DNA of 64,000 nucleotides from Rhizodiscina lignyota (lineage: Eukaryota). Each line of letters opens with the position of its first letter. Position 1 is the stretch's first letter. The translations under genes were made by a program, and so were the position numbers. A model generated the notes under the pieces. It was given only the letters and a program-made list of their open reading frames with translations, was not told the DNA's origin and searched no databases. Shown in pieces: positions 1 through 64,000 of the stretch. The stretch spans positions 62,001 through 126,000 of the forward strand of contig ML978140.1 of the NCBI GenBank assembly GCA_010015805.1, written 5' to 3'.

Positions 1-401
1 TCACCATTCTTGCACTTGCCGAGTGCATGAAGCTGCTGCACACTCCATTCCTCTTCTCCGCCACCAATGACACGGACAAGTTTAGGTGAGGCTTCCTGGC
101 CCACCACGAATGTGTTCCCCAATCGCTCTAGCGCGTCGGTTGTGAATAATGTCCTGGTGGGGTATTGGCCAGCCAGAGGATGTGTGCCCATGATCGTCCA
201 ACTAACCTCAGGGGCGACGTAAGAGAGAAAGGCCGTGTAATTTCCATCGCCCAAGAAGTTGAATATCTTCGTGATTTGGCCCTTGTCTGGGTATTTCGAT
301 TGCGTCTGGGACGTTGTTTGGTTGCTATTTGCCAATGCTGGTGTAGCAAAAGTAGCAGCGATAAAAGCAAAGACGGAGAGTGTTCGGACCGAGAAGAACA
401 T
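1..401 (-). CDS. Secreted SnoaL/NTF2-like protein, first exon (gene continues past the left edge)
   Basis: Not in the ORF track because it runs off the edge. ATG at 401 reads MFFSVRTLSVFAFIAATFATPALA (signal peptide)...FLSYVAPEVSWTIMGTHPLAGQY...VIGGGEEEWSVQQLHALGKCKNG, then a GTGA donor at 4-1. WTIMGTHPLAGxY is typical of fungal SnoaL-like proteins. Confidence 0.75.
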   Translation of the reverse strand, partial: MFFSVRTLSVFAFIAATFATPALANSNQTTSQTQSKYPDKGQITKIFNFLGDGNYTAFLSYVAPEVSWTIMGTHPLAGQYPTRTLFTTDALERLGNTFVVGQEASPKLVRVIGGGEEEWSVQQLHALGKCKNG

Positions 402-1032
402 ATTGTGGATGAGTGAATTTAACTGATCGATGATGCGATTAAGAAAGTGCAGGATTCAAAGCTTTTAAAAGTCGCTCCCTTTCATACGTGCCTCGGAAGG
501 ATTTTGTTGCGGTCGGTGATTTCGCATTCATCTTCCGCGTCTAGCGAAGGGCTTTGGCCTTCTCCGAGGCCAAAGGGATGTGTGTTTGTCCAAATTAACA
601 AGCTTGGACGACCTCCGGAGCTTTAAGGCTGTGTGCGAGCGGGACTGGCTTGGTGGAGTCGATATCGTACTAACTGTTTGGGGCATCTCGAGCGACAAAG
701 CAAAGCCCCACCTCAAACGATAGTGGACTAGGGGAATATCAATCACTCAGATTTGCGCCTTGATCTAATGCAGTAAAATTGACGAAGGGTGCGTGCGAAC
801 TGTCCCAGTGAACTTGCACAGAGATGATGGAGAACCGGAGATTGAACATTGAAAACTCACTGTCGGAAGCAGGCGGGGGCATTCTGACCCTGAAATCAGA
901 GTTATATTTACAGGAAATCAACGTAACAGGGATAATCATAAATATTCGTGTTTAATACACATTAGTGAGCTGTGTTAACAGTCAATGCTTTTCTATTGCG
1001 AGATATAGCATATCTACACAAACAGACTGGAG

Positions 1033-3109
1033 TCATAGAGATACAGGATGCTTGTGACGAACGATATGACCGTATCTATCCGAGTCAGTGTTGTTCAATA
1101 TTCTAAGATGCAGAGAGGAGGACATACTTGTAAAATAGAATCGGTATTGGGGCCATAATTAACGAGATGAATCCGAGGACGGTATTGCCCCAACCCAGAC
1201 CAAGGGATCGGAATAGCGAAGGGCCAGCAAGCGGCAAAAATGTACCGTAGATCGATAGTGAGGTTCGCATTGCGGCGACCGCAGACGCTGCATATATTGA
1301 AAACGCATCTACGAGGTATGTTTGGCCTGAGACGGATCAGTAAACATGCGGTCAATGCGTGTTGCTGTACTTGGGGTCATACAAGGCATGAATACTCCGA
1401 GCATGCCAAATCCAAAGGGGATCATCCCGATAATTGGCACTATCCTAGAGGTGTGTTAATCCAATACTCTCGTGGCTGTCTTGAAATCTGTTCATACCAG
1501 TGAACATGCTTCTCCGTTGACCAGCCATACCAGAATAGTGAAATTGGAAGCCATATAGAATAATATACCGTAGTAGCAAGACGCATCTCGGCTATTGAAC
1601 TATCAGTACGAAAATCTGAGCAACAGTGGCCTTGCATACGTTCGAAATTTCCGTTGTTTTTCTTTGCGAGTTTGATGACGGTGGCGTCGTTCGTCTTCAT
1701 GATGACAACAAGTGCAATCTATTCAGGCGAATGATAAGATTGGAGTCGCGAAAGAACTGCATGTGATACATACAATCATGCCTCCTCCCACTGCGGAAAA
1801 ATATCAGCTCAAGCAATCCTGGTTGTGCGGAGGCTATACTTACAGGGCGTATATGCTAGACCAGTGAGACTGGACTTCCAGCCATAAGTCTCTGTGAATA
1901 CTGTCGGAATTGTAGTGAAGAAGAGATCTGTTCTTCGTGAGCACGGTGGGTTAAAGAGGCGGATCACGCGTACAAAGAATGCCAAATACTGTAGACGCAT
2001 ATGCACAAATGAGAAACGCAATCGGACTTTTTGTGAGGAGCTTGAGCGGTCTGACTATGCTGGTAGCGAGGAGCTGTTTCCGGGACATTTTTCGACTCAG
2101 CAGAGGCTGCAAATCAGACCTTCCAGTTTCTTTGCGGAGCTTCTTGGCTTTCCGAGCAAGAAGTGTTGGGGCGTACGACTCCGGCATGAATCCCGTCATG
2201 AAGGCATTCACTGCGACGCCCGGAATCAATATAATCCAATAAAGCTAATATAGTCAGTTAGTTATTTCTGAGAAACATTACGGTGTTCTAACCCAGCGCC
2301 ACCCGAGGCCTTGAGATATAAACCCTCCAATGATCGGTCCGACTGCGAGAACGTCAGTCCCAGGTATAACTTTGAGGAGAGGTGCGCCATACGAGCAGGG
2401 CCTGCGCACTGAGCTAGAACAACCGTTGCTGTTGCTGATGCCCGCATCTCAAGAGGATAAATATCCGCAACAACTGCAGGAGCGACCACCATGGCCGCCG
2501 ATGCTCCAACTCCTGCCAATATACGCATGACGATGAGGCCTGCTATCGATGGGGCAAGGGCACAGCCTAGAATCCACAGATTAAAGAACCAGCCTGCTGA
2601 TACAAGTACTGGATAGCGGCCAAAAATTTCTGACATTGGCCCAAGGAACAGAGGGCCGATGACGAAACCGATGAGATATATCGTTACGGAGAGGGAACCA
2701 AGGATTTGGGACGACACACGGAATTCATCCATCGTGAGTGCCAATCCAGGAGCAACCATGGAAGAAGCAAGTGGGCTGGAGAAGAAGTCAGTTGATAGTG
2801 AGTGGCATTTCGGTCGGGAACGGACCTGACGGTTGAAGCAGCCCCCATAAATACCATGAGGCCAGTTTTCTTCCACTTCGACCAGTTCCTTCAAATTGGA
2901 TCATCAGTGAAATCGTTCGTCATCGGCTTCCAATACGCTCACTGTGGATTTGCCGTGTCTGAAATTGAGTCCCATCCAACGAGGCCATTGTCCAGATCCA
3001 TTAATGGAGGCGGAACCACCGCAATCTGCGGGCTCGACTCTGATTCTTTCGATGCATTTTCAATGTCGTCACATATTGACGCTTCTATTTTCTCAGGAAG
3101 CTCGTCCAT
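1033..3109 (-). CDS. MFS multidrug transporter (DHA1 family), multi-exon
   Basis: Exon pieces LVGWDSISDTANPQ, GPLFLGPMSEIFGRYPV, ADIYPLEMRA, FMPESYAPTLLARKA, YLVDAFSIYAASAVA, LGLGWGNTVLGF; GT-AG introns; last exon YGHIVRHKHPVSL-stop at 1033. Confidence 0.85.
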
Positions 3110-3804
3110 ACTGTCTCCAAAGTGCATTAAATGAGTGTAACCACACTGCGAAAAGAAACAGAGAGAGCCTGACAGAAGTCATGAACAATATCGAAATTGG
3201 AATTGGATCTGACTGCCATTCTTGGTGTAGTGACATGCCGTTTACCCGCTGCGTAGTTGGAGCTTCAAGCCTCAAAGTCGCAAAAGTCTCGTCTCAGTGG
3301 ATATGATCATCCGGGTATCCTATCCGTCAAACGGGAGGCCCAGCCCCGCAAAGCGGCCGCATTGCACCATCATCAAAAACAGCTTGGAGGAAAGGGAAAG
3401 TCCTCTGTGGCAGACTTCTCGTTATATGCAACGGTATCGAGGCGTGGATGCTGGTGAAAATAAGCTCCATGAAGTCCATCCAGGGGCGACGGGAAAAATT
3501 CACGGGGAAACGCCGCCACGCGGGGAAAACAACCAGTTTCCCCATACATTTGCCAAGCACATGACTCGCATCTCGGCGCATACGGATCTTAGAATGGAAG
3601 TAGGGCGAACGGCACCAGTACATATTTCAAGTTATACTCGGTAGCGCTAGGTACTGTATTCTCTTCGCAATCGCAAACTGCCTCGCAACTCGTTGTGACC
3701 TATACACATACAAAATGCCTTCGTGTTGTCATATCCTGGTATCTCGCGTGCCACCCAAACGCCATACCGCAATGCAATAAAATACAATACAATCTCTTGT
3801 CCCA

Positions 3805-6028
3805 TCACAGCTCCAATGAGTCCGAAATCTGTTCCATTTCAGCCGCATCACCAGCGACCTCACCAAAGTACTCCTCAATCTCTTGGGGGTCCATACTGCC
3901 CACAAACGCCCTGCGCACAAACTCGAACCACACCTTATTGATTTTCCCTTTCTTTCCCTTCTTCTTGTGCTTCTTCTTCTTCTTCTCCGTATCGACACCC
4001 TCATTCACTACATCGTTTACATCTTTCAAGAAATCAACGTCCTTCTCTGAAAAGCTGTTGTCCTTCCTCTCTCCGATCCGCTCAGCGAGCGTAATGTAAC
4101 TGCGCACCAATAGATCGTCCATCTTGTATGTCTTGCCACCCCTTGTCTCGTACTCGACCTCGAACTTGAACTTCTTGGGCTTGGACTTCGGTTTCTTCCC
4201 GTCTTTTTCAATTTCCACTCGCTCATCAACAGCGTCCTTCCTCTCCATCCACTGCCCAAACGCACCACCTCTTGGTCCCTGTGGGACTTCAGGCTCAAAC
4301 GGGACAAGGGGGCTATTACGTCCAATGTCAAAGAGCCTGAAATCGTTGTTGATATGCGTCAGATTAGCGTAGTACTGCGTATATCCGAGGAGCGAGAACA
4401 TTTGCGCCGAATACGCCGGGCCGGGCGGTGTTGTTGTCGACGGGGGAGTCGGGAGGTGGAATTTGTGTTTCTTCCCTGCCTTGCCCTTCTTCTTATCCGC
4501 TTTGGCGCCGGTGGTGGATACGGTTTCTTGTGCTTTTTCCAGCGCGAAGAGGTACTCGTCTAAAGTCTGCTCGTCGTCCAGGGTGAGAGGGAGCTGGGGT
4601 GCGCTATTGCCCTGCGCTTCGACCGGTCGTCCTGGGTGTGGGAAGACGGTATCCTGTACCCCTGTGATGTTGTATTGATAGACGCGGATCGTGGGAAAAT
4701 AATTCGGGACAATGCTGGGATTGACGTGCGAGACGGCATACCGCTCGCCATACTTGCCGCCGATGTGATCGAGATACTTCTTGTTCTTCTTCGAATTACT
4801 CTTGCTTACGTCGTCCGCATCAGAGAGACCGATGATCTCCAGCCACAGATCCCGCAGCTCGATGAGGTAGCTCCTGTCCGAGTCGACGGTGAAGTCGTCC
4901 TCTTCCACAGCCATCGCCTTGATCGCACCATTCCGCGTGCTCTTCTTGACGTCCTTGAAGTCCTGCACAATGAAATGATCGATGTTCATGTGCCCGTAGA
5001 AGCTGCCGACTATAATGTCTCTGTACTGCTCCATCCACAGTGTGTACTTCTGCCAGCATGCCTCGTCCCAGCTGATCTTGCTCTCTGTGCGTGCCGGCGG
5101 GACATGGCCCATCAGCATCACCTTCATACCTCGCTGCCTGAATATGTCGAGCTGTATCCGCAGCCAATCCATGTGCTCGTATCCGGGCTCACTTTTCGGT
5201 GCACAGCCGTCGACCGCAGCATTCTTGGTGTAGAAGTATAGGGTGTTGAGGCTGATGACCGCCAACTTGTTTGGAATAACCTCGACGTAGTACCACCCTC
5301 CGCGCTGGAACTGGTGTCGTTGCTCCTCCGGCACGAACTGCCGCCAAATGTCGAGGTACTTTCTCGTCCACGTATTCGGGCCTTCGAGGAAGATGTTGTG
5401 CGGAAGGACATCGTTGTTTCCGAGAGTCGGCACGATCGGGATCGTGAAATCATTCGTCGGGTCATCGTCCTCGTAGTTGTCTGGCTTGCCCCAGACCTCG
5501 AAAAACTTTTCGACCAGCAATTCATTCTGTGCCACTATCTGATTCCGCGTTCGAGGGATGAGCTCGTCGTTGTCATGGCGAGCGGAGTCGCCGGTCCAGA
5601 TGACAAAGTCCACCTCGTTCTTCAAATTCTCCTTGATCCATTTGAATGTCTCGTTTACGAGTGAAACGGGCGAGTCGCAGTCTGTGGATTCGGCGCCGTA
5701 GACACCTGCTGGGCCTTTGCTGCGGTGGCAGGCGTGGTCTTTATCGGTGGAGGAGTAGAGCTTGTAGAAGGGGTCTGGGTGAATGTCTGGTACAAAGCTG
5801 TCAGCACCTCTGGTTGACTATATCTTGCTAGCACAAGTACATACCGGTAATGTGCAAGAATCTGCCTGTCAACTTCCTCCCCGCGGCGTTATCCCCTCCG
5901 CTGGGCAGCTCCGTAAACTCGGCACCGCCCACGCCTTTGCAGCCAGATCTGCCAGACCCTGCTACGGCTTGCGGCGAGGCCTGGCTGCATGTGAGCAGCA
6001 GAGCCCATTGGACCAGCGCCCTGAGCAT
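3805..6028 (-). CDS. PPN1: Endopolyphosphatase (calcineurin-like metallophosphoesterase)
   Basis: Motifs GRFLHITDIHPD (across intron 5844-5787), WTGDSARHDND, LGNND, GHVPP, GHMNIDHF, PSIVPNYFPTIRV; N-terminal hydrophobic segment. Confidence 0.92.
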
Positions 6029-8322
6029 TTTGAGTATTTTGCATCGACTGTGCACCTCGACCTGTGACGGGCGCGCGACGTCTGTATAAGTAAAGAGCGC
6101 ACGCGGGCAGCCATGGGACAGAGTCGCGCACGAGCAGTCAGGTTCTTACCATAGTGGTCAGAGGGTGGGATGGCGCTCAACAGCGTCGCTCTGTGGTGTA
6201 AGGGGCAGTGAGGCGTGAGAATGGGAACGTGGTGGAATACTGGGCCGCCATTTGCTGCAGGGCAGCGGCGGACCACTGAGCAAAAGCGACCCCGAAGCTG
6301 CGCAGCGACCCAGGCGAGTGACAACCTCGAGGAGCGTTCCACACGTCCCGCAGGCAGCCTCCTTTGCACCGTCAGCGACTCACAGGCGACGGGTGTTCAC
6401 TCCATCGCATACAAGCTGCGTGCTCTGCTGCGAGATCACGCGGGATGCGCCTCGAGCGGGACGGGGCGCGGGATTGCTCCAGCTGCCATCTCGTCCTCGT
6501 CTCACTCTCGAAACGGAAGATCATGGCGTAGGGCTGCAATATGGCTCTTATGGCGAGAAGTGCTATGCTCGAGCATGATCATCTACCGAGCATTATCAGT
6601 CCTGACCTCGACGTCAAAATCAGGCATCCACCGTTCACGATTCCAAGGCCGCGTCATTCAGATGTAGAACTGGGCGTCCGATGATTGAGAACATCTCCGT
6701 CACTGTTTCACGTTCTGACCCAGCCTGGAGCCAAGGGTTGCAGTGTCGCGTGCCTCTTTGCTTTCTCTCCCGTTTGTGACTTCGAGGGCTGCTTTCGGGC
6801 TCATATAGGCGTGGCCGCATCTACGAGTTCGCTTAATTAGGCTCTGACGCGGAAGCCAGTCTGTCCTAGTGGGCGGCCAATGATCCTGGCCAATGTGGAA
6901 CTGAGGAGTGGGAGGACGGAGCTATTCCAGAGTGGAAGAAAGCTACGGAGTAGAGACAGCTATTCAGATGCTTGATGAGGAGAAGGTACCAAAAGGAGGC
7001 CCAACAATACAGCGTTACGCCTTCACATGTTGGTTGGAGCGATTTATAATGTTCAAAGTGCGCTCCCGTGCGTCAGCTGAACCCTGAGTGGCTGAAGTGG
7101 CGCGCGCCGCGAGCCTACGTCGTCCCAACTTCAGCTCTTCCATTAACCCTTTCAACACGCACCAACGAGACTCTTTCGCCTCTGACGTGGCCTCTTAAAT
7201 TTTGCAATGTCAAATCGGTGTCTGCGCGAAGAGTATAGTGCTGCTTCGGACTTCCAATGTGCCTTCGTCTGCCAGCGCAGCACACTCGAAGACGGATTCG
7301 ACGACATCTCGCCATCTTGCATGATCGAATCACAGTCAAATCAAAAGCTATGCATTCAGTCAGTAAGATGACAATACGAGACAGGTATTTGATGCACGAA
7401 GTGACTGTTCAGGACCTGTGAAGACTGCGAATGAAGGAGTTCATCAACTAGTTCAAGACAGCCAACAACAGAGCCAAGAGTCCTTAAATCTAAAGAGAAG
7501 CAATATCCAAACTAGCAGAGAGCCCAGCGCCACTATGTGGGCGCGCATCTTTCTTTACGACGGGTTGGGTCGAGGCCTTTCGAAGATGCTATTCAAGCTC
7601 CAGGGCGTAATGTGGACAGCGTGAACCGCTTTAAAATACTGTCCCAGCTCTTTAGACATTGTTGTCTGAATATCTAAAGCTCAATTCCAACCTGGTGGGC
7701 TCGTTTGCAGAATCGATTGCGATCAGGAGTCAGTGTGTGCAGTCATCAATTTGTGATGCAGTCGATACCACCTGTTCGCAATTGCTTTCAAGTGCGAATG
7801 TCGGAGCGTGATGAGATGCTGGAATGCGATGAGACGTCTAACGAGAGCATCAACAAGACTCAAGAAGAGTAGGAAGTGCTGACGCGCAAGGGAATATGGT
7901 TCTGTGTCCAGAAACCCGACCGAATATTCGAACAAAAAAAAGCCTAGATTCGATCGCCCGATACGTGTTCGACACCCGTGTTTTAGATTTTTACGTCACA
8001 GCAGCTTCGTTGCGTATCGTCATCCTTCGCAGCGTCCATCAGCTGGAGATCACGATATCCCAGTCTGGTCAGCAGGGCACAATCAGAAGCTCATGAGAGA
8101 GTCTCGCAATCTCATCTGACAAGGAGTTGGGAAGTGCACATGAGAATTGGTTGAGATTCGGCGACCCCACGGAACTCGTCAATTTGCGCCTGTGGCATTT
8201 TGCCCACTCCCACGAGATCGACCTTCGTAGAACAGAACAGTATTTCGCACAAAATACACTGAGAACATACAAATGCAACTTTTGCGTTCATGTCAACTCC
8301 CGACAACGCCTTTCATCTCGAA

Positions 8323-8799
8323 TCAGATGGCCTTCTCCCTCCTCCCTTTCCCACCCTTCATCCCCACATCCAACAAAAACGCACTCCTTACCACAACCGC
8401 AAGCCCCGTAATCCCCACATTCCCCCAATCCTCCGCTGGCCTCATCGACGCGAAGCTCAGCCTCCCCTGGCTCTTCAGCGCGTCGTACGTGCTGTACAGC
8501 ATAGCTAGGTCGTACGTCAGCGTCGCGGCCTGCAGGATCTTCCATATCATGACGTCCTTGGAGTAGCGCAGAAGAACGACGTCGAGAATGGCGAGCATCA
8601 GCAGCGCGCCGCCGAGCTGTTGGAGGAGGAAGTCGAATTGTGGGTTGCGCGGCGCGATGGAGGATGGGATGAAGGCATTGACGACAACGGAGGGGGTGAA
8701 GAAGTCCATGTAGACGGCCCACAGGCAGATGAGCGGATCCGACCAGAGGAAGTAGAATTTGTAGAAGATGGGAATGTCTTTGGTGGAGGTTACAGCCAT
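8323..8799 (-). CDS. Small fungal four-TM membrane protein of unknown function
   Basis: ORF from ATG 8799 (MAVTSTKDIPIFYKFYFLWSDPL...) with four hydrophobic segments, biased codon usage and a W-x-N-x-x-IT motif near the C-terminus. Confidence 0.75.
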   Translation of the reverse strand: MAVTSTKDIPIFYKFYFLWSDPLICLWAVYMDFFTPSVVVNAFIPSSIAPRNPQFDFLLQQLGGALLMLAILDVVLLRYSKDVMIWKILQAATLTYDLAMLYSTYDALKSQGRLSFASMRPAEDWGNVGITGLAVVVRSAFLLDVGMKGGKGRREKAI

Positions 8800-9419
8800 G
8801 ATGGACGTTGGATTATTGCTCCTTCGCACGCCTCCCGCGATAATGCTCAATGGACGGTTTGCAAACTCCGGTTTCGAACGCGGTTGCGTAGCGGACAGAT
8901 CAACGGTACTCAAACAACCAGACACTCAAATATATCTCTACAACCCACAGACTATGAAAAGGTGATTTTGATGATGAGTGCTTACAAGTCGGCGTGCTTA
9001 CACCGATTGCATGTGTGCTTCAGCTCGGGGCTCGGGATAGGACGGTGAAACACTGCTTAGTCATTGAGCTATGTACATTGATGTATCCTAGCTTTCCACA
9101 GGTTTTCTTCGAAACTACGGCTTTCAAACCTCCGACTTCATCAAAGGTTTTCGTTGGCATTTCGAGTCGTCGTCGACTGTTCAACGGACTCGATACTCAC
9201 TGCGCGCCGCTTGGACACATCAATCACAACACACAAGAATAAATTCGTATAGCGGCGCATATCCGTTCTATTGAACTCGGATGAGTAAATCGGGTTTGGA
9301 TATGCAATCCGACTCTCAATCTTTCCTCCACTTTCGAACTCAGGCCAGAGGTTGCCCACGTAACTTGAGCTATCTCCTGCATACCGCCTGCTGACGCTCG
9401 AAAACAAAGGAGCCAGGGC

Positions 9420-10186
9420 TCAGAGTGCAACGGCAAAAATACCAGCCACAAGCAAAGAGAGAACAGAGGGCGCAAGAATTGCACCCGCTCCAGTCGATGA
9501 CGAGGCGGCAGGGCTTGAAGAAGTTGATGAGCTTGCCACGTCTTCATTTGTCAGTGCCTGAACAGTGACAGTAGAGCTGTTCTTGCATTCGCCGGCAGGA
9601 AGAAGCGTAGCGTTTTTGCTAAACGTAATGTCGGCGCACTAGATTCCGCGAACATTAGCGTACGCCACATCTCAAGACCGACAAGCATTTACATTATACA
9701 GCCCACCACCATCATGGCCAGCCGTGGCAAATTGGATCGACGCGTTAGTGCCTTCTGATATCGGGAGACCAGATGGGAGTGTCAGCTTGGGGAAGCAGAG
9801 GCCTCCGGCGCCGGTCTCGTTGAGAGGGGCATTGAACAAGGTGATGTTAAAGTCTGTCACGTTTTCTCCGAAGCCGATGTTGATAAAGAGGTATGCGGCA
9901 GCGTCATGCAGCGTTGCATTGAAAGAGCCGCCGTCGAGAGGCCACAGTGTGCGAGGAGTGGTTGAGTTGTCAGTAAATCCTGCGCCTGGATTTTGGAGAG
10001 ACGTGTTAGCTGAATGCTAAGGCATGACTTGGGGAAGAATTTCGCACATGGATAGATCCTTTGGTTGAAAGGAGGAATGAAGGAGTTCCCGCGCCATTCG
10101 GGATAGAAGATCTGGGTATGAGCAGAGACCAGCATCAGGAAGCTGGCGACCAGAAGGCCGAACAAGGAGGACCGGACTGAAGCCAT
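9420..10186 (-). CDS. GPI-anchored Bim1/X325-like (LPMO-like) copper-binding surface protein A, 3 exons
   Basis: Signal peptide ends VSA|HTQIFYPEWRG (mature His1); YPC|AG...RTLWPLDGG...TLHD...LCFPKL...NASIQF...GHDGGGLYN|CADITF; S/T-rich stalk and hydrophobic C-terminus; two GT-AG introns. Confidence 0.8.
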
Positions 10187-10458
10187 TGTATGAATTGTCG
10201 AAATTCTCGACTTCCAATTGAGATACTGGGAGCTGTTCCGCTTGCCGGAGCTGCGAGAGAGGGTTTTGGTCAAGCTTTATAACAACTATGCTCAAGCAAT
10301 ATCAAGCAATGGTAGCCACAATTGGCGCATCTATCCCCTGTTAGTACTGTTCGTTACCGTAGCGAAGGATAGTTCGCTACAATATTTTATTGGGTGTGCG
10401 CAAGTGGGAGTGGAGTTATACCCGGAAGCTTGTATCAACCTGCATATTTGAGGGCATA

Positions 10459-10466
10459 TGAGCAAA
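10459..10466 (-). promoter_or_regulatory. Putative Mac1-type copper-response element TTTGCTCA in the shared promoter
   Basis: TGAGCAAA on + is TTTGCTCA on -, matching the S. cerevisiae Mac1 CuRE core. A variant TATGCTCA lies at 10287-10294. Both are between two putative copper-protein genes. Confidence 0.45.
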
Positions 10467-10692
10467 TTGTGGTACTCTGGCCCAACTTTTTATAGGCCAA
10501 GACCATTGCCATCAATTGAGAAGGAAGCTAGTAATAGAAACGACTTCCGAGTCATCCGTGTTCAGATTTAAGCTGCTTTTTATTAATTGCGAGAAATGTC
10601 GCCGCTTATGACTCTGCGTGTTTTTGCTTGATTCTCTGTCCACAGCTGTTGCATATCAAGCAACAAGTTCTCTCCACGATACCACCTTCGTC

Positions 10693-11500
10693 ATGGCACA
10701 ATTCATTCCCCTATTCCTTCTTAATATTTGCCTAACACCACTCGCTTTGGCGCATTTCCTCGTCAATGTCCCCACCCCCCTCGGCAACAATATAGAGAAC
10801 GAAGACATCTCACCATGTGGCGGCTTTACACCTTCAAGCTCCTCTAAGAGATCAGACTTTCATGTCGAAGGTGACGCCATTGGAATTTCCACTCTACATG
10901 CTCAGTGTTACCTGGCATATCGTGGCATGCTCGGAACCTCACTGGTGAAACCCAACTGGACGAACCTGCTGCCAACAGTAGAGGAGTTTGGTCTGAACGG
11001 CTTCTGTGAGGAAAGTGTTTCGGTACCGAGTTCCTGGGCAGGGAAGAGCGGTTTACTCCAGATCATCCAGGACGCTGAGGATGGCGTGCATTACCAGGTA
11101 AGCATATTAAATGCTTCTCTTCAGCGTAGCGCAGAAGACCTCCCGTTTGGCCCGCTTCCCGCATATTTTGTGACTCCGGCTGACTGCGCGTTCCAAAATA
11201 CAGTGCATGGCGGTGAATTTTGTAGCCGGAAAAGGATCGGTACCATCCAGTTGCACGAACTCTTCCGGCGTGTCAGCCAACTTCGCGAACGACAATACAC
11301 TCAATGTGGCTGAAAGCGGCGCATCTTCCTCTTCCTCGACTCCGACTGCTACATCGTCTCAAGCTTCTTCTTCGACATCGGCGTCAACGCAGGCTGCGAC
11401 AACCTCTTCCGAGGCTGGCACTCTGATTCCATCGGGTTACACAGGCAATGGAATTCTAGCAGGATTCATGGTCGCATATGTTCTCGGGTTGAACTTGTAA
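10693..11500 (+). CDS. GPI-anchored Bim1/X325-like copper-binding surface protein B, 2 exons
   Basis: Signal peptide ends ALA|HFLVNVPTPLG (mature His1); EDISPCGG, STLHAQ, GFCEESVSVP, DAEDGVHYQ|CMAVNF; intron 11098-11203; S/T stalk and hydrophobic tail. Confidence 0.82.
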
Positions 11501-11807
11501 ACCGAATACTTTGCAGATTAGAGCTGAGAAACCTGTTAATGAGAAGGTTGAGTTCCAACGAAGGGCGTGACATAGAGCGCTGTACCCGAGCTTGTTGATG
11601 GGCAGCAAAAAAGAACGGAATTGAGGCTCGTTGATGCGTCTAACTGTGATGTGTTTTACCAGAGCGGATGAAACGAAATATCTACCACGGTGCATTACGT
11701 GTGTAACCAAAGATTGACGAAGGACAAGGCACGCTCAGCGATCTTGATCGCTTGGGACCTTCGTTCGCAGAAGTTTGCGCTATCCTATTCTAGAATAGCG
11801 TGATGGG

Positions 11808-12780
11808 TTACGCGCTAGACGAATGAGATTCAAAAGTTAACCTTACGCTGGAAAACTTCCAAGTCCTTCTGTCATTGCACGGATACTGCATCTCGGCAGT
11901 GCTATCATCGAACCCAACACGCTTCCAGCACATGAACAGCCCATCAGGATCATACTTCTTCTTGATCTGAAGCAGCTTGGCATAGTTCTCGGCTCTCCAC
12001 GAGTCCTGTTGCGACGTCAGTGTCCAGGGGGATGCTTCGTTCACATACGCTCGACTGCCCGGTGCCAGATCGTGCAGTTTATCCATAAGCGTCAGCCCGA
12101 GGTCTACCGCTTGCCTCTTGTACTCAAATGTCGAGTTCCACTGCCACTCAATCGCGAAAGAGAGATGCCACGCAGCCACAGAGATGTGCGCTAGGCTGGA
12201 GTCACGGCCGTGCCCATACCCGCTGACTCGTTCCTATACAAGTACAGAAGCGGTGCCACCGTGGGAGTGTACGGTGCAAGGCCCTGCGATATTGCCCACT
12301 CTAGGAAACTCATGATCTGACTACGACCATCAGCGGTTTCGAAGAGCGTTGTTGGGATAAAACGCGTCGTAACAAGACGACTGCCGCCCATTGATGCAGC
12401 GAGATTATGCGACGCGTACTTCTGATAGAAGTAATACTAGGAAGGCTGAGTTTCAATGATGACTATGCCGTTGTGTGTGCATTAACAAACTCGATGGCTA
12501 GCTGCATAGACTTCTTGGCTTCGGCGAGAGTAAGTTTAGGATTGACAAAGCCCAGACTGTCCGTCAGCAGATGGCAGCCCCAGGCTTCCTGACCCCATGC
12601 TAGATAATTATTGACCATGATCTGCAGCCAAGGAAGTACGAGTTGGGTTTCTGACATGGGGAAGCTGATACTCGCGACCTGGAGCTCCATTTTCGGTTCG
12701 ACTAAATGTGTGCTTTCAAATACACCCCACACGCTCTCACCCCCACCTCTCAACGCCCAGAAGAGATAGAATTCTAGCAT
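11808..12780 (-). pseudogene. Truncated berberine-bridge-enzyme-like FAD oxidase remnant
   Basis: Fragments LFWALRGGG, GTAVTPA*R (TAG at 12193-12191 where Trp is expected, then a frameshift) and AYVNEA...ENYAKLLQIKKKYDPDGLFMCW. The N-terminal FAD-binding half is absent and the next gene ends at 12933. Confidence 0.75.
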
Positions 12781-12932
12781 GACTTCGTGAGCATGTCGGC
12801 ACGCGGCTCGCTACGGGAGAGCATGATCTTGGACGATGCATGAAATCGGAATTAAGCTGCCAGTATGGTTACAGACAAGAGCATTGTGTAAGAATGAGTA
12901 TTGTACCGTAAGAGTTATGGAGGGAGCTGCCT

Positions 12933-13796
12933 TCAAGGAATTCGTTGACTCGGCTCTGAAACACTTTCCTCCGTCCTCCGAAGTATATAGAGCCAATTCC
13001 TGACCTCGGGTCTATGCATTGGGCCATTCCGGCTGTCCGGGTGTGGCTCCTGGAAGGCTTGTACCGGGTATTTCTTCTCAAGTCTCCACAGCACCTTCGG
13101 ATCCGGAAACCCAGCGGGGATGTGATCTTCGACCAGCAAGCCATCTAAACCTGTCTTAGAATCATCGATCAAGAACCGAAAGCGATCACTAGAATATGAA
13201 AGGCAGATCCAGCGGCCGCTCGACGGAGGTGTTAGCGCTGCCATATGCACGGCAAGAACGTTGACTGGATGGACGCTGGCTTGTCTTGGGCTGTCTTGAT
13301 ATGAGTCCGCGCACAAACTGTACGGAAGAGACACAATAACGTCTTCTGCACAGCTGATGCTGTCTGTCGTGCTTTTGTCGATGATGAGATCGTAAGGCGC
13401 TCCATCCCGGTGGCTTTGTTCGAATTCCCGCTCAATAAGTGAGAGATCCAATAAGTCACCAGCACTCCAACGCATGCAGTCTTCTTCAGTCCACGATGGA
13501 TTGGTTTGTTTCAAGTCTTTCAAGTCGGCCTGGCGACCAAGATCGATGGCCTGGTGGGCGAAGTCGAGATTATGGATCTGGCGTGGCTTCCGGACGTATT
13601 TCCTCAACTGCCCAGAGAGAGCTGAAGTCCCACAGCCAATGTGAAAGATGATCGGATCGGTTATGTTTTTCAAAGCATCTCGTATAGACTCGTCTAGCAC
13701 ATGGCCATCGGCCAACCAGTCAAATGTACCAGAGTCATTGTGGAATCGATGTTCCCAGTATTCTTGGGAGCCGTAGGATGGCGCATGGGACGGCAT
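12933..13796 (-). CDS. Class I SAM-dependent methyltransferase (METTL13/Efm-like)
   Basis: PSYGSQEYWEHRF, FDWL, motif I HIGCGTS, NLDFA, YDLIIDKSTTDSI, WICLSYS; single exon. Confidence 0.85.
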   Translation of the reverse strand: MPSHAPSYGSQEYWEHRFHNDSGTFDWLADGHVLDESIRDALKNITDPIIFHIGCGTSALSGQLRKYVRKPRQIHNLDFAHQAIDLGRQADLKDLKQTNPSWTEEDCMRWSAGDLLDLSLIEREFEQSHRDGAPYDLIIDKSTTDSISCAEDVIVSLPYSLCADSYQDSPRQASVHPVNVLAVHMAALTPPSSGRWICLSYSSDRFRFLIDDSKTGLDGLLVEDHIPAGFPDPKVLWRLEKKYPVQAFQEPHPDSRNGPMHRPEVRNWLYILRRTEESVSEPSQRIP

Positions 13797-14017
13797 TCTC
13801 GGCAACTCATTAGCTTCTTAACTACTGAGAAGAGCGCTTGTCAGTTTAGTGGGAGACTGGGCAAGTTTCTCTGAAGATGTGGGTTTGTATTTAAATTTTG
13901 AGAAAGGACGAGGATCTCCGCAATTTTTCAACGCCACCTTACCCAGTTCGGCTAGCTCAAGCTCCAGGTGCAGTGATTCAAAAGCAAGAAAGGATCGAAG
14001 CAGATAAAGAGGATCTA

Positions 14018-15063
14018 TCAAGAAAACATCGAATGGTGAGTATCCAATTTCGTTGTGTTCTCCTCCATCACCTGCTGCGCCTGTTGTACCGTGTCATATC
14101 GCTGGAGATGTGGCCGCTCCTGGTCGTGATCGTCCGGATGCTCGCCTGGATCAACGAAGAGGTCTCCGATGCGCCCCTTGCCAGTTGCCCTCTGATAGAC
14201 AGCAAAGGCCGTTCCAAACTCTCTGTGCGCGCCGACTTTAATCGCATCCAGCAAGAACACTGCGAAATTTTGGCAGTTATTGGAGATGAGATTGTACGCT
14301 GGCTGCTTTTGTCTCATATTGTGGATTACCATCTCGCCTGTAGCCAGAATGAGTGTGTGTCAGAATATCGGAGGGGATGAGCTGAGCTCCTGAGAACTGA
14401 CTAGCTTGTCTGAGCGCCTCGTCGTTGAATCTCGTTCTTCCAACTTCGAAAGTGTGCCATTCCTCCGGCTTGATCATTTCATTGATATAAATCACATCTA
14501 GGTGTTCATCCTACTGAAAACGTCAATTCAAAGGTGAAAGGTAAGAGCAATATGGTTCGCCATACCATCCAAAGCTCATGACAAAATTCGTCTACAAGCA
14601 CCGCCCAGTGCTGAGTCGGATCCGGGTATTTCTTGACGCTCTTGGTGATCACCCTACCAAGTCCTGTCTTCTCGGCGAACCATTTGCCTCCAAGTCCTGC
14701 AACGGGATGCCAGCCGATCCTGACAGCACGCGGTTGTCCCAAAATGATCGCGTCGCCCGGCGGTATGACATTGGGTTTGTGGCCAAGCCCAAGTGAATGT
14801 TGGAGCATGAGCTTCCCCTTCACTAGTTCGTCTTTTCCCCATCCCTTACCTTCTGTAAGTGCTTCTTTTCTAGACATGACGTAAGGAAATGCTACCATCT
14901 TGCTTTTGTTGGAGCGTTTTCCTCACAAGAAGAAGCCTACTTTATCGCGTTTACGCGTAGACTGCACCCCTTCTTCTCTGAACGGCTCAGATGCTGATCC
15001 TTCAAATACTTCGCTACGAGCAGATTGCGCGCCGGCGTCTGGTACAGCGGCATACTCGGCCAT
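14018..15063 (-). CDS. Conserved fungal protein with PPPDE/permuted-papain-like catalytic motifs, multi-exon
   Basis: Exons give PDPTQHWAVLV...HELWM|DEHLDVIY...FEVGRTRFNDEALRQA|GEMVIHNM...YNLISNNCQNFA (His and NC dyad pattern). First intron boundaries are uncertain. Confidence 0.7.
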
Positions 15064-15556
15064 CCTTGACTTGTTGTCTGACTCCTGTTAGTTGCCTTTG
15101 TCGTGAGTAACGAAATTGAAGAGAGATCGTGTGAAGAAAGTAGTAAAGAGTAAGATGATGAAGAGATCAATGGGATCTTGTCATCATATGAGCATCATAC
15201 TGATTGGAAAGGAATGTTGGAGAACTCCAGTGCCGCTTATAAGTATTTCAGGAAGCGCTAGCAAGCCAAGCCAGGTCCGAATGAGTGCCCCCACGCTCCG
15301 CCATTGTGCACGAACTGTTTCATCCGCCCTTTTCAACGTGTCAACGCCAACCGCTTACAAGATCACTGTGTCCTTTCCGATTATCCTTCTTTGTGAATGT
15401 TTGGGTGCATGTTCCTTGCTGCCCACTTTCACACTTCATGCGTCCAACATGAAGTCTTCCTACAAAAAGGAGCTTGCATGCAATAGAGTCGCGATTTTCC
15501 ATGATTCTGGTATGCTAATGACAATGTGGAATACATAGGCTAATCTTTACAATTAT

Positions 15557-16952
15557 TCAAGGCCGAATGAATATCGGAGCGAGCTCAAAATCGTGCATCA
15601 TCTCCTTCCACGCCTCTCCCTCAGCACCCGGTCGGTCACTGAGACGGAGCCGTTTAAGCCATTCGTGTATAGCATGATAGTCCCTCTCCACGCGCCTGTC
15701 ACACCACCACATACCTTCGAAGCGAGACATCAGGCCGAGCCAGTATCCAAATATCCATAACGCCTTTTCGTCTCTGTCGAACAAAAAGGCGCGAAACTCC
15801 GAATGCATCTTCCCCAAAAACCAAAAGTGCTTGAATATATTGCGGCGAGCGGGCTCGAGGTTCCGTAGCCGTGCCAAGAGAGTGACCAGCAAAGGGAAAA
15901 CATCTTTTGGACCAGCGCGAGCAATGACTGCGATGTAGTTCTCCGCAATGCTGGTCCGGTTGGCTGGCTCACATTCGTAGCCACAGCCACCACTGTCCAG
16001 CTCGAAGAATTTGATCCATCTCTGAGGTACACTATCTAGACTTTGGAATGCTCTGGCGGTTGTCCAGCTATCCTCGTCGGCGCTGAGGAAAATGGAAGCA
16101 AGGAAGGTAAAGGTATTATCGAGGTATGGCGCCATAGACTTGAGGAGGGGCCTCAAACCAGCTTGCAAAGTGAGCCAGCCCATCCGATCCTCGCGTGGGC
16201 TGAAGACCCATGAGGTGCTCGGATTAAGATTGCCAGCTTCTGGCAGTGCGAAGGCGAGCATGTTCAGGAGAACCGCGCTGAGCAACAGGCTATCTGCTCC
16301 GGACTGGCCCAGCTTCTCTTGAGGGGTGTCCAAGGCCATCTGGTAATTTCGCAATGCAAGGTATTGCTGGAAATGCTCTGCAATCCGATGCTCCAGGACG
16401 GTAGGTGCCATATGTCGAAGGTGGCATGCCGTGATGGCGAGAATGGTGTTCTGAACCAGCGAGTCGGACTTGGAGAGGGAGATGATCTTGTGACCGTAAG
16501 GCATGGGGAATATTTCGTTCCAATTCCTCATGAAATGCTGCATGAGATAGATACTGGATGTGCCATTCTTTGCACTCGGCGAAGAGAACGGGACTATCGT
16601 GACGGCACTCAGGACTGAGAAGCCAGCAGTCCCCTTCATTTTGGATGTCGGCCTCCGCGGACTCTCTTCCTCTCCATCGCCGTTTGGCTGGTCATATGTG
16701 CATGCCCTCTTGTTTCTCCGACATCTGGCGCAGGCTGGTCTCGACTCATCGCACTTTCACGCGTCAGTTTCGCCATCCTTCAGAGCAAGTGTTTATCGCA
16801 AGACTTTGACAAACCTTGACTCTCTTCGCCTTACATGCCAGGCAACCAGATTTCGTCTTTGAGTGTATCTTCCGCTTCTTATAATTCCGGACTCTTGGAT
16901 CGATATCAATATTGTTCATAGAGAGAACTTGGAACCCGCCGCTTCCGTCCAT
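15557..16952 (-). CDS. Zn(II)2Cys6 transcription factor (Upc2/DUF3468-like C-terminus)
   Basis: HSKTKSGCLACKAKRVK|CDESSPACARCRRNKRACTY across an intron at about 16814-16755, followed by a 360-aa ORF with ILAITACHLRH. Confidence 0.88.
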
Positions 16953-17558
16953 CGCCAAGCTCGGAGCATCGCTTCATATGTTAACCACTTGAAATCCAAA
17001 TTCTCTAGATTAAAAGAAGTAAACGAAGTCGGACGAATTTTACATTCTTCGAGGCGGACCAGGGCGGCTTTATTATTCAGAACGAGAACCACGCTACGAG
17101 TCCTTAGAGCTCGAACTGTCGATCTTGGTGGCTCGCGCTTGCGCCAATCATGGGTGCGCTCGTTTACTGTTTTGGGACTAGCTCTGTCATCCCTGGCCGG
17201 TTGACGCTATCCTCCGTCGACTCCTGCACACGAACTCTCGGTGCTATGAGGGCCAAAAGATACGACGTGGCTGTACTACCATGCTGCTTAGGTACATGGT
17301 CTCTTCAGCTAATACTAACATTAATGGCTCGAGGATGTGGAACCAAGTTTTCGGGGACGCTCCGCATGCGTGAAAGAGCAAAACTCGTCCGTGCCACTCA
17401 CTTCCGTCGAGCTCACCTGTTGTGCCACCCTCAAGGCTCTTTAAAAGAGCCGGATACATCGGTATATATATACTCTCGTTCAGTCTTGCACTTGTCCTTC
17501 ATACAGCCAACCAAATATTTCACCTTTTCCACTTCACCGAGCAGCTACTCCTTCCAAC

Positions 17559-18633
17559 ATGTCTTTCTTCTTAGCTTTCATTCATCGTCAATTCATTTAT
17601 ACACCACCAGCTCCAACGGCATCGTTCAAGGGCAAAACTGCTATTGTTACAGGCGCCAGCTCGGGCCTGGGCAAGGAGGCGTGTCGCTGGATGGTCCGCC
17701 TCGGGGCATCCCATGTCATTCTTGCTTGTCGGAATATCGAGAAGGGAAAAGCAGCGGCTCAGGACATTGAAGCAACGACATCATGTCCCTCAGGCACTCT
17801 CGATGTCTGGCATCTCGACTTGAGCTCGTACAAATCCGTACAGGCCTTCGGCGACAAAGTGAAGGCGGAACTGCCGCGGCTTGATGTGCTCATCGCAAAT
17901 GCCGGCATTGGGACGCGGAAGTGGGGAGTGACTGAAGATAACGAAGAGACCATCACCACGAACGTCGTCTCGCTCTTCTTACTCGCCTTTCTGGTATATC
18001 CTAAACTCCGCGAGACAGCTGCCCAATACCACATCCAGACCCATTTCACTATTACCGCGTCGGAGCTCTACGAAGTCGCCAAGTTCAAAGAACGCAAAGC
18101 ACCAGCGGGACAACTGTTTGCGACCCTGAGCGACAAAAGCAAGTCAAGTATGAGCGACCGATACAATGTATCCAAGTTGCTGGAAGTCTTCATGGTCAAA
18201 CAAATGGCTTCCATGTCTCCACTTGGCTCCAAAAATGTCATCATTAATTGCGTAGCTCCTGGGTAAGTCTTCTTCTGTTATAGTATACATCAGCGAAGAG
18301 TACCTGAATAAAATCATGAAAGAGGGTCAAGTGCTAAACTTCGTCTTTCCCTCTAGGCTCTGCGACACCGAACTTGCACGCGACTACAGTGGCGCTGCTG
18401 TTGACCTTGCTAAGAAGATCCTGTGCCGTCCGTCCGAAGTCGGCGCGCGCACACTCGTATACGGCGCCAGCGCTGGGCCTGAATCTCACGGGCAATATGT
18501 GCCGGACTGCAAGATCAAACCGACAGGAGGGCTCACGAAAGGTGAAGCAGGAGAGAAATTGCAGAAGAGGGTTTGGGTGGAACTGAGGGACAAGCTGGAA
18601 GGTATTCTGCCTGGCGTTACGACTATGTCTTGA
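17559..18633 (+). CDS. Short-chain dehydrogenase/reductase (retinol-DH-like)
   Basis: TGASSGLG, NAG, YNVSK, VAPG|LCDTEL (intron about 18263-18356), GARTLVYGA. Confidence 0.92.
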
Positions 18634-19455
18634 TATTGTTGCATGGTTTAGATTGGTGGAGCGAGATAACCCGCTGCATTATGGAGAATGGATATCAATA
18701 TGCCTAGGTCACAGGTAGTCCCATCTCAAATGCATAATTTTCGGATGCGCAAGATGGACCGCGCAATCAATGTGACAACAATATCGGTGAGAAGCCCCGA
18801 TCGGCAAGAACATCGCGCACTGTACAACATTACCCGCTAAGAGACTCTTTACAACGATCGCTTTCGACGTGTCATATTTTTAAAAGTGCGATATCTTGTC
18901 TAGTCTCCATTCCAGAGACAAATTTTTTCTAATAGCCTAAAGTTATATGCATCGTTTTCAAACTTGTTGACGCCGTCTGTTGAGCACGCACGTGACTCCG
19001 AACCTCCTCGCAAATCAAGTTTCTCGATGTTCAGCTTTATCTGTCTTCACCGCTATCATTCTTCACCATCATCGCAACCGACTCGACGGTACGCAAGCCG
19101 ACACGGCAAGTAAACTTTATGGCTTGGGCCTCTGATGTTCCAGATCGCGGCCACGCTCGCCATCTCACGCAGTTCTTTCATGTGCCATGCCGAAAGAGTC
19201 GCAGCGCAGACGGGGGAGTTGCGCGATTTTCTGGGATTGCAGGATTTACCCATCAACAAATAACATGAATTTGCCTATCGTCATATTCGCTGCCCCTACA
19301 TGTACGAAGGCTTTGCCCCCACATTCTGTCTCTGAATGGCAGCTCAGGAAGTCTGAGTTCTGCATTCACCGTGTGCTCTCGAGCCAAGTCACCCCTGGAT
19401 TTCCAATTTGAGCCTCATTTGAGCCTCAAGATACGAAATCGCGGCGGCATCTCCC

Positions 19456-22400
19456 ATGAGCAGCGAAAAAACACCGCAGAGGGAGGATGCTGTGGAGGTT
19501 GCGCCCAATGTCTCCCAGGGCGGAGAGCCTAGGATCCAGTTCACGGAGACTGTAAAACCAGATCGTGGCCGGCTGACTTATACTGAGAAAGATGTCTCCA
19601 CTGATATCAGTGCCATCACACGACGCTCACGTTCCAGGAGTGTCCCTTCCATCCCTCCTGTCCTTTCTGAGAAGGAGAAGGATCGTCGCAAGCGAGAAAA
19701 GGAGCAGGAGAAGAATAATGTCGACATCACCGAGCATCGCATGTCCCACCAAGATGTTGCAGAGAGATACACAACAAGGATCAACATGGACAAGCCCGGA
19801 GAATCAGCAGGCTTGACGAGTCAGCAAGCAGAACAATTACTCCAGCAGCATGGTCGGAATATTCTGACGCCACCCAAGAAGAGACACCCTATCCTCAAGT
19901 TCCTAGATTACTTGCGTTCTCTTTTCAACCTGCTCTTGATCCTGGCCGGTATTCTGGAATACATCTTGCTTGGCATCAACTTCAAGGACAATTTTCAAAA
20001 CTTAAGTTGTCCACCAGTAACAATTTACGCAACCACTGACCTCTTTCTATAGACCTATCTCGGGGCCATCCTTATTGCGGTTGCATTCATCAATGCGTCA
20101 ATTGAATTTTATCAGGCGCAGAAATCTCAAGCCCTTCTAGAGTCATTCTTGAACATGATTCCTGCCAAATGCATGTGCCTTCGCGATGGCAGACTGGCAC
20201 AGCTAGAGGCTTCCGCGCTTGTCCCAGGCGATGTGGTATTCGTTCGAATGGGTGACAAGACTCCGGCCGATATTCTGATCTTCTCTGCCTCGGATTGCAA
20301 AGTGGACAACTCTTCCTTGACTGGCGAATCGGAGCCGCAAGAACGCACAAAGGACAACGACATGGAGAATCCCCTGGAAGCCAGCAACCTCTTGTTCAAT
20401 AGCACCTTGGTAGTATCTGGGGAAGCATATGGCATCGTCGTTCGCACCGGTGACAGCACTGTTCTCGGCCAAATTGCGCATCTCACTGCTGGCGAGGAGA
20501 AAGGTGCGTCTCCCTTGGCTCTCGAAATCGACAACTTTGTCAAGATCATCGCAACCATCGCAATTTTCACTGCCCTCGTCTTCTTTGGCATTGCTTTCCC
20601 CGTCAATGGCAACAATGCGTCCCTCGCCATCAATTTTGCGATTGGCATCTTCGTCGCTTGGGTGCCTGAAGGTTTGCCTGCTACCGTGACCATGCTCTTG
20701 ACCATCGCCGCGAAGCGGATGGCCAGCCAGAATGTCTTGGTGAAAGACTTACAAGGCGTGGAAACTCTGGGTGCTATCACATTGCTTGCCACCGATAAGA
20801 CTGGCACCCTGACGCGGAATCAGATGACTGCCACCAATATCTGGACTTGCGGCGAGCTCTATGAGGCTTTCAGCCGTGCCGGCGGCGAAAAAGATGTTGC
20901 TGGAATGGAAAAGCCTGGTGTGGCGGACATGCTCTTCATTGCGGCCCTCTGTTCCCGCGCAAAGTTTGACCGAATTGACGTACCCTTCCGCGAGCGAGAG
21001 ATCCTAGGCGATGCCACGGAGTCGGGTCTCATCCGCTACGCTGCTTCTCATCTGAATAACTTTGATGGTCTTGCAGAACAGTTCCCTAAGGTCTTCGAAT
21101 TGCCTTTCAATTCTGAGACGAAGTGGCATCTCACTGTCCACAAGAAGCCTCACGCCAACGGCCCTTTGACGCTTTATATAAAAGGCGCTCCGGAACGCGT
21201 CTGGCGACTGTGTGACCATATCCTTACTGGACCCGACGATGAGGTTGCGGAACTCACTGAAGGTCATAAAAGATCGTATGACGAAACTTACGAGCACATG
21301 GCTAGTCGCGGACATCGTGTACTCGGCTTTGCAAAGTTATTGCTTCCTGGTGACAAATTCCCCGAGGACTATGTGTTTGATAAGAAGGCCAAGAACTATC
21401 CTCTGAATGGCTTTGTCTTTGTCGGACTTGCATCCCTCCAAGACCCGCCAAAGCATGGAGTCCGCGAGGCAATCGGACGTTGCCGTGCCGCCGGGATCAA
21501 GGTGATGATGGTAACCGGCGATCATCCCTTGACTGCGGAAGCTATCGGTCGCAAGATTAATTTGATGATCAGTGAGACCAGAGCCATGGTCGCCAAGCGC
21601 AAGAGCAGACCCATCGAAGATATTGAGGACGACGAATACGATGCCATCGTGCTCCACGGAGAGCAAATTGACACTTTGACCGACGCAGAGTGGGACAACA
21701 TCTTCTGGAAGGACGAAATCATCTTCGCACGCACATCTCCAAAGCACAAGCTGGAGATTGTGCGTCGCGCCCAAAGTATGGGACACATTGTCGGCGTTAC
21801 TGGTGACGGTGTCAATGATTCTCCCGCCCTGAAGAAAGCGGATCTCGGCATTGCAATGAATCTGTCCGGTTCTGACGTCTCCAAAGAAGCGGCTTCCATG
21901 ATTCTGCTGGACGATAACTTCGCGAGCACAGTCAATGGCATCGAAGAGGGTCGTCTCATTTTTGCCAATCTCAAAAAGTCCATCAAGTACACCATCACCC
22001 ACTCCACTCCAGAAGTTATTCCTAATCTGCTCTATGTCATCGTACCCATTCCTCTACCTCTTTCAGCCATCCTGATTCTTGTTATTGATCTTGGCTTTGA
22101 ACTCTTCGCTGCCCTATCATTTGCCTGGGATCCGCCAGAGACAAAGGAGGGCCTCATGAAGTTACCTCCACGTAAGCCAGTCACCGCGGAAAGCAGTGAC
22201 ATTTTCCGCCGTCGGGCCCTGCGCCGAACACGTTCTCATTTCGATGAGGAGTCGGGTGTTATCATCACTCCAGAAAGTCAAACCAAACTGCAGAGACTCC
22301 TTTACCAAGTGCGGGATGTTTTCACAAAAGACTGGTGGAAGGAAAAATTCGAAGGCACCGGCGGCGAAGTATTAGTCGATGGTCCTCTGCTTTCCTGGGC

Positions 22401-23016
22401 CTATCTCGAGATCGGCACCATCGAAGCAATCGGCGCCTTGACGGCCTACTTCGTCGTCTTGTATCGTCGCGGCATAACCCCAGCAGATGCGAAGAACATG
22501 CAGAAAGGTTCCACTGCCCCAACCAACTACTTCACCAAAGATGCCGTGCCATTCAAAGGCATCGATGGACCCACTCAGGTTGACATCCTAGCCGAAGCGC
22601 AAGCCATGTACTACTGGGCCATCATGACGATGCAGATGTTCAATCTCTTCGCCTGCAAGACGCGCTTCACGCTTCCGTTCGGGAAATACATGTTCTCCAA
22701 CTTGGCGACATTCTATTGCATCGCTGCGGGCGTTGCATTAGCTGCTTTCGTCGTATACACTCCGGGCGTGGAGACCGTTTTCAAGACCACTCGCAGTCTC
22801 CTCCCGCTGTATTGGCTCGTGCCTATGGCCTTTGGCTGCGTCATCATCATCTACGCGACCTTCCGGATCCTCATTGGGCGCAGGACGAGGCCGATCAAAT
22901 GGAATCCAGAGATCCAGGGCCTTCAGATGTACCCTACAATTTTCACTACCCGGTCTATGTCATCTGGTAGGAGCCGCGAGAGGCTCCCCGGGTCGTCTAT
23001 GTGTCGATTGCCTTAA
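19456..23016 (+). CDS. P-type ATPase, Na+/K+-ATPase alpha-like (P2C) subfamily
   Basis: CKVDNSSLTGESEPQER, VPEGLPATVT, DKTGTLT, PFNSETKW, KGAPER, MVTGDHPLTA, GDGVNDSPALKKADLG, EEGRLIFANLKKSI; one intron ending at 20052 with an atypical donor (see findings). Confidence 0.92.
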
Positions 23017-25044
23017 CCATGCCGCGTTGCGTTTAGAGCGAGAGGTGGGCTGGCCTGGACGTGGCCAGGGTGGTTTGAAAGTTGCTCAATATGAAACTGT
23101 AGCAGGATGGACAGTTTGTTCTCTGGGTCTAAAAGATCCATTGTATCTGAAACGGGAGGATATTTGATGAACCAACTAGAATGGTTTAACCAGAGGCCGG
23201 TAAGCTACTGTAGAAGATGGTTTAGTGCAATCCGTAAATCATAACGCGTGGCTGTCGTAGCTTGACATAGAATTCCATAGGCAATATTTCATCTGTCCGT
23301 ATGTACCTGCGTCAATCTGGAACGAAACGTCAATCTGAAATAAAACATCAATGCGGAGAAACAAGAGGAGTGGAACGGGCACTCAATAGCGAGTAGCTCA
23401 GGACCCTGGGCTTACAAGGATACAGCCGCTGTCCAAATTAGGTGAGAACCAGGAACAATCTCCTCGAAACATTTGATACAGAGTCGGAAGGTGTCGAGTG
23501 AGAGCAGTAGCTCGTTTTGGTTTGAGTGGAATCGCGCGAGGGCGAGCAATTACTGCCGTCCGGTACCTCGTGCACCCATCCCTCCGGTGGGGTGTACCCA
23601 TACCACAGATGTCAGCCCACCTGCAAGTCTCTGGTTGAGAGCTGATAAGGCCAACTGGTATACGGAGCAGAATGTGGGCGGGCTAGAGAATCTCTGTATG
23701 TGATTCTGATTCGATATGCTTTGGATGGAATGCGCTAAAGTTCAAGAACATGCGCAAGAACGCCGAGCTTCTGGGGATGCGGGCGCTGCGGTAGTCCGCT
23801 GCCCTTGGCACATCGCTTGCGGCCGCGCGAGCGCTCAGCTGACGCACGTTTAAATCTTGTGCCTTCGGTCAGCAACTCTGTTTCAACCTCCATTCTTTCC
23901 TCGCGAAGGGCAACTTGTTCGCAGACTAAAAGACGATACCAATCGTTCCACACATCTGCTCTTCCGGGCCTGTTCCTGGCGGGGAAGGTAACACCACTCT
24001 ATCCGTGGCCAATCACAACGGCGTGTGGCGTCCTGCGGCTTTCCGGGACGACGTCACAGGCTATCTGTTTCCTCTCTCGAGCTTCACCATATCAAAATCC
24101 AACATGTCTTCGTTTCTGTTACATGCTTTCCCCTCCGAATACTAATCGTATTTGCAAAAGACTGTTTTTACACCCCTGATGGCTGCTCGATATCCTGTGG
24201 CTGTACACCCGAAGAAGCATCGTGCCATTCTAATCCATCGTCGCCCAGAGAATCCCTGCAGTTAGATATAGATGGATGCCGGAGCTCCCCTTGGAACTGA
24301 AAGGCAAGTTTATTGCACAACAGCCTCTGGTGCAATTGTCTTGAAACTAGCGGTCGAGTCATGCATGCCATTGAGCCCCAGCGATGCAGTCTTTGCTTCC
24401 AGTCTCTTCGGCACGAAATACTAACTAGGCAAACTCAATTCAGCGCAAACGCGCATACGTCATTTCTGCCGGATTCTCGGTGTCCTGCAGCAATGGCGAA
24501 AGAACGGCGCTGGGATGGATTGCGACGGCCGAAAGAGGGAAATTGCGCCGCCAAGAGCAGCCGTCAACCAGCTTTATCAACCCCCCGAGTCCCGCGGCGA
24601 TGCATCAAAGCGTTCGCATGACAAAGCTGGCACCTTAAATTATCCATCACGTCTCACCTTCCTCTTCGGCAGCAGAGGATTCGTCCGTCATCCACATCAC
24701 GAATTCCATCAACTGGAGTTCAATCGCCTATCGGCGCTTTTGAGCGGGGTAGATCCTCATTTCAGTGGGTCGTTGTACCTGAGAGCTCACATGGAGCGTC
24801 GAACACGAGCTCTGGAGGATGCTATCACGTCTGACCTTGCTTCCTTTAGGAAGGAGTGCACGACGATGATATCGGCACGATTAGAGAAACCCATACCACC
24901 TGCTATATTCGCGCACGCGACGCGGGTTTGAGGGAATCAGGGCAACGTTACCACCGTCCGCCATGGGCATTCTTAAAGGCCGCGTGCTCCATCGTGCGGC
25001 ACCCTACGGCCGATTCCTCAGCACACAGAGCGGATACGACGAAA

Positions 25045-27108
25045 ATGCGGTTCTTGACAATTGTGGCTGCTGCCACTTTCGCATCGTTTTGCTCTGCAGC
25101 TCCTCGACCCAACGCCAACCACGTCCTTCACGAAAAGCGTGATGGCGAACCTCACCAATGGTCCAGGCGAGATCGCGCGTTTGGGAATGAGATGCTGCCC
25201 ATCAGAATCGGTCTTCGTCAGAGAAATCTCGAGCATGCAGAGAGATACATAAATGACATTGCGGACCCAGATTCGCCAAACTTTGGTATATTTGAGCAGT
25301 TTCACCTCGCACCGATAGCGTTGCTGACAATGGCATTTCCATACAGGCAAGCATTGGAACGCGGAAAAGGTCGCCAACACGTTTGCACCTCACCCAGAAA
25401 CCAAGGCCACCGTGACGGATTGGTTGATTGAATCCGGAATTGCTCCTTCTCGACTCTCATTCTCAAAGGGTCAGCAGAACACAACCGTCTGTATGCATGT
25501 GTCAAAATGCTAATTGTGCCCAGGCCACAACTGGGTACAGTTTGACGGCACCGTGGAAGAGGCAGAACGTCTCTTCGCCACGGAATACTGGTACTACAAG
25601 CACGCGGATTCAAGTGGACATCGTCTTGCCTGTGATTCGTATAGTCTGCCTCAGCATGTGCAAAAGCACGTCGATTTCGTCATGCCGACTATCCAACTTG
25701 ATGGTCTTAAACCGGTAGCGAACGTAAACGGCGTCGTCTCGGTGAAGGAATTTGCCAGCGGCGCGAAGCTGGGCTCGGAGCCTTGTGGAGAACTCATCAC
25801 TATCGAGTGTCTGCGAGCCCTCTATAACTTCCCTGCAGGCAAAACGGCAACGCCAAGCAATGAGATGGGTATTGGTGAATGGGCAGATTACCTCTATGAG
25901 CCCGATCTGCCGACCTTCTTCAAAAACTTTACCAAGCCGCAGATCCCGGCCGATACGAAGCCCGACTTTATCTCAATTGATGGCGGCAAGACGGCTAATA
26001 AGACCACTGTCGCTCAAGGCGCGGGCGTAGAGTCAGCCTTGGACTTCCAGACGTCGTACTCTATTATCTACCCCCAAAAGATCCGTTTGTATCAAGTTGG
26101 TGATTCTGTCAACATTGATAGCGTCGGTACATTCAACATCTTTCTCGATGCTCTAGACGCCTCATACTGCACATATGAGGGCGGGGACCAACCCTACGTT
26201 GATCCCGCGTACCCAGATCCCAACGAGGGTGGCTATACCGGTCCTCTGCAATGCGGTGGTGCTCCGAAATCGAACGTGATGTCTTTCTCATATGGCCAGA
26301 TCGAAGGAGCTCTTCCGTACTTCTATCAGCATCGTCAGTGTCACGAGTGGATGAAGCTCGCCCTCCAAGGAGTTAGTGTCATTTTTGCAAGCGGCGATTC
26401 CGGTGTCGCTAATCGGTATAACGCGGGATATCCAAACTCATGTCTCAACGCAGAGCAAGATTACGTCGACAACAACGGAACTCGCTACTCTCCTTCATTC
26501 CCCGTTAACTGCCCGTATGTCACCGCAGGTAAGCTACCCTCATATCCCTCATGTACAATGCACGTCACTGATATCTACCGCTAGTCGGCGCAACTACCCT
26601 CAATACCAACGACACGAAAGACGGCGAGCGCGCTGTCAATAGCTTCGGCTCCGGCGGTGGATTCTCCAACTACTTCGAGCTTCCCTCATACCAGGCCTCC
26701 GTCGTGAAGCACTTCATGTCCAAGTACGCGCCAAACTACGGCCCCAACGTCTACAACGACTCTGGTATTGTACGTGGCTTCCCCGATGTGTCTGCCATCG
26801 GTCTCGATGTTGCTACCGTGTTCAACGACCAGACTCTCGGCGTCGGCGGCACGAGCGCGAGCGCTCCGATCGTGGGTGGTATTGTGACGCTGTTGAATGA
26901 GGCTAGACTTGAGGCAGGTAAGGGCCCGATTGGGTTCCTGAACCCAACGTTTTATAAGAATCCGGGCGCGTTTAACGACATTACGATTGGGAATAATTCA
27001 GGTTGTGGCTCTGGAGGGTTTAATGCTGTCCCTGGTTGGGATCCTGTTACCGGTCTTGGTACACCAAACTTCCAGAAGCTGAAGAAGGTGTTTTTGGATC
27101 TGCCCTGA
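25045..27108 (+). CDS. Secreted S53 sedolisin/tripeptidyl peptidase (aorsin-like), 4 exons
   Basis: Signal peptide MRFLTIVAAA; prodomain HVLHEKR...LPIRIGLRQRN; catalytic ESALD, SGDSG, GGTSASAP; Ca site GWDPVTGLGTP. Confidence 0.93.
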
Positions 27109-28021
27109 GATGAACGAGAAGCACTAATGCCTCTGGAGCTTTGGGCCCCAGTTGATGTATATTTATGGCATAGTGACGGCCGACGCTGCATGCTCCGGCT
27201 TGCCATGTGATTATATGACATGTCAATATAATAGTCTTGAGCAAGGCTGAGAGGATACGGTGAATATGTGACCCGCCAAAAAAGGAAAGGTCTGCTTTGC
27301 CAGCAAGCGACAGAATGGGATTTCTGAGCAGGGACAGCTTGAACGGTTATCAACGATACTTATACAAGAGGAATCCACATGAGAGCAGTATGAAGCTAAG
27401 CGCTTCATAATTGAATCTTCCCATTGGGAAATCCCGAAAGTCAAGAAAGTCGAGATCGACAGGGACTGGTGCAGATCCTCCAAGCTTCACAAAGAGATAA
27501 GGGCTTGGATTTCTTGTTTAAAGAGAGCCGATTCTATCTTTAAAAAAAAGAAGAAAAGGAACAAATAACTGACTTCGCAAACACAATAGGGCATTTTCGA
27601 AAGTCCCTTTATACAGCGAGGTTTGCTCCGCAAGTCACAATACGAAGTACAAGGATACGTCAATATACAGAGCTTTTAGACCTCGGGAGTTCGATCCCTT
27701 GGCAATCATGACGTGGACCGACTTACCCAAAGGGATAGACTTTTTGTTTGGTCCATTTCTTGTCTGGCTGATCGTGTAATTAACTGGGCTGTCTTTGTAC
27801 CAAATATCCCTTCGACGTTCTAAATTCCTAGTTGTGCCGTCCTTCAATCCTTCAACCAACTCTTCGGATTCTGAAATTTAGTTTGCAGGTTTCTCATTCC
27901 AAAGAACAGAGTGGGTACCCAGCCTGAAGGGTATTAAAACCAAAGTCTGCTCACGTCATCAATTAGATATTATAGTCTCAAAGTCAGATTTATTGTCGAT
28001 CGGCTGCTACAATACAACAAT

Positions 28022-28726
28022 ATGCCAACGACTATTCCCGACCTCCATGTACAAGACCATGGCTTCACATTGTCGAACGGGACACGCATATCCCACCAAA
28101 CTGGCAGCATAACCAAGACACCATTTACAAATCTCGGCTTTCCAGTCAACATGCACGAGCTCTCCGCCAGCGCCTCGACAACCCTCGATCCGGAGACACA
28201 GCGCCCAGTAACTTTTGCGGGACAATTCGGTCTGATCGACTTTGATACGACTGTCAGGTTGCCTCGACATGTGCACATCGCACCACCAGACAGCATTGAG
28301 ACAGAGAAGCAACGATTCGTAGCAGAGAGGATCCTCGTTCTCAATGGAGTAGCTATGGTCGAGCTCAACGGCGAGGTGTACGTCATCCCGCCCAGGACGC
28401 TAGTCACTATCGCACCAGGAGTACCGCATACGTGGACAGCGTGTCCGGCTGGAGTATCACCTGCTTCTGTCATGTCCCCGGGGAAGAAGGATGGCGCGGA
28501 TCAGTGTGTGAGCGAAGGGCGGTTCCTCATGGTATACGAGTATGCGGAGGAGACGGGCTTCTTTCCAACCAGGCAGACGGACACTATGAAAAATGTGTCC
28601 AAATATGTCAGAGCTGGAGATGAGGAGTTGGAGGGATTGAGATTCCCAGGGCTGAGCAAGGAGCAGGCTTTGGAGAGCGCGTGGATTGTTTGGGGAAAGG
28701 ACTGTAAGAGATTCGGAAAGGGGTAA
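28022..28726 (+). CDS. Cupin-fold protein of unknown function
   Basis: 234-aa single ORF with LPRHVH and YVIPPRTLVTIAPGVPHTW (cupin motif 2-like). Confidence 0.7.
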   Translation: MPTTIPDLHVQDHGFTLSNGTRISHQTGSITKTPFTNLGFPVNMHELSASASTTLDPETQRPVTFAGQFGLIDFDTTVRLPRHVHIAPPDSIETEKQRFVAERILVLNGVAMVELNGEVYVIPPRTLVTIAPGVPHTWTACPAGVSPASVMSPGKKDGADQCVSEGRFLMVYEYAEETGFFPTRQTDTMKNVSKYVRAGDEELEGLRFPGLSKEQALESAWIVWGKDCKRFGKG

Positions 28727-29465
28727 AAAGCCCCACCGATTTCGTTAATACCTTGAACACTTTATGAGTGAGATATTAGGAATGAATGAAACCACTTCAA
28801 GGCTTCAAGCTCACATTAACGGACTTCTTTACATGAACGACCCTAAACCCAAGCAAGCAGAGAGCACCATAGTGATTTCGGAGATTCGAATTTCAATCAT
28901 AGCATTCTACTTGAAGTGTCTCAAGCCAAGGAGGAAGAATGGGTTGTTGATATTTGATAGAGTTTGCAAGACGAGATGGTGACGGCTCAGCCTCGGTATA
29001 GCACTAGGATAAAATAGATTCGCTCTAGTCGAAAAGGGTTAGTCGCTTGAGGGCGGAGATTCAGGGTGAACTTTGGACTCTGCGCACAAGGCTGGCAGCG
29101 CTGAATTCGCCTTGAATCTCTGCAATCTCAGCTACATAAGATAGAGCACTCTGCCTGGACTGTAGCCAAACATGATGTGCTCTTACACCTTTCGGTAACC
29201 AGTCTTTGCCCTGCGCATCAACCATTGCACCTGGATCCGCAGAGCATATCGTGCTCAATCTCCTGCAACCCTTTCTTTAACGCTGATCATAAGTCCGTAC
29301 TAACATCTTGCTATGAGTCTTGTGGAGAAACTGCCATAAAATATCCTTTTACGGCTGTCCGTCTACCACTGACACTCAGAACGTCGACCTCCAGTTTGAA
29401 GCTTTCGTTTACGATATACGTACCTGTACAGCAAAGTAAACGCGATATCTCAACCAACCTTCGCT

Positions 29466-32165
29466 ATGGACATCAGTCGCCTCATCCAAGGCGATTTGGA
29501 CATCCTGTAGATGCTGACATTGGGCCTCCGAAGAAGGGGAGAAGAAGAAGCCGAGATCGGCCCAAAGAGTTTAAGTGTGCTCACTCGGGATGTGGGAGGA
29601 GTTATTCAAGGGCTGAACATTTGTATCGTCATCAATTAAATCGTAAGTTTTCGAAGTTCCTCATTCGCCGTTTACTTGCACTATGTACTTGCTATGGTAT
29701 AACAATATGATCAAGGAAGGAGACACTGACTGATTAATGTCTAGATAACCCCAAACAGTTATATAAATGCGATTTCGCAGACTGCCAACGGTCATTTGTA
29801 CGCCAGGATTTGTGCGTGCGGCATAGAGAGCGACATATTACTCGTGGATCTCGACTTCTCCGCAAAGACAGCCCTGCGCAGACCCCGAACCCAATTGCAT
29901 CACCAGATGGCACTTCTCACAGACACTCCGATGAATCGATTGCGATACTTCAACAATGGCTTGACCTGCATTCAACAGCGCCGTACCCTTCGAAGACAGA
30001 CAAGGAAGAACTGGCCAACATATCTGGTCTTAAAGTCGCTCAGATTTCTCACTGGTTCCGAAACACCCGAAGTCGCTGGAGTCCACCCCTTCTCGATTGG
30101 CTTTCTTCACCGCCAGCTGATGAAGCGGCGTCACCAGAAGCCATTCAGATGGCACTAGACTCCTCTATTCCCATGCTAGGTAAGACCATCGCTAGTCACT
30201 TTATTCCTCAATGAATTGCCTTACTCGCCTTTCTTCTGCCACTGAGAAATCTAACTCTTTCTCCGGAATACAGAAACCTTTGGTCGAAGCCCACACGCAA
30301 GCCCGGCCAATAGCGTAAACTCGGCATTTTCCCAATGTTCAGATGAGGTATATGCGGGAGCACCAAGAAAAGGAAGAAGGAAATTCTCCATGCCGATGGA
30401 GAGGAGTCCAGCAAGTCGAAATCAAAGCCCACACTATGGCTTCTTCTCGGATATGCCAGGGTTAATACGGGAAAGCAGCAATTCCTGGTCAGGCTCAGGA
30501 GGTATTTCTCCCCAAGCTCAACATATTGTCCCAACCCCGCCTCTGGATATCCAGCTGCCTGGAACGATATCACCGAAACATCTCGGCATTGGTGAATATC
30601 TGTCATGCCACCTGCGACCTCCCAACCCAGGCCCATCAATTACAGAAAGGATGATTGACCTAAACACTGGATATTTTCCACTGCCTCCAGAATATAGCCC
30701 TGGCAAGTCGTCGGCATCCTACAAGTGTGACCACCCAGGGTGCACTGCTGCACCCTTCCAGACCCAGTATCTTCTGAAGTGAGTCTTGAAAACAACACTG
30801 AAATATCTTTCACTGGAGTAGTTTTGGAATGCTAATCTGCTACGCCAGCTCTCATGCGAACGTCCATTCTCAAAATCGCCCACATTACTGCCCTGTGCCC
30901 TGCAGTGCACGCAGTAAAGATGGTAAAGGATTCAAACGCAAGAACGACCTGATCCGCCATGGTCGATTTCACGAGTGTCCTGGTTATGTGTGCCCCTTTT
31001 GCCCAGATGGCAAACTTAAATATCCACGTGCGGTCAATCTGCAGCGACATGTCAGAGCTCATCACTTGGATATAGACCCAGACGATCTGCGGCTCAGGGA
31101 CGCTTTGAAACGAGTTCCCGTCACAGGGGAACGTGGGCACAGGAGTAGCGAGATTCACACTCCTCCAGAAAGTGCGCAAGTGCCATTTCCGTCCGACTCC
31201 AGAACGCTTGACGGTTCTTTGGGTGTATCTAATGCAGGTGTGATCCAAGCTGTATCGCAAAACATGTGTACAAAACATCCCGCATCAGACAAATAGACCA
31301 ACTGCAGAATCCTAAAAGCGACACTTTTCAAAACTGGTACGAGGCCTTTGACCCAGTGTATCCTGGTCCGGAAGGTTTACCATCAGCAGCCATCTTCTCA
31401 GAACCCCTCACTCCTTTCGACGATTTCTGTGATTCTCTCGATGATACTCGATTTTCACATCATATTATGAACAACGGTCTTTCGGAGTACCCATATAAAC
31501 ACTGCAATATGGATGAAGTATTTCGAACTTCTTCGCCACCACGGTTTTCTGCCAGTGGACCCGCTCCTGTCGAAAAGACTTCTCCAAATGAAGAGGCCAA
31601 CCCGAAGCCGAAGAATGAGCCATTGTACCAATGCACATTCTGTCATCAGAACCTGACATCAAAATCATGGAAGAGACACGAAGCTTCTATTCATCTGCCC
31701 CAATCCCAATGGGTTTGCCAGCTCAATGGCGGTTGCGTCCATTCACCCTCCAAATCAATGGACGGTTCCCCGATTGACTCAAAACACTGCGTCTTCTGTG
31801 GGATCCTCGATCCTGATAACGATCATTTCGAGTCAAATCACAGATCCGCTGAATGCGCCTTGAAGCCAGTCGCTGAACGAAGTTTCCAGCGCAAGGATCA
31901 CTTGAAACAGCATTGCCGCCTTGTTCATGAAGGCTTTGTTCCCAACAATCAAGTCCTGGAATCATGGCAGGTACAAGCGGATTACAGTCATCACCGCTGG
32001 TCTTGCGGTTTCTGTGGCGAGAAACTAGAGGGATGGGACGAGCGAGCGAAGCACATCAGAAAGCACTTTCAAGCCGGACTGACAATGGCTGACTGGAATT
32101 CGGAGAAATGCCTTGAGACCGATGCCGATGGGCTATTCAATGAGTTCACTGAATATCTCGAGTAG
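29466..32165 (+). CDS. Mosaic transcription factor: 2 C2H2 + TALE-type homeodomain + 3 C2H2 + C-terminal C2H2 cluster (start uncertain)
   Basis: In-phase GT-AG introns 29643-29744, 30180-30342, 30779-30848 and 31237-31296 join CAHSGCGRSYSRAEHLYRHQLNH, APYPSKTDKEELANISGL...WFRNTRSR, CTAAPFQTQYLLNSHANVH...CPFC...NLQRHVRAHH and YQCTFC...WKRHE...CGFCG. Confidence 0.8.
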
Positions 32166-32765
32166 AGCTATTGGTCGAACTTGATAACTCTATTTCCAGC
32201 AATTCTTTTTCATGTTTAGCTAGTTCAAATTCAGCGTTCTTCAGACTCTAGGGTTTTAACATCCGGAATTAGCGGTAGGATTTCACTCATTCAATAATAC
32301 ATCACCCTCCGCAGATACAGACGCTCGTTCTAATTTGGCGTGACCAAACTTGAAGTACACAGTATTACCCAACCCACAAATGGAGATGTTGAAAGCACGA
32401 GCTCATGCATCCCCGCTTGCCCAAAGCCAACCACCGGACCCGCACGCTATACGCGGATTTAAGATTTTCCCGAGCCAATCTCATTGGACTTCGAAACTGA
32501 GAGAGGCCCGAGGATCCGAGTGGGTGTATCCATTTTGTACTAGAAAAACAACAAATGCTATGTGCCGAAGATGGCTCTTCGATCCTTACGGCAGGAGTCA
32601 TGGCCTATTGGACCCAAGACCGTATCAAAAACCAGTAAATCCAGCGTGATGGAACCGAGGCTTCAGACGCGTGTCGCCTATTTAATGCGGGGAGCCCCAA
32701 TGCAAGACACTCTTGATTTCAAGCGTCCCCGGAGTGTGTTCAGAGCTATTTCAGCTTTTTAAAGA

Positions 32766-33948
32766 ATGCGTGCAGCAAGATTCTACAACCAAGGCGACAT
32801 CCGGGTAGAAGAGGTGCCCGAACCACGACTCAGCGATGGCAAAGTCCTCGTCGACGTGGAATGGTGCGGGATATGTGGAAGCGATCTCCATGACTTTACG
32901 ATGGGACCGTTCATGCTGCCAACGAAACCGCATCGGGTAACGGGAGAGACAATACCACTCGCGCAGGGACACGAGTTTTGTGGCCGCGTGAGGAATCCCC
33001 CAGATGGCTCGAAACTCAAGGATGGTGAAGCTGTCATGGTCGATCCGAGGATGCTCTGTAGAGAATGCATGGCGTGCAAGAGTGGCAAGACGGCCTGCTG
33101 CCAGCGCCTGGGATACATCGGCGGCGCCACGAATGGTGGGTATGCGGAGCGCGTTGTGGTCGAGGAGCGGAGCCTTTATCCCCTGGGCAATATTCCTCTA
33201 GAATACGCCGCTGTTATCGAGCCACTAGCCGTTGTGCACCACGCCGTCAAAGAGAGTGCCATTCAGGATTGGAACGACAAGAGTGTTCTCGTTCTCGGTG
33301 GAGGTCCGATTGGCTTTGCGCTGGTTCTGCTTCTACGAGCACACGGAGCCTCCAACATCACTGTTTCAGAACCCGCATCGATACGGCGGGAGCAAGTTGC
33401 GGAGTTTGCGAAGAATGTGATCAATCCAATCAACGAGAACGTTGGGGACGTGTGCAGATCATTTACAAACGGGAAGGGTGTCGACGTTGTGTTTGATTGC
33501 GCAGGCGTCCCTATCGCCCTTGAAGCAGGCTTTGATGCATTGGGCTTTGGAGGTCTTTTCATTGAGGTTGCTGTTTGGGAGAAACCGGTATGATTGCAGA
33601 TGCTCGTTATTGATAATATCTCTAACACCACTTGATGCAGATGACAATTCCGTCCTTGAAACTCCTGGCTAAGCACATTACCCTGAAAGGCGTGTTTATC
33701 TTTAATACAGAAGATTTCCAAGAGGTTATGCAATGGATGGCAGAGGGTGAGTTTGTCACTGCTACTGAGTGCATTGCAAGCCCGTTTCCAGACGGGGCTA
33801 ATCATGTGCAGGACGAATCAAGGGTTACGAGAAAATGGTTACAGCGCGCATTGGGCTTGATGACATCGTCGATAAAGGATTTAAAGAGCTCGTCAATAAT
33901 AAAGACAGTCACATTAAGATTTTGGTAAATCCTAGATTGAAAGAGTAG
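32766..33948 (+). CDS. Zn-dependent medium-chain dehydrogenase (2,3-butanediol/polyol dehydrogenase-like), 3 exons
   Basis: WCGICGSDLH, GHEFCG, four-Cys structural Zn site, EPLAV, GGGPIG, FDCAG; last exon ends HIKILVNPRLKE-stop. Confidence 0.92.
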
Positions 33949-34324
33949 ATCATTGCGAGATTACGCGGACGAAGTTCCGCTGGAATAGAGCCAGTCAATC
34001 ATGCCTTTATTGCAGCCTTTGTAATTCTGCTTTACCTTCACCAAGACGATCCTTTGCAACAGTAATGATGATATTAATCATATCTACATCGTATTCTTGT
34101 CATCTGTAAATCAACAGAGCTGTGGTATCGATTTCGGTGCACGTGTGGCCGCCCGTAGAATTCCTTCTCCCAATCTTTCACAATCTTGGCAATTCTACAT
34201 TAACTGACCTTGACTGAATCATCTTTCTAACGTTTCAACCATCTAGACTGCCCTTCCCTTATCCTTCTATGCCAAGAGCGCGATTGTAATACTCTCTGTA
34301 GGTATCATAAAGCTCTCCATGATC

Positions 34325-36115
34325 TTAGACTTCCTGCACCTTCTCCTCCGTCTTCTCCTCTGTATGCTCCACATGATCCTTGCTGGATCTGGCATCTGCT
34401 TCAACCGCACCTGGACCGCTGCCAATGCTGAATCGCCGAGCGTAGTTCTGCATGTCCTCAGGTAAGAACAGGCTGTCGATATCCTCAAGGGACATGTTGC
34501 CGGTCTCGGGGTAGAAGTACCAGATGATTGGAACAAAAGCAGCATTAGTACATGTGAAGAGGATATAAGTTTTGTAGCCGATTCGATTGATGAGAACTGG
34601 GGTGATCATGACGATGAAGAAGTTCCTGCGCAGATGAGTTAGCGAGAACAGTTTGAGAAGCAAGTGTTGCATTCGGGGACGCATACCAAAGCCAGTGAGC
34701 GCTAACTGAGATAGCGGTCCCTCGAGTTCGAGCTTCGAGCGGTAGGATCTCCGGGCCCTTTGAAGTATGATCAGTGCATGAAGACTGATAGACATGAGGA
34801 ATTACTCACATAGACCCAAGGAACCACATTAATTGTCGCGCCAAATATAAGCATGAACTGGAACAAAATCAATAAATGCCGCCATTGTTCGATGGTAACC
34901 ACTTACCAGAAAGAAGAACGCTATAGCCGCCGAAGATGTATCCTTCCGACCGAAGCTCAGGAGGATCGTGATCATCATCATGCAAAAGCTCAGTAGACCC
35001 GCGCCAATTAGCATCGTCATTTTCCTCCCCATCCTGTCTAGTGCAAGTGCAGGCAAGGTATTGCCGACAATGAACATCAGCTCCACGAAGCCTGCGATTA
35101 AGAGTGAGGTATTTCGAGCAAGGCCGACGTTCTCGACCAATACACTGGGCATGTAGTAGACTACGAGGTTAATGCCGCCCATTTGGTTCATGAACAAGCC
35201 GAACCATGCGAGGATCACTCGTTTTCTGGTCTGCAGTACGTCTTTCTTGAATACCGACCAAACTTTCTCGGTGCCTTCATGAGTTTCGAGGGCGATTGCG
35301 GCGCGAATGGCTTCGATCTCGCTCGCAACATACGGGTCGTCGTGTGGAAGATCGAAGACGGCACAGAGGACGTCGTGCGCTTCATCTTCGCGGCCGCGCT
35401 TAGCCAGCCAGCGAGGTGATTCGGGTAGACCCCATACGACGAAGACGACAATGATTGCAAATATCAGCTGAATTGCAATGGGTGTGCGCCATGCTGCGGC
35501 GGAATTGACATAAGAGAAGCCGTAGTCGACCCAGTACGCCAAGACGATACCGACCCCTGAGATGAATTATTGGTCTGATGTCCCAGCGGCGACGACTCTG
35601 CCTAAGGTACGAACCGATAAACCAGATCTCCCATGACACAAGTCTCCCTCTCCATTCCTTCCGGGAGAGTTCCGATTGATACATTGGCACAGTGCTTGAA
35701 TCAATTCCAGTACCGAAACCTATGAGTTATCAGCATAAATTGTGCTGCTTCAGGCGAGGAGAAGCCCACCCGTGATGATTCTGCCGACGATGAGATGAGC
35801 TAGTTTGAAAGCACTTGTCTGAAGTGTTGCCCCAACAAGGATGAAGCACATGGCTAGCCAAATCATTCGCCTACGTCCTAACATGTCGCCAATCGCAAAG
35901 TTGATGCCACAGCCTACAAGCGAGCCCAAGCAGTAGCTTCCGACAGTGATGCCGGTGACTGAGTCGCTAGGATGTTTGAACTGTGCCAGCCAATGTGGGT
36001 TCTGCAGCAAGCCGCTGAAGACACCCTGATCATAGCCGAAGAATAGAAAAGCCGACAGGCATGCAACATAGATTGCGGCTCTTAGAGGCGCACCGCGCCC
36101 GTAGCACGTGCGCAT
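34325..36115 (-). CDS. MFS sugar porter (STL1-like polyol/sugar:H+ symporter), multi-exon
   Basis: FFGYDQGV, LGRRR, PMYQSE, PESPRWL, MNQMGGINLVVYY, DRMGRK, YPETGNMSLEDID. Confidence 0.92.
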
Positions 36116-36336
36116 GCTTGCAGAGTTGATATGAGAGTCTCAAGGATGTGAAAATGAAGGTCGAAGGACGGAAGTAAATCCATAGCTGGGAGTCTGATAT
36201 ATGAATGACCGAGATAGACATCTTTGCCCGAGGTGAAACCACACGCCATGGATTGAGGCTTGTCGGATATTGTATCATAGTACAGCTTGGTGGCACGACA
36301 TCTTGCCCGTAGTGTGCCCTGCCCTGTCTCTTGGGA

Positions 36337-36893
36337 GCGGGGGACGGAACGAAGTCCTGCGGAAGTTCTACGCCGTTACTCGTGCGCAAAATGGGATCAT
36401 ACAATGCTCACGGTGATGAGTATGGGCAGACGAAGATGGATAAGGGAAGATCGACGTTCAAGCTAATGCCCCCTCGTGCGGGGTGCATTAACACAGATTA
36501 CCGAAGTCATTCAGTCCACACTGTGGAGAACGGTAATGATGATATCTGAGCATAAAGGCGTCTTGAGAAACATATCGAGATTGAGTCGGCGTTGAGTGGA
36601 GAGGAATGATAGAGCATTGTACAGCCGCGCGAAGGGGATGGAAGAGTGCTCAGGAAACCTACGTCTTCAAACGTCAGCCAATAGTGACAGCCGTGTTACA
36701 GATTGACGACTGTTTGAACTATAGCTTAGCTTCAGAATATCGCAATTCAAGATGTATTCTGCTACATACAAAAGAATGAGGTTGTCAGAAAAGAGGCAGC
36801 GCTGGCCGGCGAGGTTCGAGAATAGGGTACCAGAAAGAGCGGGGAGCCGACTTTTCTCCGAGACCCCATTCAGGAAGGAGAGTTTGGGTGGGG
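36337..36893. promoter_or_regulatory. Cluster of CreA/Mig1 SYGGRG sites upstream of the sugar porter
   Basis: GCGGGG at 36337, 36478 and 36839; GTGGAG at 36523 and 36596; GTGGGG at 36888. Confidence 0.4.
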
Positions 36894-37156
36894 TGTGCCC
36901 ATATCTTGGGTGCGACATGCCCCTGATTTCCAGGCATCTCTGTCACCCAAGTCTCCCTCCGTACTTAATATCGTCGTCCTTCACACTCTGAAGTTCTTTA
37001 TCCGCAGTCAACATAAGTAAGATACCATTTCATGAGGACCAACTACAGCAAAAGATATGTTTCGGCTTCCACAGCTGGTTTCATTGCCGGTGGAGCACTT
37101 CATAACTCGAAAGTCTTCGTAATCACATCGTCGACTCTCAATTGGTCAAAACGTCA

Positions 37157-37817
37157 TCACATCTTTCCCTTTTCTTCTTTTATTCCTACCAGCTTCAAGC
37201 TATCTGACCAAAGCCTGTCTTCTTTCTCCTGGTCATAAGCCCAAGGTGCATGTCCCTCATCTGAGGGATCCATAATATCTCCCCCTGGAACAGCCCTATC
37301 TCCATACAATTGCTCAAATAACAACCGCCTTTACCTTCCCACTCTGCGCCAACAGCTGCATACACTGATGTTGCAGCGCCCCGTGCATGTGTTGCCATAC
37401 CACCAGCATTACAGATAAGCAAGTTCAGCTTATTGCCACTTGTTTAAAATTTAAGGAAAGATCCTGCTCCTTTACGGACGGAGGCCAGGTCATCCAACAT
37501 CATAGTAATCATATGAATTGGCGCATTCTTTGCAGCAGTGCGATTCGGAGAATCACATTTCAGAATGTCGTCCGTAACCTTTTCTCCTTTGGTTGTGTCG
37601 CGGACCATGATGTAGACTGTTGCACCGGTCGTGTGCAAGGCTCGAGTCGTCTCAGCACCGATAGAAGCGCTACCGTAGGTGACTAGGAAGATTTTGTCAG
37701 TCCATTTACCTCGAGATTCTCATCGTGAATGATGCGAAGGGCAGTCCGGCGAGCGTCGTTTGCACCTCGAGGCGCGCTGTAGACAGAATAGTGTTTTGAA
37801 CTTGGCGATGCGAGCAT
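37157..37817 (-). pseudogene. Decayed SDR (WWOX/retinol-DH-like) gene
   Basis: PRGANDARRTALRII, frameshift near 37710, LVTYGSASIG (degenerate TGxxxGIG), in-frame TAA at 37446-37444, LICNAGGMAT fused directly to GAATSVYAA (catalytic core deleted), and a further frameshift before HAPWAYDQE...RLW. Confidence 0.8.
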
Positions 37818-40800
37818 GTTGACGATCTTATAGATTGGACAGAGCTGGATAAATGAACGGGTTGAAATGGACCGAGATGATTTATTGAGGGAGTTGATGA
37901 ATTAGTTGAAAAGAAAGCGGGATATATAAACTGAAAGAATCTTCCATATACATTTCCAAGTGTCTTTACTTACCACCACCGAATTGAATACTTCTCTCAT
38001 ATTACGAACAAGCCGGAAGGGATAATGGTGAGAAGATGTGGAACCGTGTAGCCATTGACCTGACCTCGGGTATTTAGTAGCAGTCAGCGATGTTTGTACT
38101 TACTATACTTTCCAACGGCGCAATTGTAGAAAGTCATGCTCGTAAAGAGAGTGTTCAAGAGAGTGTTTACAGGCTGAGGGAGATGTGGTTTGATCAAGTT
38201 AGGACACAAGACGCAAATCAAGGAACCTTATCGTGTTTGTAGATTTACGTGCTGGTGAAAGCTTTGGAGAATGAGATGTCCCATAGGGATTGATTGTTCT
38301 CCGCGAAACGGGTGCGCAGTGCACGTGATCAAAATCCTTGTGCAGGCGGTGCATACAGCGCATGGTTATTGGTTACATATAGCACAGCATTGACAGCACA
38401 TTGTCACGCAGAGATCCGGCAGCATGGTGTACATGCAGACCAAGGATGCCGCATATAGCTCAGCCCAAGGCTACTCTCGCCGAATGCAACCTGCAGAGCT
38501 TAGACAAGGAATCGTACGGACTTCCAGGCAAATGGTTTTGTCGCAGCTCTCTAGATAGATATCCAGACGGTGGACCAGCATCGGCTCCGCTGAGCTGATA
38601 CATGGCAGCTGCTGTTTTCCAGACAATCCACGGGAATATTGAGCGGCCGCATGGTGAATCGATTGCAGGATAACCGGAAGGCTAGCAAGCCGTTGACGTA
38701 TCTGTACAGAGTTATCGAAAAGTTCCATTCGGGCCTGAAAGCGGGGCTCCGCGGGATAAAACGTCACGGTAGAGCGAACTGTTGCTAGCTATGAAAGAGA
38801 TGGTGTTCGAAGCCCTATCTCGGCGACGGCTTCCGGTGAGTCGCACAGCTTCCGATTTCCCGACGCTGTGATACATCAATATGTCTGCTCAACAAGGAAG
38901 TGCGCGCAAGCTATTTCGTACTCCGCACAGCATAGCAAGTTGATTGATGGACAATGATATAGGATATTAATGGGTAATGAAAATAAACCGGGCGCATGAA
39001 CTGGCAGTCAAATCAAGGACATGCGTAATGATGGGCCATGGTACGTAGATGGTGGTTGGGATATGCTTAAACTGTGGCTGCTCTCGGCGCTGCTGAGGAG
39101 CACCAAGCGACGTACGATGTGGAAATGATTGGTACCCATGACATTTCGCTATCGATACCGTCGGGAAGAGTTAATGCGCCTTTTGGCCGTGATATCATCG
39201 CAGATCGAGGTTGAAAGAAGGTAGACAGAGCGCCCAGGTGCTTTGCAGAAAGCAGAAATGACGGTGGCCAGGCTTCCTGGTCGGCACCACAGGCATCATG
39301 TCAAATGCTGCTGAGCCTCCTGCCCAGTCGGCACGGTGAGTGCTCTCGTCAATGCCGATGGCCTTGCGTATTCGCTTCGTTTGAGAGTTAGATGAAAACT
39401 GTACCGAAATGAAATACCGTGCTCTGCTCAATGCAAATTGCTCCCAAGACCCTTTCTCCCCCAAGGCTTAGACTGCCCTCCCAGAGTGAGTCAAAGTCAC
39501 CGAGCGCTTCTGGGGCCTGTCAAGACGCACGCCTGCCCTCCCAGACGAAAATGGTGTCGCAAAGGGGCCAATCCAGAGGGAGATCCCTTAAACCAACAGC
39601 GACAAAGCACGTCTAAGCCGTGCTGCACGCTGCCGGGGCGAGCAGATGGGCAGTGCCTTGGGACTCTGGGAGGAGGATTTCTGGTGATCTTCGCCGTGAT
39701 GCAAAGGCGGTGACACAGCGCAGCAGGCAGGCTTGAAAAGAGCGTGATTCACTGATTCCAGGGCAATGATGGATGGAAGAGGCTCTGGTCTAGGTTCAGG
39801 CGTGCGCGGCAGCGTGGGGCCGTGGCTTGCCAGGGGGCCGCGAAGGCAACTTTAGCAACGATCACGGACTCCGGACCACGCGTGTTTGCATCGCTCGTCC
39901 ATCCTCGCGAATCGCAGTGTCGTGAGCGGCCTGGCCTCGTCAATCACCGCCAGCACTCTTTTCTTGCTCCTTAGCGAGCCTGCAGGAGGACAGGAGCGCG
40001 ACCCAGTGCCCTATTCTGGTCGGCGTATGGAGCAGCGCGTTGGACTTCAGCGGACGGAGAGAGTCGCGCTTGAGCAGTCAGAGCTGACAGCTGCGAGCCT
40101 GGAAACAGGCCAGGCATGCGCACATGAAACTCCCGCCAGCAGAGGGCGGAACTTGGCCAATGCAGGGTTGAGGAGAGAAAAAGAAGACTTGCGGAATGTG
40201 GGCGCTGCGGCGCACAGCGAAACCCTCCGACGCGCACCAGCAAATGGGAGCGGGCGTTGCTGCCCATCGCTCCTCTCAGCCGGCGCTGCTCTCCATCGCA
40301 CGCCGACACAGACGACGGCATCGTCCATCGCTGATTTTCAGGGGCCGTGCGCTCCTGGACGTCAGTCAAATCGCTTTGACGAGCCAGCGCCACAACTACA
40401 CTCCTGGCCTGCTCGAGCGAATGGCAGCACCTCTGGCGCGCATTCGCAGGGCAGGCTCCATGAAAGTCTGGCTCAAGCAGAAACCGCCATGGCGCTCGCG
40501 TCGGCGCCTTTGCACGTTGGACTCCCGCTGTCGAGGCGCCGAGTGTGTGCGATCTCTACACCACACCATGTGGCTTTCGCCGAAGCGAAAACCCCTAAGC
40601 TGATGGCAGACCTGACCAGCGCTCAGCGCTCACTTTCCATTGTCGCACACCCGATTCCCACCACATGTGATTCGCGTTTCCCATGGGGGAAATTGATCCT
40701 GCAGGCATCCATCGGCGGTGCAACAGCAGCCATGGCAGGCCAGTGAGCCAGGCAAGAAACATAAGTATACCGTCGACCTCCCGCTTTCTCATTTTCTCAG

Positions 40801-40863
40801 CGCTGTCGGATTTGTGCCACTTTTGTATCTCTACCATTTCGTCTTCGTCAAGCCTCGTCAACC

Positions 40864-42611
40864 ATGGCTGAGGCTACGGACAAGAGACAGTCGCATGTTG
40901 TCACCTCTGAAGAGCTTGATGGAGGCAATGGCGTCTACATTGTCAACCAGAAGCTCAATGAGAAGACCATCGAGGAAGGAGGCAGCGAGGAACTGCAAGC
41001 GAATCTGAAGACGACCAAGGACGGCAAAATCGTTCTCATCCCTCAGCCATCAGACGACCCGAATGACCCTCTCAACTGGTCCTGGTTGAAGAAGCATCTC
41101 GTCTTCGCCTCTCTGCTCCCCGGATGCTTCTTGACGGATTGGGTCATCACGTGGGGAACCACCCTCTTCGTCGCTCAAGTGCCAACATTCCACATGGCGC
41201 CTCCTCAGATCTCTCACTCGATCAGCGGTGCTATCTTTATGCAAGGCCCAGGTGGATTGCTCGCGGTCCCTCTCTGCCAGCGCTTTGGCCGGTATGTTCA
41301 CTCAATTCAACCTTATTAGCTCTCCTCTAACAATTCTCAGCCTACCCGTCCTGTTCTGGTCCCAATTCCTCACACTCATCTGCACAATCGGCGCCACTTA
41401 CGCAAAGGGCTATGCTGGCTTCACTGCCTGCCGGACCCTCCAAGGCTTTTTCGGCGCTGCCCCGCAGGTCATCGGCCTTTCTATGATCCACGACATGTTC
41501 TTCTTCCACGAACGTGCGCGCAAGATCAACATTTGGGGCTTTAGTTTCCTGATCGGTCCCTACCTTGGTCCCTTCGTCTCTGGCTTCATCATCACCAAAC
41601 TTGACTGGCGCCACACCTTCGGCGTGCTGTGCGGCTTCTACGGCTTCTCCGTCCTCATGATCCTCCTCTTTGGTGACGAGACTCTGTTCGATCGCTCTGA
41701 AGATCGCAAGCCCATCGAGCGCAAGGGAATCGCGCAGAGGGTTAATCTCATGATCGGCATCGCCGGCATCTCCGAGTCGCACGGTAGACCCGGAGTCTGG
41801 GAGGTCACCAAGGATCTCTTCGGCCTCCTGCTCCGTCCATACCTCCTGCTACCCAGTACGTCCAGTTTCCCCTCTCTTATCCCCCGACCTCAATACTAAC
41901 CCCACACAGCATTCGGTTTCGTAACCTGGATCACCATGTGGACAATCGGCATCGTAAGCACCATCACCATCTTCCTCTCACCACCACCCCAGGGCATCGG
42001 CCCCTACGCCTTCTCCCCCACTGCCGTATCCCTCCTCTTCTTCGCGCCCATGATTGGCACCGTCTTCGCCGAGTTCTGGGGCCACTGGTTCAACGACTTC
42101 CTCTGCGGCCGGTACATCCGCACGCACGGTGGCAAGTACAAGCCGGAGCACCGGCTGTGGGGCGTGTATCCTGCGTGGATCCTCGGCATCCTGGGTCTCG
42201 TCATCCTGGGCGAGAGCCTGCAGCACAAGTACCACTGGATCGGGCTGGCGTTCGGATGGGGCCTCAACTGCTTCAGCACGCTGGGCACGATGGTCGCCAT
42301 CTCGGCGTATTTGCTGGACGTCTTTCCGCAGCAGGCAGCGCTAGCGAGCGCATGGATTAACGCCTTTAGAACTGTTGGTATGTGGTTAAACACCATCCCC
42401 ACCACCTTCTTTGGAAGCTAATGAATGTCCAGGCGGTTTCTGCGTCGTGTACCTCCAGACCCCCTGGGTTGCGAACAACGGCCCCGCTGTCACCTTCGGC
42501 TGTCAGGCAGCCATCGTGGCGTTCTTCATCGTCTCCATCGCCGCGACGCAGAAGTTCGGCGAGAAGTGGCGCGCCAAGTTCCCGCCGCCGACGGGCAGCC
42601 GCACAAGCTGA
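40864..42611 (+). CDS. MFS transporter (Hol1-like), 4 exons
   Basis: LIPQPSDDPNDPLNWS, QRFGR|LPV, IHDMFFFHERARKINIW, GDETLFDR, KPEHRL, AYLLDVFP; GT-AG introns. Confidence 0.92.
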
Positions 42612-43929
42612 GGTCTGCCATCTGCGCTGGCCACTTTCAGTTTTTCAGTTTTCTGTATCTCCGCTGATGAATTCGGAGTTTGCAAAAAGTGTTACACTTC
42701 AAAATGGGAACAATGATTATGGATACCAGTCTACAATGACATGTTTGATAGTTCCAGTTGCATGTCGTCGGTTGTGCGCTTGCGACCACGTGTGGATATA
42801 CGAGGACATGTGGTATTTGACTGAATGGGCATTTTGGTGGGGATGTGTTGGCTTAGATCAATGTATCTGATAAGTACAAGAGACCATAACATGTAGCACT
42901 CTCAAATGAGGACTTGCTTCCAATAGGTACATGTAAGAGAGGGTGACTGTGATTTCAGGTGTTCAGGTCCGACAAGTGTATTGTGGTAGAACACGACTGA
43001 AGGTATTGACGAAGGACTCAGGAGGGCACATGTGACGCATCATCTACCTCCAACCGACGGTCAGGCTGCCCCATTCACAATCACAAGTTATGATGCGGCC
43101 AAAGGTGTTAGCAAGTAGGCCGGTGTTAATACTGTCCAATGTGGAGATGACAACGGTGAGAAAGTACCAGGGTGGATATGTCCGCATAACTATTAAATGG
43201 CGGATTCAAGGAAGCAAAGGAAACACATCGTCTGTTAGAGATATACTCACCAAGAATCGCTCCTAAGTTGCTCGCACAGTGTAAACTCATAACGATTATG
43301 CGAAAAGAAAAGTGCGTACGCTCGCGACACCTCCGAAAAGAATATTAGTAGTTCTATCCAGATACAGCATAACACACTTTGAAGTAATTCATAGGCTACC
43401 TAATTCGGAAATAGCAGATTAGTACAAAGCGTCTGAACACTACGGCGATAGGTAGTTAGTTGTTTTGGTGGAAGGAAGTCATGTGACCAGAAGTGGTTGT
43501 GCAATCCAGGTCCACGGGCGCAATCGCTCGCTCGCTCGCGTGCTCCAGCCACAGCAAAACTTCAAACGCTGAAAGTATATAACCACTGGCTCGATCATGA
43601 AAGAAAGTAGATATTTACAAATGCAACGAGGTTAATTAAAATTCAATAGAAGCAGGATTCTTTTTGAAAAGGCTTGGTTCATAAGCGACGTGATAAGATG
43701 GACGAATTTTCACGATCACCTAAACTAGAATAAAACATAGGCCCTTTGTTACAAAATAGGGTAGGTATCCTAATCTTCTTATGGTTCTACTATAATCAAT
43801 TTGATATAGTGCAGTAATTTTAGCTAGCGCTAGGATATATTAGTTGAGCGGGCCGCCCCTGTTCGGGCATTGAAATGTTTGTCTGAATTTTTCGCTTTCC
43901 GTTTGTTCTTGTAATTTTCTGAGCGCACC

Positions 43930-43937
43930 TATATATA
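43930..43937 (+). promoter_or_regulatory. TATA element upstream of the tRNA-Ser gene
   Basis: TATATATA 33-40 nt upstream of tRNA position 1, a spacing compatible with TBP/TFIIIB binding. Confidence 0.5.
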
Positions 43938-43969
43938 CGTAAGCATGGAACAACCCCAACAATATCCTC

Positions 43970-44109
43970 GGCACTTTGGCGGAGTGTGAGTCTCAACAGA
44001 TCCTTTAAAATAGCTCATCAAGCTTACCCGATTACAGGGTTAACGCGCGGGCCTGCTATTCGTATAGCCCGTCTCTTCGGAGGCCAGGGTTCGAATCCCT
44101 GAGGTGTCG
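43970..44109 (+). tRNA. tRNA-Ser-GCT: tRNA-Ser(GCU) with two intervening sequences: 52 nt in the D-loop (43986-44037) and 7 nt after position 37 (44059-44065)
   Basis: Removing both inserts gives acceptor stem GGCACTT/AGGTGTC with discriminator G73, D-arm GCG-GAGTGGTTAA-CGC, anticodon arm CGGGC-CT GCT AA-GCCCG, long variable arm CTC-TTCG-GAG and T-arm CAGGG-TTCGAAT-CCCTG (perfect B box). Confidence 0.9.
43986..44037 (+). other. Spliceosomal-type (GT-AG) intron inside the tRNA D-loop
   Basis: 5' GTGAGT, branch-like GCTTAC at 44022-44027, 3' TACAG, 52 nt long; exact removal restores the conserved D-loop GAGT|GGTTAA. Confidence 0.8.
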
Positions 44110-44122
44110 CTTCCAGAAACTC

Positions 44123-44144
44123 TTTTTTTATTTTATTTTTTTTT
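44123..44144 (+). terminator. RNA polymerase III oligo-T terminator
   Basis: T7, T4 and T9 runs starting 14 nt after the tRNA discriminator base. Confidence 0.8.
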
Positions 44145-44525
44145 GGAAATTCTCCTTATTGATCAAGGAAGAGTTTGATAAAGCGGCTCTCTTAGGAGTT
44201 GGTGCATCAAACGATGGGTACGTTCATGTTATCTTACGTAATTATTTTTGTTTCCTAACCCAATATCTGGAATAAGAAGGAAAAAACCGCCCTCCTAAAT
44301 AATTTTCAGGTCTTGGATGAATGAAGAACAAGATGCGGCGTGCTGGGACCTGGGGATCAGTGACATTGGAGTGGGGTAAAATAAAAGCGGGGCCGTGACG
44401 CCCGTATTGCAATCGTGGGGCACCACTTATGCCTACCTTAATCATAACATCAGATGTAGTGCAGAGGTGCTCTTAGTTAAACTCACCTTCTCCTCTTTAT
44501 CCATGATCTCAACCCTCCATTCGCA

Positions 44526-46278
44526 ATGGCGAGACCCGGTTCCCGTGGCTCAATGGACAAGTGGCGCGTTGCGATCGCAATGCTTGCCATCAGCCTGATC
44601 TTCGCGGGGCTCTTTACCTATACGCAGCAGAATGGCTTTCATTTCACTTCACCATTCCATTCGTCTCCATTGAAAGAGGATGCTCAAGTAGACTTCTGGT
44701 GTCCTCTTGCCCCAATCCCTGGGCCACCATCGGATGGCCTTAAGGACAGCCGAGAGCTCACTGGCTCCGACATTCGGCAGCGACAAGTCGAAAGACTGAG
44801 TGCGGCGGTCAATGTCTCAACGCAGAGCTTTGAGGACAGTGGTGACGTTGAAACCGACACTAGATGGAGGGTTTTCGATGAATTGCATGAAGTCTTGAGG
44901 AAGCTCTTCCCATTAGTGTATGTGTCACATGCTTCCCCCGCCAACACTTGCAGTGCTAATTGGTTGTAGCCATGAGAACCTTCATGTAGAAAAGGTCAAC
45001 AAGTACGGTATTCTTTACACGTGGAAGGGCAGCACCGTCGAGCTCAAGCCCATCCTCTTTATGGCGCACCAAGACGTCGTACCGTCTGGACCAGCGGAAA
45101 AATGGACTTACGCTCCATTTCAAGCTCACTATGACGGACAATTCGTTTGGGGGAGAGGCGCATCAGATTGCAAAAATAACCTCATCGGCCTCCTATCAAC
45201 AGCTGAAGAACTACTCCGCCAGAGGTGGACACCCAAAAGAACAATCATTCTCGCCTTCGGATTTGACGAAGAAATCGGGGGCGAGAGAGGTGCTAAGCAC
45301 ATCGCCCAGCATCTAGAAAAGATTCTTGGAAAAGATTCCCTGGCAATGGTGCATGACGAAGGAGGGATGGGCTTCCAGGAGATGGGAGATATGGTGTATG
45401 CACTTCCCGCGATTGCGGAGAAAGGTTTTGTCGACATCGTCCTTCATGTGAAAGTCAAAGGCGGACACAGCTCCCGCCCTCCGCCTCACACAGGGATTGG
45501 CATAGCGAGCGAAATAGTCGTGGAGCTGGAGAAACACCCATTTGTTCCCCGATTAACCGCATCGAATCCACTGATGAATTTACTCCAATGTCAAGTTCGA
45601 TACTCTCCACGGGAAGTCGAGGATTGGCTACCAGATGCCCTGGCATCTAAATGGGACGAAGTCACGATTGGAAAGGATTTGGCGAGGTCACGAGGACCAG
45701 ACGTACGCTTCGCAATGCAAACATCTCAGGCTGTGACCATCTTCAACGGAGGGGAGAAGGACAATCAGCTTCCAGACAGTGCAAATATCACAATCAATTA
45801 CCGAATCGCTCCGCATGATTCGGTTGACAAGATCAGGAGAAGCGTCCTTGACGTAATATCACCCATTGCCAAGCAGCACGATCTTTCCATTGAAGAACTC
45901 GAACTTGATTCACAAGGGTCTCTCTTGCTTTCAACTCGCGACGATCTGGAACCGTCCCCTGTTTCGCCAACGGCTGACTCCAATGCCGTTTGGAAACTCT
46001 TTGGTGGCACTATACGTAGCGTCTTTGAGGACGTGGAAAGCTTTAAAGGGAAGACCATCGTTGCAGTTGGTGACATAATGCTCGGAAACACCGACACAGT
46101 ACACTACTGGAACTTGACGAGGAACATCTATCGATTCAGCCCAGCAAGAGCAGGCACTCGAATCAATGTGCACACTATTGATGAGCGGATCGATATGGAT
46201 GCCCATCTCGAAGGCATGAGGCTGTACTATGAACTCATGAGGAACTTTGACATACTGGAGGACAAGAATTTGAGTTGA
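44526..46278 (+). CDS. CPS1: M20 Gly-Xaa carboxypeptidase (carboxypeptidase S-like), 2 exons
   Basis: N-terminal TM anchor; MAHQDVV, WGRGASDCK, FGFDEE, DEGG, GGHSSRPP, GNTDT, HTIDERI; intron about 44917-44969. Confidence 0.9.
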
Positions 46279-46307
46279 GGAGCTCTACACAGGTCCATCG
46301 AAAGTTT

Positions 46308-47060
46308 TTATACACTACAATTACCGGTCTCCAGAGTTCCACTCACTAAAACAACAAGTACCGCAGCATATATATCCTCTTTGTCAGCAATCAAAAGGCT
46401 CCGCTCTTCGAACGGACAACATGACCTACGCTGCAGTAGCCCCGAACAGTCCTGCTCTGCGAGCATTCGATAGTAGACCAACACTGGCCGCGAAGAATGC
46501 CGTAGACGTTTCTGGTGACTTTAAGAGGTACAACCCCACTATCGCGCCAATAAGCCACACAGCTGCCATAGTGATGCTTAACCAGGCGACAAATTGCGAT
46601 ATCTTCTGGTCCGATTCGTACGCAACATGATCATACGCGGTCCTAACTGGAAAATGAAAGCAAGATGATTTTGGACAAATGTGGCCAGTCTGTCCAGGCG
46701 TCTAATTTCATTCACAGCAGCAAGGTCGTTATCGTCGTCGAAAGGGGTAGTACTGCTTCCACTGAGTGTAGGGAAGCTGTTCCCATCTGATGTCATCACC
46801 GGGTGCTAGGCTTCTCCTGCCTGCATTTCTCGTTTCGTTCAGTTGATTATGCGGGGCATTGCAGACTCGTCCAGCAATTCCTTGCGCTTCAGCATTGCTT
46901 TCATCTTCTTTCGAAAACAAGAACCTGAACGCCTTGTCCCCATGCTGAACGCCTTGTCCCCATGCTGAACTCCATGTCCCGCTTCTATCATTCAACTTTG
47001 TTCGCATTCTCAGTCACCGCATCCCCGCGTCTTCACTCACTTGTTCTCTCCACTAAGTAT
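46308..47060 (-). pseudogene. Decayed DUF6594-type membrane protein gene
   Basis: Broken frames give DNDLAAV...DRLATFV, DQKISQFVAWLSITMAAVWLIGAIVGLY, FAASVGLLSNARRAGLFGATAA|YAAVLVVLVSG, a C-terminus characteristic of this fungal family. Multiple frameshifts; 5' limit approximate. Confidence 0.65.
46925..46970. repeat. 20-bp tandem duplication CTGAACGCCTTGTCCCCATG x2.3
   Basis: Exact direct repeat visible in the sequence, inside the DUF6594 remnant. Confidence 0.9.
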
Positions 47061-47519
47061 TCAGCATGTCCAGGCGGTGCTGGGTTGCCAGCCCATCCCT
47101 TTCTGTCAGCACGCGTTGGTCAGCACACGTATTGCCAGAGAGGGCTACAAATACTCTAAAGTGCGCGGAGCGTGTCACGTCTCTCGGTGGACGAGTGTAG
47201 GTGTGCCTTGGACCGGTTGATGGAGGCGCTGCGGACGCTGCGGCTGAAGGAATGGAGAGCGCTTCGGTTTGCGCGTAGTGACGCAATAAATCTTTAAATT
47301 TTCAGACGTCTTATAGTTCTGTGCTCAAGTGAAACATACTACAGATAGAGAAGGATACTATTACGACACAGGCTTGGAGCTATTTGCTGCGGAGTACATC
47401 CAGTCTTACGTCCCACCATATGCTCCTTTTCTATATCTTACCCCCTCATATTAGCGGCGAGAATCCTCATAATCGCGAAAGATGTATAACTTCTCAGTAC
47501 ATCCTGTACTAAGCAATGA

Positions 47520-49638
47520 CTAGTATCCTCTGAACTGCTCTCCATTTCCTTGACGATACTGCTCCGGAACCTCCGGCCACTTGTCTACTCCATCCAGAAT
47601 TGCAATGGCCATACCGCCCATAGCGTGGAGCTCAATATGACAATGGAAGAGCCACGGGCCAGGGTTCGTGACTTGGTACCGTAGCACACTCCAATAACCG
47701 CCCTCAGGAAGTGGCGAGAAAGGCGTCAGCCAGGTGTCTCTGTACCCTGGATCTTTGAAGTTGAAGGCGTCTGGCTGGGTGGCTATAGCTTCGGCGATGC
47801 TGGAATAGTTCCATATGCCTTGGCCGCTTCCTATGCGCCACATTTTGCTTCCATGCTTGTGCATTACGTGGGTAAAGGCGGCCAGGTCGCCAGGAAGGGT
47901 GGAGACTTGCAGAATCAGATCGACCCAAGATCCGTTCCTCGTGCGGATTACGAGGTTTTCGTCATACGTGTCGAGTGTCTGATTTGGGTTGAAGAGTAGT
48001 GGGTTGTCGACATCAAAATCTATTGGATACAGGTACTTTGTATTCATTGTGTACTTGAAGCTCGAATTGACTCTGCCCATCACAAGGAGGTACTCTTCAT
48101 CCGGGATTTTGGTGGGAGGCGCGTTGCACGGAAATGGTGGCATGTTGTCCGAAGTCAGGTTGTACGGTGTGTATCTCTCTACATCGATTGACGTAGGGAC
48201 ATCCAGACCACCGTAGGTGACGTACGGCGTGGCTTTCTTCGTGGAATGGCAGCCCTTGTATTGCAAGTTGGCAAATCCAGAGATCACCTGAGTCGAACCG
48301 GAATCGGGAAGTCGGATAGTGTACGTGCCACAAGGTTTATCGAGCCTCACCAATACTGAGAAGCGTTCTCCGGTAGAAATGGCAGCGGCCACGTATTTTC
48401 TCGGTTGGACCCAATGGCCGTCGACTTCGTAAACCCACATGGGATGCTCGTCGATTGAAAAGTAGATTTGTTTGGAAGCCATGGCCCCGATGAAGTTCAG
48501 GCTGACCCAGCGAGCGGTTGGATCTACTTCAATGGTTGCATTGCGGCCCGGCGAAGGAACACATCCAGACTGCAGATGTGGTGGTATTCGTTCCGGATGA
48601 CTGGAGTTTACCCAGGAGCCTTCAATTGCTGCGGTGAAGGGGAAACATCTATGGAGTAATCAGCATCGATGATACTGGGAGTGTCGGGAATTATAAATGG
48701 CTGACCCTTTGTCGGTGACATGGACGCCGAGCGGGAATGCCGACTCCTTGATGCCGGGTTGCGTTTGGTTGATCAAGAAGCTCAGAGGCGGGCAATATAC
48801 ACCGCCTATTCCGTTGGCCAGTATGCTGTCGACACAACTAGAGTATTGTAAATCGAAAGGTCGTAAGTGTTTTGAGCATCTGCTTACAAGACTAGCAACT
48901 GAGAGTCCACATTGACTTGCCAATACTCTTCAGATGTGAACCGCGACCAGTCGGATAAGACTACGAGCTCTGGATTTGCAGCAGCCCTTGCCATAGCCTC
49001 GATATCTTTTGGGCTATTACTGATGACCGACCACGGCGCAGGAGTATTCTCTTTCGGACTGCAACCCTCAGTTTCTGGCTATACTAAAAAAGCAGCACGA
49101 TTCCTACCGGATGAATATCCCACCATACAGCCCATCGACCAGCAGCATGCGTTGATGGGAATGATACCAGTGAGTTCCAGCCGGAGAAGCCGTGAAACGG
49201 TAGACAAAAGCCATCGATGGCTCGATGGGCCTCTGACTCAAACCCGGAACTCCGTCGGACCATGGAGTACCTGGTTGCCTACAGATTGTCAGATTTGTGA
49301 GCTTCCAGACCAGGATGGAGAGCTCACGCAAGTCCATGCCAGTGGATTGTGATGTTCTTCGGCATGTCATTGAGCACAGTAATCTATGTCACCGAATTCG
49401 TTAGCTGGTACTGCCAAGCATCAACGAACAGGCAGCGTACCTCGACTTCGTCGCCTTCGTCGAAGACGAGATTTGGTCCCGGAAATTGGCCATTGACAAA
49501 TATCATATCCCGGGACTGACCATTGGGACTGCCGTTCTCCCACGAGAGCCGTAACGTCTTGGCCACCTTCGAGGCGACAGTGAACGAAGAGGAAAGAAGA
49601 ACCAGCAAGTACATGAGGAGGCGGCCGTGGAAGTCCAT
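47520..49638 (-). CDS. Secreted multicopper oxidase/laccase (Abr2/Gip1-like pigment laccase), multi-exon
   Basis: Signal peptide; Cu motifs [53 protein letters not shown]. Confidence 0.92.
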
Positions 49639-50233
49639 GTCGGCGTTGGGGAAATTCAGCTCTTGCTAGAGACTTACTGGCATGTTCAACGATAGGAGAA
49701 TTTTGTATGAGCAAGGTGCAATTACGACTGTGACATGTTGCACGGGATAGGAGGTCAGGTCAAGTGTGGCATTTGTCTTTCGAGTTACACGGCTATCGAG
49801 TGAAAGAGCACTTTTTGCTTTCAGGAGAAGACGCAGTAGCTAATGATCATAGTTACAAAGAGGAAGGTGTAGTTGCATGCGAGAGATTACACGGCGGACT
49901 GTCGCACCCGAGATCGAAATAGCCTTGTACTCAGAGTGCAGGCCAAAATCTTGATCTGTTTAAGAGGTGTGACGGCGTCACACGCTGTACTTTCCTCTTT
50001 GTGAGAGATGTGAATAAATGAATGATGCCCTGATCGGGCGATAAGAACATGACGAGCTGAAAGGAGCCCATGCGCCGCATGGGAGGCGCCTTGCTCTACA
50101 AGCATGTGCAAGCGGCACCTAATGAGACTAGCAGTTGTAACAATAAAATTCGCTACCCCTTAATTGGAATTATAGAAGTCAGTTAATAGCCACTGTTCCG
50201 CGAAATCACACCTCCGCTGTGCTCGGTGTGACC

Positions 50234-51102
50234 TCAAAGCACATATGGTACCAGCGTATATGGGGTCTTCTGCTTGTAATTGGTCCACATGTTGTCATAC
50301 TATATGGTATTAGCAAACGACACAGACCTCTTCAGGAACATGTGCTTACCCTCTTGGAGCAATACTCATCTAATGCTGGGATTGCGCGAGATGAGAAATC
50401 GTAAAGGAAGAAAACACCGGTCAGCGTTGCCGAAAGCATTCCTGAAGTTGCCATTGCACCAGACGCACGCCAAAGAGTGTAACCGCTGTAGTTTGGATGG
50501 CGGACCAAGGAGAAGAGTCCTCCAGTAAAAGGTTTGCCTTTGTTCCTGACATCGGCCTTGAACTGTCTCCGCTGGATCTCGCATTGCCATTCTGCTCCAA
50601 TGCCGAGGAGAAAGAGGGCAACTCCGACGAGCAAATACAAATTTGCAAGCGTCTCGCCTCTTGGCGACGACGCCGCCGATGTTGTTGCGCAGAGGAAGAG
50701 CAAGTTGTTGAGTGTATTCCAAAAGGTGTTGAACGCCGCGACAATGACGGCGCCGGACACTGTCCAAGCTTCTTCAGCGACACAAAGGACGAACCAGATG
50801 TGCTTTATCGTGGTGATACAAGTCATGCTGAGTAAAACGGCTCTGTATGCCGAAAGGTTGAGCGCATCAATGGGTGCGATGCCGGCGTGCAGCGTCGGCG
50901 GAGATGGCCTGATTGTGCCGCCGAAGAGTTTGATGACGCCTGTTCCGTAGAGCTGCGACAAAATGCTGTATTGGATCAAGCAGTCGAGGACTCTCAAGCC
51001 TAGGAACAGAGTGGTGTTGAGAGGGGACGAGGACTTCTTCCCTCGCGGAACGAAGTCTTTGGCACGAAGCTCAGTTTGAGAGAGAGCGTCTGGACGAGCC
51101 AT
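50234..51102 (-). CDS. DUF1295 / steroid-5-alpha-reductase-like membrane protein, 2 exons
   Basis: EIQRRQFKAD...GKPFTGGLFSLVRHPNYSG; intron after YCSKR; last exon YDNMWTNYKQKTPYTLVPYVL-stop at 50234. Confidence 0.85.
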
Positions 51103-51537
51103 GGTTCAAATCAGCGTAGCAATGTTTCTAGGAGATGAGAAAATGAAGTCTTGACGTTATTAAAGTCATTCGAAAAGTAAGTCCGACATTTTCAATCAAG
51201 AACCTACAACGCTGGTAGTCGAGGATTACGACGCACAACGCGGGCTACGATCTCGTATCGCTCAAAGGCTCAGGTCAATGCTTGCGCCTTCCCGGTGATG
51301 AAGCTAAAAGATGTGTGTTGCGAGATTTACTAGCGAAGGTCATACCGCAGCAAGCCGACTGCTTCACGTAGCACGTGAGGTTGGCGCAGATTGATGATCA
51401 TGATTGTGCGAGGCGCCTTCCGAATCTCTCGGGCGCACTCGGGGCCGACCGCCTGCTTTCCTTTGTATCACCACGCCGACCAACTCGACCCACAACTTGT
51501 TGAACAGCCGCGAGTGTCGAGAAGTGCTGCCATAGCC

Positions 51538-53281
51538 ATGATGGAGGCTTCAGAGACGAAGAACGAGTCTGGAGACACGGTTTCACACGAGCTGAAAGAC
51601 CATCTGCCCGCAGTTGATGCTGCTACGCCTTCCAAACCCACGGCCGGCGACAGTAAACAGAGCAAGCCGGAAGAGGAGCCAGATGCAGAAGACGAGGCAA
51701 AATACCCAGGCCCTGCTGCTGTTGCTCTGCTCATGCTGGCCATCTCCTGCGCAATGTTCCTGGTCTCTTTGGTGCGCTGCTTTTGAGGGCCCTTCAAGAT
51801 CGCCCAGAGTACTGACACGCCTCCAGGACCGCACTATCCTCGCGACTGCCATTCCACGAATCACAGACCAGTTCCACTCTTTTGAAGATATCGCTTGGTA
51901 CGCCAGCGCGTATGCGTTGACGGGTTGCGCGATGCAGCTCCCCCTCGGTCGCTTCTACAGCTTCTACCCTCCAAAACTGGTCTTCATCTCGCTCGTCGCC
52001 CTGTTCGTCGTAGGCTCCGCAATTTGCGCGGGCGCATTCAGCTCCAAGACGATCATTATCGGACGCGCTGTTCAAGGCATCGGCTGCGCCGGTGTCTTTT
52101 CGGGTTCCATGATACTTTTGGTGGGCAACGTACCTCTTCGTAGGCGTCCAATGTTCATGGGCCTGCTCATGGCCATCATGAGTATCTCTGCCGTCATCGG
52201 TCCGCTGATTGGGGGAGCATTAACAACCAACGCCAGCTGGCGATGGTGCTTCATCATTAACATTCCAATTGGACTGGTCACCATCATCGTTCTCTTCTTC
52301 ACCGCAAAAGCTCTTCCAGGAAAGGAGCAGGAAAAGGGAATTGTTGAGAAGCTGAAGCACCTTGATCCGCTCGGGGAAGCACTACTCATCCCAGCCATAA
52401 TATGTCTTGTCCTTGCACTTCAATGGGGCGGCTCGCAGTACTCCTGGGCGAGTTGGCGCATCATCCTTCTCCTCGTGCTCAGCGTACTCCTTGGGGTTGG
52501 CTTCGCTGTCGTCCAGGTTCGCATGCCGGATACGGCGACCATCTCACCACGAGTCATCAGCCAGCGTACGGTGGCAGCCTGCTTCTTTTGTTCAACTTGC
52601 ACAGGTGGCGCCATGATGGTTGTCGTCTACTGGATCCCTATTTGGCTCCAAGCCATTAAGGGTGTAGGTCCAACCAAATCAGGAGAGATGATGATTCCTT
52701 TACTTCTCTCGCAGTCTATAGGATCCATACTCAGTGGTGTGCTGGTATCACAACTAGTCGGGTATGCGTCGCCCTTCATGTTCCTCAGTTCGACCATGAT
52801 GGCGGTGGGCGCTGGCCTTCTCTCCACCTTCAAGGTGACATCGGGTGCTCGCGAGTGGATCGGCTACCAAGTTCTCTTCGGATTGGGACTCGGCTTGGGA
52901 ATGCAGCAGGCATCCACCGCCGTCCAGCCGGTGCTTAAGAAAGCCGATCTCCCCTCGGCCTTCTCACTCATCTTCTTCGGTATGCAGCTTGGCGGTTCGA
53001 TCTGCGTGTGTGTCGGTCAAAACGTCCTCAACCAACAGCTTATCAGGAATTTGAGGAAAGCACACATACCTGGTCTTGACCCAAAGACAATCCTTGACAC
53101 AGGAGCGACTGACCTCCGCAACCTCGCCCGTACTCCCGTCGAGATGGCGCGGCTTCTCTTGGCCTACAATGACTCTCTGACGAGTGTGTTCTACGTTGCA
53201 GCAGCGGTGGCAGCCATCTCCATGATTGGTGTTGTCCTTGTGGAATGGAGAAGCGTAAAGGGACTGAAGCCAGGTCATTGA
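51538..53281 (+). CDS. MFS 14-TM efflux transporter (DHA2; AurT/AflT/CFP-like), 2 exons
   Basis: MFLVSL|DRTILATAIPRITDQFHS, WYASAY, GPLIGGALT...WRWCFIINIPIG, WIGYQVLFG, VEWRSVK; intron 51772-51826. Confidence 0.93.
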
Positions 53282-53695
53282 TAACAGCGAGATACTGTGT
53301 ACATAGTACGGCGTGGGCAGAGATTTGCGGGGTTCATCATCCTGGCGGCTCGGCAGAGTCCACAGTGGAGACTCCGTACGGTAGCGTGGGGGCGCCGCCG
53401 TGGGTTCACCTTTATCCTGACATCTGTCCTGCTACAATTGCCTCATTTCGCCCTTTCGCGAACATTTTAATTGCAGTGGTCTACCGGTCTCTGAACCAAA
53501 TGGCATTTTGTTTGTAGCTATTACCCGCAAAACACACCAATCTCATCTCAAACGGAGTGCGAAAACAGAACGCGAGGCCGAAAAACTTCGGTGTAACCTC
53601 ACATGATGCCGCATTGGTTCATGGACGTGGCCGACGAGGCGATGATTGTTACTGAGGAATTATTACGAATGCCCTTGAAGCGTCCCCTTCGATGA

Positions 53696-54286
53696 TCATA
53701 GCTCTCCACAGAAGCTACGGTAAAGCTGGGTATTGCCATCTGCCGGTACCGCATCGACAGCTTTCGCCGTTCTCTTCTCGACCCCACCAACGAACTTCCC
53801 ATCGCGCAAAACCTCGGTGAACCATCCAATCGTCATCCTGCCGGCAATATCAACGCTCAATTCCGCTCAAGTTCATGATGGAGTCACTTACTGCGACGCT
53901 TTCGTGTCAGCAAATTTCTCATGATCCGGACCAACTTCGCTCCTGAAGTACGGATCGGCTTTCATGCGAACGAAACACGCGATGTCCGGGAAGACGATCT
54001 GAATACACGAATCATAGCGCGCGACGTTCGCGAACTGAGGATCGTAGATCTCCTTCATCAAATCTCTGGTTTGGTCTGTGTTGTGCGTCTGAAATTCTTT
54101 AGCGAGCTTCAACGTCTCATCTTTCGGCCTCACCATGGTCCATCGACGGAATCCATATTTCTCCATCATGCCGCTAACGAGAGGAGCGTGGACGTTCAGC
54201 ATGTAATTTCGATAATCTTCGTCCTTCATTCCTGGCCTCTTGAAGCCCAGAATTGTGAGGCAAAGCACTTCGCGTTGAGTCTCCAT
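53696..54286 (-). CDS. EthD-domain protein (AurZ-like dehydratase candidate), 3 exons
   Basis: GFKRPGM...YMLNVHAPLV, YDSCIQIVFPDI, DPYF...PDHEKFADTKASQ|MTIGW; divergent from the PKS. Confidence 0.85.
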
Positions 54287-54883
54287 AATCTGTTGTTTGT
54301 CTGGTGCAAGGCTCTCAGAGATTGAATGTCAGAAAGTGTGGCCTTGATTGTAGAGCCGCAAGCAGAAGACGAAGTGTAAGTTGGCCGCTCAACTGCCTCT
54401 ATCTATTATTAGAATCCTACAGTCCTCGTGCGACGATTATCGCACTCGTTATACTTCTTATGCTATCTCAGACTTCTTCGTCCACCGCCGTTCCAATGGC
54501 CCACACACCAGTCCCTTAACATGACATATAACTGATAATGCACGTTGCTGACTGCTACAGTTCCACGGTGCTATCAATCGAGCTGAACCCAGGCCCTCCA
54601 AGATCTGGGCCCTTGTGATGCGGAGCATGTCTGCTGGGTTCTCATATCACGGTGCTACGCCGCACACCGTAGCACAGCACAAAGCTCGATTCGATCTTTG
54701 CCAGAATACGGTGATTCCAAGCTCGAAGCGAAATTGGCCAGTGTATCCAACCTCATAGATTATGAACCAGTTGTCTCTCACATGGCTTCGATCGATCTAG
54801 CTTTGTGTCCTACTCACCAAGGGCTCTGTCATACATAAGGACGATGTGGGCGTCAAGCTTTGCTACCAAGAGAGCGGCACACC

Positions 54884-54957
54884 GCTTGTTGGTGCCAAGG
54901 TCCACTATCGAGAAATTTCACAGCTGCTTGTTGACGCCAAGGTCCACTATCAAAGAA
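54884..54957. repeat. Imperfect direct repeat (about 31 bp, 42-bp period) in the PKS/EthD promoter
   Basis: GCTTGTTGGTGCCAAGGTCCACTATCGAGAA versus GCTTGTTGACGCCAAGGTCCACTATCAAAGAA. Confidence 0.8.
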
Positions 54958-55488
54958 CTGGCACAAGGCCTGCCGGCGAGGCTTAACTACGGCAGCTGAA
55001 TGATTGCAGCGCCTCAGTGTTCCCATCTACGGCTTTCAGCTGCCCACACAACCATTCAATATGTCGCGGCATCGCGGAAGAGACATGCTCTCCATCTCGT
55101 ATTCGAACGATGAAGCTGAGACCATTGGACATGAGCTGGAAGATGCTCCAAGCCGACTTCAGCATTGGTCCCGTCTTGAAGTAGCACTATCGTGGTAGTC
55201 TGGCTTCTCAGCTCGGCATGTCCCGCCTCTGCCGTAAATGGCACAAGTAGAGCTTCACTTTGCATATGCCCAAAGCCAGCTTGACTTTCGCATACTACTT
55301 CCGGATTCTGCCAATCAATTTTGGTTGTCGTGATGGGCAATCTCTGACTATTTATTGACAACGACCCATCCGCAATCAAGATCGACGACGAATATCCACT
55401 GCTAAGCTCCACAACCAAGCTCCGCAGACTTACTCTTCAAAACGCTACAATTCCCTCTTATACAAATCCCTTGGGACCCAATGCGGGA

Positions 55489-58400
55489 ATGGAAGAGAAA
55501 CTCCTTACCATCGTCTTTGGCGATCAGTCCGTTGCTTTTGATCCCGGACTACGATGTCATCTGGCTAATAAAGCCAATCCGACCTTGATGACCTTCTTCA
55601 ATGATGCCTATCTCGCTTTAAAATCAGAGATTGCTCGACTGCCACCGAGCCAACGGGCGGGTTTTCCAAATTCTTCCAACCTTACGGAGCTCTTGGTATC
55701 ATATCGTAAGGGGGTTCATTGCGCATTGGACAGCTCTTTGGTTTGCTTGCATCAACTTGCCTCTTTCATCGCGTATGTGCCATGGTCCTCTCACAATACT
55801 AGAGCTGTACCTTGCTAATCGGTTACAGTTACTTCAGTGAGACGCAACAGTATCCTACGCCGTCCACAACCTGCTTAGTCGGGTCATGTGTTGGCCTATT
55901 AGCTGCTACAGCTGTGAGCTGCAGTAAAAGCGTGCTCGACCTCGTTTCTCTAGTGCCAAATGTCCTTGCCATCGCCTTCCGTCTTGGGTACCTGGTGCAA
56001 GAGAAGAGCAAGTCTGTCGCAATATCAGTCTCGGGAGTCGAATCTTGGTCCTCAGTGGTTGTTGGCCTGACCATGGAGACTGCATCACAACTCCTAGCCG
56101 ACTACCACAAAGTGGTGATCCTTCCAGGCCCTTCACGTCTCTTTATCAGTGCCGTGAGTAACGGAGGTGTCACTGTCTCCGGGCCTCCAGCATTGTTAAG
56201 ACAGTTTCTCTCATCGGATGCTGCACTCAAGTCAGCCAGCGTACCGATCCAGGGCCTGTTCCATGCACCCCACCTCTACACTTCTACCGATGTCGACCTC
56301 CTGTTGAATGCCATCGATACTACGCTCCTGCATCGAGAGCCCTTAATTCCAGTCTTTTCCAATGACAATGGGGCCCCAATTATCGCAGATCGCGGCAGAG
56401 CGCTTCTGCGAGCCGCTCTTTCGGAAATCTTGTGCAAACAATTGCGATGGGACATCATGCTTGGGGGAATTGCTCTCAGTGTACGAGAACGCTTCACCTC
56501 ATGCCATCAAATTCTTCCTTTCGCCTCAGGAAGCATACAGAGTCTCGCTGCTGCAGTGAGTGGGCCGGGGCTTGCTAATCTCGAGATCTTGACGACTTCG
56601 GATTCACAGCTAGACTTTGGACGCGGCCGACTTGAAGACCGGTCAAACAGATCTAAAATTGCCATCATTGGATTTTCCGGTAGATATCCACATGCCCAAG
56701 ATAATGAAGCCTTTTGGCAGCTTCTTGTTGACGGCCTCGACGTTCATCAAGAGATTCCGAAAGACCGATTCGATCCCTCGCTGTATTTCGACTCTACTTG
56801 CAAGAGGAAGAACACTAGTGGCGTGACAAAGGGTTGCTTCGTCCTCAATCCGGGTTTCTTCGATGCTCGGTTCTTCAACATGTCCCCAAGGGAAGCGGAG
56901 CAGTCCGATCCTGCGCAGAGACTGGCATTGATGACCGCATACGAAGCAATCGAGATGGCGGGTCTGGTACCAGATGCTTCTCCTTCCACACAACGCGATC
57001 GTGTTGGCGTCTTCTACGGTACTACAAGCGACGATTGGCGAGAGGTCAACAGTGGACAGAATGTCGATACGTACTTCATTCCAGGTATGGGTACCTTAAC
57101 ATTGCATTAGCCATAACTAACACTACGCTAGGAGGTAATCGCGCCTTCATTCCCGGTCGCATCAACTACCACTTTCGTTTCAGCGGGCCAAGCTACAGTG
57201 TCGACACAGCTTGCTCCTCAAGTCTAGCGGCGATCCACCTGGCTTGCAACTCCTTGTGGAGAGGCGACTGCGACTCGGTTATTGCTGGCGGAACTAATAT
57301 CATGACCAATCCAGACAATTTTGCGGGTCTCGATAGGGGGCATTTCCTTTCGCGTACGGGAAATTGCAACACATTCGATGATGCTGCGGATGGGTACTGC
57401 AGGTCTGATTGCGTCGGCACAGTCATCTTGAAACGAATGGAGGATGCGCAAGCAGATGGCGACCCTATATTTGGGACCATCCTCGGGGCGTATACAAATC
57501 ACTCTGCCGAGTCTGTTTCGATCACTCGGCCACACACTGGCGCGCAGGAGGCGATATTCAAAAAGATACTCGGCTCAGCTGGCGTCCATCAGTCTGAGGT
57601 TAGTTATGTCGAAATGCACGGCACCGGAACCCAACACGGCGATGCTGCAGAAATGAAGTCCGTTCTCAACGTGTTTGCTCCAGAAGGTGCCAGTGCTCGG
57701 AGCCAGGCGCTGCATCTCGGGTCTGCCAAGGCAAACATCGGTCATGCCGAATCGTCTTCAGGCGTTGCATCTCTGGTCAAGGTCCTACTTATGATGGAAA
57801 ATAATACGATCCCCCCTCACGTTGGAATCAAAACGAAGATCAACCGCAACTTTCCCACCGACCTTACCGAGCGCAATGTGCACATCGCGCTAAAGCCGAC
57901 CGAGTGGGTACGGTCCACTGACAAGTCGCACGGGCGAAGAGCCTTTGTCAACAACTTTAGTGCGGCAGGGGGGAACTCGTCCCTGTTAGTCGAAGATGCA
58001 CCGCAGATGCAAGCTCCAAGTGAAGACCCGAGGCCGTTACATATGGTTGCATTGTCTGCAAAAAGCTCAGCGTCACTCAAAAAGAGCATTTGCGCGCTCC
58101 ACTCATTCCTCGAAGAGCATCCAGATCTGTCACTCGGCTCTCTTTCCTTCACGACCACCGCGCGACGCATTCATCACAACTTCCGCGTCATGGTTAACGG
58201 CGAAGACATTGACAGCATCAAAGATGCACTTTGGAGTCTTCGTACCCAAGAGAAGTTCCTGTGCATCCCTCCAAGCTCAGTTCAGGTGGGGTTCTGCTTC
58301 ACTGGTCAAGGCTCCCAGTACCTTGGGATGGGCCGACAACTTCTCGAGATGCCTCAGTTCCGGTCCAGCATTTTGCAGTACGAAGAGATTATCCGGGCAC

Positions 58401-61400
58401 AAGGGTTTCAGCCTATTCTTCCTCTGCTCGACGCAACTTTCCCACATGCCATGGCAGAACGTCCTCCTCTAATGGTGCAGCTGGCACTTACTTGCTTACA
58501 AATGGCGCTGGGAAAGCTGTGGAAATCGCTTGGAGTCAGTCCCAACGTGGTGGTTGGCCACAGTCTTGGAGAGTACGCCGCTATGAACATCGCTGGTGCC
58601 TTGTCGGACGTGGATACAATCTACCTCGTCGGTACTAGAGCAAGGCTTTTACAGCAGTATTGCTCCACTGGCACGCATGCGATGCTAGCTGTCAAGGCAC
58701 CTTTGCAGGATCTCGCTGTCCATCTCTCGGTTTTCCAGACACTTGACATTGCTTGCATCAATGGCCCCGAGGAGACTGTCATTGCTGGCGTCGAGGCCGA
58801 AATCCAAAGGCTCGCCAATTCCCTCGCGGCTATTTCGATCAAGGTCACAAAGCTGAATGTTCAATTTGCTTTCCATTCCGGGCAGGTCGAACCGATGCTG
58901 GAAGCCTTCGAGCGTGCCAGCAAGTCGATCAAGTTCACCGACCCGGACATCCCAATTCTATCACCACTTCTCGGTCAGGTTATCCACAAGGCTGTGGATC
59001 TTGGTCCAGCAAGCCTCTATTGGAGTCGCCACTGCAGGGAAACGGTAAACTTCCTTGACGCTTTGCAACATGGAAGTGCAGCTGGAACGATTTCAAACAA
59101 AATGACTTGGGTAGAGATTGGTCCCCACCCCATTTGCTCGGCTATGTTGAAATCTACTCTGGGCTCCCGCACTAAAGCATTTCCAAGTTTGCGTCGCAAT
59201 GAAGAGAGTTGGCCGGTTCTTGTCTCGACGTTGACGGCTCTGTTCGAGAATGGCGTTCCTATCGACTGGAATGAGTATCACCACGGATTCAGAGCGAATC
59301 TACGAGTTCTAAGGTTGCCGGCATACCAATGGGACTTGAAGAACTACTGGATTGACTATGTGCACAACTGGTGTTTGACCAAGGGAGACATGCCCCCCAA
59401 ACATTTGGCCGCTGAGCAAGTCCCCAAGCGCTTCACCGCATCCGTCCAAAAGATCATCGAAACAGAATCCAACAGCAACACAGCTTCTGTGCTCGCCGAG
59501 TCTGATCTAACAGATCCTGATTTCCAGATGTTACTTGAAGGACACAAGGTCAATGGTCAGCCTCTGTGTACGTCATCGGCGTATGCGGACATGGCACTGA
59601 CCCTCTTCAACTACCTGCTCGCCCGATCGCCTCTCGCAAAGAGCAATGAGATCGGTGTTGAAGTTCAACGGATGGTTGTCGACAAGCCGTTGACTTTTAA
59701 GCGAACCTCATCGCAAGTCATCAGGATGACCGCATCTGCGAATTGGCCAGCAAAGACGGCAACTTTCAGCGTCTGGAGCATTTCAAATGACAGAAAGGAA
59801 ACTGTGGGTCACGCCAAGTGTCACGGGTCTTTCAGCGCACGAAATGACTGGCTGGCCGAGTGGAAGCGGAGCCAAAGTTTCATCAGATCGAAGATCGAAC
59901 ACTTACGGAATGCGGCACATGAGACCTCCAGCTCTACTAACGTCATCAAAACCGGCATGTTCTACAAACTCTTTAGCTCTTTGGTCGAATATCACGACAA
60001 TTTCAAGGGCTATCGCGAGGCAGTCCTCCGGTCCGCGGACCATGAAGCTACTGGCATAGTCAAATTCACCACTACAGCGGATGAAGCTAGCAAGTGGTAC
60101 TGCAGCCCGTATTGGATTGACAGTCTCGGTCAGATTACAGGATTCACGATGAATGCGAACGATGCCGTTGATTCGAAGAACCAGGTCTTTATAAATCATG
60201 GGTGGGAGAGGATGCGCATTGCTACACCATTCTCTGACCAGACGACCTACCAGACCTACGTCAAGATGCAAAAGAGAGACCAACGCTCGTACGCTGGTGA
60301 CGTTTACATCTTAGACCAGGATGATATTGTTGCAGTCTATGAAGGCGTCACATTCTCCAGCATGCCGAGAACGGTGCTGGATACCGTGTTGCCTAATCCG
60401 TTGTCGACTAAACCTATCAAAGCTGCACCTGCATCGCGTCCCATCATTCAAAACCCTCTTGAACTTCCACAGCGACAATCGGAAGCTCGCAGTCTTGATG
60501 TTGAGAAGGTCAAAGCGATTGTCGCCCAAGAGATTGGCGTCCAAGTCTCTGAACTTGATGACGATGAAGACTTGACGAACTTGGGCATGGATTCACTTCT
60601 CTCGTTAACGATATCAGACAGAATCTACGACGACGTCGGAATCAAGGTTGACTCCGGCAGTCTGCTAGGGAATATGTCAATAACAAAGCTCCATTCACAG
60701 CTCACCTCGCCTTCAGGCTCAACGGACGCAGTCGCCACTCGGCCATCCACAAATTCTACGCCCGAATCCACTCGTTCGCCTACAATACCAACGCCTTTCT
60801 CGACCCCCGGCCATTCTGAACCGAATCCATCTAGTCATCAAGTCTTGATTTCTGTTGCGAGGATTCTGGCCGAGGAGATTGGCGTGCAACCGGATGATCT
60901 TCAGGATGATATGGAGCTCTCAAGCTTTGGCTTAGACTCACTCATGTCTCTGAGCATCTTGGGTAGACTGAAGGAAGAGGCTATGATCGAGTTGGATGGA
61001 GACTTTCTGCTTACTCATCCCACTTTTGGAGCGATCCGAGAATCGTTAACCCCTTCAGGTACCGGAAAATCAACTCGTAAGCATATGATACCGCATATAC
61101 GCCGAAACGACTAATAAGACTCCAGCCTCAGCCAATATCCAGGTACCACAGACGGCTGTGGTAACGAGGCCTCAAGAACCCAAGATCCCCCCGGCTACCT
61201 CCGTTCTGCTTCATGGGAAACCAAAGTCTGCTTCGAAGATCCTATGGCTGTTCCCTGACGGGTCGGGTCTCGCCACATCTTACCTCATGCTGCCTGAGAT
61301 TGACACAGATACGGCAGTCTATGGAGTGAACAGTCCGTTCATCAAGCGCGCCGACGAGATGAAGTGCAATTTTCGGGAGCTAACAGCTGTGTACCTCAAG

Positions 61401-61967
61401 GAGATCCGCCGTCGACAACCACATGGCCCTTACTTCTTGGGCGGATGGTCGGCAGGTGGCATCAGCGCGTACGACGCTGCGCAGAGTCTTATTACCGCCG
61501 GTGAATCCGTGGGCCGTCTTATTCTCGTCGATAGTCCTAACCCTATCGGCCTTGAGAAGCTTCCACCGAGGTTGTACCACGCCTTCGACAAGGCGAATAT
61601 CTTTGGCGAAGAAGGGAAGAAACCGCCGTCCTGGCTCTTGCCGCACTTCCTAGCCTTCATTGACGTGCTGGACACATACGACCCTATTCCGTTCCAGCCG
61701 CAGCAATCGCCGCAAACATGCATCATTTGGGCGAAGGACGGAGTCGACCCAGATGAAACGGTGATTGAAGTTCGACCCGATGACCCGAGGGAGATGAAAT
61801 GGCTTCTAAAGGATCGCAAAGAATTAGGCCCGAACGGATGGGGCCACCTTCTCGGGTGTGAGAATATCGCTATTGACGTGCTGGACAATGCGAATCACTT
61901 CACTATGATGAAAGGAGCCGCGGCTAGCATCCTGAGTAAGCTTATTGGGAGGGCTATGCGTACTTGA
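55489..61967 (+). CDS. Non-reducing iterative type I PKS, SAT-KS-AT-PT-ACP-ACP-TE/CLC
   Basis: SAT FGDQ and GSCVG; KS DTACSSS, EMHGTGT, KANIGH; AT GHSLG and AFHS; PT EGHKVNG; ACPs GMDSL and GLDSL; TE LFPDGSG, GWSAGG, NHFTMM; introns 55773-55828, 57085-57131, 61077-61125. Confidence 0.97.
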
Positions 61968-62555
61968 CATTCTACCGCTCCATATCTTTCTACATTGCTC
62001 TGCGTTGTTCGGCGTTTTGCCTTCCGTAGAATTGCAGGCTTCCATTCCTGGTAGAGTCTCACTGAGGACCCGCGGTCAATATATTCAATATATTAGGTTG
62101 AATCTTTTAACGATGATCCAGATGCGGATTGAATATAAGCAAACTTCATAAGAGGGCGGAAGGTATTGTTACAGTGTTTGGATATTGGTGGGGGCCCTCG
62201 TCAGCTAAATGATACTGGATCGTGCACGGTGCTTCTACTTGGATGGGCCTTCTGCGGCTCGACGTACGCAGACCTCTGGTAAATATATCTTGGCAAGTGT
62301 GGCTGGGTGTCTCTGTGAGATTTGGAAGGGAGAGAGGCACATCTGACAGCACCTCGATGCTGCGTTCAGATGGAGTTGATTATTAGCTTATTGAAGATTT
62401 TTGGAATTGATTTCATCTGTCATCTGATATTGTAGACCATTATGAGTAGAGACTCTTTTGACCATACCACATCTTATCAGCTACGTCACCTTCGAGCCAC
62501 TGAATGGATACTTCAAACTTGACCACTTGCAGTTCACCGATTTTCAGTTCGACAC

Positions 62556-63770
62556 TCAGGACTTGACGGGTTTGAGCTCGTCGAGATCCTTCGTATCTAG
62601 GAGCCGTTTTGCACCACCGAGACTGGCCTTGACCACTTCCCTCATGCGAGTCTTCATTTCCTCCTCGTAAGCCGCCACAGCTTCAATGCCGACACCCTTG
62701 TTCTCCAGCTCGCGGCACAAAGTCGCAGCGTCCTGCAGAGCACTTGCCGCTCCCGCAGCACCAGTTGGCGGCATGACATGGGCCGCGTCGCCGATAATGG
62801 TGACCTTCGATGCCTTCCAGTCAGGGATGTCGGGATGAGTCGTGAGGACGTGGATGGTCGACGTAAGCGTGGGATCAGCATACTTGAACAGCGAGGTCAA
62901 CTTCAACGTCCAGTCTGCCGTAAGCTTCGTCGCCAACCCGAGTGCCTCTTCACCGTGGGAGCGGTGGAAGGAGCCAAGCGGTATGCCATGTTGAGAAAGC
63001 AGATTATGGGGCATCATGAGGACCCAGTAGACATAGTCCACAGGCAGCTCGAACGGTGCGTCAGCGGCTCTGTCTCGATTGAAGTGAATCTTCTCGAGGA
63101 GCAAGTGAAGCGGTGACGGTTGCGATCTGTCTGTTACCAAGCTCATCTTGCGCAAGGCGTCCTCTGAGAATGCCCTGATAAAGTCGTCGGTCATGGGTGT
63201 CTTGCTGTAGATGAGGCAACCTTCAGTGTCTAGCAGCGCGATCTGCGGGAAGACCTGGCTTCTCACTCGAGATCGTGCACCTTCAGCTCCGACGAGGAGA
63301 CTTCCGCGCACCGTCGATCCGTCGGTGAAGTGAGAGACCACGCCATCTGGAGTCACCTCGCTCTTTTGGAACTGCTTGCCCCAGCTCACGCGATTTTGCT
63401 CGAGTCCGGTCAACAGTACGTTTCGCAGAACTGATCGATCGACGGTGTAGGCGTGGCCAGGTGGTCGATGGGCTCCGAAGACCTCTCGAGGTGCAAGTGA
63501 CTCTCCTGTTCCAGGATCAATGACTCCTGGGGCGCCAACCTCCACATCTGCGCAAGTCTGCTCGAAGAGGGTGTACAACTCAGTTGAGAGGCATTGCTTC
63601 AAGGCGTCTGCGCCGTCGGAAGCGAGGCGGACGCGGTAGCCTTGTGGGCGGAACGTCACGTCGGTATCTTTCTCGAAGACTTGGAAAGGGATATTGCGCT
63701 TCTTGAGGCCATTTGCGAGGCAGAGGCCACTGATGCCGGCGCCGATGATGAGGACGGGCAGTTCAGACAT
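62556..63770 (-). CDS. FAD-dependent monooxygenase (group A aromatic hydroxylase type)
   Basis: IIGAGISG, FEKD, RPQGYRV, LVGAEGARSRVR, IIGDAAHVMPPTGAAGAASALQDA; single exon convergent on the PKS. Confidence 0.92.
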   Translation of the reverse strand: MSELPVLIIGAGISGLCLANGLKKRNIPFQVFEKDTDVTFRPQGYRVRLASDGADALKQCLSTELYTLFEQTCADVEVGAPGVIDPGTGESLAPREVFGAHRPPGHAYTVDRSVLRNVLLTGLEQNRVSWGKQFQKSEVTPDGVVSHFTDGSTVRGSLLVGAEGARSRVRSQVFPQIALLDTEGCLIYSKTPMTDDFIRAFSEDALRKMSLVTDRSQPSPLHLLLEKIHFNRDRAADAPFELPVDYVYWVLMMPHNLLSQHGIPLGSFHRSHGEEALGLATKLTADWTLKLTSLFKYADPTLTSTIHVLTTHPDIPDWKASKVTIIGDAAHVMPPTGAAGAASALQDAATLCRELENKGVGIEAVAAYEEEMKTRMREVVKASLGGAKRLLDTKDLDELKPVKS

Positions 63771-64000
63771 TGTTGAAAGATGGCTGATGGAAGTTCAAGG
63801 AAGTTATGAGATTTCGCTGCTTATCGGAGAGTTAGCTTTGTTGTGCCAGAGTAGTTACACTGCAGTTTCACGGAGAATGCGGTGCTTGACGCGACTAAGG
63901 GCGTCTCAGGACAAGTGAGTGTTGTGTGCGAACTGAGAACTGACCTGATTGAGCCAACGAGCGGGAGGTTGGAGTAGCAAACTGTAGTGTGCCTGAAGGA

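Follow-up and report, generated by a model that had tools for sequence, protein, structure and literature searches.

A tRNA-Ser(GCU) gene with an intron-like GT-AG insert in its D-loop in the Dothideomycete fungus Rhizodiscina lignyota

Introns with mRNA-type signals are already known in genes for non-coding RNAs. [quoted passage not shown] 2016, as summarised in the available part of PMC5855946). Spliceosomal introns are also given there for the U1, U2 and U5 snRNA genes of Rhodotorula hasegawae and for ascomycete rDNA (Takahashi 1993, 1996; Bhattacharya 2000, cited in PMC5855946). An initial annotation of this DNA had also named fungal U6, other snRNAs and ascomycete rRNA as hosts of such introns. 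Among the host classes named in that part of the review, tRNA does not occur.

For tRNA introns a separate machinery is described. Textbooks and reviews keep two nuclear systems apart, the spliceosome for mRNA introns and a protein endonuclease for tRNA, and tRNA splicing is stated to be independent of the spliceosome (PMC10275265, PMC13149111). Canonical eukaryotic tRNA introns are 6-133 nt long, and non-canonical ones are given just for nucleomorphs (Kawach 2005) and Cyanidioschyzon merolae (Soma 2007, 2013) in the available part of a tRNA-intron review (PMC4090602), a part in which the spliceosome is not mentioned. The initial annotation had known of no described spliceosomal intron in a tRNA, and a full-text literature search likewise found no published spliceosomal intron in a tRNA gene.

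Introner-like elements are reportedly present in Dothideomycetes, according to work by van der Burgt in 2012 and by Collemare in 2015. Intron turnover has been described in Zymoseptoria (available part of PMC5647799).

Judged by its sequence, the locus described here is best explained as a genuine tRNA-Ser(GCU) gene in an intergenic stretch of a Dothideomycete genome, carrying what appears to be an acquired U2-type GT-AG-like intron in its D-loop. The sequence arrangement at 43970-44109 is firm; function is putative.

Gene structure and boundaries of the insert

All coordinates refer to the window, which is the whole 64-kb stretch of DNA that was analysed. The locus is intergenic and is flanked by an MFS transporter gene and an M20 peptidase gene, and the interval from 43345 to 44480 is without any stop-to-stop ORF of at least 90 aa. 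Inspection of the sequence together with ARAGORN (option -i) placed a tRNA-Ser(GCU) gene at 43970-44109 with two interruptions, a 52-nt insert in the D-loop and a 7-nt intron at position 37/38. The gene is made up of the following parts:

43970..43985, + strand: tRNA exon 1, nt 1-16, comprising the 5' strands of acceptor and D stem and the first part of the D-loop (ARAGORN after in-silico removal of the insert)
43986..44037, + strand: D-loop insert, 52 nt, intron-like, between tRNA nt 16 and 17 (ARAGORN and deletion scan)
44038..44058, + strand: exon 2, with G18 G19, the remaining D-loop and the D-stem 3' strand, followed by the 5' side of the anticodon stem and its loop as far as A37, anticodon GCT
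44059..44065, + strand: canonical tRNA intron, 7 nt, TTCGTAT, at position 37/38 (ARAGORN -i)
44066..44109, + strand: exon 3, with the anticodon stem 3' strand, the long variable arm, the T arm, the acceptor 3' strand and the discriminator G

Standard scanners were suspected at the outset of missing such a gene, and they did. In the intact 64-kb window no tRNA was called by ARAGORN (with or without intron search) or by Rfam at gathering scores, and in E-value mode the Rfam tRNA model matched the T-arm of the intact gene alone, at 14.3 bits against a gathering score of 29. Following in-silico removal of 43986-44037, a tRNA-Ser(gct) with a 7-nt intron was called by ARAGORN -i. Since both programs pass over the intact gene, annotations could wrongly report a missing isoacceptor.

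The complete serine cloverleaf with all stems pairing, as first described, was recovered both in this ARAGORN call and in the minimum-energy fold after insert removal. Pairs were present at 7/7 positions of the acceptor stem (two of them G-U), 3/3 of the D stem, 5/5 of the anticodon stem, 5/5 of the T stem and 3/3 of the variable arm, and the tRNA body thus retains all 23 stem pairs along with its conserved loop bases. The 81 nt that are left after both excisions have a cloverleaf with long variable arm as their minimum-energy structure (−32.6 kcal/mol). The sequence marks of tRNA-Ser(GCU), which are the long variable arm, GCU, the discriminator G, G18 G19 and the T-loop bases, were found together only after both introns had been removed in silico. 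The 7-nt intron follows the 37/38 position rule for tRNA-endonuclease introns, and in the arm fold its 5' site lies in the hairpin loop and its 3' site in a bulge.

In order to place the boundaries of the insert, 357 trial deletions around the site were compared. ARAGORN was permissive, calling Ser(gct) for 143 of them, so that its call alone cannot fix the boundaries; these are taken as fixed by comparison with uninterrupted relatives. The metagenome pattern that supplied such relatives allowed a 25-nt gap and matched at least 120 loci, and 71 of the 120 listed were bacterial class-I tRNAs. Among the matches listed, the D-arm core GGCGGAGTGGTTAACGCG was uninterrupted in 12 of 120 loci, and the eukaryote-like Ser(GCU) genes with this uninterrupted core included one without an intron (L028) and one with a 20-nt intron at 37/38 (L048). 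Just two of the 357 deletions, 43986+52 and 43987+52, recreated the conserved D-arm TGGCGGAGTGGTTAACGCG, the latter being the 1-nt-shifted equivalent of the former with the same product. GT-AG excision had been expected to restore the D-arm with G18 G19, and deletion 43986+52 rebuilds the D-arm of the uninterrupted relatives exactly. This deletion is also one of just 3 GT..AG deletions among the 357 tried, and only 4 of the 63,948 + strand 52-mers in the window start with GTRNGT and end with YAG. The agreement between the boundaries demanded by the tRNA and those demanded by the spliceosome therefore lies far beyond chance.

No second copy of the insert was found in the 64-kb window. By BLAST the insert was not similar to the neighbouring 52-nt intron at 44918-44969, and it had no likeness to other introns in the window. 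With respect to the features of introner-like elements, one insert copy was present in the 64-kb window, and its fold was just −3.0 kcal/mol. A mobile element or repeat as the nature of the insert is unsupported within the window, where no other copy exists.

Support for the locus was drawn from an independent k-mer assembly of DNA-like contigs (k = 31, run X1), in which a 78-kb contig runs through the gene with 0 differences at a word depth of 152.8, run X1 possibly being the source data of the window's own assembly. No second X1 contig matched at a likeness of at least 80%, in a weak test from which 44118-44200 was left out as a repeat. The X1 contig is unbroken through the 44-nt 3' half, which in this weak test suggests that an identical intact twin gene does not exist. 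Ser(gct) genes with a D-loop insert numbered 0/10 among the 120 metagenome loci listed, in a weak search, and a split-pattern scan of a prokaryote-only contig collection, where little was expected, gave 0 matches. AGY accounts for 83 of 264 serine codons in two genes mapped within the window, and so some Ser(GCU) gene must work.

Transcription signals and local mRNA introns

The following putative transcription signals accompany the gene:

43930..43937, + strand: TATA-like TATATATA, 40 to 33 nt upstream of tRNA position 1 (sequence)
43977..43987, + strand: A-box-like TGGCGGAGTGT of the unspliced gene, its last two bases being the first two of the insert
44088..44098, + strand: B box GGTTCGAATCC in the T arm, the sole match in the window
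44123..44129, + strand: T7 run beginning 14 nt after the discriminator and probably acting as Pol III terminator, with T4 and T9 runs after it

In some fungi, Pol III genes make use of TATA elements upstream; no TATA-like element was found upstream of the metagenome homologues L028 and L048. The unspliced A box was thought to stay near consensus, and it matches 10/11 positions of the A-box consensus TRGCNNAGTGG, a match that survives thanks to the G at the start of the intron. Both the B box and the oligo-T terminator of the initial annotation are present, at 44088-44098 and as the T7 run at 44123, respectively, and the B box count alone is not chance-proof, since shuffles averaged 1.03 matches against 1 in the window. 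An insert free of runs of four or more T, also described at the start, is what the sequence provides: no T run of at least 4 was found within it or elsewhere in the precursor, and the T7 run begins only at 44123. Such a run is present in 4/14 local introns.

Local intron candidates were collected by an ORF-joining screen, which gave 45 candidates from 24 donors. Two public Rhizodiscina lignyota proteins, a P-type ATPase (P0001) and a PksP/Alb1-type polyketide synthase (P0121), were mapped to the window, and exons in the window encode both with every residue identical, which assigns the window to this Dothideomycete or to a strain nearly identical with it. The 28 candidates that were compared comprised the shortest per donor, one additional acceptor paired with donor 30779 and three introns that the mapped protein models supplied. 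Two further introns of the ATPase model (19552-19680 and 20080-20115) were dropped, being coding according to three homologues. The reference set consisted of the 15 of 28 candidates carrying CTRAY 4-40 nt from the 3' end and is hence partly selected on the motif at issue. The 13 candidates without CTRAY, most of which lie within long ORFs and are probably false, were left out. Two of the 15 reference introns (61059 and 61077) have a common 3' end.

These 15 CTRAY-bearing candidates have the appearance of genuine introns, with lengths of 36-106 nt (median 55), a range within which the 52-nt insert falls. Each starts with GT and a variable tail (GTATGT in four, GTAAGC in three and GTGAGT in one), and the ends are CAG (9/15) or TAG (6/15). 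The branch A lies 10-20 nt from the end and, in 10/15, at 10 or 11 nt. Within the insert, the corresponding candidate signals are as follows:

43986..43991, + strand: 5' splice-site hexamer GTGAGT, which fits GTRNGT and also starts the local intron candidate 30779-30848
44023..44027, + strand: branch-like CTTAC, with A44026 11 nt from the last base of the insert
44035..44037, + strand: 3' splice site CAG, the first AG downstream of A44026

The sequence reads as the initial annotation had it, with 52 nt inserted after tRNA position 16, GTGAGT at the start, GCTTAC at 44022-44027 and TACAG at the end, and the GTGAGT donor that it had cited at 30779 does belong to an ORF-joining intron candidate. 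Its broader statement that the insert resembles the local mRNA introns held with one correction: length, donor, acceptor and branch spacing agree, but CTTAC departs from the local CTRAY, since its branch A is preceded by T and that of the 15 reference introns by A or G. The insert is without any CTRAY, and its best motifs, CTTAC and CTCAT, are each one base off. CTRAY is found by chance in 9.9% of random 52-mers and in 15/15 reference introns, which were picked for it. CTTAC fits the looser yUnAy branch rule. On the exon side, the bases AGT before the donor do not extend the pairing with U1; the last exon base of local introns is loose as well (G in 7/14, T in 1/14), and the first intron of the neighbouring gene is likewise 52 nt long and likewise follows AGT/GT. 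It is very probable that the insert either is a spliceosomal-type intron or descends from one.

Possible fates of the precursor

The interpretation first offered for the locus, in which the insert is removed by the spliceosome from a Pol III precursor to leave a functional tRNA, is partly supported, the predictions that could be tested on sequence having come out as expected. Removal and function of this kind are regarded as almost evenly poised, with the balance tipping slightly to doubt. Under this reading the tRNA-Ser(GCU) would need two unrelated machineries in turn, the spliceosome and then the tRNA endonuclease with ligase, a requirement that is entertained just as tentatively.

The inferred course of transcription and of each RNA processing step, in order, would begin with Pol III. 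Relying on the B box, the T7 terminator and an A box that is nearly intact, it would start about 10 nt upstream of the gene and run to the T7, yielding a precursor of roughly 150-170 nt. The acceptor strands of exon 1 and exon 3 could pair already in this precursor, as they do in its predicted fold, and so hold the exons together. The nuclear spliceosome would then recognise GUGAGU, branch at A44026, remove the 52-nt intron and join U16 to G17. Removal would restore AGU/GGUUAA with G18 G19, the predicted junction lying at 43985/44038 (GGCGGAGU joined to GGUUAACG). The D-arm and the tRNA elbow would form only after this spliceosomal step, and end processing (RNase P, RNase Z), export, and removal of the 7-nt 37/38 intron by endonuclease and ligase would follow. 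The tRNA endonuclease makes contact with the D-arm and uses the mature domain to gauge where to cut (available part of PMC4090602). Given that the D-arm would form only once the spliceosome had acted, RNase P and RNase Z, export and the endonuclease should come afterwards.

Hints of function are provided by the flawless tRNA body, the A box at 10/11, the absence of an internal T run of at least 4, the AGY usage and the inferred lack of an identical twin. Hints in the other direction come from the off-consensus branch motif, from Pol III RNA that is stated to stay unspliced in human cells and from the consideration that a young pseudogene would be equally intact. For Alu RNA that Pol III makes in human cells, spliceosomal splicing is stated not to occur (available part of bioRxiv 10.64898/2026.09.26.754642).

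These data would be explained almost equally well by a gene that a recent intron gain has killed as by one that is spliced and functional. A spliceosomal-type intron, or intron-like filler, would recently have entered one redundant Ser(GCU) gene, either by reverse splicing and recombination or by DNA-level intron gain as reported in Dothideomycetes. The Pol III transcripts would then stay unspliced, misfold and be degraded, and other Ser(GCU) genes would supply the tRNA. This account is quite possible and is held with some doubt. Origin alone would explain the intron-like signals equally well, introner-like elements are reportedly found in the same fungal class, and the branch motif lies off the local consensus. 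The intactness of all 23 stem pairs and of the conserved loop bases speaks against a dead gene, yet an unblemished tRNA body would be expected if the event were young. The insert was present in no relative among those searched (0/10 Ser(gct), 120 metagenome loci listed; weak searches), and Pol III transcripts are stated to be unspliced in human cells (available part of bioRxiv 10.64898/2026.09.26.754642). Further points against it are that no identical intact twin was visible (78-kb k-mer contig unbroken, no other match at 80% or more, in a weak test), that no T run of at least 4 has arisen and that no further copy of the insert lies in the 64-kb window. As to the usual marks of a pseudogene, the tRNA body is intact apart from the insert, and paralogues of different sequence may exist. 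Even a dead gene would offer a clean, datable case of intron gain outside the Pol II genes, and would do so in a fungal class noted for recent gains.

Spliceosomal splicing is normally coupled to Pol II, and the insert might accordingly be removed from a Pol II transcript. The TATA-like TATATATA, 40-33 nt upstream, would drive a capped non-coding precursor, from which RNase P and RNase Z would then release the tRNA. A Pol II-transcribed tRNA-Sec has been reported in trypanosomes (available part of PMC2943599). Such a route is unlikely here: the gene has a full set of Pol III signals (A box at 10/11, B box, T7 terminator), Pol II would not be halted by the T-rich runs that follow it, and neither a host ORF nor a host exon is apparent.

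Other explanations are decidedly unlikely and have no specific support. The insert could be kept in a tRNA-like RNA with a giant D-loop and another role, but contacts of G18 G19 with the T-loop hold the tRNA elbow together and a 52-nt D-loop would abolish them. A sequencing or assembly artefact is opposed by the X1 k-mer assembly, which reproduces the locus with 0 differences at a depth of 152.8, X1 possibly being the source of the window.

Least probable, and very unlikely, is a non-canonical tRNA intron at position 16/17 that the tRNA splicing endonuclease would excise, on the model of the nucleomorph and C. merolae introns in the D arm: D- and T-arm non-canonical introns exist and are excised in those eukaryotes, and the enzyme is already required for the 37/38 intron of this gene, but the junctions form no bulge-helix-bulge (BHB; central helix 2/4 pairs, outer 1/3, inner 1/3, in both registers giving the same product), the whole precursor folds no better than shuffles (z = −0.82), the insert measures 52 nt against 3-24 nt for nucleomorph insertions (available part of PMC4090602), and the GTGAGT..CAG ends, of a kind found in 4/63,948 52-mers, would be coincidence, so that with no BHB and an insert fold of −3.0 kcal/mol this route is left without a substrate.

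Relation to described introns

If the insert is indeed removed by the spliceosome, this would be the first tRNA known as a spliceosome substrate, and a tRNA requiring both systems would break the division between spliceosome and endonuclease. The list of intron-bearing non-coding RNAs (U6, U1, U2, U5, rRNA) would be extended to the most abundant Pol III class, and spliceosomal introns could colonise abundant Pol III transcripts that are never in the spliceosome active site. Genes of this kind would also be invisible to tRNAscan-type annotation, and isoacceptors reported missing in fungal or algal genomes may therefore be hidden in this way.

Introner-like elements of Dothideomycetes share with this locus a fungal class with ongoing spliceosomal intron gain. 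They are longer than the 52-nt insert, which differs further in being without a second copy in the window and without a stable fold (−3.0 kcal/mol).

The tRNA genes of nucleomorphs and C. merolae resemble the present one in having an intron outside 37/38, the D arm included, and two or more introns in a single gene. Insertions in nucleomorphs span 3-24 nt, and BHB motifs are regarded as the deciding feature in C. merolae (available part of PMC4090602), whereas the tRNA-Ser(GCU) insert is 52 nt long and has no BHB, GT-AG ends and a branch-like motif. In the snRNA and rDNA cases, GT-AG introns likewise occur in non-mRNA genes, including non-Pol II transcripts (rRNA); the host RNAs there belong to other classes, none of them a tRNA.

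Fungal U6 introns compare with the insert in that a short Pol III gene of a structured non-coding RNA carries mRNA-type intron signals. They have a canonical 5' splice site, branch site and 3' splice site in otherwise unconserved sequence. Removal is established for the U6 intron of fission yeast, whereas for the tRNA insert it is predicted. Unlike U6, the tRNA host lies outside the spliceosome active site, its branch motif is one base off, and the tRNA endonuclease would also be needed. Since a tRNA is not in the active site, an explanation by proximity to reverse splicing is not applicable. The locus also bears on a question raised in the available part of the U6 review, namely which of abundance, structure and closeness to the active site determines the places at which non-coding RNAs receive new introns (PMC5855946).

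Gene models around the tRNA-Ser(GCU) gene

The following protein-coding genes were delineated in the window:
19456-23013, + strand, P-type ATPase gene (public protein model P0001)
47520-48659, - strand, multicopper oxidase
51596-53281, + strand, MFS transporter
55489-61964, + strand, PksP/Alb1-type non-reducing polyketide synthase, with three introns
62556-63794, - strand, FAD monooxygenase

The last four belong to what is likely a pigment gene cluster (47520-63794). In the public P0001 model, introns were placed at 19552-19680 (129 nt) and 20080-20115 (36 nt). Both segments are in frame and stop-free, their encoded residues were matched in alignment by three homologues (P0003, P0005, and P0021), and from sequence they look like annotation errors. 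The true intron of this gene lies near 20002-20052 and contains a stop codon.

Introns of the tRNA gene, its relatives and its neighbor

The following features were compared with the tRNA-Ser(GCU) gene and its D-loop insert:
L048:285-385, uninterrupted tRNA-Ser(GCU) relative on a 79-kb metagenome contig
44918-44969, + strand, intron 1 of the gene for an M20 peptidase directly downstream of the tRNA

The canonical 37/38 intron is 7 nt in the window, compared with 20 nt in the L048 relative, and is absent from the metagenome homologue L028; relatives thus differ both in whether they carry this intron and in how long it is. The M20 peptidase intron is exactly 52 nt, equal in length to the tRNA insert, and shares its exon flank (AGT|GT). 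Its branch, CTAAT, follows the consensus, and no sequence likeness was found between this intron and the insert.

Element upstream of the tRNA gene

43930-43937, + strand, TATATATA, 40-33 nt upstream of the tRNA

No similar element was present upstream in the homologues L028 and L048. The element could hint at Pol II use at this gene. Alternatively, TATATATA could function with Pol III, as such elements do in fission yeast.
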